DNA of 64,000 nt from Bacteroidota bacterium (lineage in GTDB: Bacteria; Bacteroidota; Bacteroidia; NS11-12g; UBA955): assembly GCA_040386935.1 (NCBI GenBank), contig JAZKEQ010000029.1, positions 21,431 to 85,430 of the forward strand. Direction: 5' to 3'. The notes under the pieces are model-generated. The model worked only from the letters and a program-made list of their open reading frames with translations. It was not told where the DNA came from and did not search any database. A program made the position numbers and the translations under genes. Below are positions 1-64,000 of the stretch, one piece after another. Every line of letters starts with the position of its first letter. Position 1 is the stretch's first letter.

Positions 1-1217
1 CCAAGCGCGGAGTTGACAGAAATGCAGATATTCAGGAAGTGCTGTCGCTGGATGAGGCTAAGCGTTCAAAGCAAACCCTATTGGAGCAAAATCTTGCCAA
101 GGGCAATGTATTGGCTAAAGAGATTGGCGAGTTATTTAAAAGCGGACAGGCCGCAGTGGCCAATGAAAAGAAAGCCGAGTCTACCCGTTTGAAAGATGAA
201 GCCAAACAATTGGAAACTGATATGGAGGAAATTGATGCAAAACTCACTCAGAAATTGTATGAGATTCCAAATGCCCCATCTCAATTTGTAAAATTGGGTC
301 TTACACCCGAAGAGAATGAAACTGTTTTTGAATGGGGTGTTGATCCGGTATTACATGCCGATGCCAAACCACATTGGGAGTTAACTTCTCAATATGATAT
401 CATCGATTTTGAATTGGGCAATAAAATTACCGGTGCAGGTTTCCCTGTATACAAAGGAAAAGGTGCCCGCTTACAACGCGCCCTCATCAATTTCTTTTTA
501 GATGAGGCATTGAAAGCCGGTTACTATGAAATACAACCACCTATTTTGGTGAATGAGGCCAGTGGATTTGGTACCGGTCAGTTACCTGATAAGGAAGGTC
601 AGATGTACCACGCCACCATCGATAATTTATATTGCATCCCAACAGCCGAAGTGCCTATTACCAATATTTACCGCGATGTAATTTTGCGTGAAGATGAATT
701 GCCAATCAAAAATGTTGGCTATACCCCGTGTTTCAGAAGAGAGGCAGGCAGTTATGGTGCGCATGTGCGTGGTTTGAATCGCTTGCATCAATTCGATAAA
801 GTAGAGATTGTACAAATCGTACATCCCGATAAAAGTTATGAAGTGCTGGAAGAAATGGTTGAGCATGTTAAAATGCTGATGACCAAATTAGGATTGAAAT
901 TCAGAATCTTGCGTTTATGTGGTGGTGATATGGGATTTGCCAGTGCGCAAACCTATGATTTTGAAGCCTGGAGTGGTGCGCAACAGCGTTGGTTGGAAGT
1001 TAGTTCAACTTCTAATTTTGAAACCTTTCAGGCCAATCGTTTGAAATGCCGTTATAAAAACAAAGAAGGTAAAAATGAATTGGTGCACACACTGAATGGC
1101 AGTGCTTTAGCCTTGCCGCGTATTGTGGCTTCATTGCTCGAAAATTATCAGACACCGGATGGTATTCTAATGCCGGAATGCTTACACCCTTATTTGGGAT
1201 TCGATAAAATTGTTTAA
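1..1217 (+). CDS. serS: Seryl-tRNA synthetase, 5'-partial (the reading frame is open to the window edge; the ORF track begins at a GTG at 39).
   Basis: N-terminal coiled-coil arm followed by class II aaRS core motifs (FRREAGSYG, GLNRLHQFDKVE). The C-terminal end (LENYQTPDGILMPECLHPYL) is typical of SerRS. Confidence 0.9.
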   Translation, partial: KRGVDRNADIQEVLSLDEAKRSKQTLLEQNLAKGNVLAKEIGELFKSGQAAVANEKKAESTRLKDEAKQLETDMEEIDAKLTQKLYEIPNAPSQFVKLGLTPEENETVFEWGVDPVLHADAKPHWELTSQYDIIDFELGNKITGAGFPVYKGKGARLQRALINFFLDEALKAGYYEIQPPILVNEASGFGTGQLPDKEGQMYHATIDNLYCIPTAEVPITNIYRDVILREDELPIKNVGYTPCFRREAGSYGAHVRGLNRLHQFDKVEIVQIVHPDKSYEVLEEMVEHVKMLMTKLGLKFRILRLCGGDMGFASAQTYDFEAWSGAQQRWLEVSSTSNFETFQANRLKCRYKNKEGKNELVHTLNGSALALPRIVASLLENYQTPDGILMPECLHPYLGFDKIV

Positions 1218-1716
1218 ATTTGTTTTTAAACACTTGAAATATTTTTCTCTGATACTTCTGCTCTTAACAGTTTGCTCAACATCAAATGCGCAAACACAAA
1301 CTTGTGTGGAGCCTGCCAGAATACAACCCACTTATCAGTGCAACGAAAGATTTTATGATCCGGTATGCGGTTGCAACAATGTGACCTATCGCAATCAGTG
1401 CACTGCTTATAATGTGTATGGGGTGAATTGGTGGCGAAGTGGCGTGTGTTCAGGTTTAGATGTCGACTTGTTCCCCAATCCGGTTGTTTACGGAACAGCG
1501 TTGAAAGTGAACTTGAGTTATCCGGAATTTATTATAGGCAATGCCGATGTTAAAATAGTAGATATGTATGGCAAGGTGTGGGAGCAAAGACTCATCAATA
1601 GTTTTAATAGAATCAATCTTGAATTTGATGTCACAGTAATGCGCACCGGTGTTTATCTGTTAGTGGTGCAAAGCAGCCTGGGGACTTATGTAGCCAAGCG
1701 TTTTTCGAAATACTAA
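1210..1716 (+). CDS. Small secreted protein with a Kazal-type inhibitor-like Cys module and a T9SS type A C-terminal sorting domain. It starts at TTG 1210, with an alternative TTG at 1234.
   Basis: Signal peptide (LILLLLTVCSTSNAQ). Cys pattern CVEP..YQCNERFYDPVCGCNNVTYRNQCTAYNVYG..GVCSG resembles a Kazal fold. The C-terminal ~80 aa (LFPNPVVYGTALKVNL...VYLLVVQSS) resembles a Por secretion tail. Confidence 0.55.
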   Translation: MFKFVFKHLKYFSLILLLLTVCSTSNAQTQTCVEPARIQPTYQCNERFYDPVCGCNNVTYRNQCTAYNVYGVNWWRSGVCSGLDVDLFPNPVVYGTALKVNLSYPEFIIGNADVKIVDMYGKVWEQRLINSFNRINLEFDVTVMRTGVYLLVVQSSLGTYVAKRFSKY

Positions 1717-1741
1717 TATAAAGTCATCTCACATTGACTGT

Positions 1742-2353
1742 TTACTCTATTGTAATATCGTGACGGAACAATAGACCTGCAATGCCCGATTGTGAAAACT
1801 TGGCTTTTCTGATGTGGTTGCTGACAGGGTCGATGGTATAGTTATACGCATTTCTAAAATCAGCTTTTTCTAACACCGTATTATCAAAAGTGGCATCCAG
1901 TAAATTGCAATTGGTAAATGAGGATGAGGTAAAATCACCTTCACTGAAATCGGCTTCCTGTAAGTTGCAATCATCGAATTTAGTACCCTTTAATTTCAGT
2001 CTGAAAAATGAAGCCAGATTCAAATCGCATTTTGTAAAATTCATTTCGAGTAGAAAGGGATTGCAATCGCCAAAGTGAAGACCCAGTAGTTTACACTGAA
2101 TAAAATCAACGGTTTGAAATGACGTGTTTTTTAATTTGGTCATACTCAGGTTGCAATTATCAAATGTGCATTCTATGAATTTAATGTCCGATAAAAGGAT
2201 GTCTGAAAATGTGCAGTTTGTAAAACGACAATTCTCATATTCGCCCGCTAATGGTTGTTCAATAGTAAAGGTAATGCCTTTAAATGTTTCGTCAGTTGTA
2301 AGGTCAGCGTGCATGAGGGTTTCAAAAGTAAAACAATACGGCAAGAATTTCAA
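1742..2353 (-). CDS. Pentapeptide-repeat protein of 203 aa, Qnr/MfpA-like in size.
   Basis: Tandem A(D/N)LXX pentapeptides run throughout (CTFDNCNLSMTKLKNTSFQTVDFIQCKLLGLHFGDCN...FTNCNLLDATFDNTVLEKADFRNA). Confidence 0.7.
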   Translation of the reverse strand: MKFLPYCFTFETLMHADLTTDETFKGITFTIEQPLAGEYENCRFTNCTFSDILLSDIKFIECTFDNCNLSMTKLKNTSFQTVDFIQCKLLGLHFGDCNPFLLEMNFTKCDLNLASFFRLKLKGTKFDDCNLQEADFSEGDFTSSSFTNCNLLDATFDNTVLEKADFRNAYNYTIDPVSNHIRKAKFSQSGIAGLLFRHDITIE

Positions 2354-2359
2354 CTGTTG

Positions 2360-2755
2360 CTAATTCAAATAGCTCTTCATTGGGTCCCAATAAAACTCAT
2401 TCCAACCCGCTTTCAATGCTTCTGCTTTGTGTTCAGGAATATCTGTTTGTGTAAAATGCAACTTAGTGGTAGTGCCATCAGCAATAAATTCAAATGTGCA
2501 AATGCTGTAATGGTCATCAGGCCAACCTTCTTCTGCAAAATGCCAGGCCTGTACGATTTTTTTGCCTTCTATTAGTTCGATGTTATAGCCATGACAGTAG
2601 CCGTCAAATACTTTGAAGGTGCCATTTATTTCTTGACTCATCTCAACTTCAGAACCGGAAAATTCGCCATGTTTTTCAGCATTCATAATCAGGTCGTAAA
2701 CCTCAGCAGGTGTTGTGTTAAAGAATACGGTTTGTTCGATGGTTGACACTTTCAT
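2360..2755 (-). CDS. SRPBCC / AHSA1-like (Activator of Hsp90 ATPase homolog) domain protein.
   Basis: It is 131 aa. The fold pattern is typical of the AHSA1 family, with an N-terminal TVFFNTTPAEVYDLI and a WxEF-type C-terminus (GWNEFYWDPMKSYL). Confidence 0.65.
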   Translation of the reverse strand: MKVSTIEQTVFFNTTPAEVYDLIMNAEKHGEFSGSEVEMSQEINGTFKVFDGYCHGYNIELIEGKKIVQAWHFAEEGWPDDHYSICTFEFIADGTTTKLHFTQTDIPEHKAEALKAGWNEFYWDPMKSYLN

Positions 2756-2767
2756 AATGTTGAGTGT

Positions 2768-3691
2768 TTATTTTAAATAATAACGTTCTATCAATTCCTT
2801 TTCTGCTGTAAAATGTTCAATACTAATCAGGCAGTGTTTGGTATCGTGTTGAAATACATAAACTGAATGATCCTTGCTATCGGTAATGGATGCAAAAGTG
2901 GTATTGTATTCATTGGCTGTATCGGTGTAGGTAATGTCGTTGTAATAAACTGTAGTACCTTTTCTGTAATAATAATAGCGTGTCAAACGATTGTGAGAAT
3001 TGTACTCATAATTTTTTTGAAGCTCAGGCGGTATTTCACCAGCGAAAGTATAGGTATTGTTTTTGAGTGGAATGCCTGGGTATAAAAGTTTTGGCGCAGG
3101 TAGTTCATGTAAATCAGGGCAGGTAGGTGAGTTGCTCCAGAAATAAGTAGTATCTGTTCTTTTAGTTGTTGCACTGTAGTGGAATAAAGGTATCCAATGG
3201 CGCTTCATACTCCACATCATCTCGTTGTGATTGAAGTCGCTCACAAAATGATAGCTGTAGTTTGTTCTGGTATCCCATAACAAGGATTTATTGCGCAAAC
3301 TGTTGAGATGGTCCCTGATAACAGCAAATTCATAAAATCTGGTTTGAGCTGAATCAGCTGCTTTTAATCCATCTATTAATTCAATACTGTCGCCTATTGT
3401 TTGATAATGCCCTGCGATAATTCTGAAAGTTTTTTTAAAGCGTTTATACCCTTTTCCGGGTGTGTAAATTTCTATTTTTTCTTTCTTTGTAAGCGTAAAG
3501 GTTTTGTCTTTATTCAAAGTCAATTCCATCAGCGTATCCAGTCGTCTGTAAGCGCTGTCTGTGTTGTCGTAATACCCTTCAGGGTAATGCGTCCATGCGG
3601 CATAGTATTTTGCATCAATGCCTTGGGCATTATTCTTAAAAGCGATTAAGCCAAGGAATGCGATACAAAAAAATAACTTTTTAAGGTACAT
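2768..3691 (-). CDS. Hypothetical secreted protein or lipoprotein (~307 aa) with no recognisable domain. The start was moved to the Met in front of the signal peptide (MYLKKLFFCIAFLGLIAF).
   Basis: Long ORF with a signal peptide. It is Tyr/Thr-rich. It is packed into a co-directional gene set with gaps of 6 to 70 bp. Confidence 0.5.
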   Translation of the reverse strand: MYLKKLFFCIAFLGLIAFKNNAQGIDAKYYAAWTHYPEGYYDNTDSAYRRLDTLMELTLNKDKTFTLTKKEKIEIYTPGKGYKRFKKTFRIIAGHYQTIGDSIELIDGLKAADSAQTRFYEFAVIRDHLNSLRNKSLLWDTRTNYSYHFVSDFNHNEMMWSMKRHWIPLFHYSATTKRTDTTYFWSNSPTCPDLHELPAPKLLYPGIPLKNNTYTFAGEIPPELQKNYEYNSHNRLTRYYYYRKGTTVYYNDITYTDTANEYNTTFASITDSKDHSVYVFQHDTKHCLISIEHFTAEKELIERYYLK

Positions 3692-3761
3692 TGTTTTTTC
3701 AAATGTATAGGCAGGGGAGGATAAAACCAAATGGTGCCCTGTAAAAGGGAATTTTAGACAA

Positions 3762-4073
3762 TCAATTGCGTCTTAAACGGATCTCCACGTAGGCAAACAA
3801 GCTGATTAACCCGATACCCAAAATAGACATGTACAATGGAATGAATTTGGGAATCACAATCAATAAGTTGAGCATAGAAACAGTGAGTAAAATAAGCGAA
3901 AGAATCAATAATAAACGGGCTGCCAGTGTATTGGCCAGGTTCCATTTTTCAGGGCTCTTCTGAGATTCATAAGTTCTGTAGCCGTAAAAGGCATTTCTTT
4001 TTTGTGGTTTAAATTTCAGATACAAGGCACTGACAACAGACAGGATAATTGAGGCGATTAAATACTGGTTCAT
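3762..4073 (-). CDS. Small membrane protein, SdpI/YhfL-like.
   Basis: It is 103 aa with TM helices flanking a basic loop (KFKPQKRNAFYGYRTYESQKSPEKW). This matches the SdpI/YhfL pattern. Confidence 0.45.
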   Translation of the reverse strand: MNQYLIASIILSVVSALYLKFKPQKRNAFYGYRTYESQKSPEKWNLANTLAARLLLILSLILLTVSMLNLLIVIPKFIPLYMSILGIGLISLFAYVEIRLRRN

Positions 4074-4197
4074 GTTACTTGAATTGTTCTATCAAAGGTA
4101 AATGTTTTTGATAAAAAACAGCAAATTTTTACAACTTTGAGTCCCCGAACTTATTGCCTATCTTCGCACCACTTTTATTTAAAAAGTAAAGCGGCAG

Positions 4198-7100
4198 TTG
4201 AAAGTAAGGGAACTAGTAGAGGCTTTTGGTCGACACAATCAAATACAGGAATTTCTCACTCACCATAGAAATTCACAGACCTTTATTGCCCGTTTTGATG
4301 GTTTGCTCGGTTCATCTTTCGCAGTTGCCATCGCATCCATTTACGCACAGGCTCAACGAAATATTTTAATTCTTGTACCCGAAACCGAAGAGGCAGAATT
4401 TTTGCGCAGCGATTTACAACACTTGATTTCGGATAATGAAGTATTGCTGTTGCCTGATAGTTTCAAGCGCGTATTCGAGTTCGAGGAGGTGAGCAATGAT
4501 CAGATTCAGAGTCGTGCGGAAGTGATATCGCGCCTGCAACACGCCAATCACCCTTACATTGTTATTGCCACACCTGAAAGTATTTCAGAAAAAGTAATCA
4601 GCAACGAAAGGCTTGAACAAAATTCATTCGACATCAACTCAGGTGCTGAACTGGATATCAATTTTCTCTCCGATTTTTTAGATGAAAATGAATTTGAACG
4701 CGAAGACTTTGTGTACGAACCCGGTCAGTACGCCATACGCGGAGGTATCATCGATATTTTTAGTTTTGCAAACGAACAACCTTATCGCATAGAATTGGAT
4801 GGCGATACGGTAGAAACCATTCGCACATTCGACATTGAAACACAATTGTCGATTGCTAAAATTGCTTTTCTTACCATTGTTCCTAATATTCAGAGTGCTG
4901 GCATAGCCGGAGAAAAAATATCCTTCTTTCGCTACATTCCGCAAGACAGCATCATTGTTCTGAAACATTTCAACGATCAGTTTCATTACCTGAATAAACA
5001 ATGGGAACACCTGCTGGCCAACGATCAACACCCCGAGCGCATGTTGCTCACCCCGGGTGAAATAAAAGCCAATATTGAGAAATATCACACTGTTATTGAA
5101 AGTGGAGCCATGACCGCTTTTAAAGCGAATCATACGTTTAAATTCAACATTGAACCACAACCCCTGTTTCAAAAAAATGTAGAGATGTTGCTCAATCATT
5201 TGCAGGCCAATGAACTGAACAATATCATGAATTTGGTGTTCAGCGACACGGGTAAGCAGATAGAGCGTTTAATCGCCATTATTCAAGACAGGCAAAAGCA
5301 AATTAACGTAGTGCCCATCTATCACGGATTAGCAGAGGGTTTCCTCGACCGAGATTTAAAAATGGCCTGCTATACCGAGCACCAATTATTTGAGCGTTAT
5401 TACCGCTACAAGGTGCACAAGAAAGGCTATAACAAAAGCACTGCCTTAACCTTAAAAGAGTTGAGTGAATTGCGTCCCGGTGATTACGTCACCCACATCG
5501 ACCATGGTGTCGGTAAGTTTATGGGGCTGCAGCGCATGAACATGAATGGCGTAGTGCAAGAGGCTGTAAAAATCAGTTACCGCGATGGCGACTTGTTGTT
5601 TGTGAATGTTAACTCATTGCACAAAATTTCGAAGTTTAGTGGTAAAGAAGGCAACGAACCTTCATTGCATAAATTGGGCAGTGGTGTATGGGAAAAACAA
5701 AAAGCCACTACCAAGAAAAAGGTAAAGGACATAGCCCGCGAACTGATTACGCTGTATGCTAAACGCAAAGCACAGCCCGGTTTTGCTTTTAGTCCTGATA
5801 CCTATTTGCAAATAGAACTCGAAGCATCTTTCTTATACGAAGACACACCCGACCAGGCTAAAACCACTGAAGAAATAAAGCGAGACATGGAGAGTGAAAA
5901 ACCCATGGACCGCCTGTTATGTGGCGATGTTGGATTCGGTAAAACAGAAGTGGCCATACGCACTGCTTTCAAAGCTGTAAACGACAGTAAACAAGTGGCT
6001 GTATTAGTACCCACCACCATCTTAGCGCATCAGCATTACAGAACGTTTAAAGAGCGTCTCAGCGCCTTTCCTGTTACTGTAGATTATATCAATCGTTTTA
6101 AGTCGGCAGCCGATATTAAAAAGACCTTAAAAAATGTAGCCGATGGCAAAGTAGATATTTTGATTGGTACACACAGATTGGTAGGCAAAGATGTTAAGTT
6201 CAATAATCTCGGCCTACTCATCATCGATGAAGAACAAAAGTTTGGCGTATCGGTAAAAGATAAGTTGAAAGAGTTGCGCGTGAATCTGGATACACTCACA
6301 TTAACCGCCACACCTATTCCGCGTACCTTGCATTTCTCATTAATGGGTGCACGCGACTTATCAGTCATTAATACACCACCACCAAATCGTTTCCCGATTA
6401 AAACGGAGCTGCATACTTTCAATAAAGAGATCATTAAAAAAGCGATAGAGTATGAAGTAGAAAGAGGCGGACAAGTGTACTTTGTGCATCACCGTGTCAA
6501 AGATTTATACGAACACCAACGCATGATAGAACAGATGCTGCCCGGCATTCGCGTTACACTTGCACATGGGCAAATGGAAGGGCATGAGTTGGAAGATGTA
6601 ATGGTGCGCTTTGTAGAAGGCGATGCCGATGTATTGCTGGCTACTACCATTATCGAAGCAGGATTAGATATTCCCAATTGCAATACCATTATCATTAACA
6701 ATGCCCACATGTTTGGGCTCAGTGATTTGCACCAAATGCGGGGCAGGGTAGGGCGTAGCAATCGCAAAGCATTTTGTTATCTGCTATCACCACCGCTCAA
6801 TTCACTCACCAGCGATGCAAAGAAACGACTGAGCACCATAGAAGAATACAGCGATCTTGGTGGAGGATTTAATGTGGCCATGCGCGACCTCGATATACGC
6901 GGTGCAGGTAATTTGTTAGGAGGTGAGCAAAGCGGATTTATATCTGAAATTGGGTTTGACATGTACCACAAAATTTTGGACGAAGCCATACGTGAATTAA
7001 AGCACGATGAGTTCAATGATTTGTTTGCCGACCAGGAAGAGAACATCAGCAGCCGCGACTGCCAGGTAGATACCGACCTCGATATGCTGATACCCGAAAG

Positions 7101-7509
7101 CTATGTGCGCAATATGCCCGAGCGTTTGGCATTGTATAACGAATTGAGCAAAGTCGACAACGAAGAGCAACTGAATCAGTTTGTAGAAATGCTGCTCGAC
7201 CGTTTCGGTAAATTTCCTGCAGAAGTAAGCACACTATTGGCCTCCATGCGACTGAAATGGCTGGGTAAATCTTTAGGCTTCGAAAAAATAAGTTTAGAGA
7301 AAAATACATTGAAATTGTATTTCCCTAATAATGAGAAAGCAGCCATATTCGACAGTGCCAGTTTTATGAAAGTGTTGCAATATGTGGCAGTGAATGCACA
7401 AAAATTTGAGATGAAACAAACCGCCAAATCTTTAATTCTGATTGTAAAATCAGTTGGCAATATCAATCAGGCAACGCTGGTGTTGGAAGAGTTGAAAGGA
7501 GTCTATTAG
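4198..7509 (+). CDS. mfd: Transcription-repair coupling factor.
   Basis: It is 1103 aa. It has UvrB-homology N-terminal modules and a CarD/TRCF RNAP-interacting region. The superfamily 2 helicase core shows GDVGFGKTEVA and DEEQKFGV. The C-terminal TRCF domain is present. Confidence 0.92.
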   Translation: MKVRELVEAFGRHNQIQEFLTHHRNSQTFIARFDGLLGSSFAVAIASIYAQAQRNILILVPETEEAEFLRSDLQHLISDNEVLLLPDSFKRVFEFEEVSNDQIQSRAEVISRLQHANHPYIVIATPESISEKVISNERLEQNSFDINSGAELDINFLSDFLDENEFEREDFVYEPGQYAIRGGIIDIFSFANEQPYRIELDGDTVETIRTFDIETQLSIAKIAFLTIVPNIQSAGIAGEKISFFRYIPQDSIIVLKHFNDQFHYLNKQWEHLLANDQHPERMLLTPGEIKANIEKYHTVIESGAMTAFKANHTFKFNIEPQPLFQKNVEMLLNHLQANELNNIMNLVFSDTGKQIERLIAIIQDRQKQINVVPIYHGLAEGFLDRDLKMACYTEHQLFERYYRYKVHKKGYNKSTALTLKELSELRPGDYVTHIDHGVGKFMGLQRMNMNGVVQEAVKISYRDGDLLFVNVNSLHKISKFSGKEGNEPSLHKLGSGVWEKQKATTKKKVKDIARELITLYAKRKAQPGFAFSPDTYLQIELEASFLYEDTPDQAKTTEEIKRDMESEKPMDRLLCGDVGFGKTEVAIRTAFKAVNDSKQVAVLVPTTILAHQHYRTFKERLSAFPVTVDYINRFKSAADIKKTLKNVADGKVDILIGTHRLVGKDVKFNNLGLLIIDEEQKFGVSVKDKLKELRVNLDTLTLTATPIPRTLHFSLMGARDLSVINTPPPNRFPIKTELHTFNKEIIKKAIEYEVERGGQVYFVHHRVKDLYEHQRMIEQMLPGIRVTLAHGQMEGHELEDVMVRFVEGDADVLLATTIIEAGLDIPNCNTIIINNAHMFGLSDLHQMRGRVGRSNRKAFCYLLSPPLNSLTSDAKKRLSTIEEYSDLGGGFNVAMRDLDIRGAGNLLGGEQSGFISEIGFDMYHKILDEAIRELKHDEFNDLFADQEENISSRDCQVDTDLDMLIPESYVRNMPERLALYNELSKVDNEEQLNQFVEMLLDRFGKFPAEVSTLLASMRLKWLGKSLGFEKISLEKNTLKLYFPNNEKAAIFDSASFMKVLQYVAVNAQKFEMKQTAKSLILIVKSVGNINQATLVLEELKGVY

Positions 7510-7510
7510 G

Positions 7511-7621
7511 GATTTTTGATTTGACTTGATTTTTGATTTTAGATTTTTGTGGGAGATGACGCAGCCGATTACTTATAACTGTGGTTAAAATCTAAAATCC
7601 ATAAATCCTAAAATCTAAAAT
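7511..7621. repeat. Imperfect inverted repeat built from tandem GATTTTT/AAAATCT heptamer-like units. The arms span ~7511-7549 and ~7586-7621 and flank a unique 36 bp core.
   Basis: I read this directly in the sequence: gatttttgatttgacttgatttttgattttagatttttg ... ttaaaatctaaaatccataaatcctaaaatctaaaattg. Confidence 0.4.
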
Positions 7622-8034
7622 TGTCTTCAGCCCCGGAGGGGGCGACATGTCATAGAACAAAATAACACGTAACGCAACAGAGCCCCAGAGGGGTGATATA
7701 TTATTTTTCTCCATTTGCATTACTGAATTCTATCCCTGAACCAAATCTCACAAATAGTATCACGAAATGCAATTTATATAAAGGGGAAATTTAAAAGTTG
7801 CAGTTTTGTTTGAGTCTGACATATGAACAACTCTTACACCTGCAAATTTTTCCTATCCCTCTGATATTCAAATTATATCACAGTAATTGTTTTGATTACA
7901 TTGTGAAACATTCAAATTTTTATTTTTTTGTTATCTTTGTTTACTCATCACAACTATGAACATCGATAATATTATTACGGTATTGCCTTGTATTAATTGT
8001 GATAATTTTAAAAAGTATACTTTAAAAAATAACA

Positions 8035-9288
8035 ATGAATAAAAGATTATTAACCCTATTCACCTTCTGTTTTTTATTAATCACCTGCGTTTGTGCACAA
8101 GTGCCACAAGGTATGAAGTATCAAGCCGTAGCACGCAATAAATCAGGTGCTGTATTGCAACATCATAAAGTAGGATTGCGTTTTACCATTCGCGATGGGA
8201 GTATCAATGGATCTATCGTTTATAGCGAAGCACAAACCGACTCAACGAATGAATTTGGATTGTTTACCGTAGTTATAGGAAATGGTACGCCACAAGTTGG
8301 CAATTTCAATACAATCGCCTGGGGCAGCGGTTCAAAATTTTTGCAAATAGAATTAGATACCAACGGAGGAACGAATTACACCAATTTAGGGGGCTCACAA
8401 TTAATGAGTGTGCCCTATGCGCTATCTGCAGAAAAGGTAACCAACCCTCAGTATCAAACCCTTAAAATAAGCAATGATACCCTCTTTCTTACCAACGGTG
8501 GATTTGTAAAATTGCCCTCAGCAGCATTGTTGGGTGGAGTTTCCATGCCAAAGCTTACCACTGCTGCGGCTACACAGGTTACCAGCAATACGGCCATTGT
8601 TAAAGCCGCACTTTCAACACCAAGCAGTAACATCGTAGAATGGGGTATTTGTTACGATACCAAACCCAATCCTACCGTTAGCGACCTAAAGTTTGCGTGT
8701 ACTGCCGGTAATGCTTTTACTTTGCATTTAAGTGGCGACAGTGCTTACCTGAAGTCGGGGACGGTGTATTATGCCAGAGCTTATGCCATTACTGAAAATA
8801 ATATACATGCCTATGGCAACGAAATTAATTTTAAAACACTTACTGTTGGGCAAACAGGCACTGCAGGTGGCCGGGTTATTTTCGACAAAGGGTTTTACTC
8901 CAATGGCTGGCGTTATATTGAAAGTGATACCAATATGATTCCCGACCATTGGGGGTGCTGGAATACTTTGGTTGGCAAAACCAGTGATTCACTAGGAGCT
9001 GGCAAAGGCAATACCGATTCTATCTTAACAGTATGTCCCTATGCCAATGCCGCTTTGGGGTGTAGCAATTTTGTGTCGGGTTCAAAAAGCGATTGGTTTT
9101 TACCTTCCAAAGAAGAGGCCATGGCTTACATCAATTGGGGGGTATATTCACCCGGCAATATTTTGTGGACCTCATCAGAAATAAGCAGCACACAAGTTTG
9201 GGTTTATGATATTAGCACAGGTAAGTTAATACCCTACAACAAATCAAGCAGCGTGTTTTCATATTATACACCTATAAGGCGTTATTAG
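8035..9288 (+). CDS. Secreted protein with a C-terminal DUF1566 (Lcl C-terminal / Fibrobacter succinogenes major paralogous) domain.
   Basis: Signal peptide (LFTFCFLLITCVCAQ). The C-terminus (SDWFLPSKEEAMAYINWG...LWTSSEISSTQVWVYDISTGK) matches the DUF1566 signature. Confidence 0.55.
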   Translation: MNKRLLTLFTFCFLLITCVCAQVPQGMKYQAVARNKSGAVLQHHKVGLRFTIRDGSINGSIVYSEAQTDSTNEFGLFTVVIGNGTPQVGNFNTIAWGSGSKFLQIELDTNGGTNYTNLGGSQLMSVPYALSAEKVTNPQYQTLKISNDTLFLTNGGFVKLPSAALLGGVSMPKLTTAAATQVTSNTAIVKAALSTPSSNIVEWGICYDTKPNPTVSDLKFACTAGNAFTLHLSGDSAYLKSGTVYYARAYAITENNIHAYGNEINFKTLTVGQTGTAGGRVIFDKGFYSNGWRYIESDTNMIPDHWGCWNTLVGKTSDSLGAGKGNTDSILTVCPYANAALGCSNFVSGSKSDWFLPSKEEAMAYINWGVYSPGNILWTSSEISSTQVWVYDISTGKLIPYNKSSSVFSYYTPIRRY

Positions 9289-9385
9289 TGAATATTGAAT
9301 AATCTGATAGAATTGTTAGTGTTTGTTGTTGATCGATTCCGATAAATGATAGACGTGGATATCAATTTCTGACAAGAACTCTCAA

Positions 9386-9417
9386 TTTGTAAATCTCAAA
9401 ATAAATACTTACCTTTG
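9386..9417 (+). promoter_or_regulatory. Putative Bacteroidota sigma-A-type promoter for higBA. The -33 TTTG is at 9386-9389. The -7 TAccTTTG is at 9410-9417, 20 nt away.
   Basis: This matches the Bacteroidetes consensus TTTG-N19-21-TAnnTTTG. It lies 25 nt upstream of the higB ATG. Confidence 0.4.
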
Positions 9418-9441
9418 GCGTTAGTAACGTGAAAAGATACT

Positions 9442-9723
9442 ATGATTGTTTCATTTGGCGACAAGGCGACACAAAAAATATGGGAAGGTGAATGGGTGAA
9501 AGGATTTTCAACGCATATTCAGGAATTGGCAAGAAGGAAATTAAGAATGTTGAATAACTCTTATGATATCAATGATTTGATGATTCCACCTTCTAATCGC
9601 CTCGAAAGACTGAAGGGAAATTTGAAGGACTTTTATTCTATCAGAGTAAATGACCAGTGGCGCCTGGTTTTCAAATGGAATAACGGCAATGCTTTTGATG
9701 TTAAATTAATAGACTACCATTAA
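9442..9723 (+). CDS. higB: HigB-type toxin (RelE/ParE superfamily, plasmid maintenance system killer family).
   Basis: It is 93 aa. The pattern is typical of HigB (FGDKATQKIWEGEW...LKGNLKDFYSIRVNDQWRLVF). A partner gene follows after an 11 bp gap. Confidence 0.8.
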   Translation: MIVSFGDKATQKIWEGEWVKGFSTHIQELARRKLRMLNNSYDINDLMIPPSNRLERLKGNLKDFYSIRVNDQWRLVFKWNNGNAFDVKLIDYH

Positions 9724-9734
9724 TAAAAATAACC

Positions 9735-10034
9735 ATGAAAAAATTAAGAAACATTCACCCGGGTGAAATACTGATGGAAGAGTTTTTGATACCATTAGAA
9801 CTAAGCGCATACCGCTTATCTAAGGAAATTGCAATCCCTCAAACACGCCTTTCTGAAATTATCAAAGGCAATAGAAGAATAACAGCTGATACAGCCCTCA
9901 GATTGTCTAAATTTTTCGGTAATTCAGCTAAGTTTTGGTTAGGCCTGCAGGATGATTACGACATTGAATTCGAAAAAAAACTCAAGCATAAGGAATTGAT
10001 TACTATTAAGCAATACGAGAATAATGCAGCTTAA
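9735..10034 (+). CDS. higA: HigA antitoxin (XRE-family HTH).
   Basis: It is 99 aa. The N-terminus (IHPGEILMEEFL...LSAYRLSKEIAIPQTRLSEII.GNRRITADTALRLSKFFGNSAKFWLGLQ) is typical of HigA. Confidence 0.8.
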   Translation: MKKLRNIHPGEILMEEFLIPLELSAYRLSKEIAIPQTRLSEIIKGNRRITADTALRLSKFFGNSAKFWLGLQDDYDIEFEKKLKHKELITIKQYENNAA

Positions 10035-10124
10035 GAATTAATTGATTATAATAAAAGCAATATGTTGGACTTGTTTGCTTTTCAATAAAATAGTTCATCA
10101 ACAATAAAACTACAACCCACTACC

Positions 10125-10160
10125 CAAAAAAAGAGCCATCCACCTCAAGTGAACAGCTCT
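10125..10160 (-). terminator. Putative rho-independent terminator of the BNR protein gene, on the minus strand.
   Basis: A hairpin with an agagc/gctct stem (plus strand: agagccatccacctcaagtgaacagctct) is followed on the minus strand by a 7-T run. Confidence 0.45.
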
Positions 10161-10185
10161 TTCAATAAAATATGATCTACAACAA

Positions 10186-13100
10186 TTACCCCTTCCATTC
10201 AGGTAATCTGCCGGGGGTGTAAGGCAGTTTCAGTAGTTCCATTTTGCGCTCAAGAGTTTCGAGCAGGGTTTTTACTTCTAACACATCGCTATAGAGTGGT
10301 GTAAATTCTGCTTTCAAAGTGCTAAGGCGTTCTCTGTAAGTGGTGGTAGTACTTTCAGTAGTGCTCCACAGATTGCCTACTATGCCCTCAATAGTGCCTG
10401 CAAGGCCCGGGAGGGTTTCAAACTCGCGTGAGTAAAGGTTGTGGTCACCCACTAATTTTATGCCTATCTGGTACAGTTTTTCTTCTATTACTGCAATGTC
10501 TTTTAACAGTGTAAGATCATTGGCTTGCTGTGCACCGCGTTTCATGTAATTCATTCTGTAGGCCATTTCGTTGCAATAGCTGTTCACACCATTCACCACA
10601 CGTCTGAATTCTGCCAGCTCGGTGTTAAACGCCTGGTTGTTGTTCAAGCCTGTTTCAAACAATGATTTTAATACAAAGGATTGGGCAGGTGCCAATGTAG
10701 TAGCTTCGTTATTTCTAATCAGTTTTAAGGTAACTGTGTAAGTACCCGGTATGCATAGAGGGCCTTTGTCTTCACCTTCATAAGGATTGTTAGGGTCGGG
10801 GCTGTAAAAGGTAACAGGGCTGGTGCGTTCCATGCGGCCATCCCATAGCAGGCGGCTCATGCCTTTGGTAGCCGGTTGGCGCAGTTGGCGTACGATGTTG
10901 CCTTTGTCATCGGCTATTACAGCCAGTATAAATGTTTCGGCTTGTCGGTCTTCTATGCGCATGGAATCCTGTGGCGGATAAAAGTCGTTCAATTGTTTTT
11001 CTTCACGTTCTTTTCTCAGGTCTTTTAAGCTCTTATAATCATCCTTAATGTAATAAGAAATAACAGCACCTATGGCAGGATTATCGGCCGTATAAAAACT
11101 TTCGCCCTGAAACGATTTGCCTTTATGACCCAATGGTGTTGAAGGAATAAATACCAAGCCATCTTTGATAGGGAATATGGTAGCAGCTTGTGTCTTCATA
11201 GCACTTTCGAGTTGCGCATATTTTTGCAATGGGCTGTAATCATCTACAATATAAAAACCACGACCGAAGGTGGCCAGTACCAAATCATTTTCACGCGCTT
11301 GTATCACTATTTCTTTGATGCAAGTGTTGGGTAAACCGCCACTCATTTTGGTCCAGTTTTTACCGCCATTTACTGATACAAATACACCAAAATCAGTACC
11401 TGCAAATAGCAGGTCTTTGGTAGTGTGATCTTCAGTAATGCACTGAGCAGAACCGCGCGCAGGCAAGTCGGATTGTATGGTCTGCCAGGTTTTGCCCTTG
11501 TCTGTAGTTCTTAAAATATAAGGTTTAAAATCACCATTGCGGTGATTGTTAAAAATAGCATAAGCAATGTTTTCATCGTGTTGAGATGCAGTAATATTTT
11601 GCACCAATACTTGATTAGGTACACCTGCAAATGTTTCTGATTTGGTCCATGTTTTACCGCCATCAGTGGTTACTTGTATCAGGCCATCGTCAGTGCCTGC
11701 ATACAGCAGTTGGCTGTTCTTTGGCGATTCAGCAAATGCAGTGATGTTGCCATAAATACTGGTGGATTGATTTTTAGCAACGGCATCCATGCTCCATATT
11801 TTATCCATCACCATTAATTTATTTCTATCAATACCACGTGTTAAATCAGGACTGATAATTTCCCATGTATTGCCGCGATCGGTACTCTTGAATAATTTCT
11901 GTGAAGCAAAATACAAAGTGGTATTGCTGTGATAGCTCAGGTGCAAAGGTGCATCCCAGTTGAAACGGTAAGCCTTTTCGCCTTTAGGTTCCTGTGGTTT
12001 AATATCGAGTGCTTCACCGGTTTTTTTGTTGTAGCGCACCAGGCCACCGTATTGCCATTGCGAGTACACAATGTTAGGGTCTTTGCTATCAACAACAGTT
12101 TTAAAACCATCGCCACCTACGGTTACAAACCAGTCGTAATTGTGTATGCCATTAGCGCTAATGGTGCGCGAAGGGCCACCTAATGTATTGTTGTCTTGCG
12201 TGCCGCCATACACATTGTAAAAAGGTAGAGCATTGTCAACCGTTACTCTGTAAAATTGTGTCACAGGCAGGTTGGCTTTGTATTGCCAGGTAGCTGCAGC
12301 ATCCCAGCTTTCATATAAGCCGCCATCGCATCCCATCAGATAGTGACGTGTGTTTTTAGGGTCTACCCATATCACGTGGTTGTCTACGTGTTTGTTTTTT
12401 TCGCCTAATCCGTTAAAAGTTTTACCGCCATCGTTGCTCACCATGGCCCATGTGTTCATGGAATATATTCTGTCGACATTTACAGGGTCGGCAAATATTT
12501 CGTTGTAGTAATTTCCGGCAGTGGCATAGCCTGAGCGTTTCTCCCAACTGGCACCTCTGTTTTTAGAAAGGTATAAACCTTGTGACTCGGCACCGGCTTC
12601 GATAATGGCATATATATAATCGGGATTAACAGGTGATACCGCCATGCCAATACGACCGATATCGCCTTTCGGTAAACCGTTCTCCAACTTCTGCCAGGTA
12701 GTGCCATGGTCGGTACTGCGATAAATGGCTGACTCGGGTCCACCACCTACATAGGTCCATTCATGTCGTCTGCGTTGGTGTGCTGATGCGTATAAAATAT
12801 TGTGATGGCGAGGGTCCATTTGTACCTCGTTAAAACCGGTATTGTCGCTTACAAATAATATGCGGTTCCAGGTAGCGCCACCATCAGTAGTTTTGTAAAT
12901 ACCGCGTTCACCTCCGGCACTCCACAGGGGGCCATAAGCGGCAACATAAACAGTGTTGGAATTTTTAGGATCTACTACTATCATACCGATGTGTTCACTG
13001 TTTTTCAGTCCCATGTTTTTCCATGTAGCACCTCCGTCTTCCGATTTGTAAACACCATCGCCATAACCTACACTGCGTTGGTTGTTGTTTTCACCGGTAC

Positions 13101-13458
13101 CTACCCATACGGTATTTTCGTTGGTAGGATCAATGGTGACGCAACCAATGGATGAAGAACCTTGTCCATCGAAAATGGGATAGAAACTGGTGCCTGCATT
13201 GTCGGTTTTCCAAACACCACCGGCAGCGGCTACGACATACCATTGTGAAGTATTGTTGGGGTTCACGGCTAAGTCGCCTATGCGACCTGATGTTACGGCA
13301 GGACCGATGCTTCTGAATTTCATAGCACCAACAACTGCGTTTAACGTGGCATTGCCTTCGTCAGGTTTTTTGTTGTCGGCTGCTGCTGTTTTGGTCTTTT
13401 GAGCTTGTATGTTGGTCAAAGCAAAACAGCTGATAAGGATGATGTAAATTTTTTTCAT
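10186..13458 (-). CDS. Secreted BNR/Asp-box repeat protein, sortilin/VPS10-like and GH74-like beta-propeller.
   Basis: It is 1090 aa with a signal peptide. Repeated S-x-D-x-G-x-T-W Asp-box motifs are present (SEDGGATWKN, TTDGGATWNR, STDHGTTWQK, SNDGGKTF, TTDGGKTWTK, TTDKGKTWQT). Confidence 0.65.
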   Translation of the reverse strand: MKKIYIILISCFALTNIQAQKTKTAAADNKKPDEGNATLNAVVGAMKFRSIGPAVTSGRIGDLAVNPNNTSQWYVVAAAGGVWKTDNAGTSFYPIFDGQGSSSIGCVTIDPTNENTVWVGTGENNNQRSVGYGDGVYKSEDGGATWKNMGLKNSEHIGMIVVDPKNSNTVYVAAYGPLWSAGGERGIYKTTDGGATWNRILFVSDNTGFNEVQMDPRHHNILYASAHQRRRHEWTYVGGGPESAIYRSTDHGTTWQKLENGLPKGDIGRIGMAVSPVNPDYIYAIIEAGAESQGLYLSKNRGASWEKRSGYATAGNYYNEIFADPVNVDRIYSMNTWAMVSNDGGKTFNGLGEKNKHVDNHVIWVDPKNTRHYLMGCDGGLYESWDAAATWQYKANLPVTQFYRVTVDNALPFYNVYGGTQDNNTLGGPSRTISANGIHNYDWFVTVGGDGFKTVVDSKDPNIVYSQWQYGGLVRYNKKTGEALDIKPQEPKGEKAYRFNWDAPLHLSYHSNTTLYFASQKLFKSTDRGNTWEIISPDLTRGIDRNKLMVMDKIWSMDAVAKNQSTSIYGNITAFAESPKNSQLLYAGTDDGLIQVTTDGGKTWTKSETFAGVPNQVLVQNITASQHDENIAYAIFNNHRNGDFKPYILRTTDKGKTWQTIQSDLPARGSAQCITEDHTTKDLLFAGTDFGVFVSVNGGKNWTKMSGGLPNTCIKEIVIQARENDLVLATFGRGFYIVDDYSPLQKYAQLESAMKTQAATIFPIKDGLVFIPSTPLGHKGKSFQGESFYTADNPAIGAVISYYIKDDYKSLKDLRKEREEKQLNDFYPPQDSMRIEDRQAETFILAVIADDKGNIVRQLRQPATKGMSRLLWDGRMERTSPVTFYSPDPNNPYEGEDKGPLCIPGTYTVTLKLIRNNEATTLAPAQSFVLKSLFETGLNNNQAFNTELAEFRRVVNGVNSYCNEMAYRMNYMKRGAQQANDLTLLKDIAVIEEKLYQIGIKLVGDHNLYSREFETLPGLAGTIEGIVGNLWSTTESTTTTYRERLSTLKAEFTPLYSDVLEVKTLLETLERKMELLKLPYTPGRLPEWKG

Positions 13459-13564
13459 GATATATCAATGATTTTTATTCGAATTAAAAAGATTTATAAA
13501 ACAAGGGGGTAATAAGATGGATGAAAAGCAATTTTTAAACTACAAATGTAAAGGGAAGCAAGGA

Positions 13565-14632
13565 TTAAAATCCGTACAATGTTTTCATTAAATCAAAAAT
13601 ATGAATATTCTCCATGGTGCCTGCAAAATTTTCAGCACCCGGCCCGTAAGCGTATACAGGCACTCTTATGCCTGAGTGATGCGTGTTGGCGTAAGATGCT
13701 TTGATGGTTCTGTTTTTCAAAGAACCTTCAGTTAAAGATAATCCGCCTGTTTCGTGGTCGGCAGTTACAATCACCAAAGTGTTGCCATCTTTTTTAGCAA
13801 ATTCATAAGCGGCTTTTACTGCTTTATCAAAGTCTATGGTTTCGCTCACTGTGTAATTAAAATCGGTATCGTGTCCACCCCAATCGATCTGACTGCCTTC
13901 TACCATCAGAAAAAAACCTTTCTTGTTTTTTGATAAAGTTTGCAGTGCTTTCTGAGTGCCTTTCAATAAAAAGTCGCCACGACCTTCGTTTACTTTTGGC
14001 GGGTGTATGCTGTCGTTAAAAAAGTAAACGTATTGGTTGTACTCGGCAGCCCAGTTGATTTCAGAACCTGTAGCCACGGTGTAACCGTTTTGTTTCAGCA
14101 GATTCGTATCGAAGTATGGTTTGCCACCACCTATCATCACATCAATGTGTTGTTTGTAAAAATCATTGGCAATTTCCTTGTCCATGTTTCTGCTTTTTTG
14201 ATGGGCAAAGAATGAACCGGGGGTAGCGTGGGTCATGCTGCAAGTGGCCACCAATCCGGTAGACAGGCCATGCGCTTCAGCCATTTCTAATATCGTCTGT
14301 CTGCTCAGCGAATCAGGGCCCAGACCAATGGCACCGTTATAGGTTTTAACACCGGCACTGTAGGCTGTAGCACCTGCAGCACTGTCAGTTATATAATCAT
14401 CGCTTGATGAAGTGGATACCAAGCCTATGACTGTAAATAAATCCAATGTAAGACCGCCATTGATGAATGAGGCAGCAGAAATTTGTGCCAACCCCATGCC
14501 ATCACCAATCATTAAAATAATATTGAGCGGTTTTTTACTTGTTTCCACCACAGCTTTAGCACCATTGCTGCAATTCATGCAGAGCAGAGCGCACGCTATT
14601 AAAACAGATAAAGGGCGTTGAATAATTTTCAT
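13565..14632 (-). CDS. Alkaline phosphatase (PhoA family).
   Basis: Signal peptide. The metal-site motif IILMIGDGMG is present. The active-site serine motif DSAAGATAYSAG is present. HETGG lies near the C-terminus. Confidence 0.85.
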   Translation of the reverse strand: MKIIQRPLSVLIACALLCMNCSNGAKAVVETSKKPLNIILMIGDGMGLAQISAASFINGGLTLDLFTVIGLVSTSSSDDYITDSAAGATAYSAGVKTYNGAIGLGPDSLSRQTILEMAEAHGLSTGLVATCSMTHATPGSFFAHQKSRNMDKEIANDFYKQHIDVMIGGGKPYFDTNLLKQNGYTVATGSEINWAAEYNQYVYFFNDSIHPPKVNEGRGDFLLKGTQKALQTLSKNKKGFFLMVEGSQIDWGGHDTDFNYTVSETIDFDKAVKAAYEFAKKDGNTLVIVTADHETGGLSLTEGSLKNRTIKASYANTHHSGIRVPVYAYGPGAENFAGTMENIHIFDLMKTLYGF

Positions 14633-14724
14633 GCCGCAATATCCGTTATTTTGTAAAAGTATTAAAATTGATTTTCATTCATTTTTCAATAGCTTTGTAT
14701 CTTGCCATCACTCAAGCCATTTTA

Positions 14725-16494
14725 ATGAAAGGCAGGGCCTTCAGATATTGTCTGTTAATACTTTGTAGCATTGGAAAGTTACAGGCACAAAATACATCCC
14801 TGATTTTTACGAATAATCCCCTTGCTTTTAAGTATGTGAGCAAAGGCGATAGCAGTCGACAGCAATTAACGCAGCTGCAGTTTATTAATTTTTACAGAGC
14901 CAGAGGCTATGCTGCCTGCGCTATTGACAGTGTGGTAAAACGCAACGATTCTATAATAGTACATACTTATATCGGTCAGGTGTATAAAATCAAAGGATTT
15001 AGCATTGCACAACACGATATCAGAAAAGGTGCAGTGATTAGCATTGGAGAGAAATACACCAATTCCACTTTGGATACCAATGGTATTTCAGCATATGCCA
15101 ACAGCGTGTTGACTGTATACGAAAACAACGGTTATCCATTTGCTACTATCATCGTAGATTCTGTAATCACTTTGCAAAATAAACTGGGTGTTTATCTGTC
15201 GTTGGATAAGGGTCCTTTGTTTTTGTACGACACTGTATATATCGAAGGTGACAGAACAGTTAAGAAATCTTTTCTAAGCGCCTACCTGGGCATGAAAGAG
15301 GGCAAACCTTACAACGAAAGTACATATCGCAAGGCCTATGATAAACTCAGTCAATTGCCATTTATTTTTCCTGAACGCTTTCCTCAAATGGTGTTTATTA
15401 AAGGTGGTAAGGCCCGTCCATATTTGTATTTAAAAAAGAAGAAAGCCGATCAGGTAAATGGTATAGTGGGTTTGGCGCCAACGAGTGCGACAACAAGTCA
15501 AGCCAGTACACTGGTGTTTACTGGTGAATTTTTACTGAAGCTCAACAATTTATTCAAGAGCGGAAAAATGTTGATGATTAACTGGAAAAGTTTTCAGGCC
15601 CGTTCACAGGAATTAAAAACAGCTTTTAATTTCCCTTACATCATGGGTCGACCGATAGGGGCTGATGTGAGTTTTGATTTTTTGAAATACGATACTTCTT
15701 ACTCCAATTTGCAACGACAGATTGGTATACAATTTTATACATCAGGCATTAATGGATTCAAGGCCTTTTACAAAGTGAATTCAACCAATCTGATAACAGT
15801 GGATACGAATGCTGTGAGAAACAAGAAACAATTTCCTTCTACCAATTCAATTCAAAACATACAATATGGAATTGCCGGCAATTTTAATTTTCTGGATTAC
15901 AGATTCAATCCTCGCAAAGGAATTTTAATTGAAGGCAGAATGTCGGCAGGCACCAAGGAGATTTTAAAAGACAACAGAATTTCTGAAGTGCGTTTCAGCG
16001 AAGGGGGAGGGAGCACCTATACGCTTTATGATTCAACAAAAATAAAAACCACACAATACAATCTGCAATTGAAGATTGACAAATATTTTCCGGTGGGAGT
16101 GAAGAGTACAATTAAAGCGGGTTTTTCAACTGAGCAAATTATTGCACCGGTTATATATTTCAATGAAGTAATGCGTGAGGGCGGCATCAATTCCCTGAAA
16201 GGATTCAATGAGCAGAGTATTTATGCCACCAATTTTAATATGCTGGAGCTGGAGTACCGCTACCTGTTAGGGGTGAATACATATATCAAAGCATTTTGGA
16301 ATGGGGCCTATTACGAAGACCATACAACAGGTAGAGATCCTGTCTACGATACACCATGGGGATTTGGGATAGGGGCCAATATTGAGACAAAGGCAGGAAT
16401 TTTAACAATTTTATACGCATTGGGTAAAGAAAAGCAAAATAATTTCGACCTTCGTGCAGGAAAAGTACATTTTGGAATCAGCAGCTATTTTTAA
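14725..16494 (+). CDS. Omp85-superfamily (BamA/TamA-like) outer-membrane beta-barrel protein with POTRA-like N-terminal repeats. The start was moved to the Met in front of the signal peptide.
   Basis: Signal peptide (MKGRAFRYCLLILCSIGKLQAQ). POTRA-like segments are present (YKIKGFSI..., VYIEGD...). The beta-strand-rich C-terminus has alternating aromatics and ends in a terminal Phe (HFGISSYF). Confidence 0.5.
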   Translation: MKGRAFRYCLLILCSIGKLQAQNTSLIFTNNPLAFKYVSKGDSSRQQLTQLQFINFYRARGYAACAIDSVVKRNDSIIVHTYIGQVYKIKGFSIAQHDIRKGAVISIGEKYTNSTLDTNGISAYANSVLTVYENNGYPFATIIVDSVITLQNKLGVYLSLDKGPLFLYDTVYIEGDRTVKKSFLSAYLGMKEGKPYNESTYRKAYDKLSQLPFIFPERFPQMVFIKGGKARPYLYLKKKKADQVNGIVGLAPTSATTSQASTLVFTGEFLLKLNNLFKSGKMLMINWKSFQARSQELKTAFNFPYIMGRPIGADVSFDFLKYDTSYSNLQRQIGIQFYTSGINGFKAFYKVNSTNLITVDTNAVRNKKQFPSTNSIQNIQYGIAGNFNFLDYRFNPRKGILIEGRMSAGTKEILKDNRISEVRFSEGGGSTYTLYDSTKIKTTQYNLQLKIDKYFPVGVKSTIKAGFSTEQIIAPVIYFNEVMREGGINSLKGFNEQSIYATNFNMLELEYRYLLGVNTYIKAFWNGAYYEDHTTGRDPVYDTPWGFGIGANIETKAGILTILYALGKEKQNNFDLRAGKVHFGISSYF

Positions 16495-17491
16495 GAAGGT
16501 CATCATATCGCTTTTGCTGTTGTGCTTGTTTTCTGCAAAGGGACAAGACCCAAGGCGTAACATTCGCTATTACGATAGTCTGGCTTTAGACAGCGCCACC
16601 AGTTTTTCGCAGTATTACTATCAGATGCGTTCTGATATGATTGAGCAAAAATTGATGGAGGAGCTGAACAGAATGGCTGATACCCTGAGCACAGATTCCA
16701 ATCTTTACAGGGATACAATTAAAAAAGATACTTTGGTGATTCAGAAATTTGTGGGGTATAACCGCACGATTTACAAGAATTCAAAGGCCAATATCAGGAA
16801 ATCTTTGCAATCGTCCAGTAACCCACCCGTTCGCCCTAATCTGGATAATTGGTTTGTGCTGGCCTGGTGTTTCTTCGTAATTGTTCTCATCATTATTTTC
16901 AAATATTCCTATCCCTTGCAATACCATTTGATAAACCGGGCATGGTTCAGTAGCTTGAGTTTTCGCGAATTTTACGACACACAAACAGATATTTTCAAGG
17001 GCAGTAAATTCTTCGCATGGTTTGTTATCAGCCAGATTTTTTCCGTTGGGGTATTTATCCTGATAAGATTCAGCTTTAAATCAATTGTGTACTCAGATAT
17101 CGTTCTTGCGCTGATGGTGTCAGGTGGAATTATATTAATTTTCATTTTAAATCAATGGTTAAAATTTATATTTGCGTATGCTTTCCAGCAACCGAGTTTA
17201 AGTAAGGATTACGCCATCATTTTTCGTATCAATGCATACAGCATAGCCTTGATTTTGCTGCCTGTTTTGCTGTTTATCTATTTTACAAATCAAATTGGTT
17301 TATTGCATTCTGTCGGACTTATTTTAATGGTTTTTTTGCTGTTGATTTACGGCATCAGTTTATTAAGATTCTCATTTTCAGGTCTTTTTGCAGAAACTCA
17401 GTCAAGTATATTTTTAATTTTGTATCTTTGTGCATTCGAAGTTTTACCAATATTAGTTTTAGTGAAATCATTTAATAGTTTTTTGTTCTAA
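16454..17491 (+). CDS. Polytopic membrane protein, DUF4271-like. The track start is GTG 16454, with an alternative TTG at 16472.
   Basis: It has an N-terminal signal/anchor, then a soluble segment, then about six hydrophobic helices. A HemD-like gene follows immediately, which is a conserved Bacteroidota pairing. Confidence 0.5.
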   Translation: MQEKYILESAAIFKKVIISLLLLCLFSAKGQDPRRNIRYYDSLALDSATSFSQYYYQMRSDMIEQKLMEELNRMADTLSTDSNLYRDTIKKDTLVIQKFVGYNRTIYKNSKANIRKSLQSSSNPPVRPNLDNWFVLAWCFFVIVLIIIFKYSYPLQYHLINRAWFSSLSFREFYDTQTDIFKGSKFFAWFVISQIFSVGVFILIRFSFKSIVYSDIVLALMVSGGIILIFILNQWLKFIFAYAFQQPSLSKDYAIIFRINAYSIALILLPVLLFIYFTNQIGLLHSVGLILMVFLLLIYGISLLRFSFSGLFAETQSSIFLILYLCAFEVLPILVLVKSFNSFLF

Positions 17492-18250
17492 ATGGAGAAA
17501 GAGGCAAAAGTAAAGACGATCTTAGTATCGCAAAATAAACCGGAAAGCGGTAAGTCAATATTTGACGACATCGCTACCAAATTAAAGTTGAAAGTCGATT
17601 ATCGATCTTTCATACAGGTAGACCCGATTCCGGGGAAGGATTTGAGGAGAAAAAAACTCAATATACTGGCACATACGGCCATTATTTTTAACGCTAAAAA
17701 CGCTGTAGATCATTTCTTCAGAGTGGTAGAGGAGTTGAGAATAGAGCTGCCAATTGACATGAAGTATTTTTGTATGAATGAAGGCATTGGTCTTTACATT
17801 CAGAAATACACCATCATGCGCAAACGCAAAGTGTTTTTCCCGAAGACAAACCTGGAAGCAGATTTCTTCAACATGATTTTAAATCACAAGACAGAGAAAT
17901 ACCTGTTCCCGTGTTCGGATATCAGAAAATCGACCATCCCTGATTTTTTCGCAAAACATAAATTGGAGTTTGTAGAAAGTGTGATGTACAAAACAGTGTC
18001 AGCAGATTTGAGCGACCTTGAAAATGTGTTCTACGATATCATCGTGTTCTTTAGCCCGGCCGATATCAAATCACTGTTTGAAAACTTCCCTGAATTCAAG
18101 CAAAACCAAACGCGTTTGGCGGCATTTGGAGAAAGCACACACAGAGCAATAGCAGAACACAGTCTGGTTTGCAATATTCCTGCACCTACCAAAGAATTTC
18201 CATCAATTGTATCGGCAATGGAAGCTTATATTAAAAGAGTGAATGCTTAG
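17492..18250 (+). CDS. Uroporphyrinogen-III synthase (HemD)-like protein.
   Basis: It is 252 aa with a HemD-like two-lobe pattern. It starts 1 nt after the stop of the DUF4271 gene. Confidence 0.55.
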   Translation: MEKEAKVKTILVSQNKPESGKSIFDDIATKLKLKVDYRSFIQVDPIPGKDLRRKKLNILAHTAIIFNAKNAVDHFFRVVEELRIELPIDMKYFCMNEGIGLYIQKYTIMRKRKVFFPKTNLEADFFNMILNHKTEKYLFPCSDIRKSTIPDFFAKHKLEFVESVMYKTVSADLSDLENVFYDIIVFFSPADIKSLFENFPEFKQNQTRLAAFGESTHRAIAEHSLVCNIPAPTKEFPSIVSAMEAYIKRVNA

Positions 18251-18356
18251 AAAAAATACTTACTAATCCCCCTTCTTTTATTCTTTCCCAAATTATCGCT
18301 GAAATAACAACAGGTTATTTTGTGATGATACATGCAAGTACTTACCTGAAATCTTC

Positions 18357-18382
18357 AAGCAATAAGACGACTGCTTTTTTTA
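18357..18382 (+). terminator. Weak putative intrinsic terminator after the HemD-like gene.
   Basis: A 5 bp stem (aagca...tgctt) is followed by tttttttatt. Confidence 0.3.
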
Positions 18383-19753
18383 TTAAAGTAAATTAAGAAT
18401 CAGGTCGGGGAAAATGGCCAGTAACAACATGCCGATTGAACAGATCACTAACAATACTTTCTGATCTAATCCTAAGCTGATTTTAGCCTCATCCTGCTCA
18501 CCTTTATCAAACATGGCGATAATCACTTTGAAGTAATAATAAATGCCCACCAGCGATGCGATAATTGCTATAACGGTTAACCACAGGTAGCCATTGTTAA
18601 CGGCAGAGGTAAAGATTAAATATTTAGCCATAAAACCTGCTAATGGCGGAATACCCGACATTGAAAGCAATGCAAGTATCATTGAACCGGTCATCAACGG
18701 TTGACGTCTGATAAGGCCTTTAAAACCATCGATGGTTTCATTGCCTTCAGTATATTTTTTTACTTCTCTCAATACAGCAAAAGCAGTAATGCTGGAAATA
18801 CTGTAAACAAGGGTGTAATACAATAACACATTGTCTGTTTTGCTACCTAGAGTTAAAATAGCAATGAGCATAAAGCCCGCATGTGAGATACTTGAAAATG
18901 CCAGCATTCTTTTTACATTGCTTTGAACAGCCGCTGTAATATTGGCAATCAATAAAGTAAGAGCACACATGATGGACAATACCAATGCGTATTCAGCCTG
19001 AAGCGAAGGGAAGGCATTTTGGAACAATCTGTAAAAAGCTGCGAATGCAACTGTTTTAACAACAGTGGCCATGTAGGCAGTGATATTGGTTGGTGCACCT
19101 TGGTACACATCGGGCGTCCATAAGTGAAATGGTGCTGCTGATACTTTGAATGCCATCGACATCATGATTAACAACATGCCGGTAAAGAACATTGGTGTAA
19201 CACCGTTAGCGCCTGATGCAGTAGCTATAGTGGCAATATCAAAACTTCCTGTTGCGCCATATAACAAGGCGATACCGAATAATAAAAATGCAGAAGCAAA
19301 TGAACCCAATAAGAAATATTTAAAGGCTGCTTCGTTTGATTTTAATTTTGTTTTATTACTGCCTACCAATACAAATAATGGAATAGATAAAATTTCAATG
19401 CCTAAGAATAACATCACCATATTGGTGAATGATACCAATAGCAATCCACCTGTGAGTGTAAATAATACAAGGGCGTAGTGGTCAGAGAAATTATTGTCGT
19501 CATTAAAATAATCGGCTGCAGAAATGAACCACAGAAAAGCAATACTTGATGAAACGATGGTGAATGCCAAAGCAAAATTATCCATCTTCAGCATGTTGTA
19601 AACCTCTTCATTGGTATCCCAGTCGGCTATGCATAATCCGATGAGTGCAAGTAAACCAAGCAATACAATGGGTTTGAAAAGTTTTCTTAAACCAAATAGT
19701 CCGGCTACTAAAGCCAGTACTCCCAAACCTGATACTAATAATAATTCCTTCAT
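18383..19753 (-). CDS. nuoN: NADH-quinone oxidoreductase subunit N.
   Basis: It is a 456 aa polytopic antiporter-like subunit. It is the last gene of a contiguous nuo cluster and overlaps nuoM by 4 bp. Confidence 0.85.
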   Translation of the reverse strand: MKELLLVSGLGVLALVAGLFGLRKLFKPIVLLGLLALIGLCIADWDTNEEVYNMLKMDNFALAFTIVSSSIAFLWFISAADYFNDDNNFSDHYALVLFTLTGGLLLVSFTNMVMLFLGIEILSIPLFVLVGSNKTKLKSNEAAFKYFLLGSFASAFLLFGIALLYGATGSFDIATIATASGANGVTPMFFTGMLLIMMSMAFKVSAAPFHLWTPDVYQGAPTNITAYMATVVKTVAFAAFYRLFQNAFPSLQAEYALVLSIMCALTLLIANITAAVQSNVKRMLAFSSISHAGFMLIAILTLGSKTDNVLLYYTLVYSISSITAFAVLREVKKYTEGNETIDGFKGLIRRQPLMTGSMILALLSMSGIPPLAGFMAKYLIFTSAVNNGYLWLTVIAIIASLVGIYYYFKVIIAMFDKGEQDEAKISLGLDQKVLLVICSIGMLLLAIFPDLILNLL

Positions 19754-21198
19754 TTAATGCCTTCTAATAATGTTTTAACAGATTGTTCGGTAATGTCGAG
19801 TATGGGTTTAGGATATACACCTATTCCGATAATTAAAATTACAATAATGATTAATGTGATTTTTTCGCGAGAAGTGATTGGAGCAAAAGTAGCAGTCAAT
19901 GCATTCGTTTCACCCAACATAATGGTTTGGAATGAACGGAACATGTAAACAACACCTAAAATAACGCTCAACCCTGCAAAAGATGCGGCAATAGCATTAG
20001 CTTTAAATATACCAACGATGAGTAGGAATTCACCAACGAATCCTGTGGTAAACGGTAGCGCTACAGCACTCAGTACAACGATGAAAAATAAGAAAGCGAA
20101 TCGCGAATCAATAGCCCTGATACCGCCCAGTTTTTGCATTTCGGTGGTCCCCATTCTGCTGAAAATAATATCACAAGCGTAGAATAACCCGATGGTATTA
20201 ATCGCATGACTCAACATCTCAATTAAACCACCCTGTAAACTTTGAATATTAACTGCCAATAAACCTGCAGCTATTAAACTTACGTGCGCAATAGATGAAT
20301 AAGCAATCAGGTATCTGAAATCTTTTTGTACAATCGAAATACATGAAGCGTAAATAACACTCACTACAGCCAATATAATACCGATGTGTCCAAACTCAGC
20401 AAGTCCGTCAGGTACCATTGGGATTACCCAGCGTATCAATCCGTAAGTCGCCATTTTCGACATAATAGCCGACAACATCATTAAGCCCGGAGTAGGAGCT
20501 GTGTAATATGTTTTTGGTTGCCATGTATGGAAAGGGAATACCGGCATCTTAACGGCAAATGCAAGAAAGAATGCAGCGAGTATCCAGCCTTGTTCTACAA
20601 GCGATAATTGACTGGCAGTTTGGTACAACACATGTATGTCGAAACTTTTCTCAGGAGATTGCAGGTAGATATAGATAAATGCCAATAGCATGAATAAACT
20701 ACCGAACAATGTATACAAGAAAAATTTGAATGTTATTTTTTGTCTGTTCTCGCCACCCCATACTAATATGATGAAGTAAATAGGAATTAATGCCAATTCC
20801 CAGAAGATGTAAAACAGGAAGCCGTCCATGGCGCTGAATACGCCAATCATAGCACCTTGCATCAACATCATCAATCCATAAAATACAGACGCATTTTTTT
20901 GTTCTTTGCCAAATGATGCATACAGAATAATTGGCATTAACGAAGTAGCCAGCAGAATCATTAATAAACTGATACCATCTGCAGCAATATGAAATGAAAT
21001 ACCAAGACTGCTGATCCAGGGTTGATTCATTGAAAGCAATTCTACATTGCCTTTTTGAAACATCAGCAATGCGGTAACAGCCAATGCTAATTCAACTAAT
21101 GCGGCACCCATTACCAGCGGCTTAGCCATCTTTTGACCTGCAACAATCAGCAGGGCTGCTGAAATAAAAGGGAAGAGTATAAGGAGTAATATCAACAT
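19750..21198 (-). CDS. nuoM: NADH-quinone oxidoreductase subunit M.
   Basis: It is a 482 aa antiporter-like subunit carrying the NuoM/ND4 signature WLPDAM-like motif (FHTWQPKTYYTAPTPG). Confidence 0.85.
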   Translation of the reverse strand: MLILLLILFPFISAALLIVAGQKMAKPLVMGAALVELALAVTALLMFQKGNVELLSMNQPWISSLGISFHIAADGISLLMILLATSLMPIILYASFGKEQKNASVFYGLMMLMQGAMIGVFSAMDGFLFYIFWELALIPIYFIILVWGGENRQKITFKFFLYTLFGSLFMLLAFIYIYLQSPEKSFDIHVLYQTASQLSLVEQGWILAAFFLAFAVKMPVFPFHTWQPKTYYTAPTPGLMMLSAIMSKMATYGLIRWVIPMVPDGLAEFGHIGIILAVVSVIYASCISIVQKDFRYLIAYSSIAHVSLIAAGLLAVNIQSLQGGLIEMLSHAINTIGLFYACDIIFSRMGTTEMQKLGGIRAIDSRFAFLFFIVVLSAVALPFTTGFVGEFLLIVGIFKANAIAASFAGLSVILGVVYMFRSFQTIMLGETNALTATFAPITSREKITLIIIVILIIGIGVYPKPILDITEQSVKTLLEGIK

Positions 21199-21201
21199 GT
21201 C

Positions 21202-23100
21202 TTATTTCGCTATAAAAATTAAAAGGATAAGAATTAAAGAAGTGACAATGGCCATTACATAGAAACCGATGTTTCCTGTTTGTAATAATCTCAATGTCTG
21301 TCCGGCACCTACTGTCAGTTTTCCGAATCCGTTGACAATACCATCTACCAATTTGTTGTCAAATGTTTTTTGTAAAAATCCTGACATGGCATCGAATGGT
21401 TTTGTAAATACTGAAGTGTACAATTCATCAACATAAAATTTGTTGTATACCAGTTTTTTGAATGCAGGCAATTCAGCCTCTTCAGCAGCCGGTAAAGTAT
21501 TTTTGCTGATGTAAAAATATCGGGCAATTAAAATCACGATTACAATCAATACAGTTGTTACGGTCATCAACATCAATTCGGTATCAAGAGATATATGACT
21601 TTCGGCATTGAATACAACTGAACCTAAGAAATGATCGAACCAATTGTGTAACCCTATTTGCTCACCCAATGCATGCGGGAATCCGATGAAACCGGCAATG
21701 ATAGCAAACACTGCTAACACAACCAATGGAATGGTCATCGATTTAGGCGACTCATGTAAGTGGTGTTCCTGTTCATGCGTACCTCTGAATGAACCGTGGA
21801 ATGTAAGAAATAACAAACGGAACATATAGAAAGCGGTCATCAGTGATACCAGCATACCCAATGCAAACAGCACAGGATGATGACTGTATACTGAAGCCAG
21901 TATTTGATCTTTACTAAAGAAACCTGCCAATGGTGGAATACCCGATATAGCGATAGTGCCAATGAGGAAAGTGATATAGGTAACAGGTAATTTCTTTTTA
22001 AGTCCACCCATTTTGCGGATATCTTGTTCGCCACTCATGCCGTGAATAACGCTACCCGAGCCAAGGAATAATAAGGCTTTAAAAAATGCATGTGTTACAA
22101 CATGGAATACAGCTGCTGAATATGCGCCAACTCCCAATGCAAGGAACATCAAGCCCAATTGACTGACAGTAGAGTAAGCCAATACTTTTTTAATATCGTT
22201 TTGAAATAAACCAATGCTTGCGCCAAGTAATGCTGTACCGACACCGATGTATGAAACAAATTCGAGTGTGGCAGGTGTCAAAGAGAACATGATATTGGTA
22301 CGCGCCACCATATAAATACCTGCCGTTACCATTGTCGCTGCGTGTATCAATGCAGATACCGGAGTTGGTCCTGCCATCGCATCAGGTAGCCAGGTGTACA
22401 AAGGTATCTGAGCACTTTTACCCATGGCACCTATGAATAAACAGATGGTGATGATGGTGAGTGTTTCAGTCGGAACAGTATCTAAAAATCCAGGAGCAAA
22501 TAATGTGGTGAAATTCAGTGTATCAAAATTTACAAAGATGAGGCACATGGCGATCAGGAAACCTAAATCACCGATGCGGTTCATTACGAATGCTTTTTTA
22601 GCAGCATCATTATTTTTAGTTTCCTTGTACCAGAAACCAATCAACATGAATGAACAGAATCCTACACCTTCCCAACCGATGAACATTACTAAGAAATTGT
22701 TGCCCAATACCAGAATGAGCATGAAGAAAATAAACAGATTCAAGTAACCGAAGAATCTTCTGAAACCATCATCATCGTGCATATAGCCCACTGAGAATAC
22801 ATGGATAAGAAAACCGATACCGGTAATAATCATCAGGAATATGGCAGACAAAGGATCTGCAAGAAAAGAAAACGATGCAGAAAAAGAACCGGCAGAAATC
22901 CAGTCAAAAACTTTAACTTCTACAGTCTGTTGAGTACCTATTTGTGCAATAAATATCAGCAATGAATCGATGAAGCTGAGTAGTACACCAATGCATGCAA
23001 AAATTGCGGTATGTTGTTTTGTGAGCCTTCTGTTAAGCAAACCAATAATGGCAAAACTCAACAGTGGAAATAAGGGGATTAATTTTACGAGTTGTTCCAT
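21202..23100 (-). CDS. nuoL: NADH-quinone oxidoreductase subunit L.
   Basis: It is 632 aa. It carries the ND5 family signature (WLPDAMAGPTPVSALIHAATMVTAG) and a long C-terminal helix region. Confidence 0.9.
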   Translation of the reverse strand: MEQLVKLIPLFPLLSFAIIGLLNRRLTKQHTAIFACIGVLLSFIDSLLIFIAQIGTQQTVEVKVFDWISAGSFSASFSFLADPLSAIFLMIITGIGFLIHVFSVGYMHDDDGFRRFFGYLNLFIFFMLILVLGNNFLVMFIGWEGVGFCSFMLIGFWYKETKNNDAAKKAFVMNRIGDLGFLIAMCLIFVNFDTLNFTTLFAPGFLDTVPTETLTIITICLFIGAMGKSAQIPLYTWLPDAMAGPTPVSALIHAATMVTAGIYMVARTNIMFSLTPATLEFVSYIGVGTALLGASIGLFQNDIKKVLAYSTVSQLGLMFLALGVGAYSAAVFHVVTHAFFKALLFLGSGSVIHGMSGEQDIRKMGGLKKKLPVTYITFLIGTIAISGIPPLAGFFSKDQILASVYSHHPVLFALGMLVSLMTAFYMFRLLFLTFHGSFRGTHEQEHHLHESPKSMTIPLVVLAVFAIIAGFIGFPHALGEQIGLHNWFDHFLGSVVFNAESHISLDTELMLMTVTTVLIVIVILIARYFYISKNTLPAAEEAELPAFKKLVYNKFYVDELYTSVFTKPFDAMSGFLQKTFDNKLVDGIVNGFGKLTVGAGQTLRLLQTGNIGFYVMAIVTSLILILLIFIAK

Positions 23101-23127
23101 CTTTTTTCTACTTGTATATTAACGTTA

Positions 23128-23445
23128 TTACCATTTTAATTGATTGAGAACCTCTGTATCCGATGTGCCTGCATTGCGGTATATCATAATCAATATGGCC
23201 AGACCAACCGCTACTTCAGCAGCAGCTACAGCCATAATAAAGAAAACGAATACCTGTCCGTTGCTGTCGCCAAGGTATCTTGAAAAAGCAACCATTAATA
23301 GGTTGACTGCATTTAACATCAGTTCGATGCACATGAACATGATGATGGCATTTCTGCGCACCATTACGCCCAACACACCGATACAAAACATTGCAGCGCT
23401 CAGCAGTATGTAATAATTGAGGGATATTCCGTTAATACTTTCCAT
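23128..23445 (-). CDS. nuoK: NADH-quinone oxidoreductase subunit K.
   Basis: It is 105 aa with three TM helices and the ND4L pattern ([12 protein letters not shown]). Confidence 0.85.
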
Positions 23446-23446
23446 T

Positions 23447-23947
23447 TTAATGCAAATCTTTTTTTGATAAATAAACAGCCCCTACCATGGCGGCTAAAAA
23501 TAATATTGAGGATACTTCGAAAGGCAATAAAAATTCACCGAAGAGTACACGTCCCAAATTTTCAACTAATCCAATGGTTTGGTCGGTTGAAGCAATGGCG
23601 GTCATTTCAGTACCTTTTAATGCACCTACAAGGGTTAACATTAATAAACCTGCAGCAATGATTGCAACAAATTTGATTATTGGTTTTTTATGCGGTTCAG
23701 TTTCTTTATTGAGATTCAGCATCATGATTACATATAGAAATAATACCATGATGGCACCGGCATATACGATGATGTGCACTGCTGCCAGAAACTGTGCGTT
23801 TAATAAAATATAGTGACCTGCAATGGCAAAGAAAGTAACAATTAAATACAGGACACTGTGCACCGGACTTTTTGAAAATACCACCATCAGTGCACTGAGT
23901 ATGGCCAAAAAGGAGAGGAACCAAAAGATATATTGCGAAATGCTCAT
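23447..23947 (-). CDS. nuoJ: NADH-quinone oxidoreductase subunit J.
   Basis: It is a 166 aa membrane subunit of the ND6 family. It is placed between nuoK and nuoI. Confidence 0.8.
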
Positions 23948-24006
23948 TAAATTATTTGCGAATTACGGTTATTTGATTTTTTTGCTGAATTAATTATATC
24001 CACTGA

Positions 24007-24618
24007 TTAATGATGGCTTGGTTTTTTACCTGCGCCTAATTGTTTGTCAATGAAAGTTAAATTGTGTTTGTGTTTCTTGTCTTTTTTGAAATCGATTACA
24101 GCATGGGTTTGTCTTTTTGTAACATCAATTGGTTGCTCTTTTGTTTCAACCAGTTTATCCTTGCCATAAATAAATTCATCGCGTTCGAAAGTACTTGGAA
24201 CAATTCTGTCGGTTAAGAAAATAGCTTCTTTCGGACAGGCTTCTTCGCACAATCCGCAGAAAATACAACGCAGCATATTGATTTCATATACAGCCGCATA
24301 TTTTTCTTCGCGGAACAATCCTTCTTCACCTTTTTTTCTTTCAGCTGCTACCATTGTAATGGCTTCAGCAGGACAGGCAACAGCACATAAGCCGCATGCC
24401 GTGCAGCGTTCAGCACCTGCTTCATCTCGCTTCAGTACATGTTGACCTCTGTATACAGGGGCGAATTCACGTGTTTGCTCCGGATATTTCACGGTCGCTT
24501 TTCTCATGAAAATATGTTTCAGTGTGATAAACATACCACTGAAAATTGCAGGAAGATATGCTCTTTCCAACAATGTCATTTGTCGTTTTACAACTTGTTT
24601 GCTTCTGTTCGTTAACAT
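24007..24618 (-). CDS. nuoI: NADH-quinone oxidoreductase subunit I. The true start may be the internal Met near 24579. It has a Lys/His-rich C-terminal extension.
   Basis: It has two 4Fe-4S ferredoxin motifs (CTACGLCAVACP and CIFCGLCEEACP). Confidence 0.85.
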   Translation of the reverse strand: MLTNRSKQVVKRQMTLLERAYLPAIFSGMFITLKHIFMRKATVKYPEQTREFAPVYRGQHVLKRDEAGAERCTACGLCAVACPAEAITMVAAERKKGEEGLFREEKYAAVYEINMLRCIFCGLCEEACPKEAIFLTDRIVPSTFERDEFIYGKDKLVETKEQPIDVTKRQTHAVIDFKKDKKHKHNLTFIDKQLGAGKKPSHH

Positions 24619-24623
24619 AACTC

Positions 24624-25649
24624 TTATATACTACCGTTTAACCACATCACTATCCCTGTAATAAATATATTCGCCAAAGCTAAAGGCAATAACACCTTCC
24701 AGCCAAGGTTCATCAATTGGTCGTACCTGAACCTCGGGATGGTCCAGCGCACCCACATGAATAAGAAAATAAAGAAGAATACTTTGCCGAACATCACAAC
24801 AGTTTGTACAATGCTCAACCAGTTACCTTCCAGTCCCAACTCGTGTTGGAATGGGAAATTGTATCCGCCAAAATAGAAACAGGTAATCACTGCTGATGAA
24901 ATAAACATATTGATGTATTCAGCAAACAAGTAGAATCCAAGTTTCATGGATGAATATTCTGTATGGTAACCACCTATCAATTCTGTTTCACATTCAGGCA
25001 AGTCGAAAGGCGCGCGATTGGTTTCAGCAAATGCACAGATGATGAATATCAAACAGCCCAATGGTTGGTAAATGATGTTGGCATAACTCTCGTCTTGTTG
25101 CAATACGATTTCATTCAAACTCAATGTGCCGGTTGTCATTACCAATGCGATAATGGCTAATCCCATTGCAATTTCATAACTAATCATTTGCGATGAGGCT
25201 CTGATAGCACCCAGTAAAGAGAATTTATTATTAGAAGCCCATCCACCTATCATGATACCGTAAACACCCAGTGATACAACACCAAATAAATACAGAATAC
25301 CAATATTCAGATCAGCAATTTGCAGGTCGAATTTTTGTCCACCGATGGTTAATGGTCCGCCCCATGGAATAACAGCACCTGTCATACAGGCGGTGAGCAT
25401 GGCGATACAGGGTCCCATGATGAAGAGCCATTTATTTGAAACACTTGGAATCAATTCTTCCTTCATGAACATTTTTACAGCATCAGCCAAAGGTTGCAGA
25501 ATACCGAAAGGTCCTGCTCTGTCGGGTCCCACACGGTCCTGCATTACGGCAGCAACCTTGCGTTCTGCATAGGTAGAGTAAGTGGCTATCAATAGCGTAA
25601 TCGCAAATACTACGACAACAATGATGGCTTTTATAATGAGAGGTTCCAT
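24624..25649 (-). CDS. nuoH: NADH-quinone oxidoreductase subunit H.
   Basis: It is a 341 aa ND1-family membrane subunit (GPFGILQPLADAVK, ETNRAPFDLPE). Confidence 0.9.
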   Translation of the reverse strand: MEPLIIKAIIVVVVFAITLLIATYSTYAERKVAAVMQDRVGPDRAGPFGILQPLADAVKMFMKEELIPSVSNKWLFIMGPCIAMLTACMTGAVIPWGGPLTIGGQKFDLQIADLNIGILYLFGVVSLGVYGIMIGGWASNNKFSLLGAIRASSQMISYEIAMGLAIIALVMTTGTLSLNEIVLQQDESYANIIYQPLGCLIFIICAFAETNRAPFDLPECETELIGGYHTEYSSMKLGFYLFAEYINMFISSAVITCFYFGGYNFPFQHELGLEGNWLSIVQTVVMFGKVFFFIFLFMWVRWTIPRFRYDQLMNLGWKVLLPLALANIFITGIVMWLNGSI

Positions 25650-25664
25650 TAATTTTCTTTAAGC

Positions 25665-26699
25665 TTATTCGTTATTTGGGTCAAGGGCGCCTGTTCCTAA
25701 TTCTACTTTTACACCGGTTGGTTTTGAACCCAACATTCTCAGTGTATCCGCTTTAATATTTTTCAGTGTTTCGTAATGGTTAGCAGAAATAACTGAATGC
25801 TGATCAATTTTACTTGGTCCTTCTATAGTCCAGTCGCTCAGTTGTTTTTTATCGTATCTGCATTCGTTACAAATCCACGCAGTTGTTCCATCAGCATTGT
25901 CTTCTACTTCGCCCCATTGGTCTTTGCGGGCAGTTACTCTTAATACTTCTTCACCCTGGTTCCACAAGCGTACTTTTCCGCAACATGTTTTACAATCTCT
26001 GTGTGCATCAATTGGTTTGGTATACCACACACGACTTTTAAAACGGAAAGTTTTATCTGTCAATGCACCTACAGGACATACATCAATCACATTGCCTGAA
26101 AAATCATTGTCGATTGCTTTTTCAATATAGGTTGAAATTTCTGAGGCCTCACCTCTGTTCATTACACCGTGGCAACGACCATCAGTTAATTGATCAGCAA
26201 CCTTCACACATCTGTAACACAGAATGCATCGGTTCATGTGCAGCTTTATTTTATCACCAATATCAATTGGTTCAAATTCTCTTCTTTCAAATTCATTGCG
26301 CGTACCTTCTTTACCGTGTTCATAGCTCAGGTTTTGTAAGTCGCACTCTCCGGCCTGGTCGCAAACAGGACAATCCAAAGGGTGGTTGAGCAACAAGAAT
26401 TCTACAACACCTGCTCTTGCTTCAAGATTTTCAGGCGAAGTAATATTTCTCACCACCATGCCATCCATTACCGTAGTTCTGCAACTGGCAACCGGTTTAG
26501 GCATAGGGCGTGGATCTTTAGCTGAACCTTGTTCTACTTTTACAATACAGGTACGGCAATAACCGCCACTGGTTTTCAGTTTGCTGTAGTAGCACATAGC
26601 AGGTGGGGCAATATCGCCACCAATCATACGGGCAGCCTGTAAAATGGTGGTTCCTTCAGGAACTTCTACAGGGATATCATCAATCGTTACTATAGGCAT
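25665..26699 (-). CDS. nuoG: NADH-quinone oxidoreductase subunit G, the short form. It has the N-terminal Fe-S domains only.
   Basis: 2Fe-2S and 4Fe-4S Cys clusters are present (CYYSKLKTSGGYCRTC; CPVCDQAGECDLQN; CILCYRC). It is 344 aa and lacks the molybdopterin-like C-terminal domain, as is usual in Bacteroidota. Confidence 0.85.
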   Translation of the reverse strand: MPIVTIDDIPVEVPEGTTILQAARMIGGDIAPPAMCYYSKLKTSGGYCRTCIVKVEQGSAKDPRPMPKPVASCRTTVMDGMVVRNITSPENLEARAGVVEFLLLNHPLDCPVCDQAGECDLQNLSYEHGKEGTRNEFERREFEPIDIGDKIKLHMNRCILCYRCVKVADQLTDGRCHGVMNRGEASEISTYIEKAIDNDFSGNVIDVCPVGALTDKTFRFKSRVWYTKPIDAHRDCKTCCGKVRLWNQGEEVLRVTARKDQWGEVEDNADGTTAWICNECRYDKKQLSDWTIEGPSKIDQHSVISANHYETLKNIKADTLRMLGSKPTGVKVELGTGALDPNNE

Positions 26700-26702
26700 T
26701 GT

Positions 26703-28052
26703 TTAAGCGGTTTGTAATCTGTAATAATGTTTAATGTCTTTGATATTTTCTGGATTCTTTACGTATTCCTCAAATTCAGATCTGAAATGTCTGATGGCTG
26801 AAGCTACCGGCCAGGCCGCTGCATCACCCAATGGGCAAATCGTTTTTCCTTCAATTTTACTTTGAATGTCCCAAAGCAAATCAATATCAGATAAAGTGCC
26901 ATGACCATCCAGTATTTTATGGAGAATTCTTTCCATCCATCCTGTTCCTTCTCTGCACGGGCTGCATTGTCCGCAACTTTCGTGGTGATAGAAACGGGCA
27001 AAGGTGTAAAGATTTTTAACAATGCTGGTATCTTCATCCATGACGATGAATCCACCTGAACCCAGCATAGTGCCTGTTGCAAAACCGCCATCGCCTAAAC
27101 TTTCGTAAGACATTAGACGCGGTTCGCCATTGGCAGTTTTAAGTATTAAGTCGGCCGGCAATACAGGAACAGATGAACCGCCTGCTACTACAGCTTTCAA
27201 TTTTCTGCCGCCTTTAATGCCTCCGCAATATTGTTCTGAATAAATAAATTCTTCAACCGGTACACCCAATTCAATTTCATAAACACCCGGCTTATTGATA
27301 TGGCCTGATGCGGAGATTAATTTGGTACCTGTGCTTTTGCCTACACCTATTTTAGCGTATTCATCACCACCCATTTCAATAATAGGTACAACAGCTGCAA
27401 TTGTTTCTACGTTATTTACAACAGTAGGGCAACCGTATAAACCTGCAATAGCGGGGAATGGCGGTTTAATACGCGGATTACCTCTTTTACCTTCAAGACT
27501 TTCAAGTAAAGCAGTTTCTTCGCCACAGATATATGCACCTGCACCTACCTGAACATACAAGTCGTGATCAAAACCACTGCCTAAAATATTTTTTCCAAGA
27601 TAACCGGCTGCATAAGCTTCATCAATGGCTTGTTCAAGAATACGGGCGATGTAAAAATATTCACCTCTTATATAAATGTATGAAGTATTGGCACCTAATG
27701 CAAAAGAAGAGAGTATCATGCCTTCCACCAATAAATGCGGAATGCGTTCCATCAGATAGCGGTCTTTGAAAGTACCCGGTTCGCTCTCATCGGCATTGCA
27801 CACAAGGTATCTTGGCACACCCTCAGGTTTTGCCAAGAAACTCCATTTCATACCGGTAGGAAAACCTGCACCGCCTCGTCCTCTCAATCCTGATTTCTTT
27901 ACCTCTTCAACAATAGCATCAGGGTCCATTGTTTTCAATGCGTTTTCTAAAACAGAATATCCACCTTGCTGTTTGTATACCTCCATTTTATGGATGTTGG
28001 CAACGTGGTCGTTTTTTAACAGTAATTTTTTGCTCATTTGGTTAATTAACAA
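26703..28052 (-). CDS. nuoF: NADH-quinone oxidoreductase subunit F.
   Basis: The NADH/FMN-binding motif GRGGAGFPTGMKW is present. The 4Fe-4S motif ESCGQCSPCREG is present. Confidence 0.93.
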   Translation of the reverse strand: MLINQMSKKLLLKNDHVANIHKMEVYKQQGGYSVLENALKTMDPDAIVEEVKKSGLRGRGGAGFPTGMKWSFLAKPEGVPRYLVCNADESEPGTFKDRYLMERIPHLLVEGMILSSFALGANTSYIYIRGEYFYIARILEQAIDEAYAAGYLGKNILGSGFDHDLYVQVGAGAYICGEETALLESLEGKRGNPRIKPPFPAIAGLYGCPTVVNNVETIAAVVPIIEMGGDEYAKIGVGKSTGTKLISASGHINKPGVYEIELGVPVEEFIYSEQYCGGIKGGRKLKAVVAGGSSVPVLPADLILKTANGEPRLMSYESLGDGGFATGTMLGSGGFIVMDEDTSIVKNLYTFARFYHHESCGQCSPCREGTGWMERILHKILDGHGTLSDIDLLWDIQSKIEGKTICPLGDAAAWPVASAIRHFRSEFEEYVKNPENIKDIKHYYRLQTA

Positions 28053-28567
28053 TATCTGCTTTGTTTACCTTCTTGTTTAAAATTATCAAGCAGCGTATCT
28101 ACTTTTTGTGTGGTCAGGTTTTCGTGATAATCTGCACCTACCTGCATCATAGGCGCTGTTCCGCAACTGCCTAAACACTCTACTGCTTTCAGTGTAAACA
28201 TGCCATCGGCACTTGTTTCACCTACTTTAATATTCAATTTCTTTTCGATGTGATCGATGATGTCTTCGGCACCACATAACCAACAACTGCTGGTGCGGCA
28301 AACTTCTATCAGACATTTGCCAACCGGTTTAAGATTGTACATGCTGTAAAAAGAGGCGACTTCATATACTTCAATGGGTTGTATATTTAAAATGCCTGCT
28401 ACATAATCCATAGTCGGAGCGCTCAACCATCCGCCAAACTCAGCCTGGGCAATATGCAATATCGGAAGTAATGCTGATTTGTGCTTACCTTCAGGATAGC
28501 GTTTAATGATTTTATGCACTTGCTCAAGTGATTCTTTACTGAAAGCGATTTGATCTGTCGTTGTCAT
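28046..28567 (-). CDS. nuoE: NADH-quinone oxidoreductase subunit E.
   Basis: It has thioredoxin-like 2Fe-2S Cys motifs (CRTSSCWLCG ... CLGSCGTAPMM). Confidence 0.9.
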   Translation of the reverse strand: MTTTDQIAFSKESLEQVHKIIKRYPEGKHKSALLPILHIAQAEFGGWLSAPTMDYVAGILNIQPIEVYEVASFYSMYNLKPVGKCLIEVCRTSSCWLCGAEDIIDHIEKKLNIKVGETSADGMFTLKAVECLGSCGTAPMMQVGADYHENLTTQKVDTLLDNFKQEGKQSRYC

Positions 28568-28572
28568 TTATT

Positions 28573-29778
28573 TTATGCGTCTAATTCTCCGGCTATAACA
28601 TTTAAACTACTCATTGTAAGAATGGCATCACTCAGTAAACCACCTGTTATCATTTCAGGATAAGCCTGATAATAGATAAAGCATGGTCTTCTGAAATGCA
28701 ATCTGTATGGGGTACGGCCACCATCGCTCATCAGGTAATAACCCAATTCACCATTGCCGCCTTCCACGGAATGGTAAACTTCACCTTTAGGGATATCGGT
28801 TTCGCCCATTACTATTTTGAAATGGAAAATCAATGCTTCCATTTTGCTATAAACATCTTCCTTTGGCGGTAAATAAAACTCAGGGACATCGGCATGAAAA
28901 TCACCTGAAGGCATTTTTTCAAGTGCCTGACGGATGATACGGATGCTCTCCCACATTTCCTGAATTCTTACCATGAAGCGATCGTAAGTATCACCATTTT
29001 GTCCGATAGGAATATCAAAATCAAAATCGCCATAACTGCAATAAGGATTAGCAACCCTTACATCGTAATCTACACCAGCTGCGCGAAGGTTTGGTCCTGT
29101 GAAACCATAGGCCAATGCTCGTTCTCCAGTTATAGGGCCGCAGTCGATTGTACGGTCCATGAATATGCGGTTGCGTTCAACCAGTTTTTGAAATTCACTG
29201 AGGAATTCCGGAAATTCTTTTAAGAAGATATTGAGTTTATCCCAAGCTGTTTGAGAAAAGTCGCGTTCCATTCCACCAATTCTTCCGATATTGGTTGTTA
29301 AACGGGCACCGCAAATTTCTTCATAAATCTCATAGATTTTTTCTCTCATTTGAAAGAAATACAAGAAGCCTGTTGTTGCACCTGTGTCCTGACCGATGAT
29401 AGTGGTACAAATAACGTGGTCGGCAATACGCGATAATTCCATGATGATAACACGCATGTATTCTGCACGCTTAGGCACGTTACAGCCAATCAGTTTTTCA
29501 ACCGTCATGTGCCATCCCATATTATTAATAGGAGATGAGCAATAATTTAAACGGTCGGTGATAGGAGTTATCTGGTTATACGGACGGTGTTCCGCCAGTT
29601 TTTCGAATGCTCTGTGAATGTACCCGATGGTAGGCTCGGCATGCATGATGATTTCGCCATCCATTTTCAATACGTTCTGAAAAATACCGTGAGTAGCCGG
29701 GTGAGTGGGTCCTAGGTTGAGAATGTTGTATTGTTTCTCTGCTTCCTGGGTAGTTGAAATATCTTTTGTTGTTGTCAA
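28573..29778 (-). CDS. nuoD: NADH-quinone oxidoreductase subunit D (49 kDa subunit).
   Basis: It is 401 aa of the NuoD/Nqo4 family (HPATHG, RIADHV, a C-terminal segment). It is a separate gene from nuoC. Confidence 0.9.
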   Translation of the reverse strand: MTTTKDISTTQEAEKQYNILNLGPTHPATHGIFQNVLKMDGEIIMHAEPTIGYIHRAFEKLAEHRPYNQITPITDRLNYCSSPINNMGWHMTVEKLIGCNVPKRAEYMRVIIMELSRIADHVICTTIIGQDTGATTGFLYFFQMREKIYEIYEEICGARLTTNIGRIGGMERDFSQTAWDKLNIFLKEFPEFLSEFQKLVERNRIFMDRTIDCGPITGERALAYGFTGPNLRAAGVDYDVRVANPYCSYGDFDFDIPIGQNGDTYDRFMVRIQEMWESIRIIRQALEKMPSGDFHADVPEFYLPPKEDVYSKMEALIFHFKIVMGETDIPKGEVYHSVEGGNGELGYYLMSDGGRTPYRLHFRRPCFIYYQAYPEMITGGLLSDAILTMSSLNVIAGELDA

Positions 29779-29792
29779 AATATAACGGGGAT

Positions 29793-30314
29793 TTAACGGC
29801 CAAACATTTTATCGCTTTTATCATCCCTGCCTGCATCTTCAAGCGGGTATTCCTTCCTCATCGGGAAGTAATTCATTTCATCCATATTCAGAATGCGTTT
29901 AAGATCGGGGTGATTAATAAAATTAAACCCAAAGAAATCGTATTCTTGTCTTTCCATCCAGTTGGCAGTTGGCCAAAGGTGGGTAACAGTTGGCATATCC
30001 ATATCGCCATCAGGCATAAAAGTTTTGATGCGTATGCGCCAGTTATTTTTCATGTTGTGCAATTGATACATGATGCCAAATTCTTCACCTTTATTATCAG
30101 GGAAATGAAGGCCACAAAGTGTAGTTAGAAAAGTGAACTCCAATTCAGGATCATCTTTTAACAACATCAATACATTTACGATGTTTTTTTTATCAACTAC
30201 AAATACAGGAAAATCATAAAGCATTTCAGCGCTTTTCAATCCTTCACCGAATTGTGTTTTAAGTTTTGCGGAGATTATATCTAACAATTCACTCATGTTG
30301 TTATTCGATGCCAT
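29793..30314 (-). CDS. nuoC: NADH-quinone oxidoreductase subunit C (30 kDa subunit).
   Basis: It is 173 aa of the NuoC family ([12 protein letters not shown]...HPDLKRIL). It overlaps nuoB by 14 bp. Confidence 0.88.
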
Positions 30315-30846
30315 AGGCCGCTAATTTTTCTTTGTACTCAGGTGTATCTCTTCTTCTAATGCTTTCAGATCTTGTGAGTTCCTGTATTTTTAAAATGCCG
30401 TCAAGTACTTGTTCTGGGCGTGGAGGGCAGCCCGGAATGTATACATCCACCGGGATGATTCTATCGATACCCTGCAGTACGCTGTAAGTATCGAATATGC
30501 CACCGCTGCTAGCACAAGCACCCATACTGAGTACCCATTTTGGTTCTGCCATTTGTTCGTATACCTGACGTAAAATAGGACCCATCTTTTTAGAGATAGT
30601 ACCCATTACCATCAATAAATCTGCCTGACGCGGAGAGAAGCTTAAGCGCTCTGATCCGAAACGGGCTAAATCATAGTGTGAAGCCATGGTGGCCATGAAT
30701 TCAATACCGCAACATGAGGTAGCAAATGGCAAGGGCCAAAGCGAATTGGCGCGTGCTAAACCTACCACTTTGTCGAGAGACGTAGCGAAGAAACCGGCTC
30801 CTTCAATGCCTTCAGGTTTAAATTCCGGTTTGATATCAATACTCAT
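30301..30846 (-). CDS. nuoB: NADH-quinone oxidoreductase subunit B.
   Basis: The cluster N2 cysteines are present ([25 protein letters not shown]). Confidence 0.93.
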
Positions 30847-30883
30847 TGCTGTTGTTGTTTAATAATTGATAAATGCGATTGGA

Positions 30884-31261
30884 TTATTCCCACTTAAGGG
30901 CACCTTTTTTAACGATATAGACAAGTCCGAGTACAAGAAAACCCATGAACATGAACATTTCAATTAATCCTGTAAGACCCAGTGTTTTAAAATTAACTGC
31001 CCAAGGATACATAAAGATTACCTCAACATCGAATAAAACAAAAAGGATAGCGACTAAAAAATATTTAATTGAAAATGGCGTTCTAGCATTTCCCTCTGAT
31101 TCAATACCACATTCGAATGCTTCACCTTTTATTTTTGAGTTTTTCTTAGGACCCAAAACGTGGGTGGCCACCATTGTAGTGACAATAAAACCCAAGGCAA
31201 CAATAAACATAAAAACGATGGGGATGTAGTCGTGGAGCGTGTTGACAATAAGGTAAGGCAT
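30884..31261 (-). CDS. nuoA: NADH-quinone oxidoreductase subunit A. The start was moved to the internal ATG (MPYLIVN...). The ORF track extends to 31327.
   Basis: It is a ~125 aa ND3-family protein with three TM helices. It is the first gene of the nuo cluster. Confidence 0.8.
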   Translation of the reverse strand: MPYLIVNTLHDYIPIVFMFIVALGFIVTTMVATHVLGPKKNSKIKGEAFECGIESEGNARTPFSIKYFLVAILFVLFDVEVIFMYPWAVNFKTLGLTGLIEMFMFMGFLVLGLVYIVKKGALKWE

Positions 31262-31483
31262 ACTTATAGGTAGGTATTTCAGTAAATTTTTACCGCAAAA
31301 ATAGGTTTTCTTAACGAACAAAATCATTTCGTATGTAAAAATATTTTATAATACGAAAGCAGGTGTTTTTTCAGCCTATTTTACCGGGTGAAAACACCTA
31401 AAAATTTGGACGTTTAAGCAAATTCTTTAATGCCTTAAAATTAATCAAAGGTAATTCATAAAATTAAGAAGAATGGATTGAAT

Positions 31484-33730
31484 CTAAATGCCCAGATTCA
31501 AGGCATCATTGGGTTGCCCAAATTCATCTGTGACATCCACCTCACTGTATTCACCACAATTGTATTCAATGCCAAGTTCATGTTCGGGTTTTGGTATTGG
31601 TTCGAGTTTAATGCCGAGTTTAGGATCGGCTTTTGCAGCATTAATAAAATAGGCAAATATCGGCAAAGCTGCGTGTGCACCCTGCCCATAATTCGTACTT
31701 CTGAAACGCACCTTGCGACTGTCGCAACCCACCCATGTGGCGCATACCAAATCTTTGGTAACACCCATGAACCAGCCATCGCTGTTACTTTGAGTCGTGC
31801 CTGTTTTACCGCCTACCCAACCCTGAACACCGTATTTGCTGTGCAGTCTTTGGCCGGTGCCTCTTTTGCAAACACCTTCCAGCAATTGACACATTACAAA
31901 TGCTTTCTCTTCATTTAATACCTGCTTGATTTCCTGAGGTGAAAACTCAGCCAGAATATTGCCGTTTTTATCTTCAATTCTTGTGATATAAGTGGGTTCT
32001 ATCCAATACCCTTTATTGGCGAATGTTGAAAATGCACCTGCCATATCAAATGGCGATATATCTGTAACACCCAAACAAATAGAAGGAACAGGATCAAGCT
32101 TGGCGCTATCGATCCCCATTTTTCTTACAAATTCTATCACAGTTTCTGGGGCACGGTCACCCATGGTTTTCATTACCTGTGCTACAATGCAGTTGGTAGA
32201 TGTAGCCAAACCGCGGTACATATTCATACTGCCTCCACTGCTGCCATCACTGTTATGCACCACCCATTTGCCAAAGTCAGGCGCTGAGTTAGGGAACTGT
32301 GTGCAGGGAGAAATTTTATTGTCAATGGCCAATGCGTATACAAATGGTTTGAAGGTAGAACCTACCTGACGGCCTGCACCTTTATTGACATGGTCGTACT
32401 GGAAATAGTGGTGATTAATACCACCCACCCAAGCTTTTACCTGACCTGTACTTGGTTGAATAGCAATAAAGCCTGTGTGAAGGAATTTCTTCATGTATTT
32501 GATGGAATCCAATGGACTCATCATGGTATCGCGGTCGCCATTCCAACTGAATACAGTCATTTTAACTTTGGTACGGCACACTTTCATGATGCTTGCTGTG
32601 TCTTTTCCGTAAGATTTTTTTAGCAAGGCATAGCGTGGCGTTTTGCGCAATTCCTGAACGGGATAATCAGTCAATACTTTCCAGTTTTCATCGCGCCACG
32701 GTTGTTTGCCTTCCCAGCTTTTATCAAATGTTTTTTGTAAATCTTTTAAATGTTTGGCAGCAGCATTTTCAGCGTATTGTTGTAAGCGCGAATTAATGGT
32801 CGTATAAATTTTCAAACCATCTTTATAAAGATTGTATTTTTCACCATTTGGTTTGGTGTGTTCATTGCACCATTTAGTCAAATCGCGTTTTAAATACTCT
32901 CTGAAATACACCGCCATTCCTTCGTTGTGATCCTCATATTGATAATCCAGCTTGATGGGTGTATTTTTTAATTTTTCAAATTCTTCATCTGTCAATTTAT
33001 TGTTCCGTTTCATTTGACCCAAAACAGTATTTCTTCTCGACATCGCATTTTCAGGATTGCGTTTTGGATTGTACATGGAGATACCTTTTAATACCCCTAC
33101 AAGTATGGCACATTCTTCTGTTTTTAAATCAGCAGGAGCTTTGTTGAAAAATTCCTTGGCAGCAGATTTGATGCCGAATGATGAACCCGAAAAGCGCACA
33201 GTATTTAAATACATGCTGGCTATTTCTTCTTTGGTATAACGTCTTTCTAATTTTACAGCAATTACCCATTCTTTAAGTTTTTGTGCAATACGCACCACCA
33301 CATTGGGACGCTCGCCTTCATCATAATGGAACAGGTTTTTAGCAAGCTGTTGAGTAATGGTACTGGCACCGCCATTTGAACCGAATCCGGCCACTGCACC
33401 AACTAAGCGTTTGGCATCTATGCCTGAATGGGTATAAAAGCGTTCGTCTTCGGTTGAAATCAACGCATCAAACATTTTAGGTGAAATTTCTTTGAATGAT
33501 ACGTATGATCTTTTTTGAATATAATATTGGCCCATCATCACACCATCTTCGCTATACAATTCGCTGGCAAGTGCACTTCTTGGATTCTCTAGTTCTTCGA
33601 TGTCGGGCATGTGTCCGAGTATGCCAAAACCAACTAAAATAAAGAATACAGGAATGGCAATTAAAAAGTAAATAAAAAATCGCCAGAATTTTCTGATGAT
33701 ATTGGGTGATTGATTCGAAGGTTTGTTCAT
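31484..33730 (-). CDS. mrcA: Penicillin-binding protein 1A, a bifunctional glycosyltransferase/transpeptidase. The start was moved to MNKPSN. The track ORF extends to 33796 and would overlap the upstream gene.
   Basis: GT51 motifs (EDERFYTHSGID, GASTITQQ) are present. Transpeptidase motifs (GSTFKP, KTGT) are present. The N-terminal signal-anchor is present. Confidence 0.85.
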   Translation of the reverse strand: MNKPSNQSPNIIRKFWRFFIYFLIAIPVFFILVGFGILGHMPDIEELENPRSALASELYSEDGVMMGQYYIQKRSYVSFKEISPKMFDALISTEDERFYTHSGIDAKRLVGAVAGFGSNGGASTITQQLAKNLFHYDEGERPNVVVRIAQKLKEWVIAVKLERRYTKEEIASMYLNTVRFSGSSFGIKSAAKEFFNKAPADLKTEECAILVGVLKGISMYNPKRNPENAMSRRNTVLGQMKRNNKLTDEEFEKLKNTPIKLDYQYEDHNEGMAVYFREYLKRDLTKWCNEHTKPNGEKYNLYKDGLKIYTTINSRLQQYAENAAAKHLKDLQKTFDKSWEGKQPWRDENWKVLTDYPVQELRKTPRYALLKKSYGKDTASIMKVCRTKVKMTVFSWNGDRDTMMSPLDSIKYMKKFLHTGFIAIQPSTGQVKAWVGGINHHYFQYDHVNKGAGRQVGSTFKPFVYALAIDNKISPCTQFPNSAPDFGKWVVHNSDGSSGGSMNMYRGLATSTNCIVAQVMKTMGDRAPETVIEFVRKMGIDSAKLDPVPSICLGVTDISPFDMAGAFSTFANKGYWIEPTYITRIEDKNGNILAEFSPQEIKQVLNEEKAFVMCQLLEGVCKRGTGQRLHSKYGVQGWVGGKTGTTQSNSDGWFMGVTKDLVCATWVGCDSRKVRFRSTNYGQGAHAALPIFAYFINAAKADPKLGIKLEPIPKPEHELGIEYNCGEYSEVDVTDEFGQPNDALNLGI

Positions 33731-33740
33731 TGATGCTGTT

Positions 33741-36371
33741 TTAGTTTGGGTAGGAGGCTTTGTAAAAAGGAATGTAATCGTCAATTTTTGTTTCACCCAT
33801 CAATATGGCAAAGTTGTCTTTGCTGATGAGGTAATGTTGAAACTGATCCTTGGTCGGAAATTCACTAAACAAAGTTGAATTGCCTTTTACCTGTTCTATA
33901 AATTCTTTAGCGCGTGCTAATGTTTTAAAATTATTGACAATCAATACCTGCGACTGTCCGCCTAATATGCTGTTGGTTATCTGCAATTCATCAAGTCCAA
34001 ATTGACTTTTATTGAAATTGCTGAAGAGCGTTTTCAGTTGACTCATGTTCACTCCTTGCGGTACTACCAGCATATAAAAATGGGGACTGTTTTCGTCATA
34101 TTTATATTTGCTGTTATTGTTAGTATTCTCAACTTTTTGTTCCGATTTTGGTTTCTTTGAATTGAGAATGACCAATGTTTCTGCTGCTTGTTTGCCAATA
34201 TCCGTATCAGGGTAATTGTCGACTATGGCTTTTAATTTTTTCTCAAATGTTGCCATATCACCCTGCTCAGCAATAATCAAAGCTTCCAGATAATCGAAAT
34301 TAACCTGCAAAGGATTGCCTGTGTAGCGTGTGTCATTTTCTTTCTTATACTCTAAAGCCTGGGCAAATTGTTTGCTTTTATAGGCCTGATAAGTTTTCTT
34401 ATACAACTGTTCTATTTCATCGTCTGTTTTATTGACAGATTGATTGGCACTTGAATCACTTGTTGTATTGGTCAACACATCAATAAAGGTGCTTTTTGGG
34501 TCCGCTTTTTTAATCAGGTCGAGGTAGTAATTGTATTGTTCTTCGTGGCCCTGCTCTTTATTGATTTTAGCAAGCAGATACCATGCATTAATTTCAAACT
34601 TGTTTTTAGGATATTTTTTCAATAATTCCTCCAGCATTTTTTTTGCTTTTTCCGGTTCACCTAGACTTTGATAATACACATTGGCTCCAAGAAAATAGGA
34701 TTCGGCTATCTCGTCTTTCAGCTTTTGTTTGTCGGCTGCAGTAAAGGGTATATTGGTGTAGTATTTCTTTCTTTCTTCAGGCACATCTGCCAATAACTCA
34801 TTTCTTTTTTCATTGCCGGGATCAATCGTTTCCTGTTCATCATTGATCTTTTTGTAGACAGCACTTTTGTTGCTGCTGATGGCCCAAAATTCTGTTAATT
34901 CTCTGTTGCCCCAAATACGTTGAAAGTCTTGCAAACCCTTAGTTTTAGCGGCCTGATTGTAAAATGGAAAATTGGTGGAGACGATTTGAGTGGATGGCGA
35001 TTGAGTCAGTAATTGCTGTTGAATTTTTTGTCGCTCCTCGAGTAATTTTTGTTCTTCCGCTTTGCGTTTTTCATCGGCAATTATGCGATCGATGGTTTTC
35101 TCTCTCAGTGCTTCATTATCTCCTAAACGCAATAAACTGTCTTTCTCTTTGATATTAATCAAGTGCTTAATCAATTCATTCAACACCTGATTTTTAGCAA
35201 TAACATTGTTGTAATCCGGATTCGATTTGTCTATTGATCTGGCGGCACTGTCGTAGTAAACCTGCGCGTTTAGATAATCCTGGCGTTTGAAATACAAGTC
35301 GGCAAGTGCAAGATAAGCACTGCTCTTAATATTGAGATCATTGGCTTTACTTCTCAGTGAATTGGTATATTCAACAATGGCCATGGTTTCGTTTTTATCG
35401 GCCAATTCAAGATTACCCAATTCGTAATAAATCTGATCAAAGTAATCAATGTTCTTATCGTCCTTTAACATCACTCTAAGTGTAGACATGGCATTTCTAA
35501 CCTCGCTTCTGTTTTTGATGTTAATGGCCTTTGCCATGTTTAATTTGGCATTAAAGGCAAACTCGTAAGGCGGATTCAGTTTTACAACTTTTTTATAACG
35601 GTCATTCGATTCACCGGTCTTTTTGATGAGACCGTATAATTGTGCCAGTACAAAATTGTATCTGATTTTTTTCGGTTTGTTTTTAAACTTCGGGATAGCG
35701 CCTTCCAATAATTTGATGGCAACTAAATATTTTTTCTGACGGATATTGATAGATGCACCTGCAATATCGAGTTGAGGCTTCAGTTTAGCCGGAAAGTCTT
35801 TTCTGTTGTTAATTCGGGTGTAAAGTGCTTCAGCATCTTCGTATTTCTTTAACTGAATATAAGTCACCAGCAAATTGATTTCAGCTTTAGCAGCAGGTAT
35901 TGTATTTTTAAAATTGCCCGCTACATATTCGTAAACTTCTATCGCGGCATAAAAATCGCCTTTGTAAAACTGGGCATTGCCCATGTGAAGATAACTGTCG
36001 TCCACCCATTTTGATTTGCTGTGCTTGTCAATAATGTGAGAACATTTCTTCAGCACTTCATCCATTTTAGCGGCATTGCCTTTCAGAGATGCAGCATCAC
36101 CGATAGGGTAAAGTGAAAGTACATCCTTGAAATTGTCTTTATATGCCAGCAGGGTATTGTCTTCAGCCTCAATTATCAATACATCCGAATTGTAGTAGTA
36201 ATTGTAATGCGCTAAAGAGTTATGCCATTGTTTGGAAAACCAACTTTGGCCTGATACATTCAATACGAGAATAAACAGAACACATGATAATATTATTTTT
36301 TTGGCCTGATACAAAATTCTTTTTATTTTGGTTAACTTTGAAAACGCAAATTTATTATTTGATAAGCACAT
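33741..36371 (-). CDS. Large TPR-repeat protein or lipoprotein. It may be a SprE/PorW-like T9SS/gliding accessory protein. The true start may be TTG 36314, because the ATG at 36371 sits 8 bp from the divergent M23 start.
   Basis: It is 876 aa. It has a signal/lipobox-like N-terminus (IILSCVLFILVLNVSG). It has many TPR-like A/Y/L-rich helices and a central Lys/Glu-rich coiled segment. Confidence 0.55.
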   Translation of the reverse strand: MCLSNNKFAFSKLTKIKRILYQAKKIILSCVLFILVLNVSGQSWFSKQWHNSLAHYNYYYNSDVLIIEAEDNTLLAYKDNFKDVLSLYPIGDAASLKGNAAKMDEVLKKCSHIIDKHSKSKWVDDSYLHMGNAQFYKGDFYAAIEVYEYVAGNFKNTIPAAKAEINLLVTYIQLKKYEDAEALYTRINNRKDFPAKLKPQLDIAGASINIRQKKYLVAIKLLEGAIPKFKNKPKKIRYNFVLAQLYGLIKKTGESNDRYKKVVKLNPPYEFAFNAKLNMAKAINIKNRSEVRNAMSTLRVMLKDDKNIDYFDQIYYELGNLELADKNETMAIVEYTNSLRSKANDLNIKSSAYLALADLYFKRQDYLNAQVYYDSAARSIDKSNPDYNNVIAKNQVLNELIKHLINIKEKDSLLRLGDNEALREKTIDRIIADEKRKAEEQKLLEERQKIQQQLLTQSPSTQIVSTNFPFYNQAAKTKGLQDFQRIWGNRELTEFWAISSNKSAVYKKINDEQETIDPGNEKRNELLADVPEERKKYYTNIPFTAADKQKLKDEIAESYFLGANVYYQSLGEPEKAKKMLEELLKKYPKNKFEINAWYLLAKINKEQGHEEQYNYYLDLIKKADPKSTFIDVLTNTTSDSSANQSVNKTDDEIEQLYKKTYQAYKSKQFAQALEYKKENDTRYTGNPLQVNFDYLEALIIAEQGDMATFEKKLKAIVDNYPDTDIGKQAAETLVILNSKKPKSEQKVENTNNNSKYKYDENSPHFYMLVVPQGVNMSQLKTLFSNFNKSQFGLDELQITNSILGGQSQVLIVNNFKTLARAKEFIEQVKGNSTLFSEFPTKDQFQHYLISKDNFAILMGETKIDDYIPFYKASYPN

Positions 36372-36378
36372 TTTTTAC

Positions 36379-37287
36379 ATGGAAAAGAAACAAGAGAAAA
36401 GAAAATTCCTAAAAAAGCTTAAAAACAAGTACCGTTTGTTGATTATCAACGAAACAAATTTCCAGGAGAAAACATCCTTAAGTCTCTCTCCGGGTAACGT
36501 TTTGCTCATTGCATCAGCAGGATTACTATTGTTTTCACTCATCAGTTGGGGAATATACACTATTTTTCCTTCGGTAAAAGATTATGCACCGGGTTACGCT
36601 CAAAATTTTGACGGAAGGATGAAAAATGAAGTGTTGAGTAAAATGCGTCAATTGGAAGGTAAACTGACAATTGCTGAAAAAAGAGAATTGGCAATGAAAC
36701 AGATTATTGCGGGAGAGGATGTAACCGCCTATGATTTGCCTTACAAAGCAGATAAAAGCCGTTCGGTAGAATTGGGCATCAATGAAACTAAGGCTGATGG
36801 GGACAGGGTAAACAATGCTCAGGCCATTATTCAAAATGCCAAGAAACAAGAAGAACAGCAGAAACCAATGGTGAATCAAGGTGTGGCTGAAAAACCTGAA
36901 CAAAGTGATTTATTGGGTAGTGAGTTATTGTTTTTTACACCTGTTAACGGAACTGTAATTGCTGATTTTAATGCAGGGGTAAGACCTTATATAGAGATTT
37001 TTACAAATGGAGAGCAGGCCATCAAGGCTGCCATGGAAGGCACTGTTATCTTTAATGGCTGGACACCGGAAAACGGCTATGTAATTTCAATTCAGCACCG
37101 CAACAATTGGATATCGACTTATAAACACAACGCCACTTTGTACAAGGAAACAGGCGCCTTGGTAAAAGCGGGTGAAACAATTGCCATTGTTGCCGAAACA
37201 GCGAAAACAGGTAAGAAAAATAATTTTCGTTTCGAATTGTGGCACAACGGTATTGCAGTTAATCCATTGAATTACATTTCTTTTTAA
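36379..37287 (+). CDS. M23 (LytM-type) peptidase with an N-terminal membrane anchor.
   Basis: The C-terminal M23 motif block is present (GWTPENGYVISIQHRNNWISTYKHNATLYKETGALVKAGETIAIVAETAK...FELWHNG). Confidence 0.75.
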   Translation: MEKKQEKRKFLKKLKNKYRLLIINETNFQEKTSLSLSPGNVLLIASAGLLLFSLISWGIYTIFPSVKDYAPGYAQNFDGRMKNEVLSKMRQLEGKLTIAEKRELAMKQIIAGEDVTAYDLPYKADKSRSVELGINETKADGDRVNNAQAIIQNAKKQEEQQKPMVNQGVAEKPEQSDLLGSELLFFTPVNGTVIADFNAGVRPYIEIFTNGEQAIKAAMEGTVIFNGWTPENGYVISIQHRNNWISTYKHNATLYKETGALVKAGETIAIVAETAKTGKKNNFRFELWHNGIAVNPLNYISF

Positions 37288-37304
37288 TATTATTGCAGTA
37301 GGAA

Positions 37305-37694
37305 ATGCTCAACAAAAACAACAAATCAGAAAACAATCAAGGGTCGGCCTTGAATATGGTAGGTACAGGTACCCTGGTAAAGGGTGATATGACTTCGGAT
37401 GGCGACTTGAGAGTTGACGGCAGAATACACGGCAATGTGCATTCAAAATCGAAAATTGCACTGGGTGCAAGTGCAGAAATTATTGGTAATACAATAGCCA
37501 GAAGTGCAGATATTTCAGGCAAAATAGAAGGTGACCTCGAAATCAGTGAAACGCTTTTTTTAAGAGCAACATCAAGAATTATAGGCAATATCAAAACGTC
37601 TAAAATCATCATTGAAAGCGGAGCGATATTTAATGGCAGTTGCTATATGAATAAGTCGGATGCAGTGCCATCATCGACTTCAACACAATCCTAA
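37305..37694 (+). CDS. Bactofilin (DUF583) cytoskeletal protein.
   Basis: It is 129 aa with beta-helical bactofilin repeats (LVKGDMTSDGDLRVDGRIHGNVHSKSKIALGASAEIIGNTIARSADISGKIEGDLEI). Confidence 0.75.
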   Translation: MLNKNNKSENNQGSALNMVGTGTLVKGDMTSDGDLRVDGRIHGNVHSKSKIALGASAEIIGNTIARSADISGKIEGDLEISETLFLRATSRIIGNIKTSKIIIESGAIFNGSCYMNKSDAVPSSTSTQS

Positions 37695-37892
37695 TTGAAA
37701 AAGAAAGCCCCCTTATCCGGTTATGCCAAATATTCCGCGATTGGTCTTCAAATGGGGGGAATTATTGCCATCATGACTTTTCTAGGTCGTTACCTCGACA
37801 GTTTTAAATGGCTGGAATTTCCTGTATTTACAATTGTCGGCATTCTGGTTGGCGTATTCGGGGCCATGTACTATATCATCAAACAACTTTAA
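37695..37892 (+). CDS. AtpZ/AtpI-family small membrane protein (putative F0F1 ATPase accessory subunit).
   Basis: It is 65 aa with two TM helices (GYAKYSAIGLQMGGIIAIMTFLGRYLD...). Its start codon directly abuts the bactofilin stop. It sits immediately upstream of atpB. Confidence 0.55.
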   Translation: MKKKAPLSGYAKYSAIGLQMGGIIAIMTFLGRYLDSFKWLEFPVFTIVGILVGVFGAMYYIIKQL

Positions 37893-38293
37893 TGAAAAAT
37901 TTAAAAATATACATCTTTACAGTACTGTTAATCGTTGCAGCGTGGTGTTTTCCTGTAACACTGATTTCGATGAACAATAAATACTGGTTGACAGCAGCCA
38001 TTCTTTTTTTTATGGTCAATACCCTGTTTTCGCTTTATAAAATTAAGGGTGCTTTAACGGCAAATCAATCCCGATTCAATGCCACCTATTTTGGCTCCAT
38101 GGGATTGAAAATGATTTGCGCCTTTATTTTTATTGTTATGTATTTAAAATTCAGCGAGTTGTTAAATAAGGGCGTTTTACTTGGAATGGTTTGTATATAT
38201 TTTATCTACATGGGCTTTGAAATTCAATTTATCCTTTATAAATTGCGCACCAATTCAGAAAAATCTCAAAATGGTGATGATGCGCGAAAATAA
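37892..38293 (+). CDS. Hydrophobic membrane protein (~133 aa), AtpI-like, in the atp operon. The start was moved to an ATG that overlaps the preceding stop.
   Basis: It has four predicted TM helices. It sits between the AtpZ-like gene and atpB and overlaps both. Confidence 0.45.
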   Translation: MKNLKIYIFTVLLIVAAWCFPVTLISMNNKYWLTAAILFFMVNTLFSLYKIKGALTANQSRFNATYFGSMGLKMICAFIFIVMYLKFSELLNKGVLLGMVCIYFIYMGFEIQFILYKLRTNSEKSQNGDDARK

Positions 38294-39464
38294 AGGACTT
38301 TCAATTTTAACAAAACTAAAATTATTCATACTAATTCCGGTTTTCACGCTTTTTTCTCCTCTTTTTCTATCGGCCCATGGCCACGAAACGGATACAGCAA
38401 CGACAGTTCAAGCTGCGCATGTAGCAGAAACTGAACACAGTACCGAAGCACATGGCGAAAAAGCAGAAGAATTTAATCCAGGTGATATGATTCTTGATCA
38501 CGTGAAAGATGCTCACGACTGGCACATTTTAGATTGGAACGGACATGCAGTAAGCATCCCACTTCCTGTTATATTATATGACAACGGATTACACATCTTT
38601 TCTTCATCAAAATTCGAACACGGTCACGCTGTAGCAGAAAGCAAAGGCAATTTCTACAAACTACACGAAGGGCATATTTATTCAACTGACGCTTCAGGTG
38701 CTATTCAAACCGGTGAAGAAAATGCAATATTAAATGCTAAGCCGCTTGACTTCTCAATTACTAAGAACGTACTGGCCTTATTTATAGGCGCTATATTAAT
38801 GCTGGTTATTTTCCTTTCAGTTGCAAAAGCATACAAAAATAGAGGACAGAAAGCCCCTAAAGGATTACAATCTTTAGTTGAGCCATTGATTATCTTCTTA
38901 AGAGACGAAGTGGTAAAACCTTCAGTAGGTAAACACTACGGTCGTTTTATGCCATTGCTGCTCAGCATATTCTTCTTTATCTTTATTAATAACCTGATGG
39001 GATTAATTCCAATCTTCCCTTTCGGTGCTAATTTGACCGGTAACATAGCAGTTACAATGATATTGGCGATTATCGTATTCTTTGTTGTCAATTTCTCAGC
39101 CAACAAATACTACTGGAAACATATTTTTATGCCTGATGTACCTATCGGTATGTGGGTATTGCTGATTCCGATTGAAATTTTAGGTGTGGTTTTAAAACCA
39201 TTCGTATTGATGTTGCGTTTGTTCGCTAACATTACTGCGGGTCACATCATCATTCTCGGTTTCTTCAGTTTGATATTTATCTTTGGGCAAAAAAGCGTTG
39301 TTGCCGGTTACGGTACCTCTGTTTTGTCAGTTGCCTTTACATTGTTCATGAGCGTATTGGAATTGCTTGTTGCATTCCTGCAAGCTTATGTATTTACACT
39401 GTTGACTTCCCTATACATAGGTTCAGCAGTTGAAGAACACCACCACGCAGAAGACCATCATTAA
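38271..39464 (+). CDS. atpB: F0F1 ATP synthase subunit a. The start was moved to the MVMMRENKG Met. The track ORF begins at 38181.
   Basis: The C-terminal half carries the conserved subunit-a helices (LRLFANITAGHIII...). It has an N-terminal signal-like segment and a His/Glu-rich periplasmic extension. The C-terminus ends EEHHHAEDHH. Confidence 0.85.
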   Translation: MVMMRENKGLSILTKLKLFILIPVFTLFSPLFLSAHGHETDTATTVQAAHVAETEHSTEAHGEKAEEFNPGDMILDHVKDAHDWHILDWNGHAVSIPLPVILYDNGLHIFSSSKFEHGHAVAESKGNFYKLHEGHIYSTDASGAIQTGEENAILNAKPLDFSITKNVLALFIGAILMLVIFLSVAKAYKNRGQKAPKGLQSLVEPLIIFLRDEVVKPSVGKHYGRFMPLLLSIFFFIFINNLMGLIPIFPFGANLTGNIAVTMILAIIVFFVVNFSANKYYWKHIFMPDVPIGMWVLLIPIEILGVVLKPFVLMLRLFANITAGHIIILGFFSLIFIFGQKSVVAGYGTSVLSVAFTLFMSVLELLVAFLQAYVFTLLTSLYIGSAVEEHHHAEDHH

Positions 39465-39471
39465 TTTATAA

Positions 39472-39750
<279 letters not shown>

Positions 39751-39834
39751 TATCACGGAGATACACAGATTAGCAGGAAAGGGTAAAACACCGCTTTCCT
39801 GCTGATTTTACATTAATTAAAAACAAACAAAAAA

Positions 39835-40344
39835 ATGGATTTAGTATTACCCGGTTTAGGTCTTACCTTTTGGATGGTATTGGTATTCGGCTTGCTGATG
39901 TTCCTGCTGAAAAAGTTTGCGTGGAAACCGATTTTAACTGCATTACACGAAAGAGAAAACTCAATCGAAGAAGCATTGAAATCAGCTGAAACTGCCCGCG
40001 AGCAAATGGCAAAACTTCAAAGCGACAACGAAGCCATGCACAAACAGGCTAGGGAAGAACGCGACCAAATATTGAAAGAGGCTAGAGAAATGAAAGAGAA
40101 CATCATTTCTGAAGCAAGAAAAGCTGCTGATGTTGAAGGCAAACGCATGATACAAAAAGCAACTGAAGAAATTAATAAGCAAAAGGCAAATGCCATTGCT
40201 GAATTAAAAGGTCAGGTGGCGAGCCTTTCAGTAAATATTGCTGAAAAACTAATCGGCAATCAATTGTCAAATAATGCGGATCAACAAAGCATTATTGCCA
40301 ATCAAGTGAATAACCTGAACAACAACCAACAAGCTATCGCATAA
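39835..40344 (+). CDS. atpF: F0F1 ATP synthase subunit b.
   Basis: It has a single N-terminal TM helix followed by a long charged coiled coil. It sits between atpE and atpH. Confidence 0.8.
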   Translation: MDLVLPGLGLTFWMVLVFGLLMFLLKKFAWKPILTALHERENSIEEALKSAETAREQMAKLQSDNEAMHKQAREERDQILKEAREMKENIISEARKAADVEGKRMIQKATEEINKQKANAIAELKGQVASLSVNIAEKLIGNQLSNNADQQSIIANQVNNLNNNQQAIA

Positions 40345-40348
40345 TCTA

Positions 40349-40888
40349 ATGTCAGAAATTAAAATAGCCAACCGATATGCACAAGCGCTGATACAACAAG
40401 CCATTTCAGAGAATAAGCTTGAAGCAGTAGCTAGTGATATGCAGGCACTTTACAGCACCTGCAATGCAAGTAAGGATTTAAGAAACGTGTTGACCAATCC
40501 TATCATTGCCGGCAGTCAGAAATTGAGTGCTTTAAAAACTATTTTCAAAAATTTCGACAATTTATCTGTTCAACTCATCACTTTGGTGTGTTCTAAAAAC
40601 AGAGAAAATATATTACAAGAAATTGCCGATGCTTTCATGACTGCTTACCGTTCACACAAAGGTATTCAGAAAGTAAATGTAGAATCAGCAGTTGCTGTTG
40701 ATGAAGCTACATTGCAAAGCATCAGACAATTTGTAAAACAAAAAACAGGTGCAAATGATATTGAATTGCACACAAGTATTAATCCTTCAGTGATTGGCGG
40801 ATTGGTAATAAAGTATGGTGACAATCTGCTGGACTCAAGCATTGCCGCCAAAATCAGAAATCTCAAAAAAGAATTAAACATCGCATAA
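40349..40888 (+). CDS. atpH: F0F1 ATP synthase subunit delta (OSCP).
   Basis: It is 179 aa with an OSCP-like pattern (RYAQALIQ...). It sits immediately upstream of atpA. Confidence 0.8.
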   Translation: MSEIKIANRYAQALIQQAISENKLEAVASDMQALYSTCNASKDLRNVLTNPIIAGSQKLSALKTIFKNFDNLSVQLITLVCSKNRENILQEIADAFMTAYRSHKGIQKVNVESAVAVDEATLQSIRQFVKQKTGANDIELHTSINPSVIGGLVIKYGDNLLDSSIAAKIRNLKKELNIA

Positions 40889-40899
40889 TAAAATAAATC

Positions 40900-42480
40900 A
40901 TGGCAGAAATAAGACCTGATGAAGTTTCAGCAATTCTGAAACAACAGATAACAAACTTTAAAACAGAAGCCGAACTAGAACAAGTTGGTACTGTACTCCA
41001 AGTAGGTGATGGTATTGCCCGTATCCACGGTCTTACCCAGGTTCAGTCAGGTGAGCTGATTGAATTTGAAAATGGCATGAAAGCCATTGTATTGAACCTT
41101 GAGGAAGATAATATCGGTGCGGTATTATTTGGTAGCAGCACATTGATTAAAGAAGGTGATACCGTTCGCAGAACAGGTAAAATCGCTTCAATCAACGTTA
41201 CCGAAAGCATGCTGGGTCGTGTTATTAACACACTTGGTGAGCCTGTAGACGGTAAAGGTCCATTGACCGGAGATATTTACGAAATGCCTTTGGAGCGTAA
41301 AGCACCGGGTGTATTGTTTCGTGAGCCAGTTAAAGAACCATTACAAACAGGTATCAAAGCGATTGACGCGATGATTCCAATCGGAAGAGGTCAGCGTGAG
41401 TTGATCATCGGTGACAGACAAACAGGTAAAACTGCTGTTGCGATTGATACCATCATTAACCAAAAAGAATTTTTCGAAAAAGGTAAACCGGTATATTGCA
41501 TCTATGTTGCGGTAGGTCAAAAAGAATCTACAGTAAAACAAGTTGTAAAAACACTGGAAGAAAAAGGTGCAATGCCGTATACGGTTGTTGTATCTGCTCC
41601 ATCTTCTGCTCCTGCTCCATTGCAGTTCTTCGCGCCTATGGCCGGTGCTGCTATCGGTGAGTTTTTCAGAGACAGAGGTTTGCCGGCTTTGATCGTTTAT
41701 GACGATTTATCAAAACAAGCGGTGGCTTACCGTGAGGTGTCATTGTTGTTGAGACGTCCACCGGGACGTGAAGCATATCCGGGTGATGTGTTCTACTTGC
41801 ACAGTCGTTTGCTTGAAAGAGCTTGTAAATTGAACGCTTCTGATGCGATTACACAAAACATGAATGACTTGCCTCCTTCATTGAAAGGTAAAGTTAAAGG
41901 TGGTGGATCATTAACAGCATTGCCAATTATTGAAACTCAAGCAGGTGACGTATCTGCTTATATCCCAACCAACGTAATCTCAATTACAGATGGTCAGATT
42001 TTCCTTGAATCAAACTTATTCAACAGTGGTGTGCGTCCTGCGATTAACGTAGGTATCTCAGTATCACGTGTGGGTGGTTCGGCTCAAATCAAATCAATGA
42101 AAAAAGTAGCTGGTACTTTGAAACTGGATCAGGCGCAATACCGTGAATTGGAAGCGTTTGCTAAATTCGGTTCTGACCTTGATGCTGCTACTAAATCAGT
42201 ATTGGAAAAAGGTTCACGTAACGTGGAAATCCTGAAACAAGGTCAATACGCGCCATTGCGTGTTGAACAACAAACTGCAATTATTTACTTGGGTACCAAA
42301 GGTGCTTTGAACAGCATTCCGGTAAGCAAAGTAAGAGCGTTTGAAGCTGAGTTTTTGGATATATTAGAACGCAAACACAAAGACTTGTTAAACAATATCG
42401 CTGCAGGTAAAATTGATGATACTATCACCGGTACACTTGAGCAGGTTTGTGCAGAATTAACAGTTAACTACAAAGCATAA
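40900..42480 (+). CDS. atpA: F0F1 ATP synthase subunit alpha.
   Basis: The P-loop GDRQTGKT is present. The alpha-subunit signature is present ([12 protein letters not shown]...[26 protein letters not shown]). Confidence 0.95.
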
Positions 42481-42493
42481 TACGTAAGGTAAG

Positions 42494-43372
42494 ATGGCAA
42501 ATTTAAAAGAGGTAAGAAGCCGTATCAGTTCCACTATTTCAACGCAACAGATTACGAAGGCGATGAAATTGGTGTCTGCAACCAAATTGCGGAAGGCTCA
42601 AAGTGCCATTTTCCAAATGCGCCCTTATGCCGAAAAACTGAATGGTGTATTGCAAAACCTTGCCGATAGCGTGGATGATGAGAAACTGGCAAAGTATTTC
42701 AAAACACAACAGTTAAACAAAGTATTGATTGTTGTTGTTACCAGCGATAGAGGTTTATGTGGTGGTTTTAATGCCAATGTGGTGAAAAGAACCAAAATGC
42801 TTTTGGAAAATGATTACGCTGCACTAGTTCCTAAAAAACAAGTTGAGTTGTTATTCATCGGTAAAAAAGGATATGAGGCATTGAAAAAATATGACCTTCC
42901 TTTCAATACATCTTATATGCAAACTTTTGCAGACCTGAATGCTGAAGCCGGTTTTGAGATTGGCGACTACATTCTGTCTCAGTTTGTTTCAGGTGTTTAC
43001 AATCAGGTTGAAGTCGTTTACAATAAGTTTAAAAATGCAGCAACTCAAATTGTTACCAACGATACCATGTTGCCGGTAACTTTAGATGTGGCTAAAAAAG
43101 CAAAACAAGCTAACGATTATATTTTCGAACCGAATAAAGTAGAAATACTGGAAGAAATTATCCCACGTTCAGTAAAAACCCAATTGTACAGAAGCTTATT
43201 GGATTCATTCGCCAGTGAACACGGTGCGCGTATGATATCAATGGATAAAGCAACTGACAATGCAGGTGAGATATTGAAACAATTGAAATTGCAGTACAAC
43301 AGAGCCCGTCAGGCAGCTATTACCAACGAAATCTCTGAGATCGTGGGTGGTGCAGCAGCATTGAACGGTTAA
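42494..43372 (+). CDS. atpG: F0F1 ATP synthase subunit gamma.
   Basis: It is 292 aa. The N-terminal helix (MANLKEVRSRISS...TKAMKLVSATKLRKAQ) and the C-terminal helix (ITNEISEIVGGAAAL) are characteristic of gamma. Confidence 0.9.
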   Translation: MANLKEVRSRISSTISTQQITKAMKLVSATKLRKAQSAIFQMRPYAEKLNGVLQNLADSVDDEKLAKYFKTQQLNKVLIVVVTSDRGLCGGFNANVVKRTKMLLENDYAALVPKKQVELLFIGKKGYEALKKYDLPFNTSYMQTFADLNAEAGFEIGDYILSQFVSGVYNQVEVVYNKFKNAATQIVTNDTMLPVTLDVAKKAKQANDYIFEPNKVEILEEIIPRSVKTQLYRSLLDSFASEHGARMISMDKATDNAGEILKQLKLQYNRARQAAITNEISEIVGGAAALNG

Positions 43373-43392
43373 TCAAAAAATATTCTATTAAG

Positions 43393-43423
43393 AGCCATCC
43401 GCTACAACGGGTGGCTTTTTTAT
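43393..43423 (+). terminator. Rho-independent terminator of the atp operon.
   Basis: A hairpin (agccatccgctacaacgggtggct) is followed by ttttttatt 20 nt after the atpG stop. Confidence 0.7.
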
Positions 43424-43461
43424 TTCCAGGAGATTTTTAACCACTAAGACTAGGAGGTTTT

Positions 43462-43672
43462 TTAACACAGAGGGCACAGAGGGGAGGCACACAGAGGACA
43501 CAAAGAATACAAGGAACATTTACCCGATAAACTCTTTGCGTACTATTTGGATTTACCCCAGCGCTAACATAGTAATAACTCTTCTATTCTCTCAAACACC
43601 TCTGCGTTCTCTGTGTGGTTTTATCTCTGCGTTCTCTGTGGTTAATCCCCTTCTCAGTCTCTGCGATAAATA
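43462..43672. repeat. Non-coding region containing clustered CACAGAGG octamers and, ~120 bp downstream, their reverse complements. The reverse-complement part includes a 16 bp direct repeat (ctctgcgttctctgtg, two copies).
   Basis: I read this directly in the sequence between the atp terminator and the GH92 gene. Confidence 0.4.
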
Positions 43673-43721
43673 ACACAACTCATTGGAAAATCGAAATATT
43701 ATTTTACTTTCACATCAGGAA

Positions 43722-46556
43722 ATGAAAGGTATCAGTATTGCCATATTGTTATTGCTGTTTACAGGGGTAAATGCCCAGAACAACTATACCCAATTCGTTA
43801 ATCCCATGATTGGCACAGGAGGGCATGGTCATACTTTCCCGGGTGCTACCCGCCCATTTGCCATGGTGCAATTGAGTCCCGATACAAGAATAGATGGCAG
43901 TTGGGATGGTTGCAGCGGCTACCATTACAGCGATTCTGTAATCTATGGATTTTCACATACTCACCTAAGCGGTACCGGTTGCAGCGATTATGGCGATATC
44001 ATGATTATGCCTAAAATGGGAGAAGGCACGTGGATGAAAGAAAGCTACGCATCAACCTTTAAACATACAACAGAAAAAGCAAGTGCAGGCTTTTACGCAG
44101 TGCGGTTAGAAAAATCATTAATAGAAGTGCGATTGACCACAACAACACGTGTCGGATTACATGAATATACATTTAGTAAAGCAGGCAAGGCCAGTATTTT
44201 ATTAGACTTGCAGCACAGAGATGAATTATTGGCCGGAAGGATACACGTCATTGACAGTCAAACAATAGAAGGTTTTAGAAGGAGTAAAGCATGGGCAGCC
44301 GACCAGTTGGTGTATTACAGAATTCAATTTTCAAAACCATTTATTACACAACATGTCATGAGTGGAGATAACTGGGACTATTGGGCTAATTTTAATTTTG
44401 ATGTCAAGAAAGGGGAGTCCGTTTACGTGAAAGTATCTATTTCAAGTGTTGATGAAGCGGGGGCCAAAGCCAATATGGACAAGGAACTGCCACATTGGAA
44501 TTTTGAAACAATAAAAGCGGAATCTAATGCTGCCTGGAATTTTGAACTCAATAGAATAAAAGCGTATGGTGGAACTCAGACAGAAAAAACTAATTTCTAT
44601 ACAGCCCTTTACCATTGCATGATACATCCCAATGTGATGAATGATGTGGATGGGCGCTATAGGGGAAGAGATAAGCAAATACACAAAGCTGAAGGATTTG
44701 ATTATTATACGGTCTTTTCTTTATGGGATACACATAGGGCATTGCATCCATTGTTGAATATCATTGATAAAAAACGCTCACATGATTTTATCATGACTTT
44801 TAAAGCGCAGTTTGAGCAAAGCGGTCGCCTACCCATGTGGGAATTGTGGGGCAATGAAACAGACTGTATGATAGGGTTTCACAGTGTGAGTGTTATTCTT
44901 GATGCATATAACAAAGGGGTAATAACTCGCGATGAGTTGGAGGCCATCTATCCTGCGGTAATTGCTGAGGCGATGAGCAACAGATTTGGTCTGGATAAAT
45001 TCAGGGCCAAAGGGTTTTTATCAGTAGAGGATGAAAGTGAGAGTGTAAGTAAAACGCTCGAATACAGCTATGATTATTACTGTGTATCAGAGATGGCAGA
45101 AATTATGGGTATTCCCGATGAGGCTGCATATTTCAGAAAATTAAGTACAGGTTGGCAGAATGTCTATGATTTTAAAACAGGGTTTGTTCGTCCGCGAAAA
45201 AATGGCGGCTGGCTCGAACCGTTTGACCCTAAGCAAGTCAATAATCATTTTACAGAAGCCAATGCCTGGCAATACTCATTTGCATTTTCTCACAGCTATG
45301 AGTCTATGAGAAATGATATAAAAATATCTCAATTGTTCAATGCAGATACTAAAACTACCGGCAGGGAGCAATCGGATATTACAGGGTTAATTGGACAATA
45401 TGCACAGGGCAATGAACCCAGTCATCACATTCCCTATTTGTTCAGTAATATTGATTCGACAGCCAAGTATATCAAAAAAATATGCAAGGAGTTATACAAA
45501 CCGACTGCTGATGGATTGTGTGGGAACGAGGACTGCGGTCAAATGAGCGCCTGGTATGTGTTCAGTGCCATTGGCTTTTATCCGGTAAATCCTTCTTCCA
45601 ATGATTTTGAATTTGGAAAAATGTTATTTGATAGTGTAAATTTTGTGAATGGTAACAGGAGAGTTGTTGTGTATAATGTTAAACAACAACCGGGGAAAGA
45701 CTATTATAGATCAGATTGGTTTTCACTAAACATGAAAGAATCGAAGATTTATTATGGTTTTTGTAAACTAGAGAATTTGAGAGACAGGGTTTTAGTACAG
45801 CATTTCTCAGCACCAGTAATAGAATCTAACGGGAAGATTTTTATGAATACAATGATGAACATTAAGATAAATTCAAATATAGATTCAAGATATTATAACA
45901 GGTCACTTGATGGGATTTATTATACAACTGATGGGCAGGAACCGGGACTGAATTCAAAAAAGTTTGAAAAGGATTCTGAGATAATAATTGATAAAAATAC
46001 AACTATAAAAGCTGTCAATATTGCAAATGGAGGCAAAAGCAAAAGTGCTACTAGTGTCGCCCATTTTTACAAACGCCCCAACAACTATACCATCAAAATC
46101 AACAGCACCTACAACAAGCAATACACAGCCGATGGAGATGATGGTTTGATAGATGGATTGTTAGGTGACCTCGACTGGCGTAAGGGTCGTTGGCAAGGTT
46201 ACCAAAGTCAGAACTTTGAAGCAATTGTAGATTTACAGGAATTGAAACAGATCAGTTCTATCAGTTCAGGATTTTTACAGGATACCCGTTCATGGATACT
46301 GATGCCTAAAAGTGTGACCTATTATGGGTCGGCCGATGGTGTTAATTTTGAGAAAATTACAACCATTGAAAATACGGTAGCTGATAGCAACTACACAGCT
46401 CAACGCAAGGAGTTTAGTTGTGCTGAAGTGCCTAAAAAGTACCGCTATATTAAAGTAACGGCTGTAAATTATGGATTGTTGCCACCATGGCATCAGGGAG
46501 CAGGTGGCGATGCCTTTATTTTTATTGATGAAATAAGCATCCTTACTAAGCCCTAA
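43722..46556 (+). CDS. GH92-family alpha-1,2-mannosidase with a C-terminal discoidin-like/carbohydrate-binding extension. The start was moved to MKGISIAILL.
   Basis: Signal peptide. It has long GH92 N-terminal and catalytic regions (GHGHTFPGATRPFAMVQLSPDT; GTGCSDYGD...). It has a ~200 aa C-terminal beta-sandwich-like tail. Confidence 0.8.
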   Translation: MKGISIAILLLLFTGVNAQNNYTQFVNPMIGTGGHGHTFPGATRPFAMVQLSPDTRIDGSWDGCSGYHYSDSVIYGFSHTHLSGTGCSDYGDIMIMPKMGEGTWMKESYASTFKHTTEKASAGFYAVRLEKSLIEVRLTTTTRVGLHEYTFSKAGKASILLDLQHRDELLAGRIHVIDSQTIEGFRRSKAWAADQLVYYRIQFSKPFITQHVMSGDNWDYWANFNFDVKKGESVYVKVSISSVDEAGAKANMDKELPHWNFETIKAESNAAWNFELNRIKAYGGTQTEKTNFYTALYHCMIHPNVMNDVDGRYRGRDKQIHKAEGFDYYTVFSLWDTHRALHPLLNIIDKKRSHDFIMTFKAQFEQSGRLPMWELWGNETDCMIGFHSVSVILDAYNKGVITRDELEAIYPAVIAEAMSNRFGLDKFRAKGFLSVEDESESVSKTLEYSYDYYCVSEMAEIMGIPDEAAYFRKLSTGWQNVYDFKTGFVRPRKNGGWLEPFDPKQVNNHFTEANAWQYSFAFSHSYESMRNDIKISQLFNADTKTTGREQSDITGLIGQYAQGNEPSHHIPYLFSNIDSTAKYIKKICKELYKPTADGLCGNEDCGQMSAWYVFSAIGFYPVNPSSNDFEFGKMLFDSVNFVNGNRRVVVYNVKQQPGKDYYRSDWFSLNMKESKIYYGFCKLENLRDRVLVQHFSAPVIESNGKIFMNTMMNIKINSNIDSRYYNRSLDGIYYTTDGQEPGLNSKKFEKDSEIIIDKNTTIKAVNIANGGKSKSATSVAHFYKRPNNYTIKINSTYNKQYTADGDDGLIDGLLGDLDWRKGRWQGYQSQNFEAIVDLQELKQISSISSGFLQDTRSWILMPKSVTYYGSADGVNFEKITTIENTVADSNYTAQRKEFSCAEVPKKYRYIKVTAVNYGLLPPWHQGAGGDAFIFIDEISILTKP

Positions 46557-46583
46557 TTCCTATTTCCTCATCCCTTATCTCAA

Positions 46584-46973
46584 CTACATACCGTAGCGTT
46601 TCATCCCCAAATTATCAGGGAAGAAAGCATCTTCAAAATGCTCCACTTTTTTTTCAAATTGATTGATGATGACTGAAATAATATCATAACGAATATCAAT
46701 ATCGGTATGATTATTCTCATCGCAATAGGCTTCGGCTGCTTTGGCAAACAGTTGTTGTTTCTTGTTGCTGACAAATGTTTCAGGGAGTCCGAAGGCCTCT
46801 GTCTGTCTGGTTTTTACTTCAACAAATACATAAGTGTCACCAATTTTCGCAATAATATCGACTTCAGCTTTTTGAAATCTGTAATTGAGTGATAGGATAG
46901 AGTAACCCGAAGCAATTAAATGTTCTTTGGCCAGTTGTTCACCTTGTTTGCCAAGTTCGTTGTGTGCCGACAT
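46584..46973 (-). CDS. yraN: YraN-family (UPF0102) predicted endonuclease. The start was moved to MSAHNELG.
   Basis: It is ~129 aa with a YraN pattern (GEQLAKEHLIASGYSILSLNYR...EVDIIAK.GDTYVFVEVKTR). Confidence 0.75.
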   Translation of the reverse strand: MSAHNELGKQGEQLAKEHLIASGYSILSLNYRFQKAEVDIIAKIGDTYVFVEVKTRQTEAFGLPETFVSNKKQQLFAKAAEAYCDENNHTDIDIRYDIISVIINQFEKKVEHFEDAFFPDNLGMKRYGM

Positions 46974-47060
46974 AGTTTTAATACAAATAAAGAATAATAC
47001 GTCAAATAATGCAATTGTATTTGTGTACAGCATTTAAGCAATCAGTAGTATCTTTGCCAT

Positions 47061-47741
47061 ATGCAAGATTGCCGTTTAAAGGATTTGGGTTTGATAGATT
47101 ATGAGGAGGCCTGGCAATTGCAAAAACAATTGTTTAACAAGGCAATTGAGCAAAAACTGACCGGTAATTCAAAGGAACTTATTCATCATTTATTGGTATG
47201 TGAGCACCCGCCTGTTTACACCTTCGGAAAAAGTGCTGACAAGGCTAATTTATTGCTCACTGCAGAAGAAATGCAGGAAAAGCAAATCCAACAATATGAT
47301 GTTGAAAGGGGAGGAGATATCACTTATCACGGTCCCGGTCAATTAGTGGTATACCCCATATTCGACATTGAAACATTAAAGATAGGGGTGAAAGATTTTG
47401 TGTTTAAAGTTGAGGAATGCATTATCCGTACACTACAGCAATTTGGAATAGAGAGTGAGCGGATTAATGGCAGAATTGGTATATGGTTGGGGAAGGATTC
47501 TGAAGATGAGCGGAAAATAGCGGCCATAGGAATTAAATGCAGCCGGTTTATCACCATGCATGGCCTGGCTTTGAATGTGAATACGGATTTAAAATATTTC
47601 GATTACATCATTCCATGTGGGATCAAGGATAAGGCTGTTACCAGTATCGCCAATGAGATTCATCGTCAAATTGATTTCACTGATGTAAAAAAAGTTTTGA
47701 TTAATGAATTTTCCGCTACTTTTGAATTAAAATTTATTTAA
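47061..47741 (+). CDS. lipB: Lipoyl(octanoyl) transferase.
   Basis: LipB motifs are present (LLVCEHPPVYTFGKS, RGGDITYHGPGQLVVYPI, the AAIGIK lysine region). Confidence 0.85.
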   Translation: MQDCRLKDLGLIDYEEAWQLQKQLFNKAIEQKLTGNSKELIHHLLVCEHPPVYTFGKSADKANLLLTAEEMQEKQIQQYDVERGGDITYHGPGQLVVYPIFDIETLKIGVKDFVFKVEECIIRTLQQFGIESERINGRIGIWLGKDSEDERKIAAIGIKCSRFITMHGLALNVNTDLKYFDYIIPCGIKDKAVTSIANEIHRQIDFTDVKKVLINEFSATFELKFI

Positions 47742-47742
47742 A

Positions 47743-48342
47743 ATGAAAAAAGGATATTTAATTGCATTAGGCATTATTGCATTATTAGGATTTTACAGTT
47801 GCTCACAGTATAACGGTTTGATAAAAACAGACGAGGATGTAAACAAAACCTGGGGCGATGTTCAGGCCAGCTACCAGCGTAGAGCTGATCTTATTCCCTC
47901 ACTTGTGGCCACTGTTAAAAAAGCTGCCGAAAATGAGAAAGATATACTTACCACTGTTACCAATGCAAGAGCAGGGATAGCCAATCTTGAAAAAGAAGCA
48001 GGAGAGATTAAAGGTGCTGTTGATAATGCTAAAACACCTGCCGATCTAGATGCTATTGGCAATAGAATTAATACGGCTATTAAAATAACTATGGAGGCAT
48101 ATCCTACCATTATGAGTACTGCCGGTTTTGTGGGTTTGCAAGATCAACTAGAAGGCACAGAGAATAGGATTAATACAGCTCGTGCAGATTACAATGGGGC
48201 TGTTAGAAATTACAATGTTAAAACAAGAAGTTTCCCGGGAAATATTTTCGCGGGTATGTTTGGGTTCAAAGTAAAAGAAGAGTTTAAGGCAGCAGAAGGA
48301 AGCGACAAAGCACCTGATGTAGAAAAATTATTTGATAAATAA
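47743..48342 (+). CDS. LemA-family protein.
   Basis: It is 199 aa. It has an N-terminal anchor and the LemA pattern (QASYQRRADLIPSLVATVK...ARADYNGAVRNYNVKTRSFPGNIFAGMFGF). Confidence 0.8.
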   Translation: MKKGYLIALGIIALLGFYSCSQYNGLIKTDEDVNKTWGDVQASYQRRADLIPSLVATVKKAAENEKDILTTVTNARAGIANLEKEAGEIKGAVDNAKTPADLDAIGNRINTAIKITMEAYPTIMSTAGFVGLQDQLEGTENRINTARADYNGAVRNYNVKTRSFPGNIFAGMFGFKVKEEFKAAEGSDKAPDVEKLFDK

Positions 48343-48347
48343 TTACA

Positions 48348-48800
48348 GTGTCTTTACTGTCTATTTTTCAAAAGAAATTCTTTTCAAAAGAAGATGAATC
48401 TCTTATCGTAAAAGCGATTCAAGAGGCAGAACTCGGTACTTCCGGAGAGATACGTGTGCACCTGTCAAAAAAAATTCATCAGGATGTTTTGCAGGACGCG
48501 GCTGCATGTTTTTCCAAATTAAAAATGGATCAAACGGCAAGACGCAATGGCGTACTAATCTACATTGTACCTTCAGCACATCAATTTTCAATAATAGGTG
48601 ATGTAGGATTTCATGCAATAGCAGGGGATGAATTTTGGCAAAGCGAAAAACAGATTATAGAAAATTCATTTAAAGCAGGACAATACGCCAAGGGTGTGGC
48701 AGATGGAATAGAAGCCGTTGGAAAAATTTTGAAAGTGCATTTTCCAAGAGAAGATAATGATGTGAATGAATTAAATGATGAAATTTCGTATGGTAAATAA
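48348..48800 (+). CDS. TPM-domain protein (soluble).
   Basis: It is 150 aa with a TPM/repair_PSII-like pattern (GEIRVHLSKK...GVLIYIVPSAHQFSIIGD). It follows lemA after a 5 bp gap. Confidence 0.65.
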   Translation: MSLLSIFQKKFFSKEDESLIVKAIQEAELGTSGEIRVHLSKKIHQDVLQDAAACFSKLKMDQTARRNGVLIYIVPSAHQFSIIGDVGFHAIAGDEFWQSEKQIIENSFKAGQYAKGVADGIEAVGKILKVHFPREDNDVNELNDEISYGK

Positions 48801-49539
48801 GATAGGCTTGTTCTTGTTATGTTGCTTTTTAACAAGCTTTCAAGGATATGGTCAGGAGCGCAAGGCCGTACCGCCATTTGTAAATTTTGTCAATGATTTT
48901 GCAGATGTTTTAACGCCTCAGGAAGAAGCAGCACTCAATAGTAAAATAAAGGCAATTAAGGACAGTAGTCATGCTGAAATAGCAATTGTTACAGAGGCTT
49001 CGCTTGACGGTAGAGATGTGTTTGATCGCAGTATGGATTTTATCCGTGAATACAAAGTAGGCGATGGGCAATTGAATAGTGGGGTACTGATTTATTTAGC
49101 GGTCAACGACAGGAAAATATTCATTCAAACTGCTGATAAAACACAGGGCGCACTAACAGATTATACCACTAAATTAATCATTGACAGAAGCATTACCCCT
49201 GAATTTAAAGCAGGCAATTATTACCAGGGACTGGATAATGGGGTAACATCCATTTTTCAGGTACTCAATGGTGAATTTAAAGCACCTGCTAAAAAGAATA
49301 AAACAGGACAAAGTATATTCATTTTATTAATCATAATTGTCGTAGTCATTACCATTTTATCGCGATTTGGAGGTGGGGGTAATGGCGGCTATAACAGTCG
49401 TGGTGGTTACATCTTGCCAAATATCTGGCTGGGTGGTGGCGGGTTTGGAGGAGGTGGAGGCGGCTCTTCAGGCGGTGGATTTGGCGGGTTTGGAGGCGGT
49501 GGAGGATTCAATGGAGGGGGAGCAGGCGGCAGTTGGTAA
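48775..49539 (+). CDS. TPM-domain protein with a signal peptide, a C-terminal TM helix and a Gly-rich low-complexity tail.
   Basis: The TPM pattern is present (FVNDFADVLTPQEEAALNSKIKAIKDSSHAEIAIVT...GVLIYLAVNDRKIFIQT). The TM helix is IFILLIIIVVVITIL. The tail is a 60 aa GGGFGGGGGG region. Confidence 0.7.
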   Translation: MMKFRMVNKIGLFLLCCFLTSFQGYGQERKAVPPFVNFVNDFADVLTPQEEAALNSKIKAIKDSSHAEIAIVTEASLDGRDVFDRSMDFIREYKVGDGQLNSGVLIYLAVNDRKIFIQTADKTQGALTDYTTKLIIDRSITPEFKAGNYYQGLDNGVTSIFQVLNGEFKAPAKKNKTGQSIFILLIIIVVVITILSRFGGGGNGGYNSRGGYILPNIWLGGGGFGGGGGGSSGGGFGGFGGGGGFNGGGAGGSW

Positions 49540-49571
49540 TAATTTGATTTTAAAAATTAAAACTAAATACG

Positions 49572-50288
49572 ATGCTAGAAAATATACAACTACAGGATTT
49601 ACTGGTGCTGGATATTGAAACAGTGGCCCAGAAAAAAAGTTTCGAAGAACTGGATGAGGAATGGCAGGAATTATGGTCGCGTAAAGCAGGTGCATTGAAT
49701 AATCCCGAAGTAAGTCCCTCTAAGGTTTATGAAAGGGCCGCCATTTATGCCGAATTCGGGAAAATCGTTTGTATTGGTGTTGGTTTCTTTCATCAAATAG
49801 ATGGTGAATATCACCTCAAAGTAAAGTCATTTCACGGACACGATGAGAAACAAATACTGATCGATTTCAGTGATTTGCTCAATACTAAATTTAATGGCGC
49901 TCGTCATTTACTCGTAGCCCATAACGGAAAGGAATTTGATTTTCCATACCTCTGCAGACGCATGCTCATCAACGGTCTTCCTATTCCAAGAATTCTTGAC
50001 AATTCAGGAAAAAAACCCTGGGAAGTACCGCATATTGACACCATGGATTTATGGAAATTCGGGGATTACAAAAACTACACATCTTTAAATGTATTGGCCA
50101 AATGTTTTGGTATACCCTCTCCTAAAGATGATATTGACGGCAGTATGGTGGGACATACATATTGGCAACAAGGTGATATTGAACGCATAGCAGTTTATTG
50201 CAAAAAGGATATTGTAACAACAGCTCGCCTTTTACTGAAATTCAAGAATTTACCCTTACTGGAAGATACGCATATAATTGTAAAATAA
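49572..50288 (+). CDS. Predicted 3'-5' exonuclease (RNase H-like fold, PolB exonuclease-domain-like).
   Basis: An Exo I-like DxE motif sits near the N-terminus (LVLDIETVA). Additional acidic motifs are downstream (HNGKEFDFPYL; YCKKDIVTTARL with a YxxxD-like pattern). Confidence 0.6.
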   Translation: MLENIQLQDLLVLDIETVAQKKSFEELDEEWQELWSRKAGALNNPEVSPSKVYERAAIYAEFGKIVCIGVGFFHQIDGEYHLKVKSFHGHDEKQILIDFSDLLNTKFNGARHLLVAHNGKEFDFPYLCRRMLINGLPIPRILDNSGKKPWEVPHIDTMDLWKFGDYKNYTSLNVLAKCFGIPSPKDDIDGSMVGHTYWQQGDIERIAVYCKKDIVTTARLLLKFKNLPLLEDTHIIVK

Positions 50289-50310
50289 TGACCGTAATAA
50301 GCAACTTTTT

Positions 50311-52473
50311 TTGCTTATGCGTGTCTTTTTTATTAAATTTGCGTTTACAGTGAAAAGTATTGGCCTATTATTGATTTCGCTATGTTGTCTGCAGTCTTTG
50401 TTTGCAGCTCGACCTTCTGTACACGCTTCAAATTTTACAGCATCAAATATTACTTGTAATTCGGTACTGTTGAATTGGGTGTATGGGGATGGTGCAGCCC
50501 GAATAATTGTAGCCAGAGAAGGATCTGCTCCATCGTTCATACCTTCCGATATGACGGCTTACAGTGCCGATAATCGTTTTGGAAAATCAACGGACATGGG
50601 TTCCGGTAATTTTATTGTTTACAATGCAGGTGGAACAAACTTTATCAGAATTGATAGTTTGAAAACAGGCAGAACGTATTATTTCACGATTTACGAGCAC
50701 GATAATAATGCAGCAAATACCCTTTACTACACGACCTCTCCGCCAACTGTTAGTGTTACCACACATTCTATAACCCTCGATTTCAATATTTTTTACAGAG
50801 ACAGTTGTCAGATTAGGAATTTATATGAATTTGATAATAACTCAACTTCTACCATTCCCGGCATCAGTTATAGCTACGATTATGGCGATTCTTATACAGG
50901 ACCGGCTCCTACAACAGGTTTGGTAAGTCACAGTTATACAATATCAGGTAATATACAGGCACGACTCATTGCAACGCCTTCATTGGGGTGTGTGAATACG
51001 ATGGCAAAGCCTGCAAGGGTTTATAGGAAAAAGAATGCCTATATTGATTTTTCAAAATTCAAGGACAGTATTCAGTGTATTGACGGCAACTATTTTGTCG
51101 TTGGACCAACACCATATCCTTCGCAATTGCCCGTTTTTTATCGCTACAATTGGTCGCATGGAGATGGAACATTTTCTGATTTTGGTGTAATGAAGAAAAC
51201 GTATAACAAAAGCGGAAGGTTTACTGTTCAGGTTGAAATCAAAACATTTACACTAAAAGGAGATACGATAGGTTGTGATGATACTTTGAGATTTGATTTG
51301 GTTGTTTTACCTAATCCTACAAAAGGCGCTATTTACGATACAGTGAAATGCAAAAAATACAATCTCTTTAATTTCACTAATCAAGATAATAATCTCACTT
51401 ATTTCAAATGGTATTTTGGTGATCAGGATTCAAGTGATTTAAAAACAGTAACACATAAGTATGCCGATACAGGTAAATACACAGTAATGCACGTGGCATA
51501 TGCCAGCACAGGGTGTAAGGGAAGGGATACATTCGATATAAGGGTATTGCCTGATGTTAACCCCAACTTCAATGGCCTCGATCCAACTTATTGTACTTCA
51601 AAAAATATTGTGACACTGCTCCCTGATTCAGTAGGAGGTGTATTTGAGGGGTATCAAGTAGATAACCCCGGCTATACTTTTGCGCCTACTACACCAGGAC
51701 AGTATAAGTTGAGTTATATATACAAGACACCGTTCTGTTCCGATACAATGACTAAGGATTTCGAGATTTTTCCAACTCCTGTACCAAGTCTTGGACGCGA
51801 TACGGCTATATGTTCTGATGTGCCATTTACCTTAGATGCTAAAATAGCAGGGAGTTATCTTTGGAGTGACGGATCGACTAACAAAGATTTAACAGTTACT
51901 GGCACCGGCAATTATTGGGTAAAAGTAAGCACTCCTTACTGTTCAGCTTACGATACAGCCTCAGTTGTTTTCTCTACAGAACCCATCATTGATTTTGGGT
52001 TAGATACTTCAGTATGTAAAGGCAATGCACTGACATTAAGAGCAACTAATCCAAAATCCACTTATTTGTGGCAGGATGGAAGTACCGATAGTTTGTATTT
52101 TGTATACAGCCCGGGAAAATATTGGGTGCAGGTAACCAATCCTTGCGGTGTAACAACAGATACGATTTTAGTGTATTTCCAAAGCGATTATTGCGATTTG
52201 TTCATGGCCAATGCATTTTCACCCGACAACGACTTGCTGAATAATGAATTCAAGCCAATGGGGAAAAATATGACCGTGAAATTGTTTCAGATATATAACC
52301 GCTGGGGGCAGTTAATTTTTGAAACAGATAAAGACAATGTCGGTTGGAACGGTCAATACAACGGCAAAGAAGCTCCTCAGGATTTATACCTTTGGAAATT
52401 GTTCTACACCACACCTAACGGCAGGTATATCAAAAAGAGCAATGCCGCTGGTACTGTTCTGTTAATTAGATAA
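50311..52473 (+). CDS. Secreted PKD-repeat protein with a T9SS type B (gliding motility-associated, CHU_C) C-terminal sorting domain. The true start may be GTG 50350.
   Basis: Signal peptide. Repeated PKD-like W/Y-x-F/Y-GD motifs are present (YSYDYGDS, NWSHGDG, KWYFGDQDS). The C-terminus (FMANAFSPDNDLLNNEF...NRWGQLIFET...GWNGQYNGK...LYLWK) matches the type B sorting domain. Confidence 0.7.
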   Translation: MLMRVFFIKFAFTVKSIGLLLISLCCLQSLFAARPSVHASNFTASNITCNSVLLNWVYGDGAARIIVAREGSAPSFIPSDMTAYSADNRFGKSTDMGSGNFIVYNAGGTNFIRIDSLKTGRTYYFTIYEHDNNAANTLYYTTSPPTVSVTTHSITLDFNIFYRDSCQIRNLYEFDNNSTSTIPGISYSYDYGDSYTGPAPTTGLVSHSYTISGNIQARLIATPSLGCVNTMAKPARVYRKKNAYIDFSKFKDSIQCIDGNYFVVGPTPYPSQLPVFYRYNWSHGDGTFSDFGVMKKTYNKSGRFTVQVEIKTFTLKGDTIGCDDTLRFDLVVLPNPTKGAIYDTVKCKKYNLFNFTNQDNNLTYFKWYFGDQDSSDLKTVTHKYADTGKYTVMHVAYASTGCKGRDTFDIRVLPDVNPNFNGLDPTYCTSKNIVTLLPDSVGGVFEGYQVDNPGYTFAPTTPGQYKLSYIYKTPFCSDTMTKDFEIFPTPVPSLGRDTAICSDVPFTLDAKIAGSYLWSDGSTNKDLTVTGTGNYWVKVSTPYCSAYDTASVVFSTEPIIDFGLDTSVCKGNALTLRATNPKSTYLWQDGSTDSLYFVYSPGKYWVQVTNPCGVTTDTILVYFQSDYCDLFMANAFSPDNDLLNNEFKPMGKNMTVKLFQIYNRWGQLIFETDKDNVGWNGQYNGKEAPQDLYLWKLFYTTPNGRYIKKSNAAGTVLLIR

Positions 52474-52481
52474 AATTTTAT

Positions 52482-53717
52482 TTACTGTCCCTGAATAAGG
52501 ATAGTTTCTTCAATGATGTTGCAGCATTCATTTACCTGGTCTTTGGTAATTGTTAATGGTGGTGCAAATCGGATGATGTGATCATGTGTTTGTTTAGCCA
52601 ATAAGCCGTGGTCTTTCAGTGCAATGCAAACATCATAAGCTGTTTTGCCATTGGCATAAGGTGCTACGACAGCTGCATTCAGTAAGCCTTTGCCGCGAAC
52701 CGCAGTGATTAATGGCGAATTAATGGCTTTCAGTCTTTCTCTGAAGAGAACACCCATTTCATACGCGTTTTCTGATAAGCGTTCTTCTTTTACAATTTTG
52801 AGTGCTTCCATCGCAACAGCGCAAGCCAGCGGATTGCCGCCAAATGTGCTGCCGTGTTGACCCGGTTTTAAAGTCAGCATCACTTCGTTGCTGCTTAAAA
52901 CTGCGGAAACAGGTAAAATGCCACCACCCAATGCTTTGCCTAAAATCAGAATATCCGGTTTTACATCTTCGTAATCACAAGCCAGTAACTTGCCGGTACG
53001 GCCAATTCCTGTTTGAACTTCATCCGCAATAAATAACACATTGTGTTTTTTGCAAAGGTCATAGGCAGCTTTCAGATACCCTTCATCAGGCACAATAACA
53101 CCAGCTTCACCTTGTATAGGTTCAAGCATAAAGCCTGCAACATTATTGTCTTGTAAAGCTTTTTCAAGCGCCACTAAATCATTGTAAGGAATGATTTCAA
53201 AGCCGGGAACTAGCGGGCCGAAGTTGTTATAACTGTCTTTGTCAGCACTTGTGCTAACAGCCGCAATGGTTCTACCCCAAAAGTTATTTTCTACAAAAAT
53301 TATTTTCGCTCTGTCGGGTGCAATGTTCTTTACTTCATATCCCCATTTTCTGCAAAGTTTGATGGCTGTTTCGCCACCTTCAACACCGGTATTCATTGGC
53401 AATACTCTGTCGTATCCAAAATACTCACAGATAAAACGGGCGTATTCTCCTAATAAATTATTGTGAAATGCGCGTGATGTCAATGTCAGTTTTTTGGCTT
53501 GTTCTGTAAGCGCATTCACTAATCGTGGGTGACAATGGCCCTGATTGACAGCGCTGTATGCTGAAAGGCAATCGAAATACTGTTTGCCTTCAACATCCCA
53601 TACATATACTCCTTCACCTCTTTCAATAACTACCGGTATTGGGTGGTAATTGTGCGCATTGTAGGTGTCTTCGAGCACCATGAAATAGTCGGAGGTTGAA
53701 TTTGTATGGGTCAGCAT
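52482..53717 (-). CDS. rocD: Ornithine--oxo-acid aminotransferase (class III PLP aminotransferase).
   Basis: It is 411 aa with an OAT pattern ([44 protein letters not shown]; the lysine region [11 protein letters not shown]). Confidence 0.85.
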
Positions 53718-53733
53718 AATAGTTCTGCAAAGG

Positions 53734-53770
53734 TAATAAAAAAGCCCCGGATTGCAGGAATCAGGGGCTT
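53734..53770 (-). terminator. Rho-independent terminator downstream of sucD, on the minus strand.
   Basis: The hairpin is aaagcccctgattcctgcaatccggggcttt. It is followed on the minus strand by ttttttatt. Confidence 0.6.
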
Positions 53771-53793
53771 TACAAAAATTATAAATTGAGGTA

Positions 53794-54684
53794 TTAAGCG
53801 TGGGCTTTGCTTCCCAGTACTTCTAACATTTTAGCGCCTATTTCGGCAGGAGATTCAACAACGTGGATACCACATTCACGCATAATGGCCATTTTAGCAG
53901 CAGCAGTATCATCTTTGCCACCAACAATAGCACCGGCATGTCCCATTCTACGACCGGCAGGAGCAGTTTGACCGGCAATAAATCCTACAACAGGTTTAGT
54001 GCCATTGGCTTTAATCCATCTGGCTGCTTCAGCTTCCATGCCTCCACCAATTTCACCTATCATAATGATGCCGTCTGTATCGGGGTCATTCATTAACATT
54101 TCAACAGCTTCTTTAGTACTGGTGCCAATTATAGGGTCGCCACCGATACCGATAGCAGTGCTTTGTCCTAATCCGGCTTTAGTGATTTGGTCAACTGCTT
54201 CGTAGGTCAATGTACCTGACTTAGAAACGATGCCAATTCTGCCCGGAGTGAAGATAAAGCCCGGCATGATACCGACTTTAGCACCACCCGGTGTCATAAC
54301 ACCAGGGCAATTAGGGCCTATTAATGTGCAAGATTTGTTTTGGATATATTCTTTAACCTTCACCATGTCTTTTGTAGGAATACCTTCGGTGATACATACA
54401 ATAACAGCGATACCTGCATCAGCAGATTCCAAAATGGCATCAGCTGCAAAAGCAGGTGGAACGAATATGATGCTGACATTGGCCGCAGTAGCGTTTACCG
54501 CTTCCTGAACAGTATTGAAAATAGGTTTACCCAATTCAGGGTGATTTGTTCCGCCTTTTCCCGGAGTAACACCACCAACTACATTGGTGCCGTATTCTAT
54601 CATTTGACTGGCGTGAAAAGTGCCTTCTTTACCTGTAAATCCCTGAACGATTACTTTTGAGTCTTTACCAACTAATACTGACAT
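53794..54684 (-). CDS. sucD: Succinate--CoA ligase subunit alpha.
   Basis: The CoA-binding Rossmann N-terminus is present ([15 protein letters not shown]). The phospho-histidine loop region is present (GHAGAIV). Confidence 0.92.
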
Positions 54685-54781
54685 AAATATTTGATATTAA
54701 ATTTTTGTGCGAAATTAAGTGATAATGTTTAAAATTGAATGCTGTAAACATTTAATTTTGTAAAATTTATAAATCAGTTCA

Positions 54782-55252
54782 ATGGACTTTGAAACATACA
54801 ACAATCTGGTAGAATCAACTCTTGGTTTTTTAGGCCTGAATCCCGCAGAGGCAAGAAGTGAAGAAAAAGGCCAATGGCTGATCTTCAATGGCGATACAGA
54901 AATCTATATCGACCTTTGGGAACAAAAACAACAAAGCGCCTGGCTGTATTTTGAAAGTGACCAACCCCTCTATATATTTCAAATAATTTCACCTATTTGT
55001 TATCTGCCAACCATACATATGGAGCAGTTTTATGAAGAATTGCTGCACAATAACCTCAATATGCTCTATGGTTCCTATACCATTAATAAGGAAGAAAATG
55101 TATTGGCAGTGAAATTCCGCAGAATTTGCAATGGTTTGAAACAGGAAGATATCGTTGAAGCGATAGAAAGCATCGGCTATTATTCCGAATCTACCTTCAA
55201 AGCACTCAGCGAACGTTATGATGTGGCCAAAATAGAGGTTGAAGAAAATTAA
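54782..55252 (+). CDS. YbjN-like (T3SS-chaperone-fold) domain protein.
   Basis: It is an acidic, soluble 156 aa protein. The pattern (WLIFNGDTEIYIDLWEQ...LYFESDQPLY...EQFYEELLHNNLNMLYGSYTINKEENVLAVKF) is typical of the YbjN fold. Confidence 0.4.
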   Translation: MDFETYNNLVESTLGFLGLNPAEARSEEKGQWLIFNGDTEIYIDLWEQKQQSAWLYFESDQPLYIFQIISPICYLPTIHMEQFYEELLHNNLNMLYGSYTINKEENVLAVKFRRICNGLKQEDIVEAIESIGYYSESTFKALSERYDVAKIEVEEN

Positions 55253-55329
55253 TTTTTTTTCAGACTTAGGCAACCTCAGGGCACCTTTCTTCTTCTTCTA
55301 ATGGAATAAAGATTCAAAAACTTGTGTAA

Positions 55330-55878
55330 ATGGCGATTTTTAATGCGGAAAAACTCAGTGGTATTGTAAGGCAATGCATTGATAATGACCCAAAAGCACA
55401 AAAACAGTTATTTGACATATTGTCGCCAAAAATGTATGCCATTTGTCTGCGTTATGCCAGACATTCGGATGAGGCCAAAGACATTTTACAGGAAGGATTC
55501 ATCAAAATGTTCAAATATCTTGACCGTTTTGAGGGAAAAGGTTCTTTTGAAGGCTGGGTAAAACGTATTTTTATTAATACAAGTATTGAGTTTTACCGCA
55601 AAGCGCAAAAAGAAGCCGGAAATAATTCACTTGATCAGGCAGAAAATCAACCATTTGATGCTCAGATACTCTCTAATTTAAAAGTAGATGATTTGATGCG
55701 GATAGTGCAAGAACTGCCAACCGGTTACCGCACCGTGTTCAACCTTTTTGTTATAGAAGGATATGGGCACGAGGAAATAGCCCAAATGCTCAGTATTTCA
55801 GAAAATACAAGTAAGAGTCAATTGTTCAAAGCCAGGCAACATTTACAAACGATAATATTAAAAAGAAATTTAAGGTGA
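55330..55878 (+). CDS. ECF-type RNA polymerase sigma factor (sigma-70 region 2 plus region 4).
   Basis: Region 2 is present (LFDILSPKMYAICLRYARHSDEAKDILQEGFIKMF). The region 4 HTH is present (LPTGYRTVFNLFVIEGYGHEEIAQMLSISENTSKSQLFKARQHL). Confidence 0.85.
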   Translation: MAIFNAEKLSGIVRQCIDNDPKAQKQLFDILSPKMYAICLRYARHSDEAKDILQEGFIKMFKYLDRFEGKGSFEGWVKRIFINTSIEFYRKAQKEAGNNSLDQAENQPFDAQILSNLKVDDLMRIVQELPTGYRTVFNLFVIEGYGHEEIAQMLSISENTSKSQLFKARQHLQTIILKRNLR

Positions 55879-56765
55879 AAAATAATATAGACATATCAGA
55901 ATTTGACAAGTTTTTCAAGGATGGCCTTGAAAATGCTATGCAAACGCCTCCTGCAGGTGTTTGGGAGAGTGTGTCAGGTTCATTGACTACATCTGCTGCA
56001 ACTACAACTGCCGCAGTTGTTAAAACAGCTTTATGGCTTAAAGTAGGTGTTGCCATTATTACTACTTCAGCAATTATTCTGGGTACTGTTTATTTAACAG
56101 ATTCAGAAAAAGAAACCATGCCGGCTGTTCAGGTACAGGAAACCCCTGTAAATCCAACAGTAGAAAATAATACACCAACTCCATTGGCTCCAATTGAAAA
56201 TCCTGCCATCACACAAGCAGACCAGCCAGCTGGAACTAATGGGAATAATACATGGATTGATGTTTCTTTCCCTCCAAAGAAGAGTGAAGAACCACAAACC
56301 AACTATAATGAAGTACCGACTGATGCACCTGTAAGTAATCAGCAAACTGACTATAATTCACCTGTTACATTCCCTGCTGATGTTGCTCCGATTTTACCTA
56401 AAGCGGTAGTAAAGAAAAAAGACACCTCAATTTTAAACGGTGTAAGAGATGGAAACGAAGTGGTAGAAAATGATCATATCGTTATTAAAACCTCTGACAG
56501 TGTGCTGATTATTCCAAATGCATTTACACCAAATGGCGATGGCATCAATGATACCTACACGATAGACATAAAAGGGGAAACAAGTGTGAGAATAGTAGTG
56601 TTAGATCGCAATGGCAGTAAGATTTTTGAAACAACAGATAAAACAAAAGGTTGGGATCCAACAATTGACAATTATCCTGTTGGTACCTACTATGTGGTCG
56701 TGTACTATAAGTTCCCAAATTCACCTGAAAATAAGCACAGCCAAACCATCATTTTAAAACGATAA
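55875..56765 (+). CDS. Sigma-coupled single-pass membrane protein. It has an anti-sigma-like cytoplasmic N-terminus, one TM helix and a Pro/Thr-rich linker. Its C-terminus is a T9SS type B (CHU_C) sorting-like domain.
   Basis: Its GTG overlaps the sigma stop (GTGA). The N-terminal motif FDKFFKDGLENAMQTPPAGVWESV is common in Bacteroidota anti-sigma partners. The TM helix is LWLKVGVAIITTSAIILGTVYL. The C-terminus (VLIIPNAFTPNGDGINDTYTI...TKGWDPTIDNYPVGTYYVVVYY) matches the gliding-motility C-terminal domain. Confidence 0.6.
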   Translation: MKNNIDISEFDKFFKDGLENAMQTPPAGVWESVSGSLTTSAATTTAAVVKTALWLKVGVAIITTSAIILGTVYLTDSEKETMPAVQVQETPVNPTVENNTPTPLAPIENPAITQADQPAGTNGNNTWIDVSFPPKKSEEPQTNYNEVPTDAPVSNQQTDYNSPVTFPADVAPILPKAVVKKKDTSILNGVRDGNEVVENDHIVIKTSDSVLIIPNAFTPNGDGINDTYTIDIKGETSVRIVVLDRNGSKIFETTDKTKGWDPTIDNYPVGTYYVVVYYKFPNSPENKHSQTIILKR

Positions 56766-56819
56766 AAAACGACTTGTAAACTTCAATAAATTAATCTAAT
56801 ATAGCAACTTGAAATTATT

Positions 56820-59800
56820 ATGAATATAAAGTATCAAATAAGCAGATCCCTGAAAGCATTCGGCCTAATGGCAGTCTTGCTCTTGGGTGTTTCATCTGTA
56901 AAAGCACAATGTACCATTACCACCTCAGGTCCTCCCTGTGTTAACCAACCAATTCAGTTTTTTTGTAACACAACCGGTGCAAGTAATTACAATTGGGACT
57001 TTAACAGTGAAGGTGCAAACACATCGCTTTGTAACCCCTCTTTTGCATTTAGCACTACAGGAACCAAAACGATAACATTAAGCCTGAAGCTGGCCAATGG
57101 CAGTACCTGTAACGCTACAACTACAATTGTAGTGAAAGGTGCTCCTGTTATTGATTTTGTAAAACTCTCAGATGATACAAGTTGCTTTTTTGGCAACTCG
57201 TTTTGTTTTAGAGATGATACAAAACCGGTAGACAATGGCGGTTGTATCAAATCCATCAAGTATGTGTGGAGTGATGGTGAATTGATTACAGTGTCAGGCA
57301 CAGCACCAACAGGTGTTACAATGCCTAATTCATTTTGTAAATCATTTACCAACCCTGCCGGTGGTACTTACGACTTGTTAATTGAAACTGAAGATTGTAA
57401 CGGTTGTATTTCCCGTAAAACTTTTCTATCTATTTGCGTAGTAAGAGCTTCAATGGGTTTGACGTTCTCATCTCTCAGACCAAAGGCTTGTGATAGTGTA
57501 AAATTAACAGTAACAAATGCTTCTTTAATAGATATTAAAGATATTGACTCATTCCGATGGGATTGGGGTGATAGTAAATTTACTTCAGGTAAAGGCGGAA
57601 CCGGTGCGCCAAATTGGAAAACAACGGTATCTCACATGTTCTATACTCAAGGACCAAATGCAGGTGAGTTCAATACGAAATTAACTGTTTGGTCTAAATT
57701 CGGTTGTAAAGAATCTTTCACATTTTTCTCATCTGCAACCAATTTGAAACTTGATCCTCAAATTATAGCGAGTTTTGATTCGGTGTGTTATGATGATCCT
57801 GTGATTGATTTTACTATTAAAGGCGGAGTGATACCTCAGGGTGTGAGTCCGGTGTTCAACTATGGTGACCCTGATTCAGGGCCGTTGAACATTACTAGAC
57901 AGTGGGTAGGGAATCATAGTTTTACTAAATCAGGACCATTCAAAATTAAATTTACCTATAATCACCCAATATGTGGTAATAGAGAAATATATGACACAAT
58001 TCTGGTAATAGGGCCGGAATCCAAAATTGAAAAAGCGTTCAACTGGTTAGTGGATTCATTGAGATACCAGTGCGTTATTAAAGATACTGTTAAATTTAAA
58101 AACTTCTCTGTATTCTACCACAACGATAGAAAATTCAGAGATGATGACAGTACTTTTGTATTTGGAGACAGCTTATTATACGATGTTAAAAAAGACACCA
58201 TCATTTTAGGCAATCCTACATTCGACAGAAATTACATGGTGTGGTTAAAACCGGGTTTCAATGCTCCATTAACCCACATATTCAATTCTAAATCCGGACA
58301 AACTTCAGTTGATGCGGCTCCTGCCAATCAAAGAGGAAATTCTTGTATATTCAGAGTATGGGATTTTGATGATGATTTTTGTGAAAAATGTACCACTGAT
58401 ACCAAAAACGGTATTAATACAGTTCTCAAAAATTGTAAGTTCTCAAAAGACTCCTTGCCACAACACTGGTATACACCTTGGGATTCCATCTATCAAACAA
58501 GAAACAGTACACGTGCTGCTAATGGTATCAGATACAATAAAGACTCAGGTCTTTGTATTCAAACCAAAATATGGCCGGATGACTCAATGGCAATTATCAG
58601 ATATACCACATTGTATTATGGCAACAACGTATTGGGAAAAAAAGCAAAAGACTCCTTAATATATGCAGGTATCAAAAATAAAGTAATGGTGCCATCATTT
58701 ATTGCCGGACCAGCACGGTGGGATGCGACATCCGAGGCCCCGAGGTTCTATCTAGGGCGAACGGACACCATGTACCTCGACAACAATAATGGTATTACAC
58801 CTAACATGATAAGAGGTCTGCGTTATCAAACCGTACAAATTGGACAATCATTGATCCTTAAATCAAAAACTGATACAGCCTTCTTCAACTATTGGATAGT
58901 AGATGTATTGGATACAATTGCGAATGATCTTGTTAGACCATGGCACAATGTAGTTTCAAGAATGAAAATGCAAGGATATAATGCTACAGATAGTTTAGAT
59001 CCGGCATTACACAGACAGAAATTCTATGAAGGAACTACTGTTAGATGTTTCAACGTTCGCTTGTTCCAGAAAGATATGTGTCACGCTTTAGCTTGCGAAA
59101 ATCAGGCAACAGCTCAATTGGCTTTGATGCCTCCTAGTGCTAAAAAATTAAGAAAAGATGGTATGCAGTGTTTGGGTGGTAGCCAGGATAATTATGGTAT
59201 AACCTTTATTCTGTCTGATACTAAACCGGGCTGTACACGTACTTATGCACAGATAAATTACGATACAGCATTGAGTAAATTTGGATGGGTGGATGCAATA
59301 GGCCCTAACTTGGCTGGTGGTTCAATTGCAACAGGTAATCTACCTCCTGTTAATCCTCCATACTTGGGTTATGACTTAGGCGGACCTGCCCCATCACGTT
59401 TCTCAAAACAATTTACAACTGACGACTTTAAGGATTCACTTACAGGTTATATCAATGTTGGTTTAATCGTAGGTACAGGTATGTGGAGAACTCCAAACGA
59501 CCCTCCTATAGATGACCTGAACTACCCTGCTACTTGTATTGATACTGTTTACTATCCAAAATTCGCTCGTTTCCCTGTATTGGATAACAGATTCAGAATC
59601 ATCAAACCTAAACAAGGTCCTGAGTTTACTAAAATATGCAGAAAAGATACTTTGTGTATGACTTTGATGCCACGTAACAGAAGTTATATTCCTGATGTTG
59701 AAGAGTTAAACTGGAGCTTATCTGCAGCCAACGTTGGTAAATACTTCGATAAGTACTACACAATGCAAGTAAATGAATACTATGAGCGTTTTGCTAAAAA

Positions 59801-62312
59801 CAAAAATAATCCTTCAGATACTAACTTATACGATTACTTACACCACAAGAGCATTTCATATTTTGATGGGAAGAACAGTACTTTAGATAGTCAGGTGATT
59901 CAGGTTGCTAAGATTGTAAAATGGCATACTGAAGCAGATATTACTCCTGTATTCGATCAGATTAAACAAATTTTGATTGCTAGCAATATCGATATTTACG
60001 ATTTAAGTCCTACCCAATTATCTGAAATTATCTGGAACGGTCAAGGCGCATTCGGAAAACCATACACAGGTTCAAGAGGTTGTTTGGATACTACAGGATA
60101 TGGTAAATTCATCAGATTCTATAAAGTAAAAGACTCTAGTGTTATTACACACTTTAGAGATACCAGTTTATTGCCATTGAATAAAGTTGTTGGTTTTGAT
60201 GGTCTAACCTATAATGCTTATTGCTTTGTTCCTCAATATTCCGGTTTTTATTTTGCTAACTTCGGTTTGAGAAGCCGTGCACCTGAGAATTGTGTAATGC
60301 AAACAGGAAGTGCTAAAAAAGTAATTGTTGGTTTCTATGGCAGAATGGATTACACTGATACTATCCTTTGCCACGGAGAAGATGTATCAGCCTACACTGA
60401 ATTCAAATATTTTGATGCATATCCTGAAATCACCAACAGATTACTTGACCCAACTGACTATTGGTACGATAGAAGAAGTGAAGCAGGGAATCAAAATAGA
60501 GAAGGCAGAACAAGATGGGATTTGAGCAAGGACGATGATACTTTAAATCCTCCAAACACTGTATTTGGTCCTTTCCCTTATGGTCAAACAGGTGTTGGTA
60601 CAGGTTCATTCCCTGCTGTACCTCCGGGAGTTGTTACTCACTTAGTTAAATTAGGCGGATTGTCAGTTCCGGGTGCTATCTATTACTTGTCAGATACAGG
60701 TGGATACTACCAAGTGAGAGTGACCACTGCGGATAGCTTGGGTTGTAGAGATACTTTCCCTCAGGATATCTTCGTAACAGCGGCTAACGCATTCTTTAAA
60801 CTGGATCAGAATCGTCCTGAGTGCGCTACTGTAATTGAGTTCTTTGATTCATCATACGTATTCGACCCATGTGTATGGAAATTGAAAGACAAATGCGATT
60901 ACATCACTAAATGGATCATCAACTGGGGTGATAGCAGCAAAAATAAAATCAGTACTTTCAGAAACTTCTTACCACCACAGATTGGTCACGATTATGTAAG
61001 AAACGGTAGATTCAAGGTTACCCTAAGGGTAGAAACTTATCTGGGATGTTGGGATACTTTCTCGCGCATGATTTATATACCTGGTCCGGTACCGTTCTTC
61101 GATACATTTATTCCTCGTAAGTACTGTGTGAACGAACGTGTTGACTTTAGCAACTTAAGTACATACATGAAACAAGATAGCAGTATCTGGTTATGGGACT
61201 TCGGTGATGGATTCTACGACAGTCAGTTCGATACAATCATCCCTGGTAAAAATGATACCATCAGTCATAGATATACCAAACCGGGTAGATATAAAATATT
61301 CCTGAGACAGAACTTTGTACTGAATCTGGGTGGAACTATCAAGAAGTGTTTTGTTACATATCCTGATACACTTTCAGAACAACCAATTTTCTACATCGAT
61401 GTATACCCTTACGATTCTGTTAAACTCAAAATCTCAAGGACCGAAATTTGCGAAAATGACACTGTGGAGCTGATAGGTATGGTTAAACCAACTAATAAAT
61501 ACCAGTACTACAGATGGCACTTTGGGGTAACACCTACAGATACGCTCATCACTCAGGATACTTCATACCTTGATGATAAAGCAAAACGCTATGTAGATAA
61601 AGGCAGATACGTGATCAAGTTTATGGGTGATAGAAATACTGTAAACACAACTGAGAAAGTTTGTCCGGGTGAAGATTCAGTTATTCTGAATGTCGCTAAT
61701 GTGAAAGCTGACTTCGAAATTGATACCACTAAATCTCCGATATTCTGTTTTGAGAATAAATCATTGAACAGTACCAACCACGCATGGAGTCTGTACAACA
61801 AGGAAGACATCATGTTATTGGATCCTGCAGATAGAAAGGTAGTCTTTGACGGAATAACAGGTTCTGAAGCAAATGACCCTAAACCATGCAGAGATTACAG
61901 AGATTCAGTAGGTGAGTATTGGGTATGTCTTGAAGCAATAAATGATATTGGCTGTAGAGATACCACGTGTCGCAAATTAGTAAACAGATTCGAAGCGTCT
62001 ATCCGCCCACCAAACGTGTTCACTCCTGATAATGGTGCGTTCCAAGGTACTGATAAAGAAGGTCTGAAAGGTAACGATGTATTCAACATCGAAATCAAAG
62101 GCGAAGATTTATACGACCTGGTAATATATGACCGTTGGGGTGTGAAAGTATTCGATTCAAAAGATAAAAATGTTGACTGGAACGGAAAAATAAACAATAC
62201 AGGTGCTGAGTGTCCAAATGGTACTTACTACTATATCTTGAACTACAGATATAAAGGTAAAGACAAGAAAGAACCGGTATTGAATGGAACTGTTCAGATC
62301 ATAAGAGGATAA
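56820..62312 (+). CDS. Giant (1830 aa) secreted Cys-rich PKD-repeat protein with a T9SS type B (CHU_C) C-terminal sorting domain. It is a putative surface adhesin.
   Basis: Signal peptide (LMAVLLLGVSSVKAQ). It has multiple WDFGDG-type PKD motifs (NWDFNSEGA, RWDWGDS, WLWDFGDGFYD, INWGDSS) and many cysteines. The C-terminus (PPNVFTPDNGAFQGTDKEGLKGNDVFNI...YDRWGVKVF...DWNGK...TYYYIL) matches the type B sorting domain. Confidence 0.75.
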   Translation: MNIKYQISRSLKAFGLMAVLLLGVSSVKAQCTITTSGPPCVNQPIQFFCNTTGASNYNWDFNSEGANTSLCNPSFAFSTTGTKTITLSLKLANGSTCNATTTIVVKGAPVIDFVKLSDDTSCFFGNSFCFRDDTKPVDNGGCIKSIKYVWSDGELITVSGTAPTGVTMPNSFCKSFTNPAGGTYDLLIETEDCNGCISRKTFLSICVVRASMGLTFSSLRPKACDSVKLTVTNASLIDIKDIDSFRWDWGDSKFTSGKGGTGAPNWKTTVSHMFYTQGPNAGEFNTKLTVWSKFGCKESFTFFSSATNLKLDPQIIASFDSVCYDDPVIDFTIKGGVIPQGVSPVFNYGDPDSGPLNITRQWVGNHSFTKSGPFKIKFTYNHPICGNREIYDTILVIGPESKIEKAFNWLVDSLRYQCVIKDTVKFKNFSVFYHNDRKFRDDDSTFVFGDSLLYDVKKDTIILGNPTFDRNYMVWLKPGFNAPLTHIFNSKSGQTSVDAAPANQRGNSCIFRVWDFDDDFCEKCTTDTKNGINTVLKNCKFSKDSLPQHWYTPWDSIYQTRNSTRAANGIRYNKDSGLCIQTKIWPDDSMAIIRYTTLYYGNNVLGKKAKDSLIYAGIKNKVMVPSFIAGPARWDATSEAPRFYLGRTDTMYLDNNNGITPNMIRGLRYQTVQIGQSLILKSKTDTAFFNYWIVDVLDTIANDLVRPWHNVVSRMKMQGYNATDSLDPALHRQKFYEGTTVRCFNVRLFQKDMCHALACENQATAQLALMPPSAKKLRKDGMQCLGGSQDNYGITFILSDTKPGCTRTYAQINYDTALSKFGWVDAIGPNLAGGSIATGNLPPVNPPYLGYDLGGPAPSRFSKQFTTDDFKDSLTGYINVGLIVGTGMWRTPNDPPIDDLNYPATCIDTVYYPKFARFPVLDNRFRIIKPKQGPEFTKICRKDTLCMTLMPRNRSYIPDVEELNWSLSAANVGKYFDKYYTMQVNEYYERFAKNKNNPSDTNLYDYLHHKSISYFDGKNSTLDSQVIQVAKIVKWHTEADITPVFDQIKQILIASNIDIYDLSPTQLSEIIWNGQGAFGKPYTGSRGCLDTTGYGKFIRFYKVKDSSVITHFRDTSLLPLNKVVGFDGLTYNAYCFVPQYSGFYFANFGLRSRAPENCVMQTGSAKKVIVGFYGRMDYTDTILCHGEDVSAYTEFKYFDAYPEITNRLLDPTDYWYDRRSEAGNQNREGRTRWDLSKDDDTLNPPNTVFGPFPYGQTGVGTGSFPAVPPGVVTHLVKLGGLSVPGAIYYLSDTGGYYQVRVTTADSLGCRDTFPQDIFVTAANAFFKLDQNRPECATVIEFFDSSYVFDPCVWKLKDKCDYITKWIINWGDSSKNKISTFRNFLPPQIGHDYVRNGRFKVTLRVETYLGCWDTFSRMIYIPGPVPFFDTFIPRKYCVNERVDFSNLSTYMKQDSSIWLWDFGDGFYDSQFDTIIPGKNDTISHRYTKPGRYKIFLRQNFVLNLGGTIKKCFVTYPDTLSEQPIFYIDVYPYDSVKLKISRTEICENDTVELIGMVKPTNKYQYYRWHFGVTPTDTLITQDTSYLDDKAKRYVDKGRYVIKFMGDRNTVNTTEKVCPGEDSVILNVANVKADFEIDTTKSPIFCFENKSLNSTNHAWSLYNKEDIMLLDPADRKVVFDGITGSEANDPKPCRDYRDSVGEYWVCLEAINDIGCRDTTCRKLVNRFEASIRPPNVFTPDNGAFQGTDKEGLKGNDVFNIEIKGEDLYDLVIYDRWGVKVFDSKDKNVDWNGKINNTGAECPNGTYYYILNYRYKGKDKKEPVLNGTVQIIRG

Positions 62313-62334
62313 CTAATAATATTATATTTCAAAC

Positions 62335-62369
62335 AAACCCCGGCCTTAAAACCGGGGTTTGTTCGTTTA
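62335..62369 (+). terminator. Rho-independent terminator after the giant gene.
   Basis: There is a perfect 9 bp stem (aaaccccgg / ccggggttt) with an 8 nt loop, followed by a T-rich stretch. Confidence 0.7.
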
Positions 62370-62399
62370 TAGGAATAAGGGTTGTATTTTTGCCCCACT

Positions 62400-63806
62400 A
62401 TGTTAGGCGCCTATCAACAGGATGATACCATCACAGCAATTGCTACGCCCAATGGTGTTTCAGCCATTGGCATCATCAGATTATCAGGACCCGAGGCATT
62501 TACAATTTGCAACAAGGTTTTTAAAGGGAAAAATATAACATTGCAGGCTTCCCATACCGTTCACTATGGCTTTATAATGAATGGCGATACAGCCATTGAT
62601 GAAGTGATGGTGACATTGTTCAGAGCACCCAAAAGTTTTACAACAGAAGACAGTATTGAGATTGCTTGTCACGGATCACCCTATATACTTGAGCAAATCA
62701 TCAATGTTCTTATCACCGCTGGAGCACGGCTAGCATTGCCGGGTGAATTTACAATCAGGGCCTTTATGAAGGGTAGAATCGACTTGTCTCAGGCAGAGGC
62801 TGTAGCAGATCTGATAGTGTCTCAAAACGCTTCCCAACACGCCATAGCCATGCAGCAAATGAGGGGAGGGATAACCAACGAAATTGCATTACTCCGACAA
62901 GAGTTGTTAGATTTTGTATCACTCATTGAACTTGAACTCGACTTTGGTGAAGAAGATGTTGAATTTGCTGATAGAAAGGATTTGTATACCTTGGTCAATA
63001 AAATCATACACCACATCAGTCCACTAATCAATTCATTCAGGTACGGCAATGCCATCAAAAACGGATTGCCCATTGCAATTATTGGTCGGCCAAATGCCGG
63101 AAAGTCATCATTACTCAATTTGTTGTTACAGGATGAAAGGGCAATTGTTTCAGATATAGCCGGTACTACCCGCGATACCATCGAAGAGGTAATGACAATA
63201 GGAGGAGTGCCCTTCCGTTTTATTGATACAGCAGGTATCAGGGCAACTGAAGATACCATAGAGAAAATTGGCATAGCAAAGGCTTTGAAAAAAATAGAAG
63301 AGGCCCGTATGGTGTTGTATATTTTTGATGCGGCTAATACACCAATCTCAGAAGTGTTGGAAGACATCAGCATGATTAATGAAAAAAATCACGACATCAG
63401 CTTATTGATAATGGTGAACAAAACCGATTTATTGTCAAATGATCAGGTAAAGGATTTAATTGCAACTATTAAAACCCATGGTCATACCAATGTTTTTGCC
63501 ATTCAGGCCAATAATAATTCTCAGGATTCATTAAATCAGATAACAAAGGCGTTGGATAATATTGCTCAGCAAATGAACCCTGAAGACAATCAAACTGTGA
63601 TTACCAATGTGCGACATTACAATGCATTATTGGAAGCAAGAAATGCCCTTAATCATGTAGTAACAGGACTCGATAATCGCCTGAGCAGTGATTTACTATC
63701 GCTTGATATCAAACAATCACTGAATGCATTGGGACAGATAACGGGAGAGGTAACAAGTGATGAAATATTGGGTAATATTTTTGGCAAGTTTTGTATCGGA
63801 AAGTAA
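62400..63806 (+). CDS. mnmE: tRNA uridine-5-carboxymethylaminomethyl modification GTPase MnmE. The start was moved to MLGAYQQDD. The track ORF begins at 62382.
   Basis: The N-terminal THF-binding region is present (TIAIATP.GVSAIGIIRLSG). The G1 motif GRPNAGKSSLLN is present. The DTAG motif is present. The characteristic C-terminal CIGK is present. Confidence 0.9.
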   Translation: MLGAYQQDDTITAIATPNGVSAIGIIRLSGPEAFTICNKVFKGKNITLQASHTVHYGFIMNGDTAIDEVMVTLFRAPKSFTTEDSIEIACHGSPYILEQIINVLITAGARLALPGEFTIRAFMKGRIDLSQAEAVADLIVSQNASQHAIAMQQMRGGITNEIALLRQELLDFVSLIELELDFGEEDVEFADRKDLYTLVNKIIHHISPLINSFRYGNAIKNGLPIAIIGRPNAGKSSLLNLLLQDERAIVSDIAGTTRDTIEEVMTIGGVPFRFIDTAGIRATEDTIEKIGIAKALKKIEEARMVLYIFDAANTPISEVLEDISMINEKNHDISLLIMVNKTDLLSNDQVKDLIATIKTHGHTNVFAIQANNNSQDSLNQITKALDNIAQQMNPEDNQTVITNVRHYNALLEARNALNHVVTGLDNRLSSDLLSLDIKQSLNALGQITGEVTSDEILGNIFGKFCIGK

Positions 63807-63878
63807 CCCACATTCATTGTATACTAAAACCAATTCTATGATTTCAGTGGAATAATTGTTTTCTTTGCGTACTATAAC

Positions 63879-64000
63879 ATGAAAAAATATTTAACGATAG
63901 GTTTGTTGTTTGTCATTGCTTTGTCACATGTAAATGCACAGGATGGTGATACCAAACACATGATTTCAGCCGGATTTGGAGCTCCTAATATTCCAAAAAC
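63879..64000 (+). CDS. 5' end of a gene for a secreted protein, truncated by the window edge.
   Basis: An ATG is followed by a signal peptide (MKKYLTIGLLFVIALSHVNAQ). The frame is open to position 64000. Confidence 0.3.
   Translation, partial: MKKYLTIGLLFVIALSHVNAQDGDTKHMISAGFGAPNIPK

Follow-up and report, generated by a model that had tools for sequence, protein, structure and literature searches.

A gene for an ECF sigma factor from a Bacteroidota bacterium (UBA955) is coupled to that of a single-pass membrane partner, whose C-terminal domain (CTD) is derived from the type B sorting domain of T9SS cargo, and the gene for a giant type B protein follows directly. The window, i.e. the whole stretch of DNA analysed, comprises 64,000 nt (GCA_040386935.1, contig JAZKEQ010000029.1, 21,431-85,430, forward strand). 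The cassette within it encodes, in 5' to 3' order and all on the + strand, a YbjN-like protein of 156 aa, the ECF sigma factor, the 296 aa partner and an 1830 aa giant; re-derived ORFs agree with those of the initial annotation and with the coordinates given there. The arrangement of sigma factor, partner and giant generalises beyond this window, and a literature search found no paper on a sigma/anti-sigma system of this type, in line with the first impression that none had been described. With a probability of about 0.5, the two proteins constitute a dedicated ECF sigma/single-pass anti-sigma pair, in which a degenerate T9SS type B CTD would act as the extracytoplasmic sensor and read the type B branch. 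How the output of very large T9SS substrates is matched to secretion capacity in Bacteroidota is little understood beyond the PorXY-SigP system of P. gingivalis, and recognition of type B CTDs is only starting to be worked out. The cassette offers a compact, widespread and genetically simple system, with hundreds of sequence clusters, in which a type-B-derived domain appears to be hard-wired to a transcription factor.

The sigma factor, the putative operon promoter and the giant

The sigma factor (182 aa, 55330-55878, + strand) contains sigma-2 and sigma-4 domains only (Sigma70_r2, PF04542, 55.7 bits; Sigma70_r4_2, PF08281, 58.4 bits), which together with a TIGR02937 score of 94.7 bits (cut-off 42.9) places it in ECF group 4. 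The closest named subfamily is that of the GFO_1088/PG0214-type ECF sigma factors (NF058625), and since the score of 92.7 bits falls below the cut-off of 130, it is related to this subfamily without being a member. Sigma factors linked to the partner in other loci match that of the window at E<=8e-35, as against 1e-8 to 1e-14 for other ECF sigma factors of the same loci, and by these match values it is a member of a clade dedicated to the partner family. A survey of gene neighbourhoods, as had been proposed at the outset, revealed that the combination of an ECF sigma factor with a CHU_C-bearing partner recurs, with the same ECF clade directly 5' of the partner in 16/16 informative loci. The spacing between the two genes ranges from -19 to +6 nt, mostly with an overlap of stop and start, usually of 4-20 nt. 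The GTGA coupling reported earlier for the window can be read directly from the sequence, where the TGA of the sigma gene (55876-55878) overlaps the GTG start of the partner gene (55875-55877). Identities of the sigma factors and of the partner N-termini correlate across 15 loci with a Spearman coefficient of 0.66, a correlation that is confounded by phylogeny.

A putative autoregulated operon promoter of the ECF type, GCAACC-N16-CTTCT, is located at 55270-55296 (+ strand), 60 nt 5' of the sigma start, and is the single match to this motif across the 64 kb window. In 9/11 family loci, the motif precedes the sigma start by 41-62 nt, and only 21 matches occur in 2.4 Mb, of which the 12 outside the 9 family sites are all within ORFs. 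L094, L095 and L096 have the motif as well, and L077, L092 and L093 have a version with one mismatch or a 15 nt spacer. Its position is fixed among loci although the surrounding intergenic DNA is unalignable. Since a conserved ECF-type promoter precedes the sigma gene, the operon is probably autoregulated, and the same promoter provides a ready reporter.

The giant (56820-62312, + strand) is a secreted PKD/Cys-rich protein with a signal-peptide-like N-terminus, MNIKYQISRSLKAFGLMAVLLLGVSSVKA-QC, and a canonical type B CTD, which retains RWG and the terminal Gly. With a signal peptide and a C-terminal type B CTD, it has the make-up of type B cargo, although its TIGR04131 score is below the cut-off (30 versus 35 bits); its PF13585 (CHU_C) score is 53.1 bits (cut-off 27). 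The earlier statement that the same domain class terminates both partner and giant stands by PF13585. A giant ortholog follows the partner in 12/17 loci, with full-length orthologs in L001, L004, L005, L011, L015, L089, L090, L093, L094/95, L096 and L099, at gaps of 2-85 nt, some of only 2-13 nt, and in at least six unrelated genomic contexts. In the window this gap (56766-56819) measures 54 nt rather than the 55 bp first given, and no terminator is predicted within it. The giant is very probably co-transcribed with the sigma factor and the partner from the autoregulated ECF promoter; as far as sequence analysis reaches, the shared promoter and the close gaps agree with the proposed control of the giant by the sigma factor. 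In L021, L032 and L092 the pair has no giant next to it, and hence the giant would be a frequent, not an obligatory, target. The observation that no sprF/porP-like gene flanks the type B cargo was borne out, as no PorP_SprF Pfam match was obtained in the 25 window ORFs scanned (cassette and flanks included), no porP/sprF-like shuttle is annotated next to the giants of L001, L004, L090, L094-L096 and L099, and none of the examined loci had a PorP/SprF gene nearby. Lacking such an adjacent gene, which is common but not universal, the giant can be regarded as an 'orphan' substrate.

The partner: N-terminus, membrane helix and linker

The partner (55875-56765, + strand) consists of a conserved N-terminus of ~50 aa, one TM helix, a disordered linker of ~133 aa and a CHU_C/T9SS type B domain. 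Its family comprises 429 representative clusters at E<=1e-30, spanning Bacteroidales to Chitinophagia-like and Flavobacteriia-like lineages, and the top 150 matches are nearly all full-length, about 280-330 aa; motif, TM and CTD counts refer to 142 checked members, and neighbourhoods to 16 informative loci for the sigma factor and 17 for the giant. The N-terminal module (aa 1-48, 55875-56018, + strand), a putative sigma-binding segment, is modelled by AlphaFold2 as two short helices, residues 8-19 and 29-38 (pLDDT 73-81), and carries the motif F/I-D-x-L/F-F/L-K/R...L...P-x-G-V-W-E-x-V. Residues 1-36, ahead of the TM helix, form the best-conserved region of the family outside the CTD, with an invariant W30, and in 142/142 members a hydrophobic helix begins after this motif, at aa 40-63. 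These two features indicate that the GTG start is real and that the hydrophobic stretch does not serve as a signal peptide, which disposes of a start downstream of the TM segment, the case in which the initial annotation would have regarded the protein as ordinary secreted cargo.

The single TM helix (aa 57-75, VGVAIITTSAIILGTVYLT, 56043-56099, + strand) has a hydropathy of 1.9 over 19 aa, in agreement with the TM helix of the earlier reading, and is shared by all 142 family members, none of which contains a second hydrophobic segment; its AlphaFold2 confidence is low. The counts of K+R around it, 1.18 before versus 1.44 after, do not discriminate topology, and the N-in/C-out orientation is presumed. 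The ensuing linker (56100-56501, + strand), which would be periplasmic, is hydrophilic and rich in E/T/S/K/N/P, with pLDDT values of about 45-65 and no secondary structure in the AlphaFold2 model; its length is conserved (family median 133 aa, interquartile range 127-142), its sequence is not.

Every member of the family is publicly annotated only as a gliding motility-associated C-terminal domain-containing protein, and both CHU_C and TIGR04131 score over their cut-offs, as would be anticipated if the 296 aa protein were an ordinary secreted type B cargo, with a wrongly assigned start or an uncleaved signal anchor, that belongs to the sigma regulon without being a regulator. This explanation is highly improbable, given that the 36-50 residues before the TM helix are the best-conserved part outside the CTD in 142/142 members, that the hydrophobic segment always begins 40-63 residues in, that the partner gene overlaps the sigma stop codon, and that short forms lack a passenger domain and the CTD lacks the cargo-invariant motifs. 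A Sec signal peptide giving a soluble periplasmic intermediate, as in type B cargo, is absent from the partner, with 40-63 conserved aa preceding its sole hydrophobic segment. The original view that the partner is not ordinary cargo is thus upheld by its conserved, presumably cytoplasmic N-terminus, its single TM helix without a signal peptide and its strict coupling to an ECF sigma factor. At present such proteins count towards T9SS cargo or gliding motility, so that predicted secretomes come out too large, and their annotation can be corrected.

Pairs of an ECF sigma factor and a single-pass anti-sigma factor are exemplified by RpoE-RseA and SigW-RsiW, and short two-helix class II anti-sigma domains by CnrY-CnrH. 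The cassette resembles these systems in the translational coupling of a group 4 sigma factor with a single-TM protein, whose short N-terminus and C-terminal domain would be cytoplasmic and extracytoplasmic, respectively, and in having a promoter of the autoregulated AAC/CGT type. It differs from them in that the sensor originates from a secretion-signal domain, a giant adhesin is part of the operon and the partner N-terminus lacks a curated anti-sigma match. The description of this N-terminus as the usual one of Bacteroidota anti-sigma factors is therefore backed by no curated model: five partner N-termini gave no Pfam match of any kind at E<=10, known anti-sigma domain classes (ZAS/class I ASD, RskA, FecR, others) included, and the best matches in a PDB sequence search were unrelated (E>=0.12). 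Operationally, the partner has the position of an anti-sigma factor directly 3' of the ECF sigma gene and the single TM helix with a probable N-in orientation, and from the strict adjacency and translational coupling we infer that its N-terminus binds the sigma factor. In the preferred reading, the two-helix N-terminus (about 40-50 aa) would hold the sigma factor at the inner membrane, and the linker of ~133 aa would let the C-terminal beta-sandwich span the periplasm.

The type-B-derived C-terminal domain and its possible contacts

The CTD is a beta-sandwich derived from CHU_C/type B CTDs (aa 210-296; 56502-56765 with the stop codon included, + strand). The profile searches suggested earlier gave matches above both curated cut-offs at the extreme C-terminus (PF13585, 54.9 bits, cut-off 27, aa 212-287 of 296; TIGR04131, 44.3 bits, cut-off 35), and the AlphaFold2 model has a pLDDT of 94-97. 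The domain nevertheless lacks the full set of cargo motifs, which includes RWG and the last-strand Gly. In the window partner, DRNG replaces the RWG of cargo, with loss of the Trp, and the protein ends in ...SQTIILKR without the terminal-strand Gly. Family-wide, [RK]WG is present in 1/142 partner CTDs versus 67/87 cargo CTDs, and the terminal-strand Gly has a frequency of <0.28 versus 0.93 in cargo. The PN.FTPNGDG.ND, WDG and G.Y.Y signature is kept at cargo-like frequencies. Held-out HMMs separated partner CTDs from cargo CTDs in 70/72 and 43/44 cases, with a margin of about 30 bits, and by this discrimination the partner CTDs are a discrete subfamily. The claim of a C-terminal T9SS type B sorting domain holds for the domain class, whereas a true sorting signal is the less likely function given the loss of RWG and the terminal Gly; the end of the protein is better described as a degenerate, type-B-derived domain.

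Secretion of SprB needs all five conserved type B motifs (A-E; PMC12618676), to one of which RWG may correspond. From the loss of RWG and of the terminal-strand Gly it can be argued that the partner CTD is a docking or sensor module rather than an export signal, most likely a non-exported one that would read the state of the type B T9SS branch. Candidates for its contact are a PorP/SprF-like shuttle, the translocon or ring, and unsecreted type B cargo. An altered contact would release the sigma factor, and the freed sigma would transcribe its own operon from the GCAACC-N16-C(T/A/G)TCT promoter and, in most lineages, also the 'orphan' giant PKD/type B adhesin. Natural variants that have lost RWG and the terminal Gly and kept the rest may separate possible recognition residues from export residues.

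The loss of RWG could equally mean that the CTD is no longer T9SS-related, and the same sigma/anti-sigma pair might use a recycled, type-B-derived beta-sandwich for sensing an unrelated periplasmic or envelope signal without T9SS contact. Consistent with this are the loss of the two most cargo-invariant positions, Foldseek matches of the CTD to generic Ig/Fn3 sandwiches only, and the three loci (L021, L032 and L092) in which no type B cargo lies next to the pair. Identities between partner and giant CTDs are 28-39% within loci versus 24-43% across them, and without within-locus co-variation nothing points to a common receptor for the two. However, the remaining type B signature persists at cargo-like frequencies despite deep divergence, which suggests selection on a shared binding surface; in addition, a type B giant is linked in 12/17 loci, and the CTD is placed at the extreme C-terminus even in long variants. 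On balance, sensing without T9SS contact is somewhat unlikely.

The conserved length of the linker, whose contour of up to roughly 45 nm would suffice to reach the outer membrane, and the cargo-like position of the CTD at the extreme C-terminus also fit a checkpoint of the FlgM type, in which the T9SS would engage the CTD and pull or thread the linker, leading to site-1/site-2 proteolysis and freeing the sigma factor only with working type B export. The sharing of the operon promoter by the giant and the T3SS-chaperone/ExsC-fold protein of the cassette are further points in its favour. It is distinctly unlikely, because SprB export needed each conserved type B motif (PMC12618676) and neither RWG nor the terminal Gly is kept in the partner family, PorA tethered to the inner membrane was not transported (PMC12152298), and the cassette has no linked protease gene.

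Among known systems, the closest precedent for a type-B-derived CTD that would dock and signal is PorA-PorY/PorX-SigP of P. gingivalis, where a periplasmic T9SS CTD serves as the signalling ligand for activation of an ECF sigma factor (PMC7712824, PMC12152298). Periplasmic binding of the PorA CTD to PorY activates PorXY-SigP, and a PorA version tethered to the inner membrane still signals although it is not exported (PMC12152298). PorA is secreted as a protein of its own, bears a type A CTD and acts by a two-component route on genes of the T9SS machinery, whereas the cassette has a type-B-derived CTD fused directly to a putative anti-sigma factor and a cargo gene as its visible target. Type B CTDs of cargo are paired with shuttles in SprB-SprF, Fjoh_3952-Fjoh_3951 and PG1035-PorP (PMC12618676, PMC9143113). 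The partner resembles such cargo in its membership of PF13585/TIGR04131 and in most signature positions, and differs in having an inner-membrane anchor, in short forms without a passenger, and in lacking a signal peptide, RWG, the terminal Gly and an adjacent shuttle gene. In FecA-FecR-FecI, an inner-membrane anti-sigma factor crosses the periplasm to an outer-membrane beta-barrel and controls an ECF sigma factor (reviewed in PMC9249621). Unlike this system, the cassette contains neither a FecR domain nor a TonB-dependent transducer, and the contact proposed for it at the outer membrane, with a PorP/SprF-like protein or with the translocon, is hypothetical.

The chaperone-fold protein upstream of the sigma gene

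The first cassette gene (54782-55252, + strand) encodes a 156 aa cytoplasmic protein, and its designation as YbjN-like proved sound by its fold. The AlphaFold2 model (pLDDT 91.3, pTM 0.85) matches in Foldseek the T3SS class I chaperones ExsC (3kxy), SicP, SigE, SycE and CesT, as well as YbjN and AmyR, with TM-scores of 0.6-0.78. Pfam matches to YbjN/CesT_Tir_1 are weak, PF10722 giving 12.8 bits versus a cut-off of 22 in the window protein and 24.4 bits in one ortholog, and many homologs carry PF10722.

In FlgM-sigma28 and in ExsC-ExsE-ExsD-ExsA of P. aeruginosa, transcription tracks secretion capacity through a regulator that bears or binds a secretion signal. The cassette shares with the latter the ExsC/T3SS chaperone fold of its 156 aa protein, and differs from both in belonging to another secretion system and in its putative anti-sigma factor, which is membrane-anchored and probably not exported. 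A tentative and rather doubtful extension of the sensing model is a checkpoint of T9SS secretion status, in which the tethered anti-sigma factor would offer its degenerate CTD to the shuttle or translocon, and occupancy, by cargo competition or by idle-machine capture, would set sigma release; the ExsC/YbjN-fold protein would be a cytoplasmic partner switch on the N-terminus, and output of the giant would be matched to export capacity. If true, this checkpoint would be the T9SS counterpart of FlgM-sigma28 and ExsCDE and a one-protein short-circuit of PorA-PorY-PorX-SigP.

The gene for the 156 aa protein is accessory to the cassette: L004 and the sucD-linked lineage have it, and L011, L015, L090 and L094/95 lack it; homologs down to 50% identity still precede the sigma factor, partner and giant. 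Upstream of it, TAATTTTG at 54753-54760 (+ strand) matches TAnnTTTG, the consensus of the Bacteroidota housekeeping -7 box (PMC9723704), and may have this function; an equivalent TAnnTTTG box lies 5' of the orthologous YbjN-like gene in L001, L005, L088 and L004.

The sigma factor and its membrane partner

All four open reading frames described in the initial annotation were present in the window, as was the GTGA overlap by which the TGA stop codon (55876-55878) of the ECF sigma gene (55330-55878) overlaps the GTG start codon (55875-55877) of the gene encoding its 296 aa partner (55875-56765). The sigma factor of 182 aa contains Sigma70_r2 and r4_2 domains, scores 94.7 bits with TIGR02937 (cut-off 42.9) and is hence a typical ECF sigma factor, which falls outside the best named subfamily NF058625 (GFO_1088/PG0214; 92.7 bits at a cut-off of 130). 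Directly upstream of the partner, an ECF sigma factor is encoded in every informative locus, i.e., the window and the fetched homologous loci L001-3, L004, L005-7, L011, L015, L021, L032, L077, L088/89, L090, L092, L093, L094/95, L096/97 and L098/99; the spacing of the two genes ranges from -19 to +6 nt. These partner-linked sigma factors constitute one clade and match the window sigma factor at E<=8e-35; unrelated ECF sigma factors in the same loci have other partners and match it at 1e-8 to 1e-14. On genomic grounds, we consider the two proteins to be an ECF sigma/anti-sigma pair with a probability of about 0.85.

Database search with the partner retrieved eight full-length and several distant homologs, whose alignment revealed residues 1-36 (MKNNxxISEFDxFFKQQLEGASxTPPAGVWESVSSSL, with W30 invariant) to be the most conserved region outside the C-terminal domain (CTD). 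When 1.84 billion representatives were searched exhaustively with a profile, this family grew to 429 clusters at E<=1e-30, and nearly all of the best 150 of these 429 are 278-357 aa long and match the profile from end to end. All 142 short members examined have the N-terminal motif and, after it, one strongly hydrophobic segment beginning at residue 40-63; a second such segment was found in none of the 142. An alternative raised in the initial annotation, namely a wrong start codon, with a true start further downstream turning this segment into an ordinary signal peptide, is therefore rejected in view of the N-terminal conservation and of the position of the motif ahead of the transmembrane (TM) segment.

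The partner, whose membrane topology we infer, is thus laid out as a conserved N-terminal tail of ~50 aa, one TM segment, a linker and the CTD. As for its description as carrying the usual anti-sigma N-terminus and one TM helix, the conserved N-terminus and the single helix stand, but the N-terminal module matched neither curated anti-sigma models nor solved structures. A search of the protein database with an N-terminal profile returned only one 68 aa fragment, and a contig scan using the full-length partner alignment, with the pattern drawn from the CTD, returned mostly ordinary cargo, with L011, L015, L021, L032 and L077 as the only family members. AlphaFold2 modelling with 140 family sequences gave two short helices near the N-terminus (residues 8-19 and 29-38, pLDDT 73-81), low confidence for the TM segment and linker, and a C-terminal beta-sandwich of very high confidence (203-296, pLDDT 94-97). 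The linker, in which E, T, S, K, N and P are abundant, shows no sequence conservation, while its length is constrained in the family (median 133 aa, interquartile range 127-142), as expected of a spacer bridging a fixed distance. Long variants of 412-467 aa (L096 10198-11601 and L098 10154-11506, with further representatives of ~412-446 aa in the family search) have the same N-terminus, TM segment and a CTD lacking the RWG motif of cargo, with an extra Cys-containing region of ~150-200 aa inserted ahead of the CTD. Cargo mimicry beyond the CTD was considered for the 450-467 aa variants and rejected, as the insert has no significant similarity to the regions preceding the CTD in the giant proteins encoded downstream.

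Divergence of the partner CTD from cargo CTDs

Residues 212-287 of the partner match CHU_C (PF13585) with 54.9 bits (cut-off 27) and the type B model TIGR04131 with 44.3 bits (cut-off 35), which agrees with the proposal that the protein ends in a domain of the T9SS type B class. However, it is not an ordinary sorting domain, as became evident when 142 partner CTDs were aligned with 87 ordinary CHU_C cargo CTDs from the fetched genomes. Partner CTDs retain PN.FTPNGDG.ND.F, W-D-G, G.Y.Y and the terminal L..R at frequencies like those of cargo. At the RWG positions, cargo CTDs have R at 0.94, W at 0.80 and G at 0.99, whereas in partner CTDs R is at 0.15 and both W and G fall short of a majority at their positions; [RK]WG occurs in 1 of 142 partner CTDs as compared to 67 of 87 cargo CTDs, and the Gly of the last strand is present at under 0.28 as compared to 0.93. 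Held-out HMM tests distinguished the two classes in 70/72 and 43/44 cases with a margin of ~30 bits. Within loci, RWG and the last-strand Gly are kept in every partner-adjacent giant and the Trp is missing from all partners. Judged by these residues, the partner CTD is not a normal sorting domain, having lost both RWG and the last-strand Gly. In SprB, five conserved motifs lie in the last 100 residues of the CTD, and each was shown to be needed for secretion (Paillat et al., PMC12618676); RWG is not equated here with any of the lettered motifs A-E.

Partner and giant CTDs constitute separate lineages, and excess similarity between them within a locus, looked for as the signature of a cognate receptor, was not found. 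Foldseek with the partner model returned nothing beyond generic Ig/Fn3 sandwiches, consistent with the fact that we know of no solved type B CTD structure.

Promoter, operon and neighbouring genes

Besides a signal peptide and PKD domains, the giant protein of 1830 aa (56820-62312) contains CHU_C at 53.1 bits (cut-off 27), so its assignment to the same domain class stands with respect to CHU_C but not to TIGR04131, where its 30 bits lie under the cut-off of 35. It does follow the partner closely, with a gap of 54 nt instead of the 55 bp given initially. Giants that contain PKD and CHU_C domains and are 1634-2219 aa long directly follow the partner in 12 of 17 non-redundant loci. This fraction, like that for the upstream sigma factor, is indicative only, since relatives of the window are overrepresented among the loci sampled. 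They are full-length orthologs (31-66% identity) and are spread over six or more unrelated flanking contexts (the sucD...mnmE type, L004, L011, L015, L090 and L094/95). No adjacent giant is present in L021, L032, L091 and L092, and in L077 a 711 aa CHU_C protein is encoded two genes downstream.

Regions upstream of the sigma genes, which cannot be aligned elsewhere, share the pattern GCAAC(C/T)-N16-C(T/A/G)TC(T/C), and this reads as a classical ECF-type pair of -35 AAC and -10 CGT-like elements. This pattern occurs 21 times in the 2.4 Mb of fetched loci; nine occurrences precede the sigma start by 41-62 nt, which accounts for 9 of 11 family loci, and the remaining 12 are all within ORFs. It is exact in L094, L095 and L096, with one-mismatch forms in L077, L092 and L093. 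The single match in the 64 kb of the window (55270-55296) precedes the sigma gene, and hence a second ECF promoter is not found ahead of the giant. Partner and giant are separated by 2 nt in L088/89, by 13 nt in L090 and by 41 nt in L015; the 54 nt between them in the window contain no predicted terminator. The simplest reading of this arrangement is an autoregulated sigma-partner-giant operon, and the suggested control of the giant by the sigma factor is supported as far as sequence can tell, given the conserved promoter, short gaps and lack of a predicted terminator. In L004, a short GC hairpin and, after it, a T run (AGCGGGCT...AGCCCTTTT) lie in the 85 nt spacer between partner and giant (10856-10940) and form a possible attenuator separating the regulator genes from the giant.

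The ECF promoter is placed between the sigma gene and the upstream 156 aa gene (54782-55252). The latter has its own match to the TAnnTTTG Bacteroidota -7 housekeeping box at 54753-54760, with orthologous positions in L001, L005, L088 and L004, so that its expression probably does not depend on the ECF promoter. Its designation as a YbjN-like chaperone-fold protein was borne out by a model (pLDDT 91.3) matching T3SS class I chaperones (ExsC, SicP, SigE, SycE, CesT) and YbjN/AmyR. Homologs down to 50% identity still have sigma, partner and giant genes downstream, and the gene is retained in the distant L004 cassette; its absence from other lineages marks it as a lineage-specific accessory. Speculatively, its product might be a cytoplasmic binding partner of the anti-sigma tail or of the sigma factor.

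A second type B cargo of 720 aa with PKD and CHU_C domains and RWG kept (50311-52473, + strand) lies 2.3 kb upstream of the cassette, without an ECF promoter motif ahead of it; it is syntenic in L001 and L088. Divergent from the sigma promoter region, L094 (2737-7251) and L095 (2741-7309) encode on the - strand an additional type B cargo of ~1500 aa (DUF7948/PKD/CHU_C), in that lineage a possible second member of the regulon. In L096, the giant is directly followed by a gene (16672-17961) whose product of 429 aa carries a type A CTD (Por_Secre_tail). Elsewhere in the window, ORFs 8035-9288 (+, 417 aa) and 2768-3730 (-, 320 aa) gave no Pfam match at E<=0.001.

Proposed signalling and its precedents

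In the mechanism that we consider most likely, a single-pass anti-sigma factor would use a type-B-CTD-derived domain as its periplasmic sensor, with two export-associated signatures stripped and the remaining family surface kept, and the pair would control the operon that encodes it as well as, in most lineages, an orphan giant adhesin of type B. We give even odds to the partner CTD reading the type B branch of T9SS, be it the shuttle, the machine or unsecreted cargo. As initially reported, no sprF/porP-like gene flanks the type B cargo, and none was found near any locus. In the periplasm of P. gingivalis, binding of the PorA CTD to the sensor kinase PorY activates PorXY-SigP (PMC12152298, PMC7712824), and PorA tethered to the inner membrane is not exported with signalling intact (PMC12152298). 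By analogy, these experiments offer the strongest outside support for such a role of the CTD, making PorA a partial conceptual precedent for a secretion-signal-derived sensor.

The ECF/anti-sigma pair of the F. psychrophilum SM6 regulon, which also includes gldN and porU, was rejected as a family member because its anti-sigma factor is ~149 aa long. F. psychrophilum THC0290_1654/1653, an ECF21-type sigma factor with a 302 aa 'putative anti-sigma factor' (PMC9723704, supplement file 1), resembles the partner family in size; should this pair belong to the family, a cultivable model organism and transcriptome data would be at hand. The text of the ECF classification paper mentions neither CHU_C nor gliding. 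A protein that resembles an anti-sigma factor and carries a type B CTD was likewise not found in the literature outside subscription journals, in line with the initial view that no such system had been described. ECF sigma/anti-sigma signalling is known; the secretion-signal-derived sensor has no precedent in the literature searched. Public records label all members of the partner family as gliding-motility CTD proteins.
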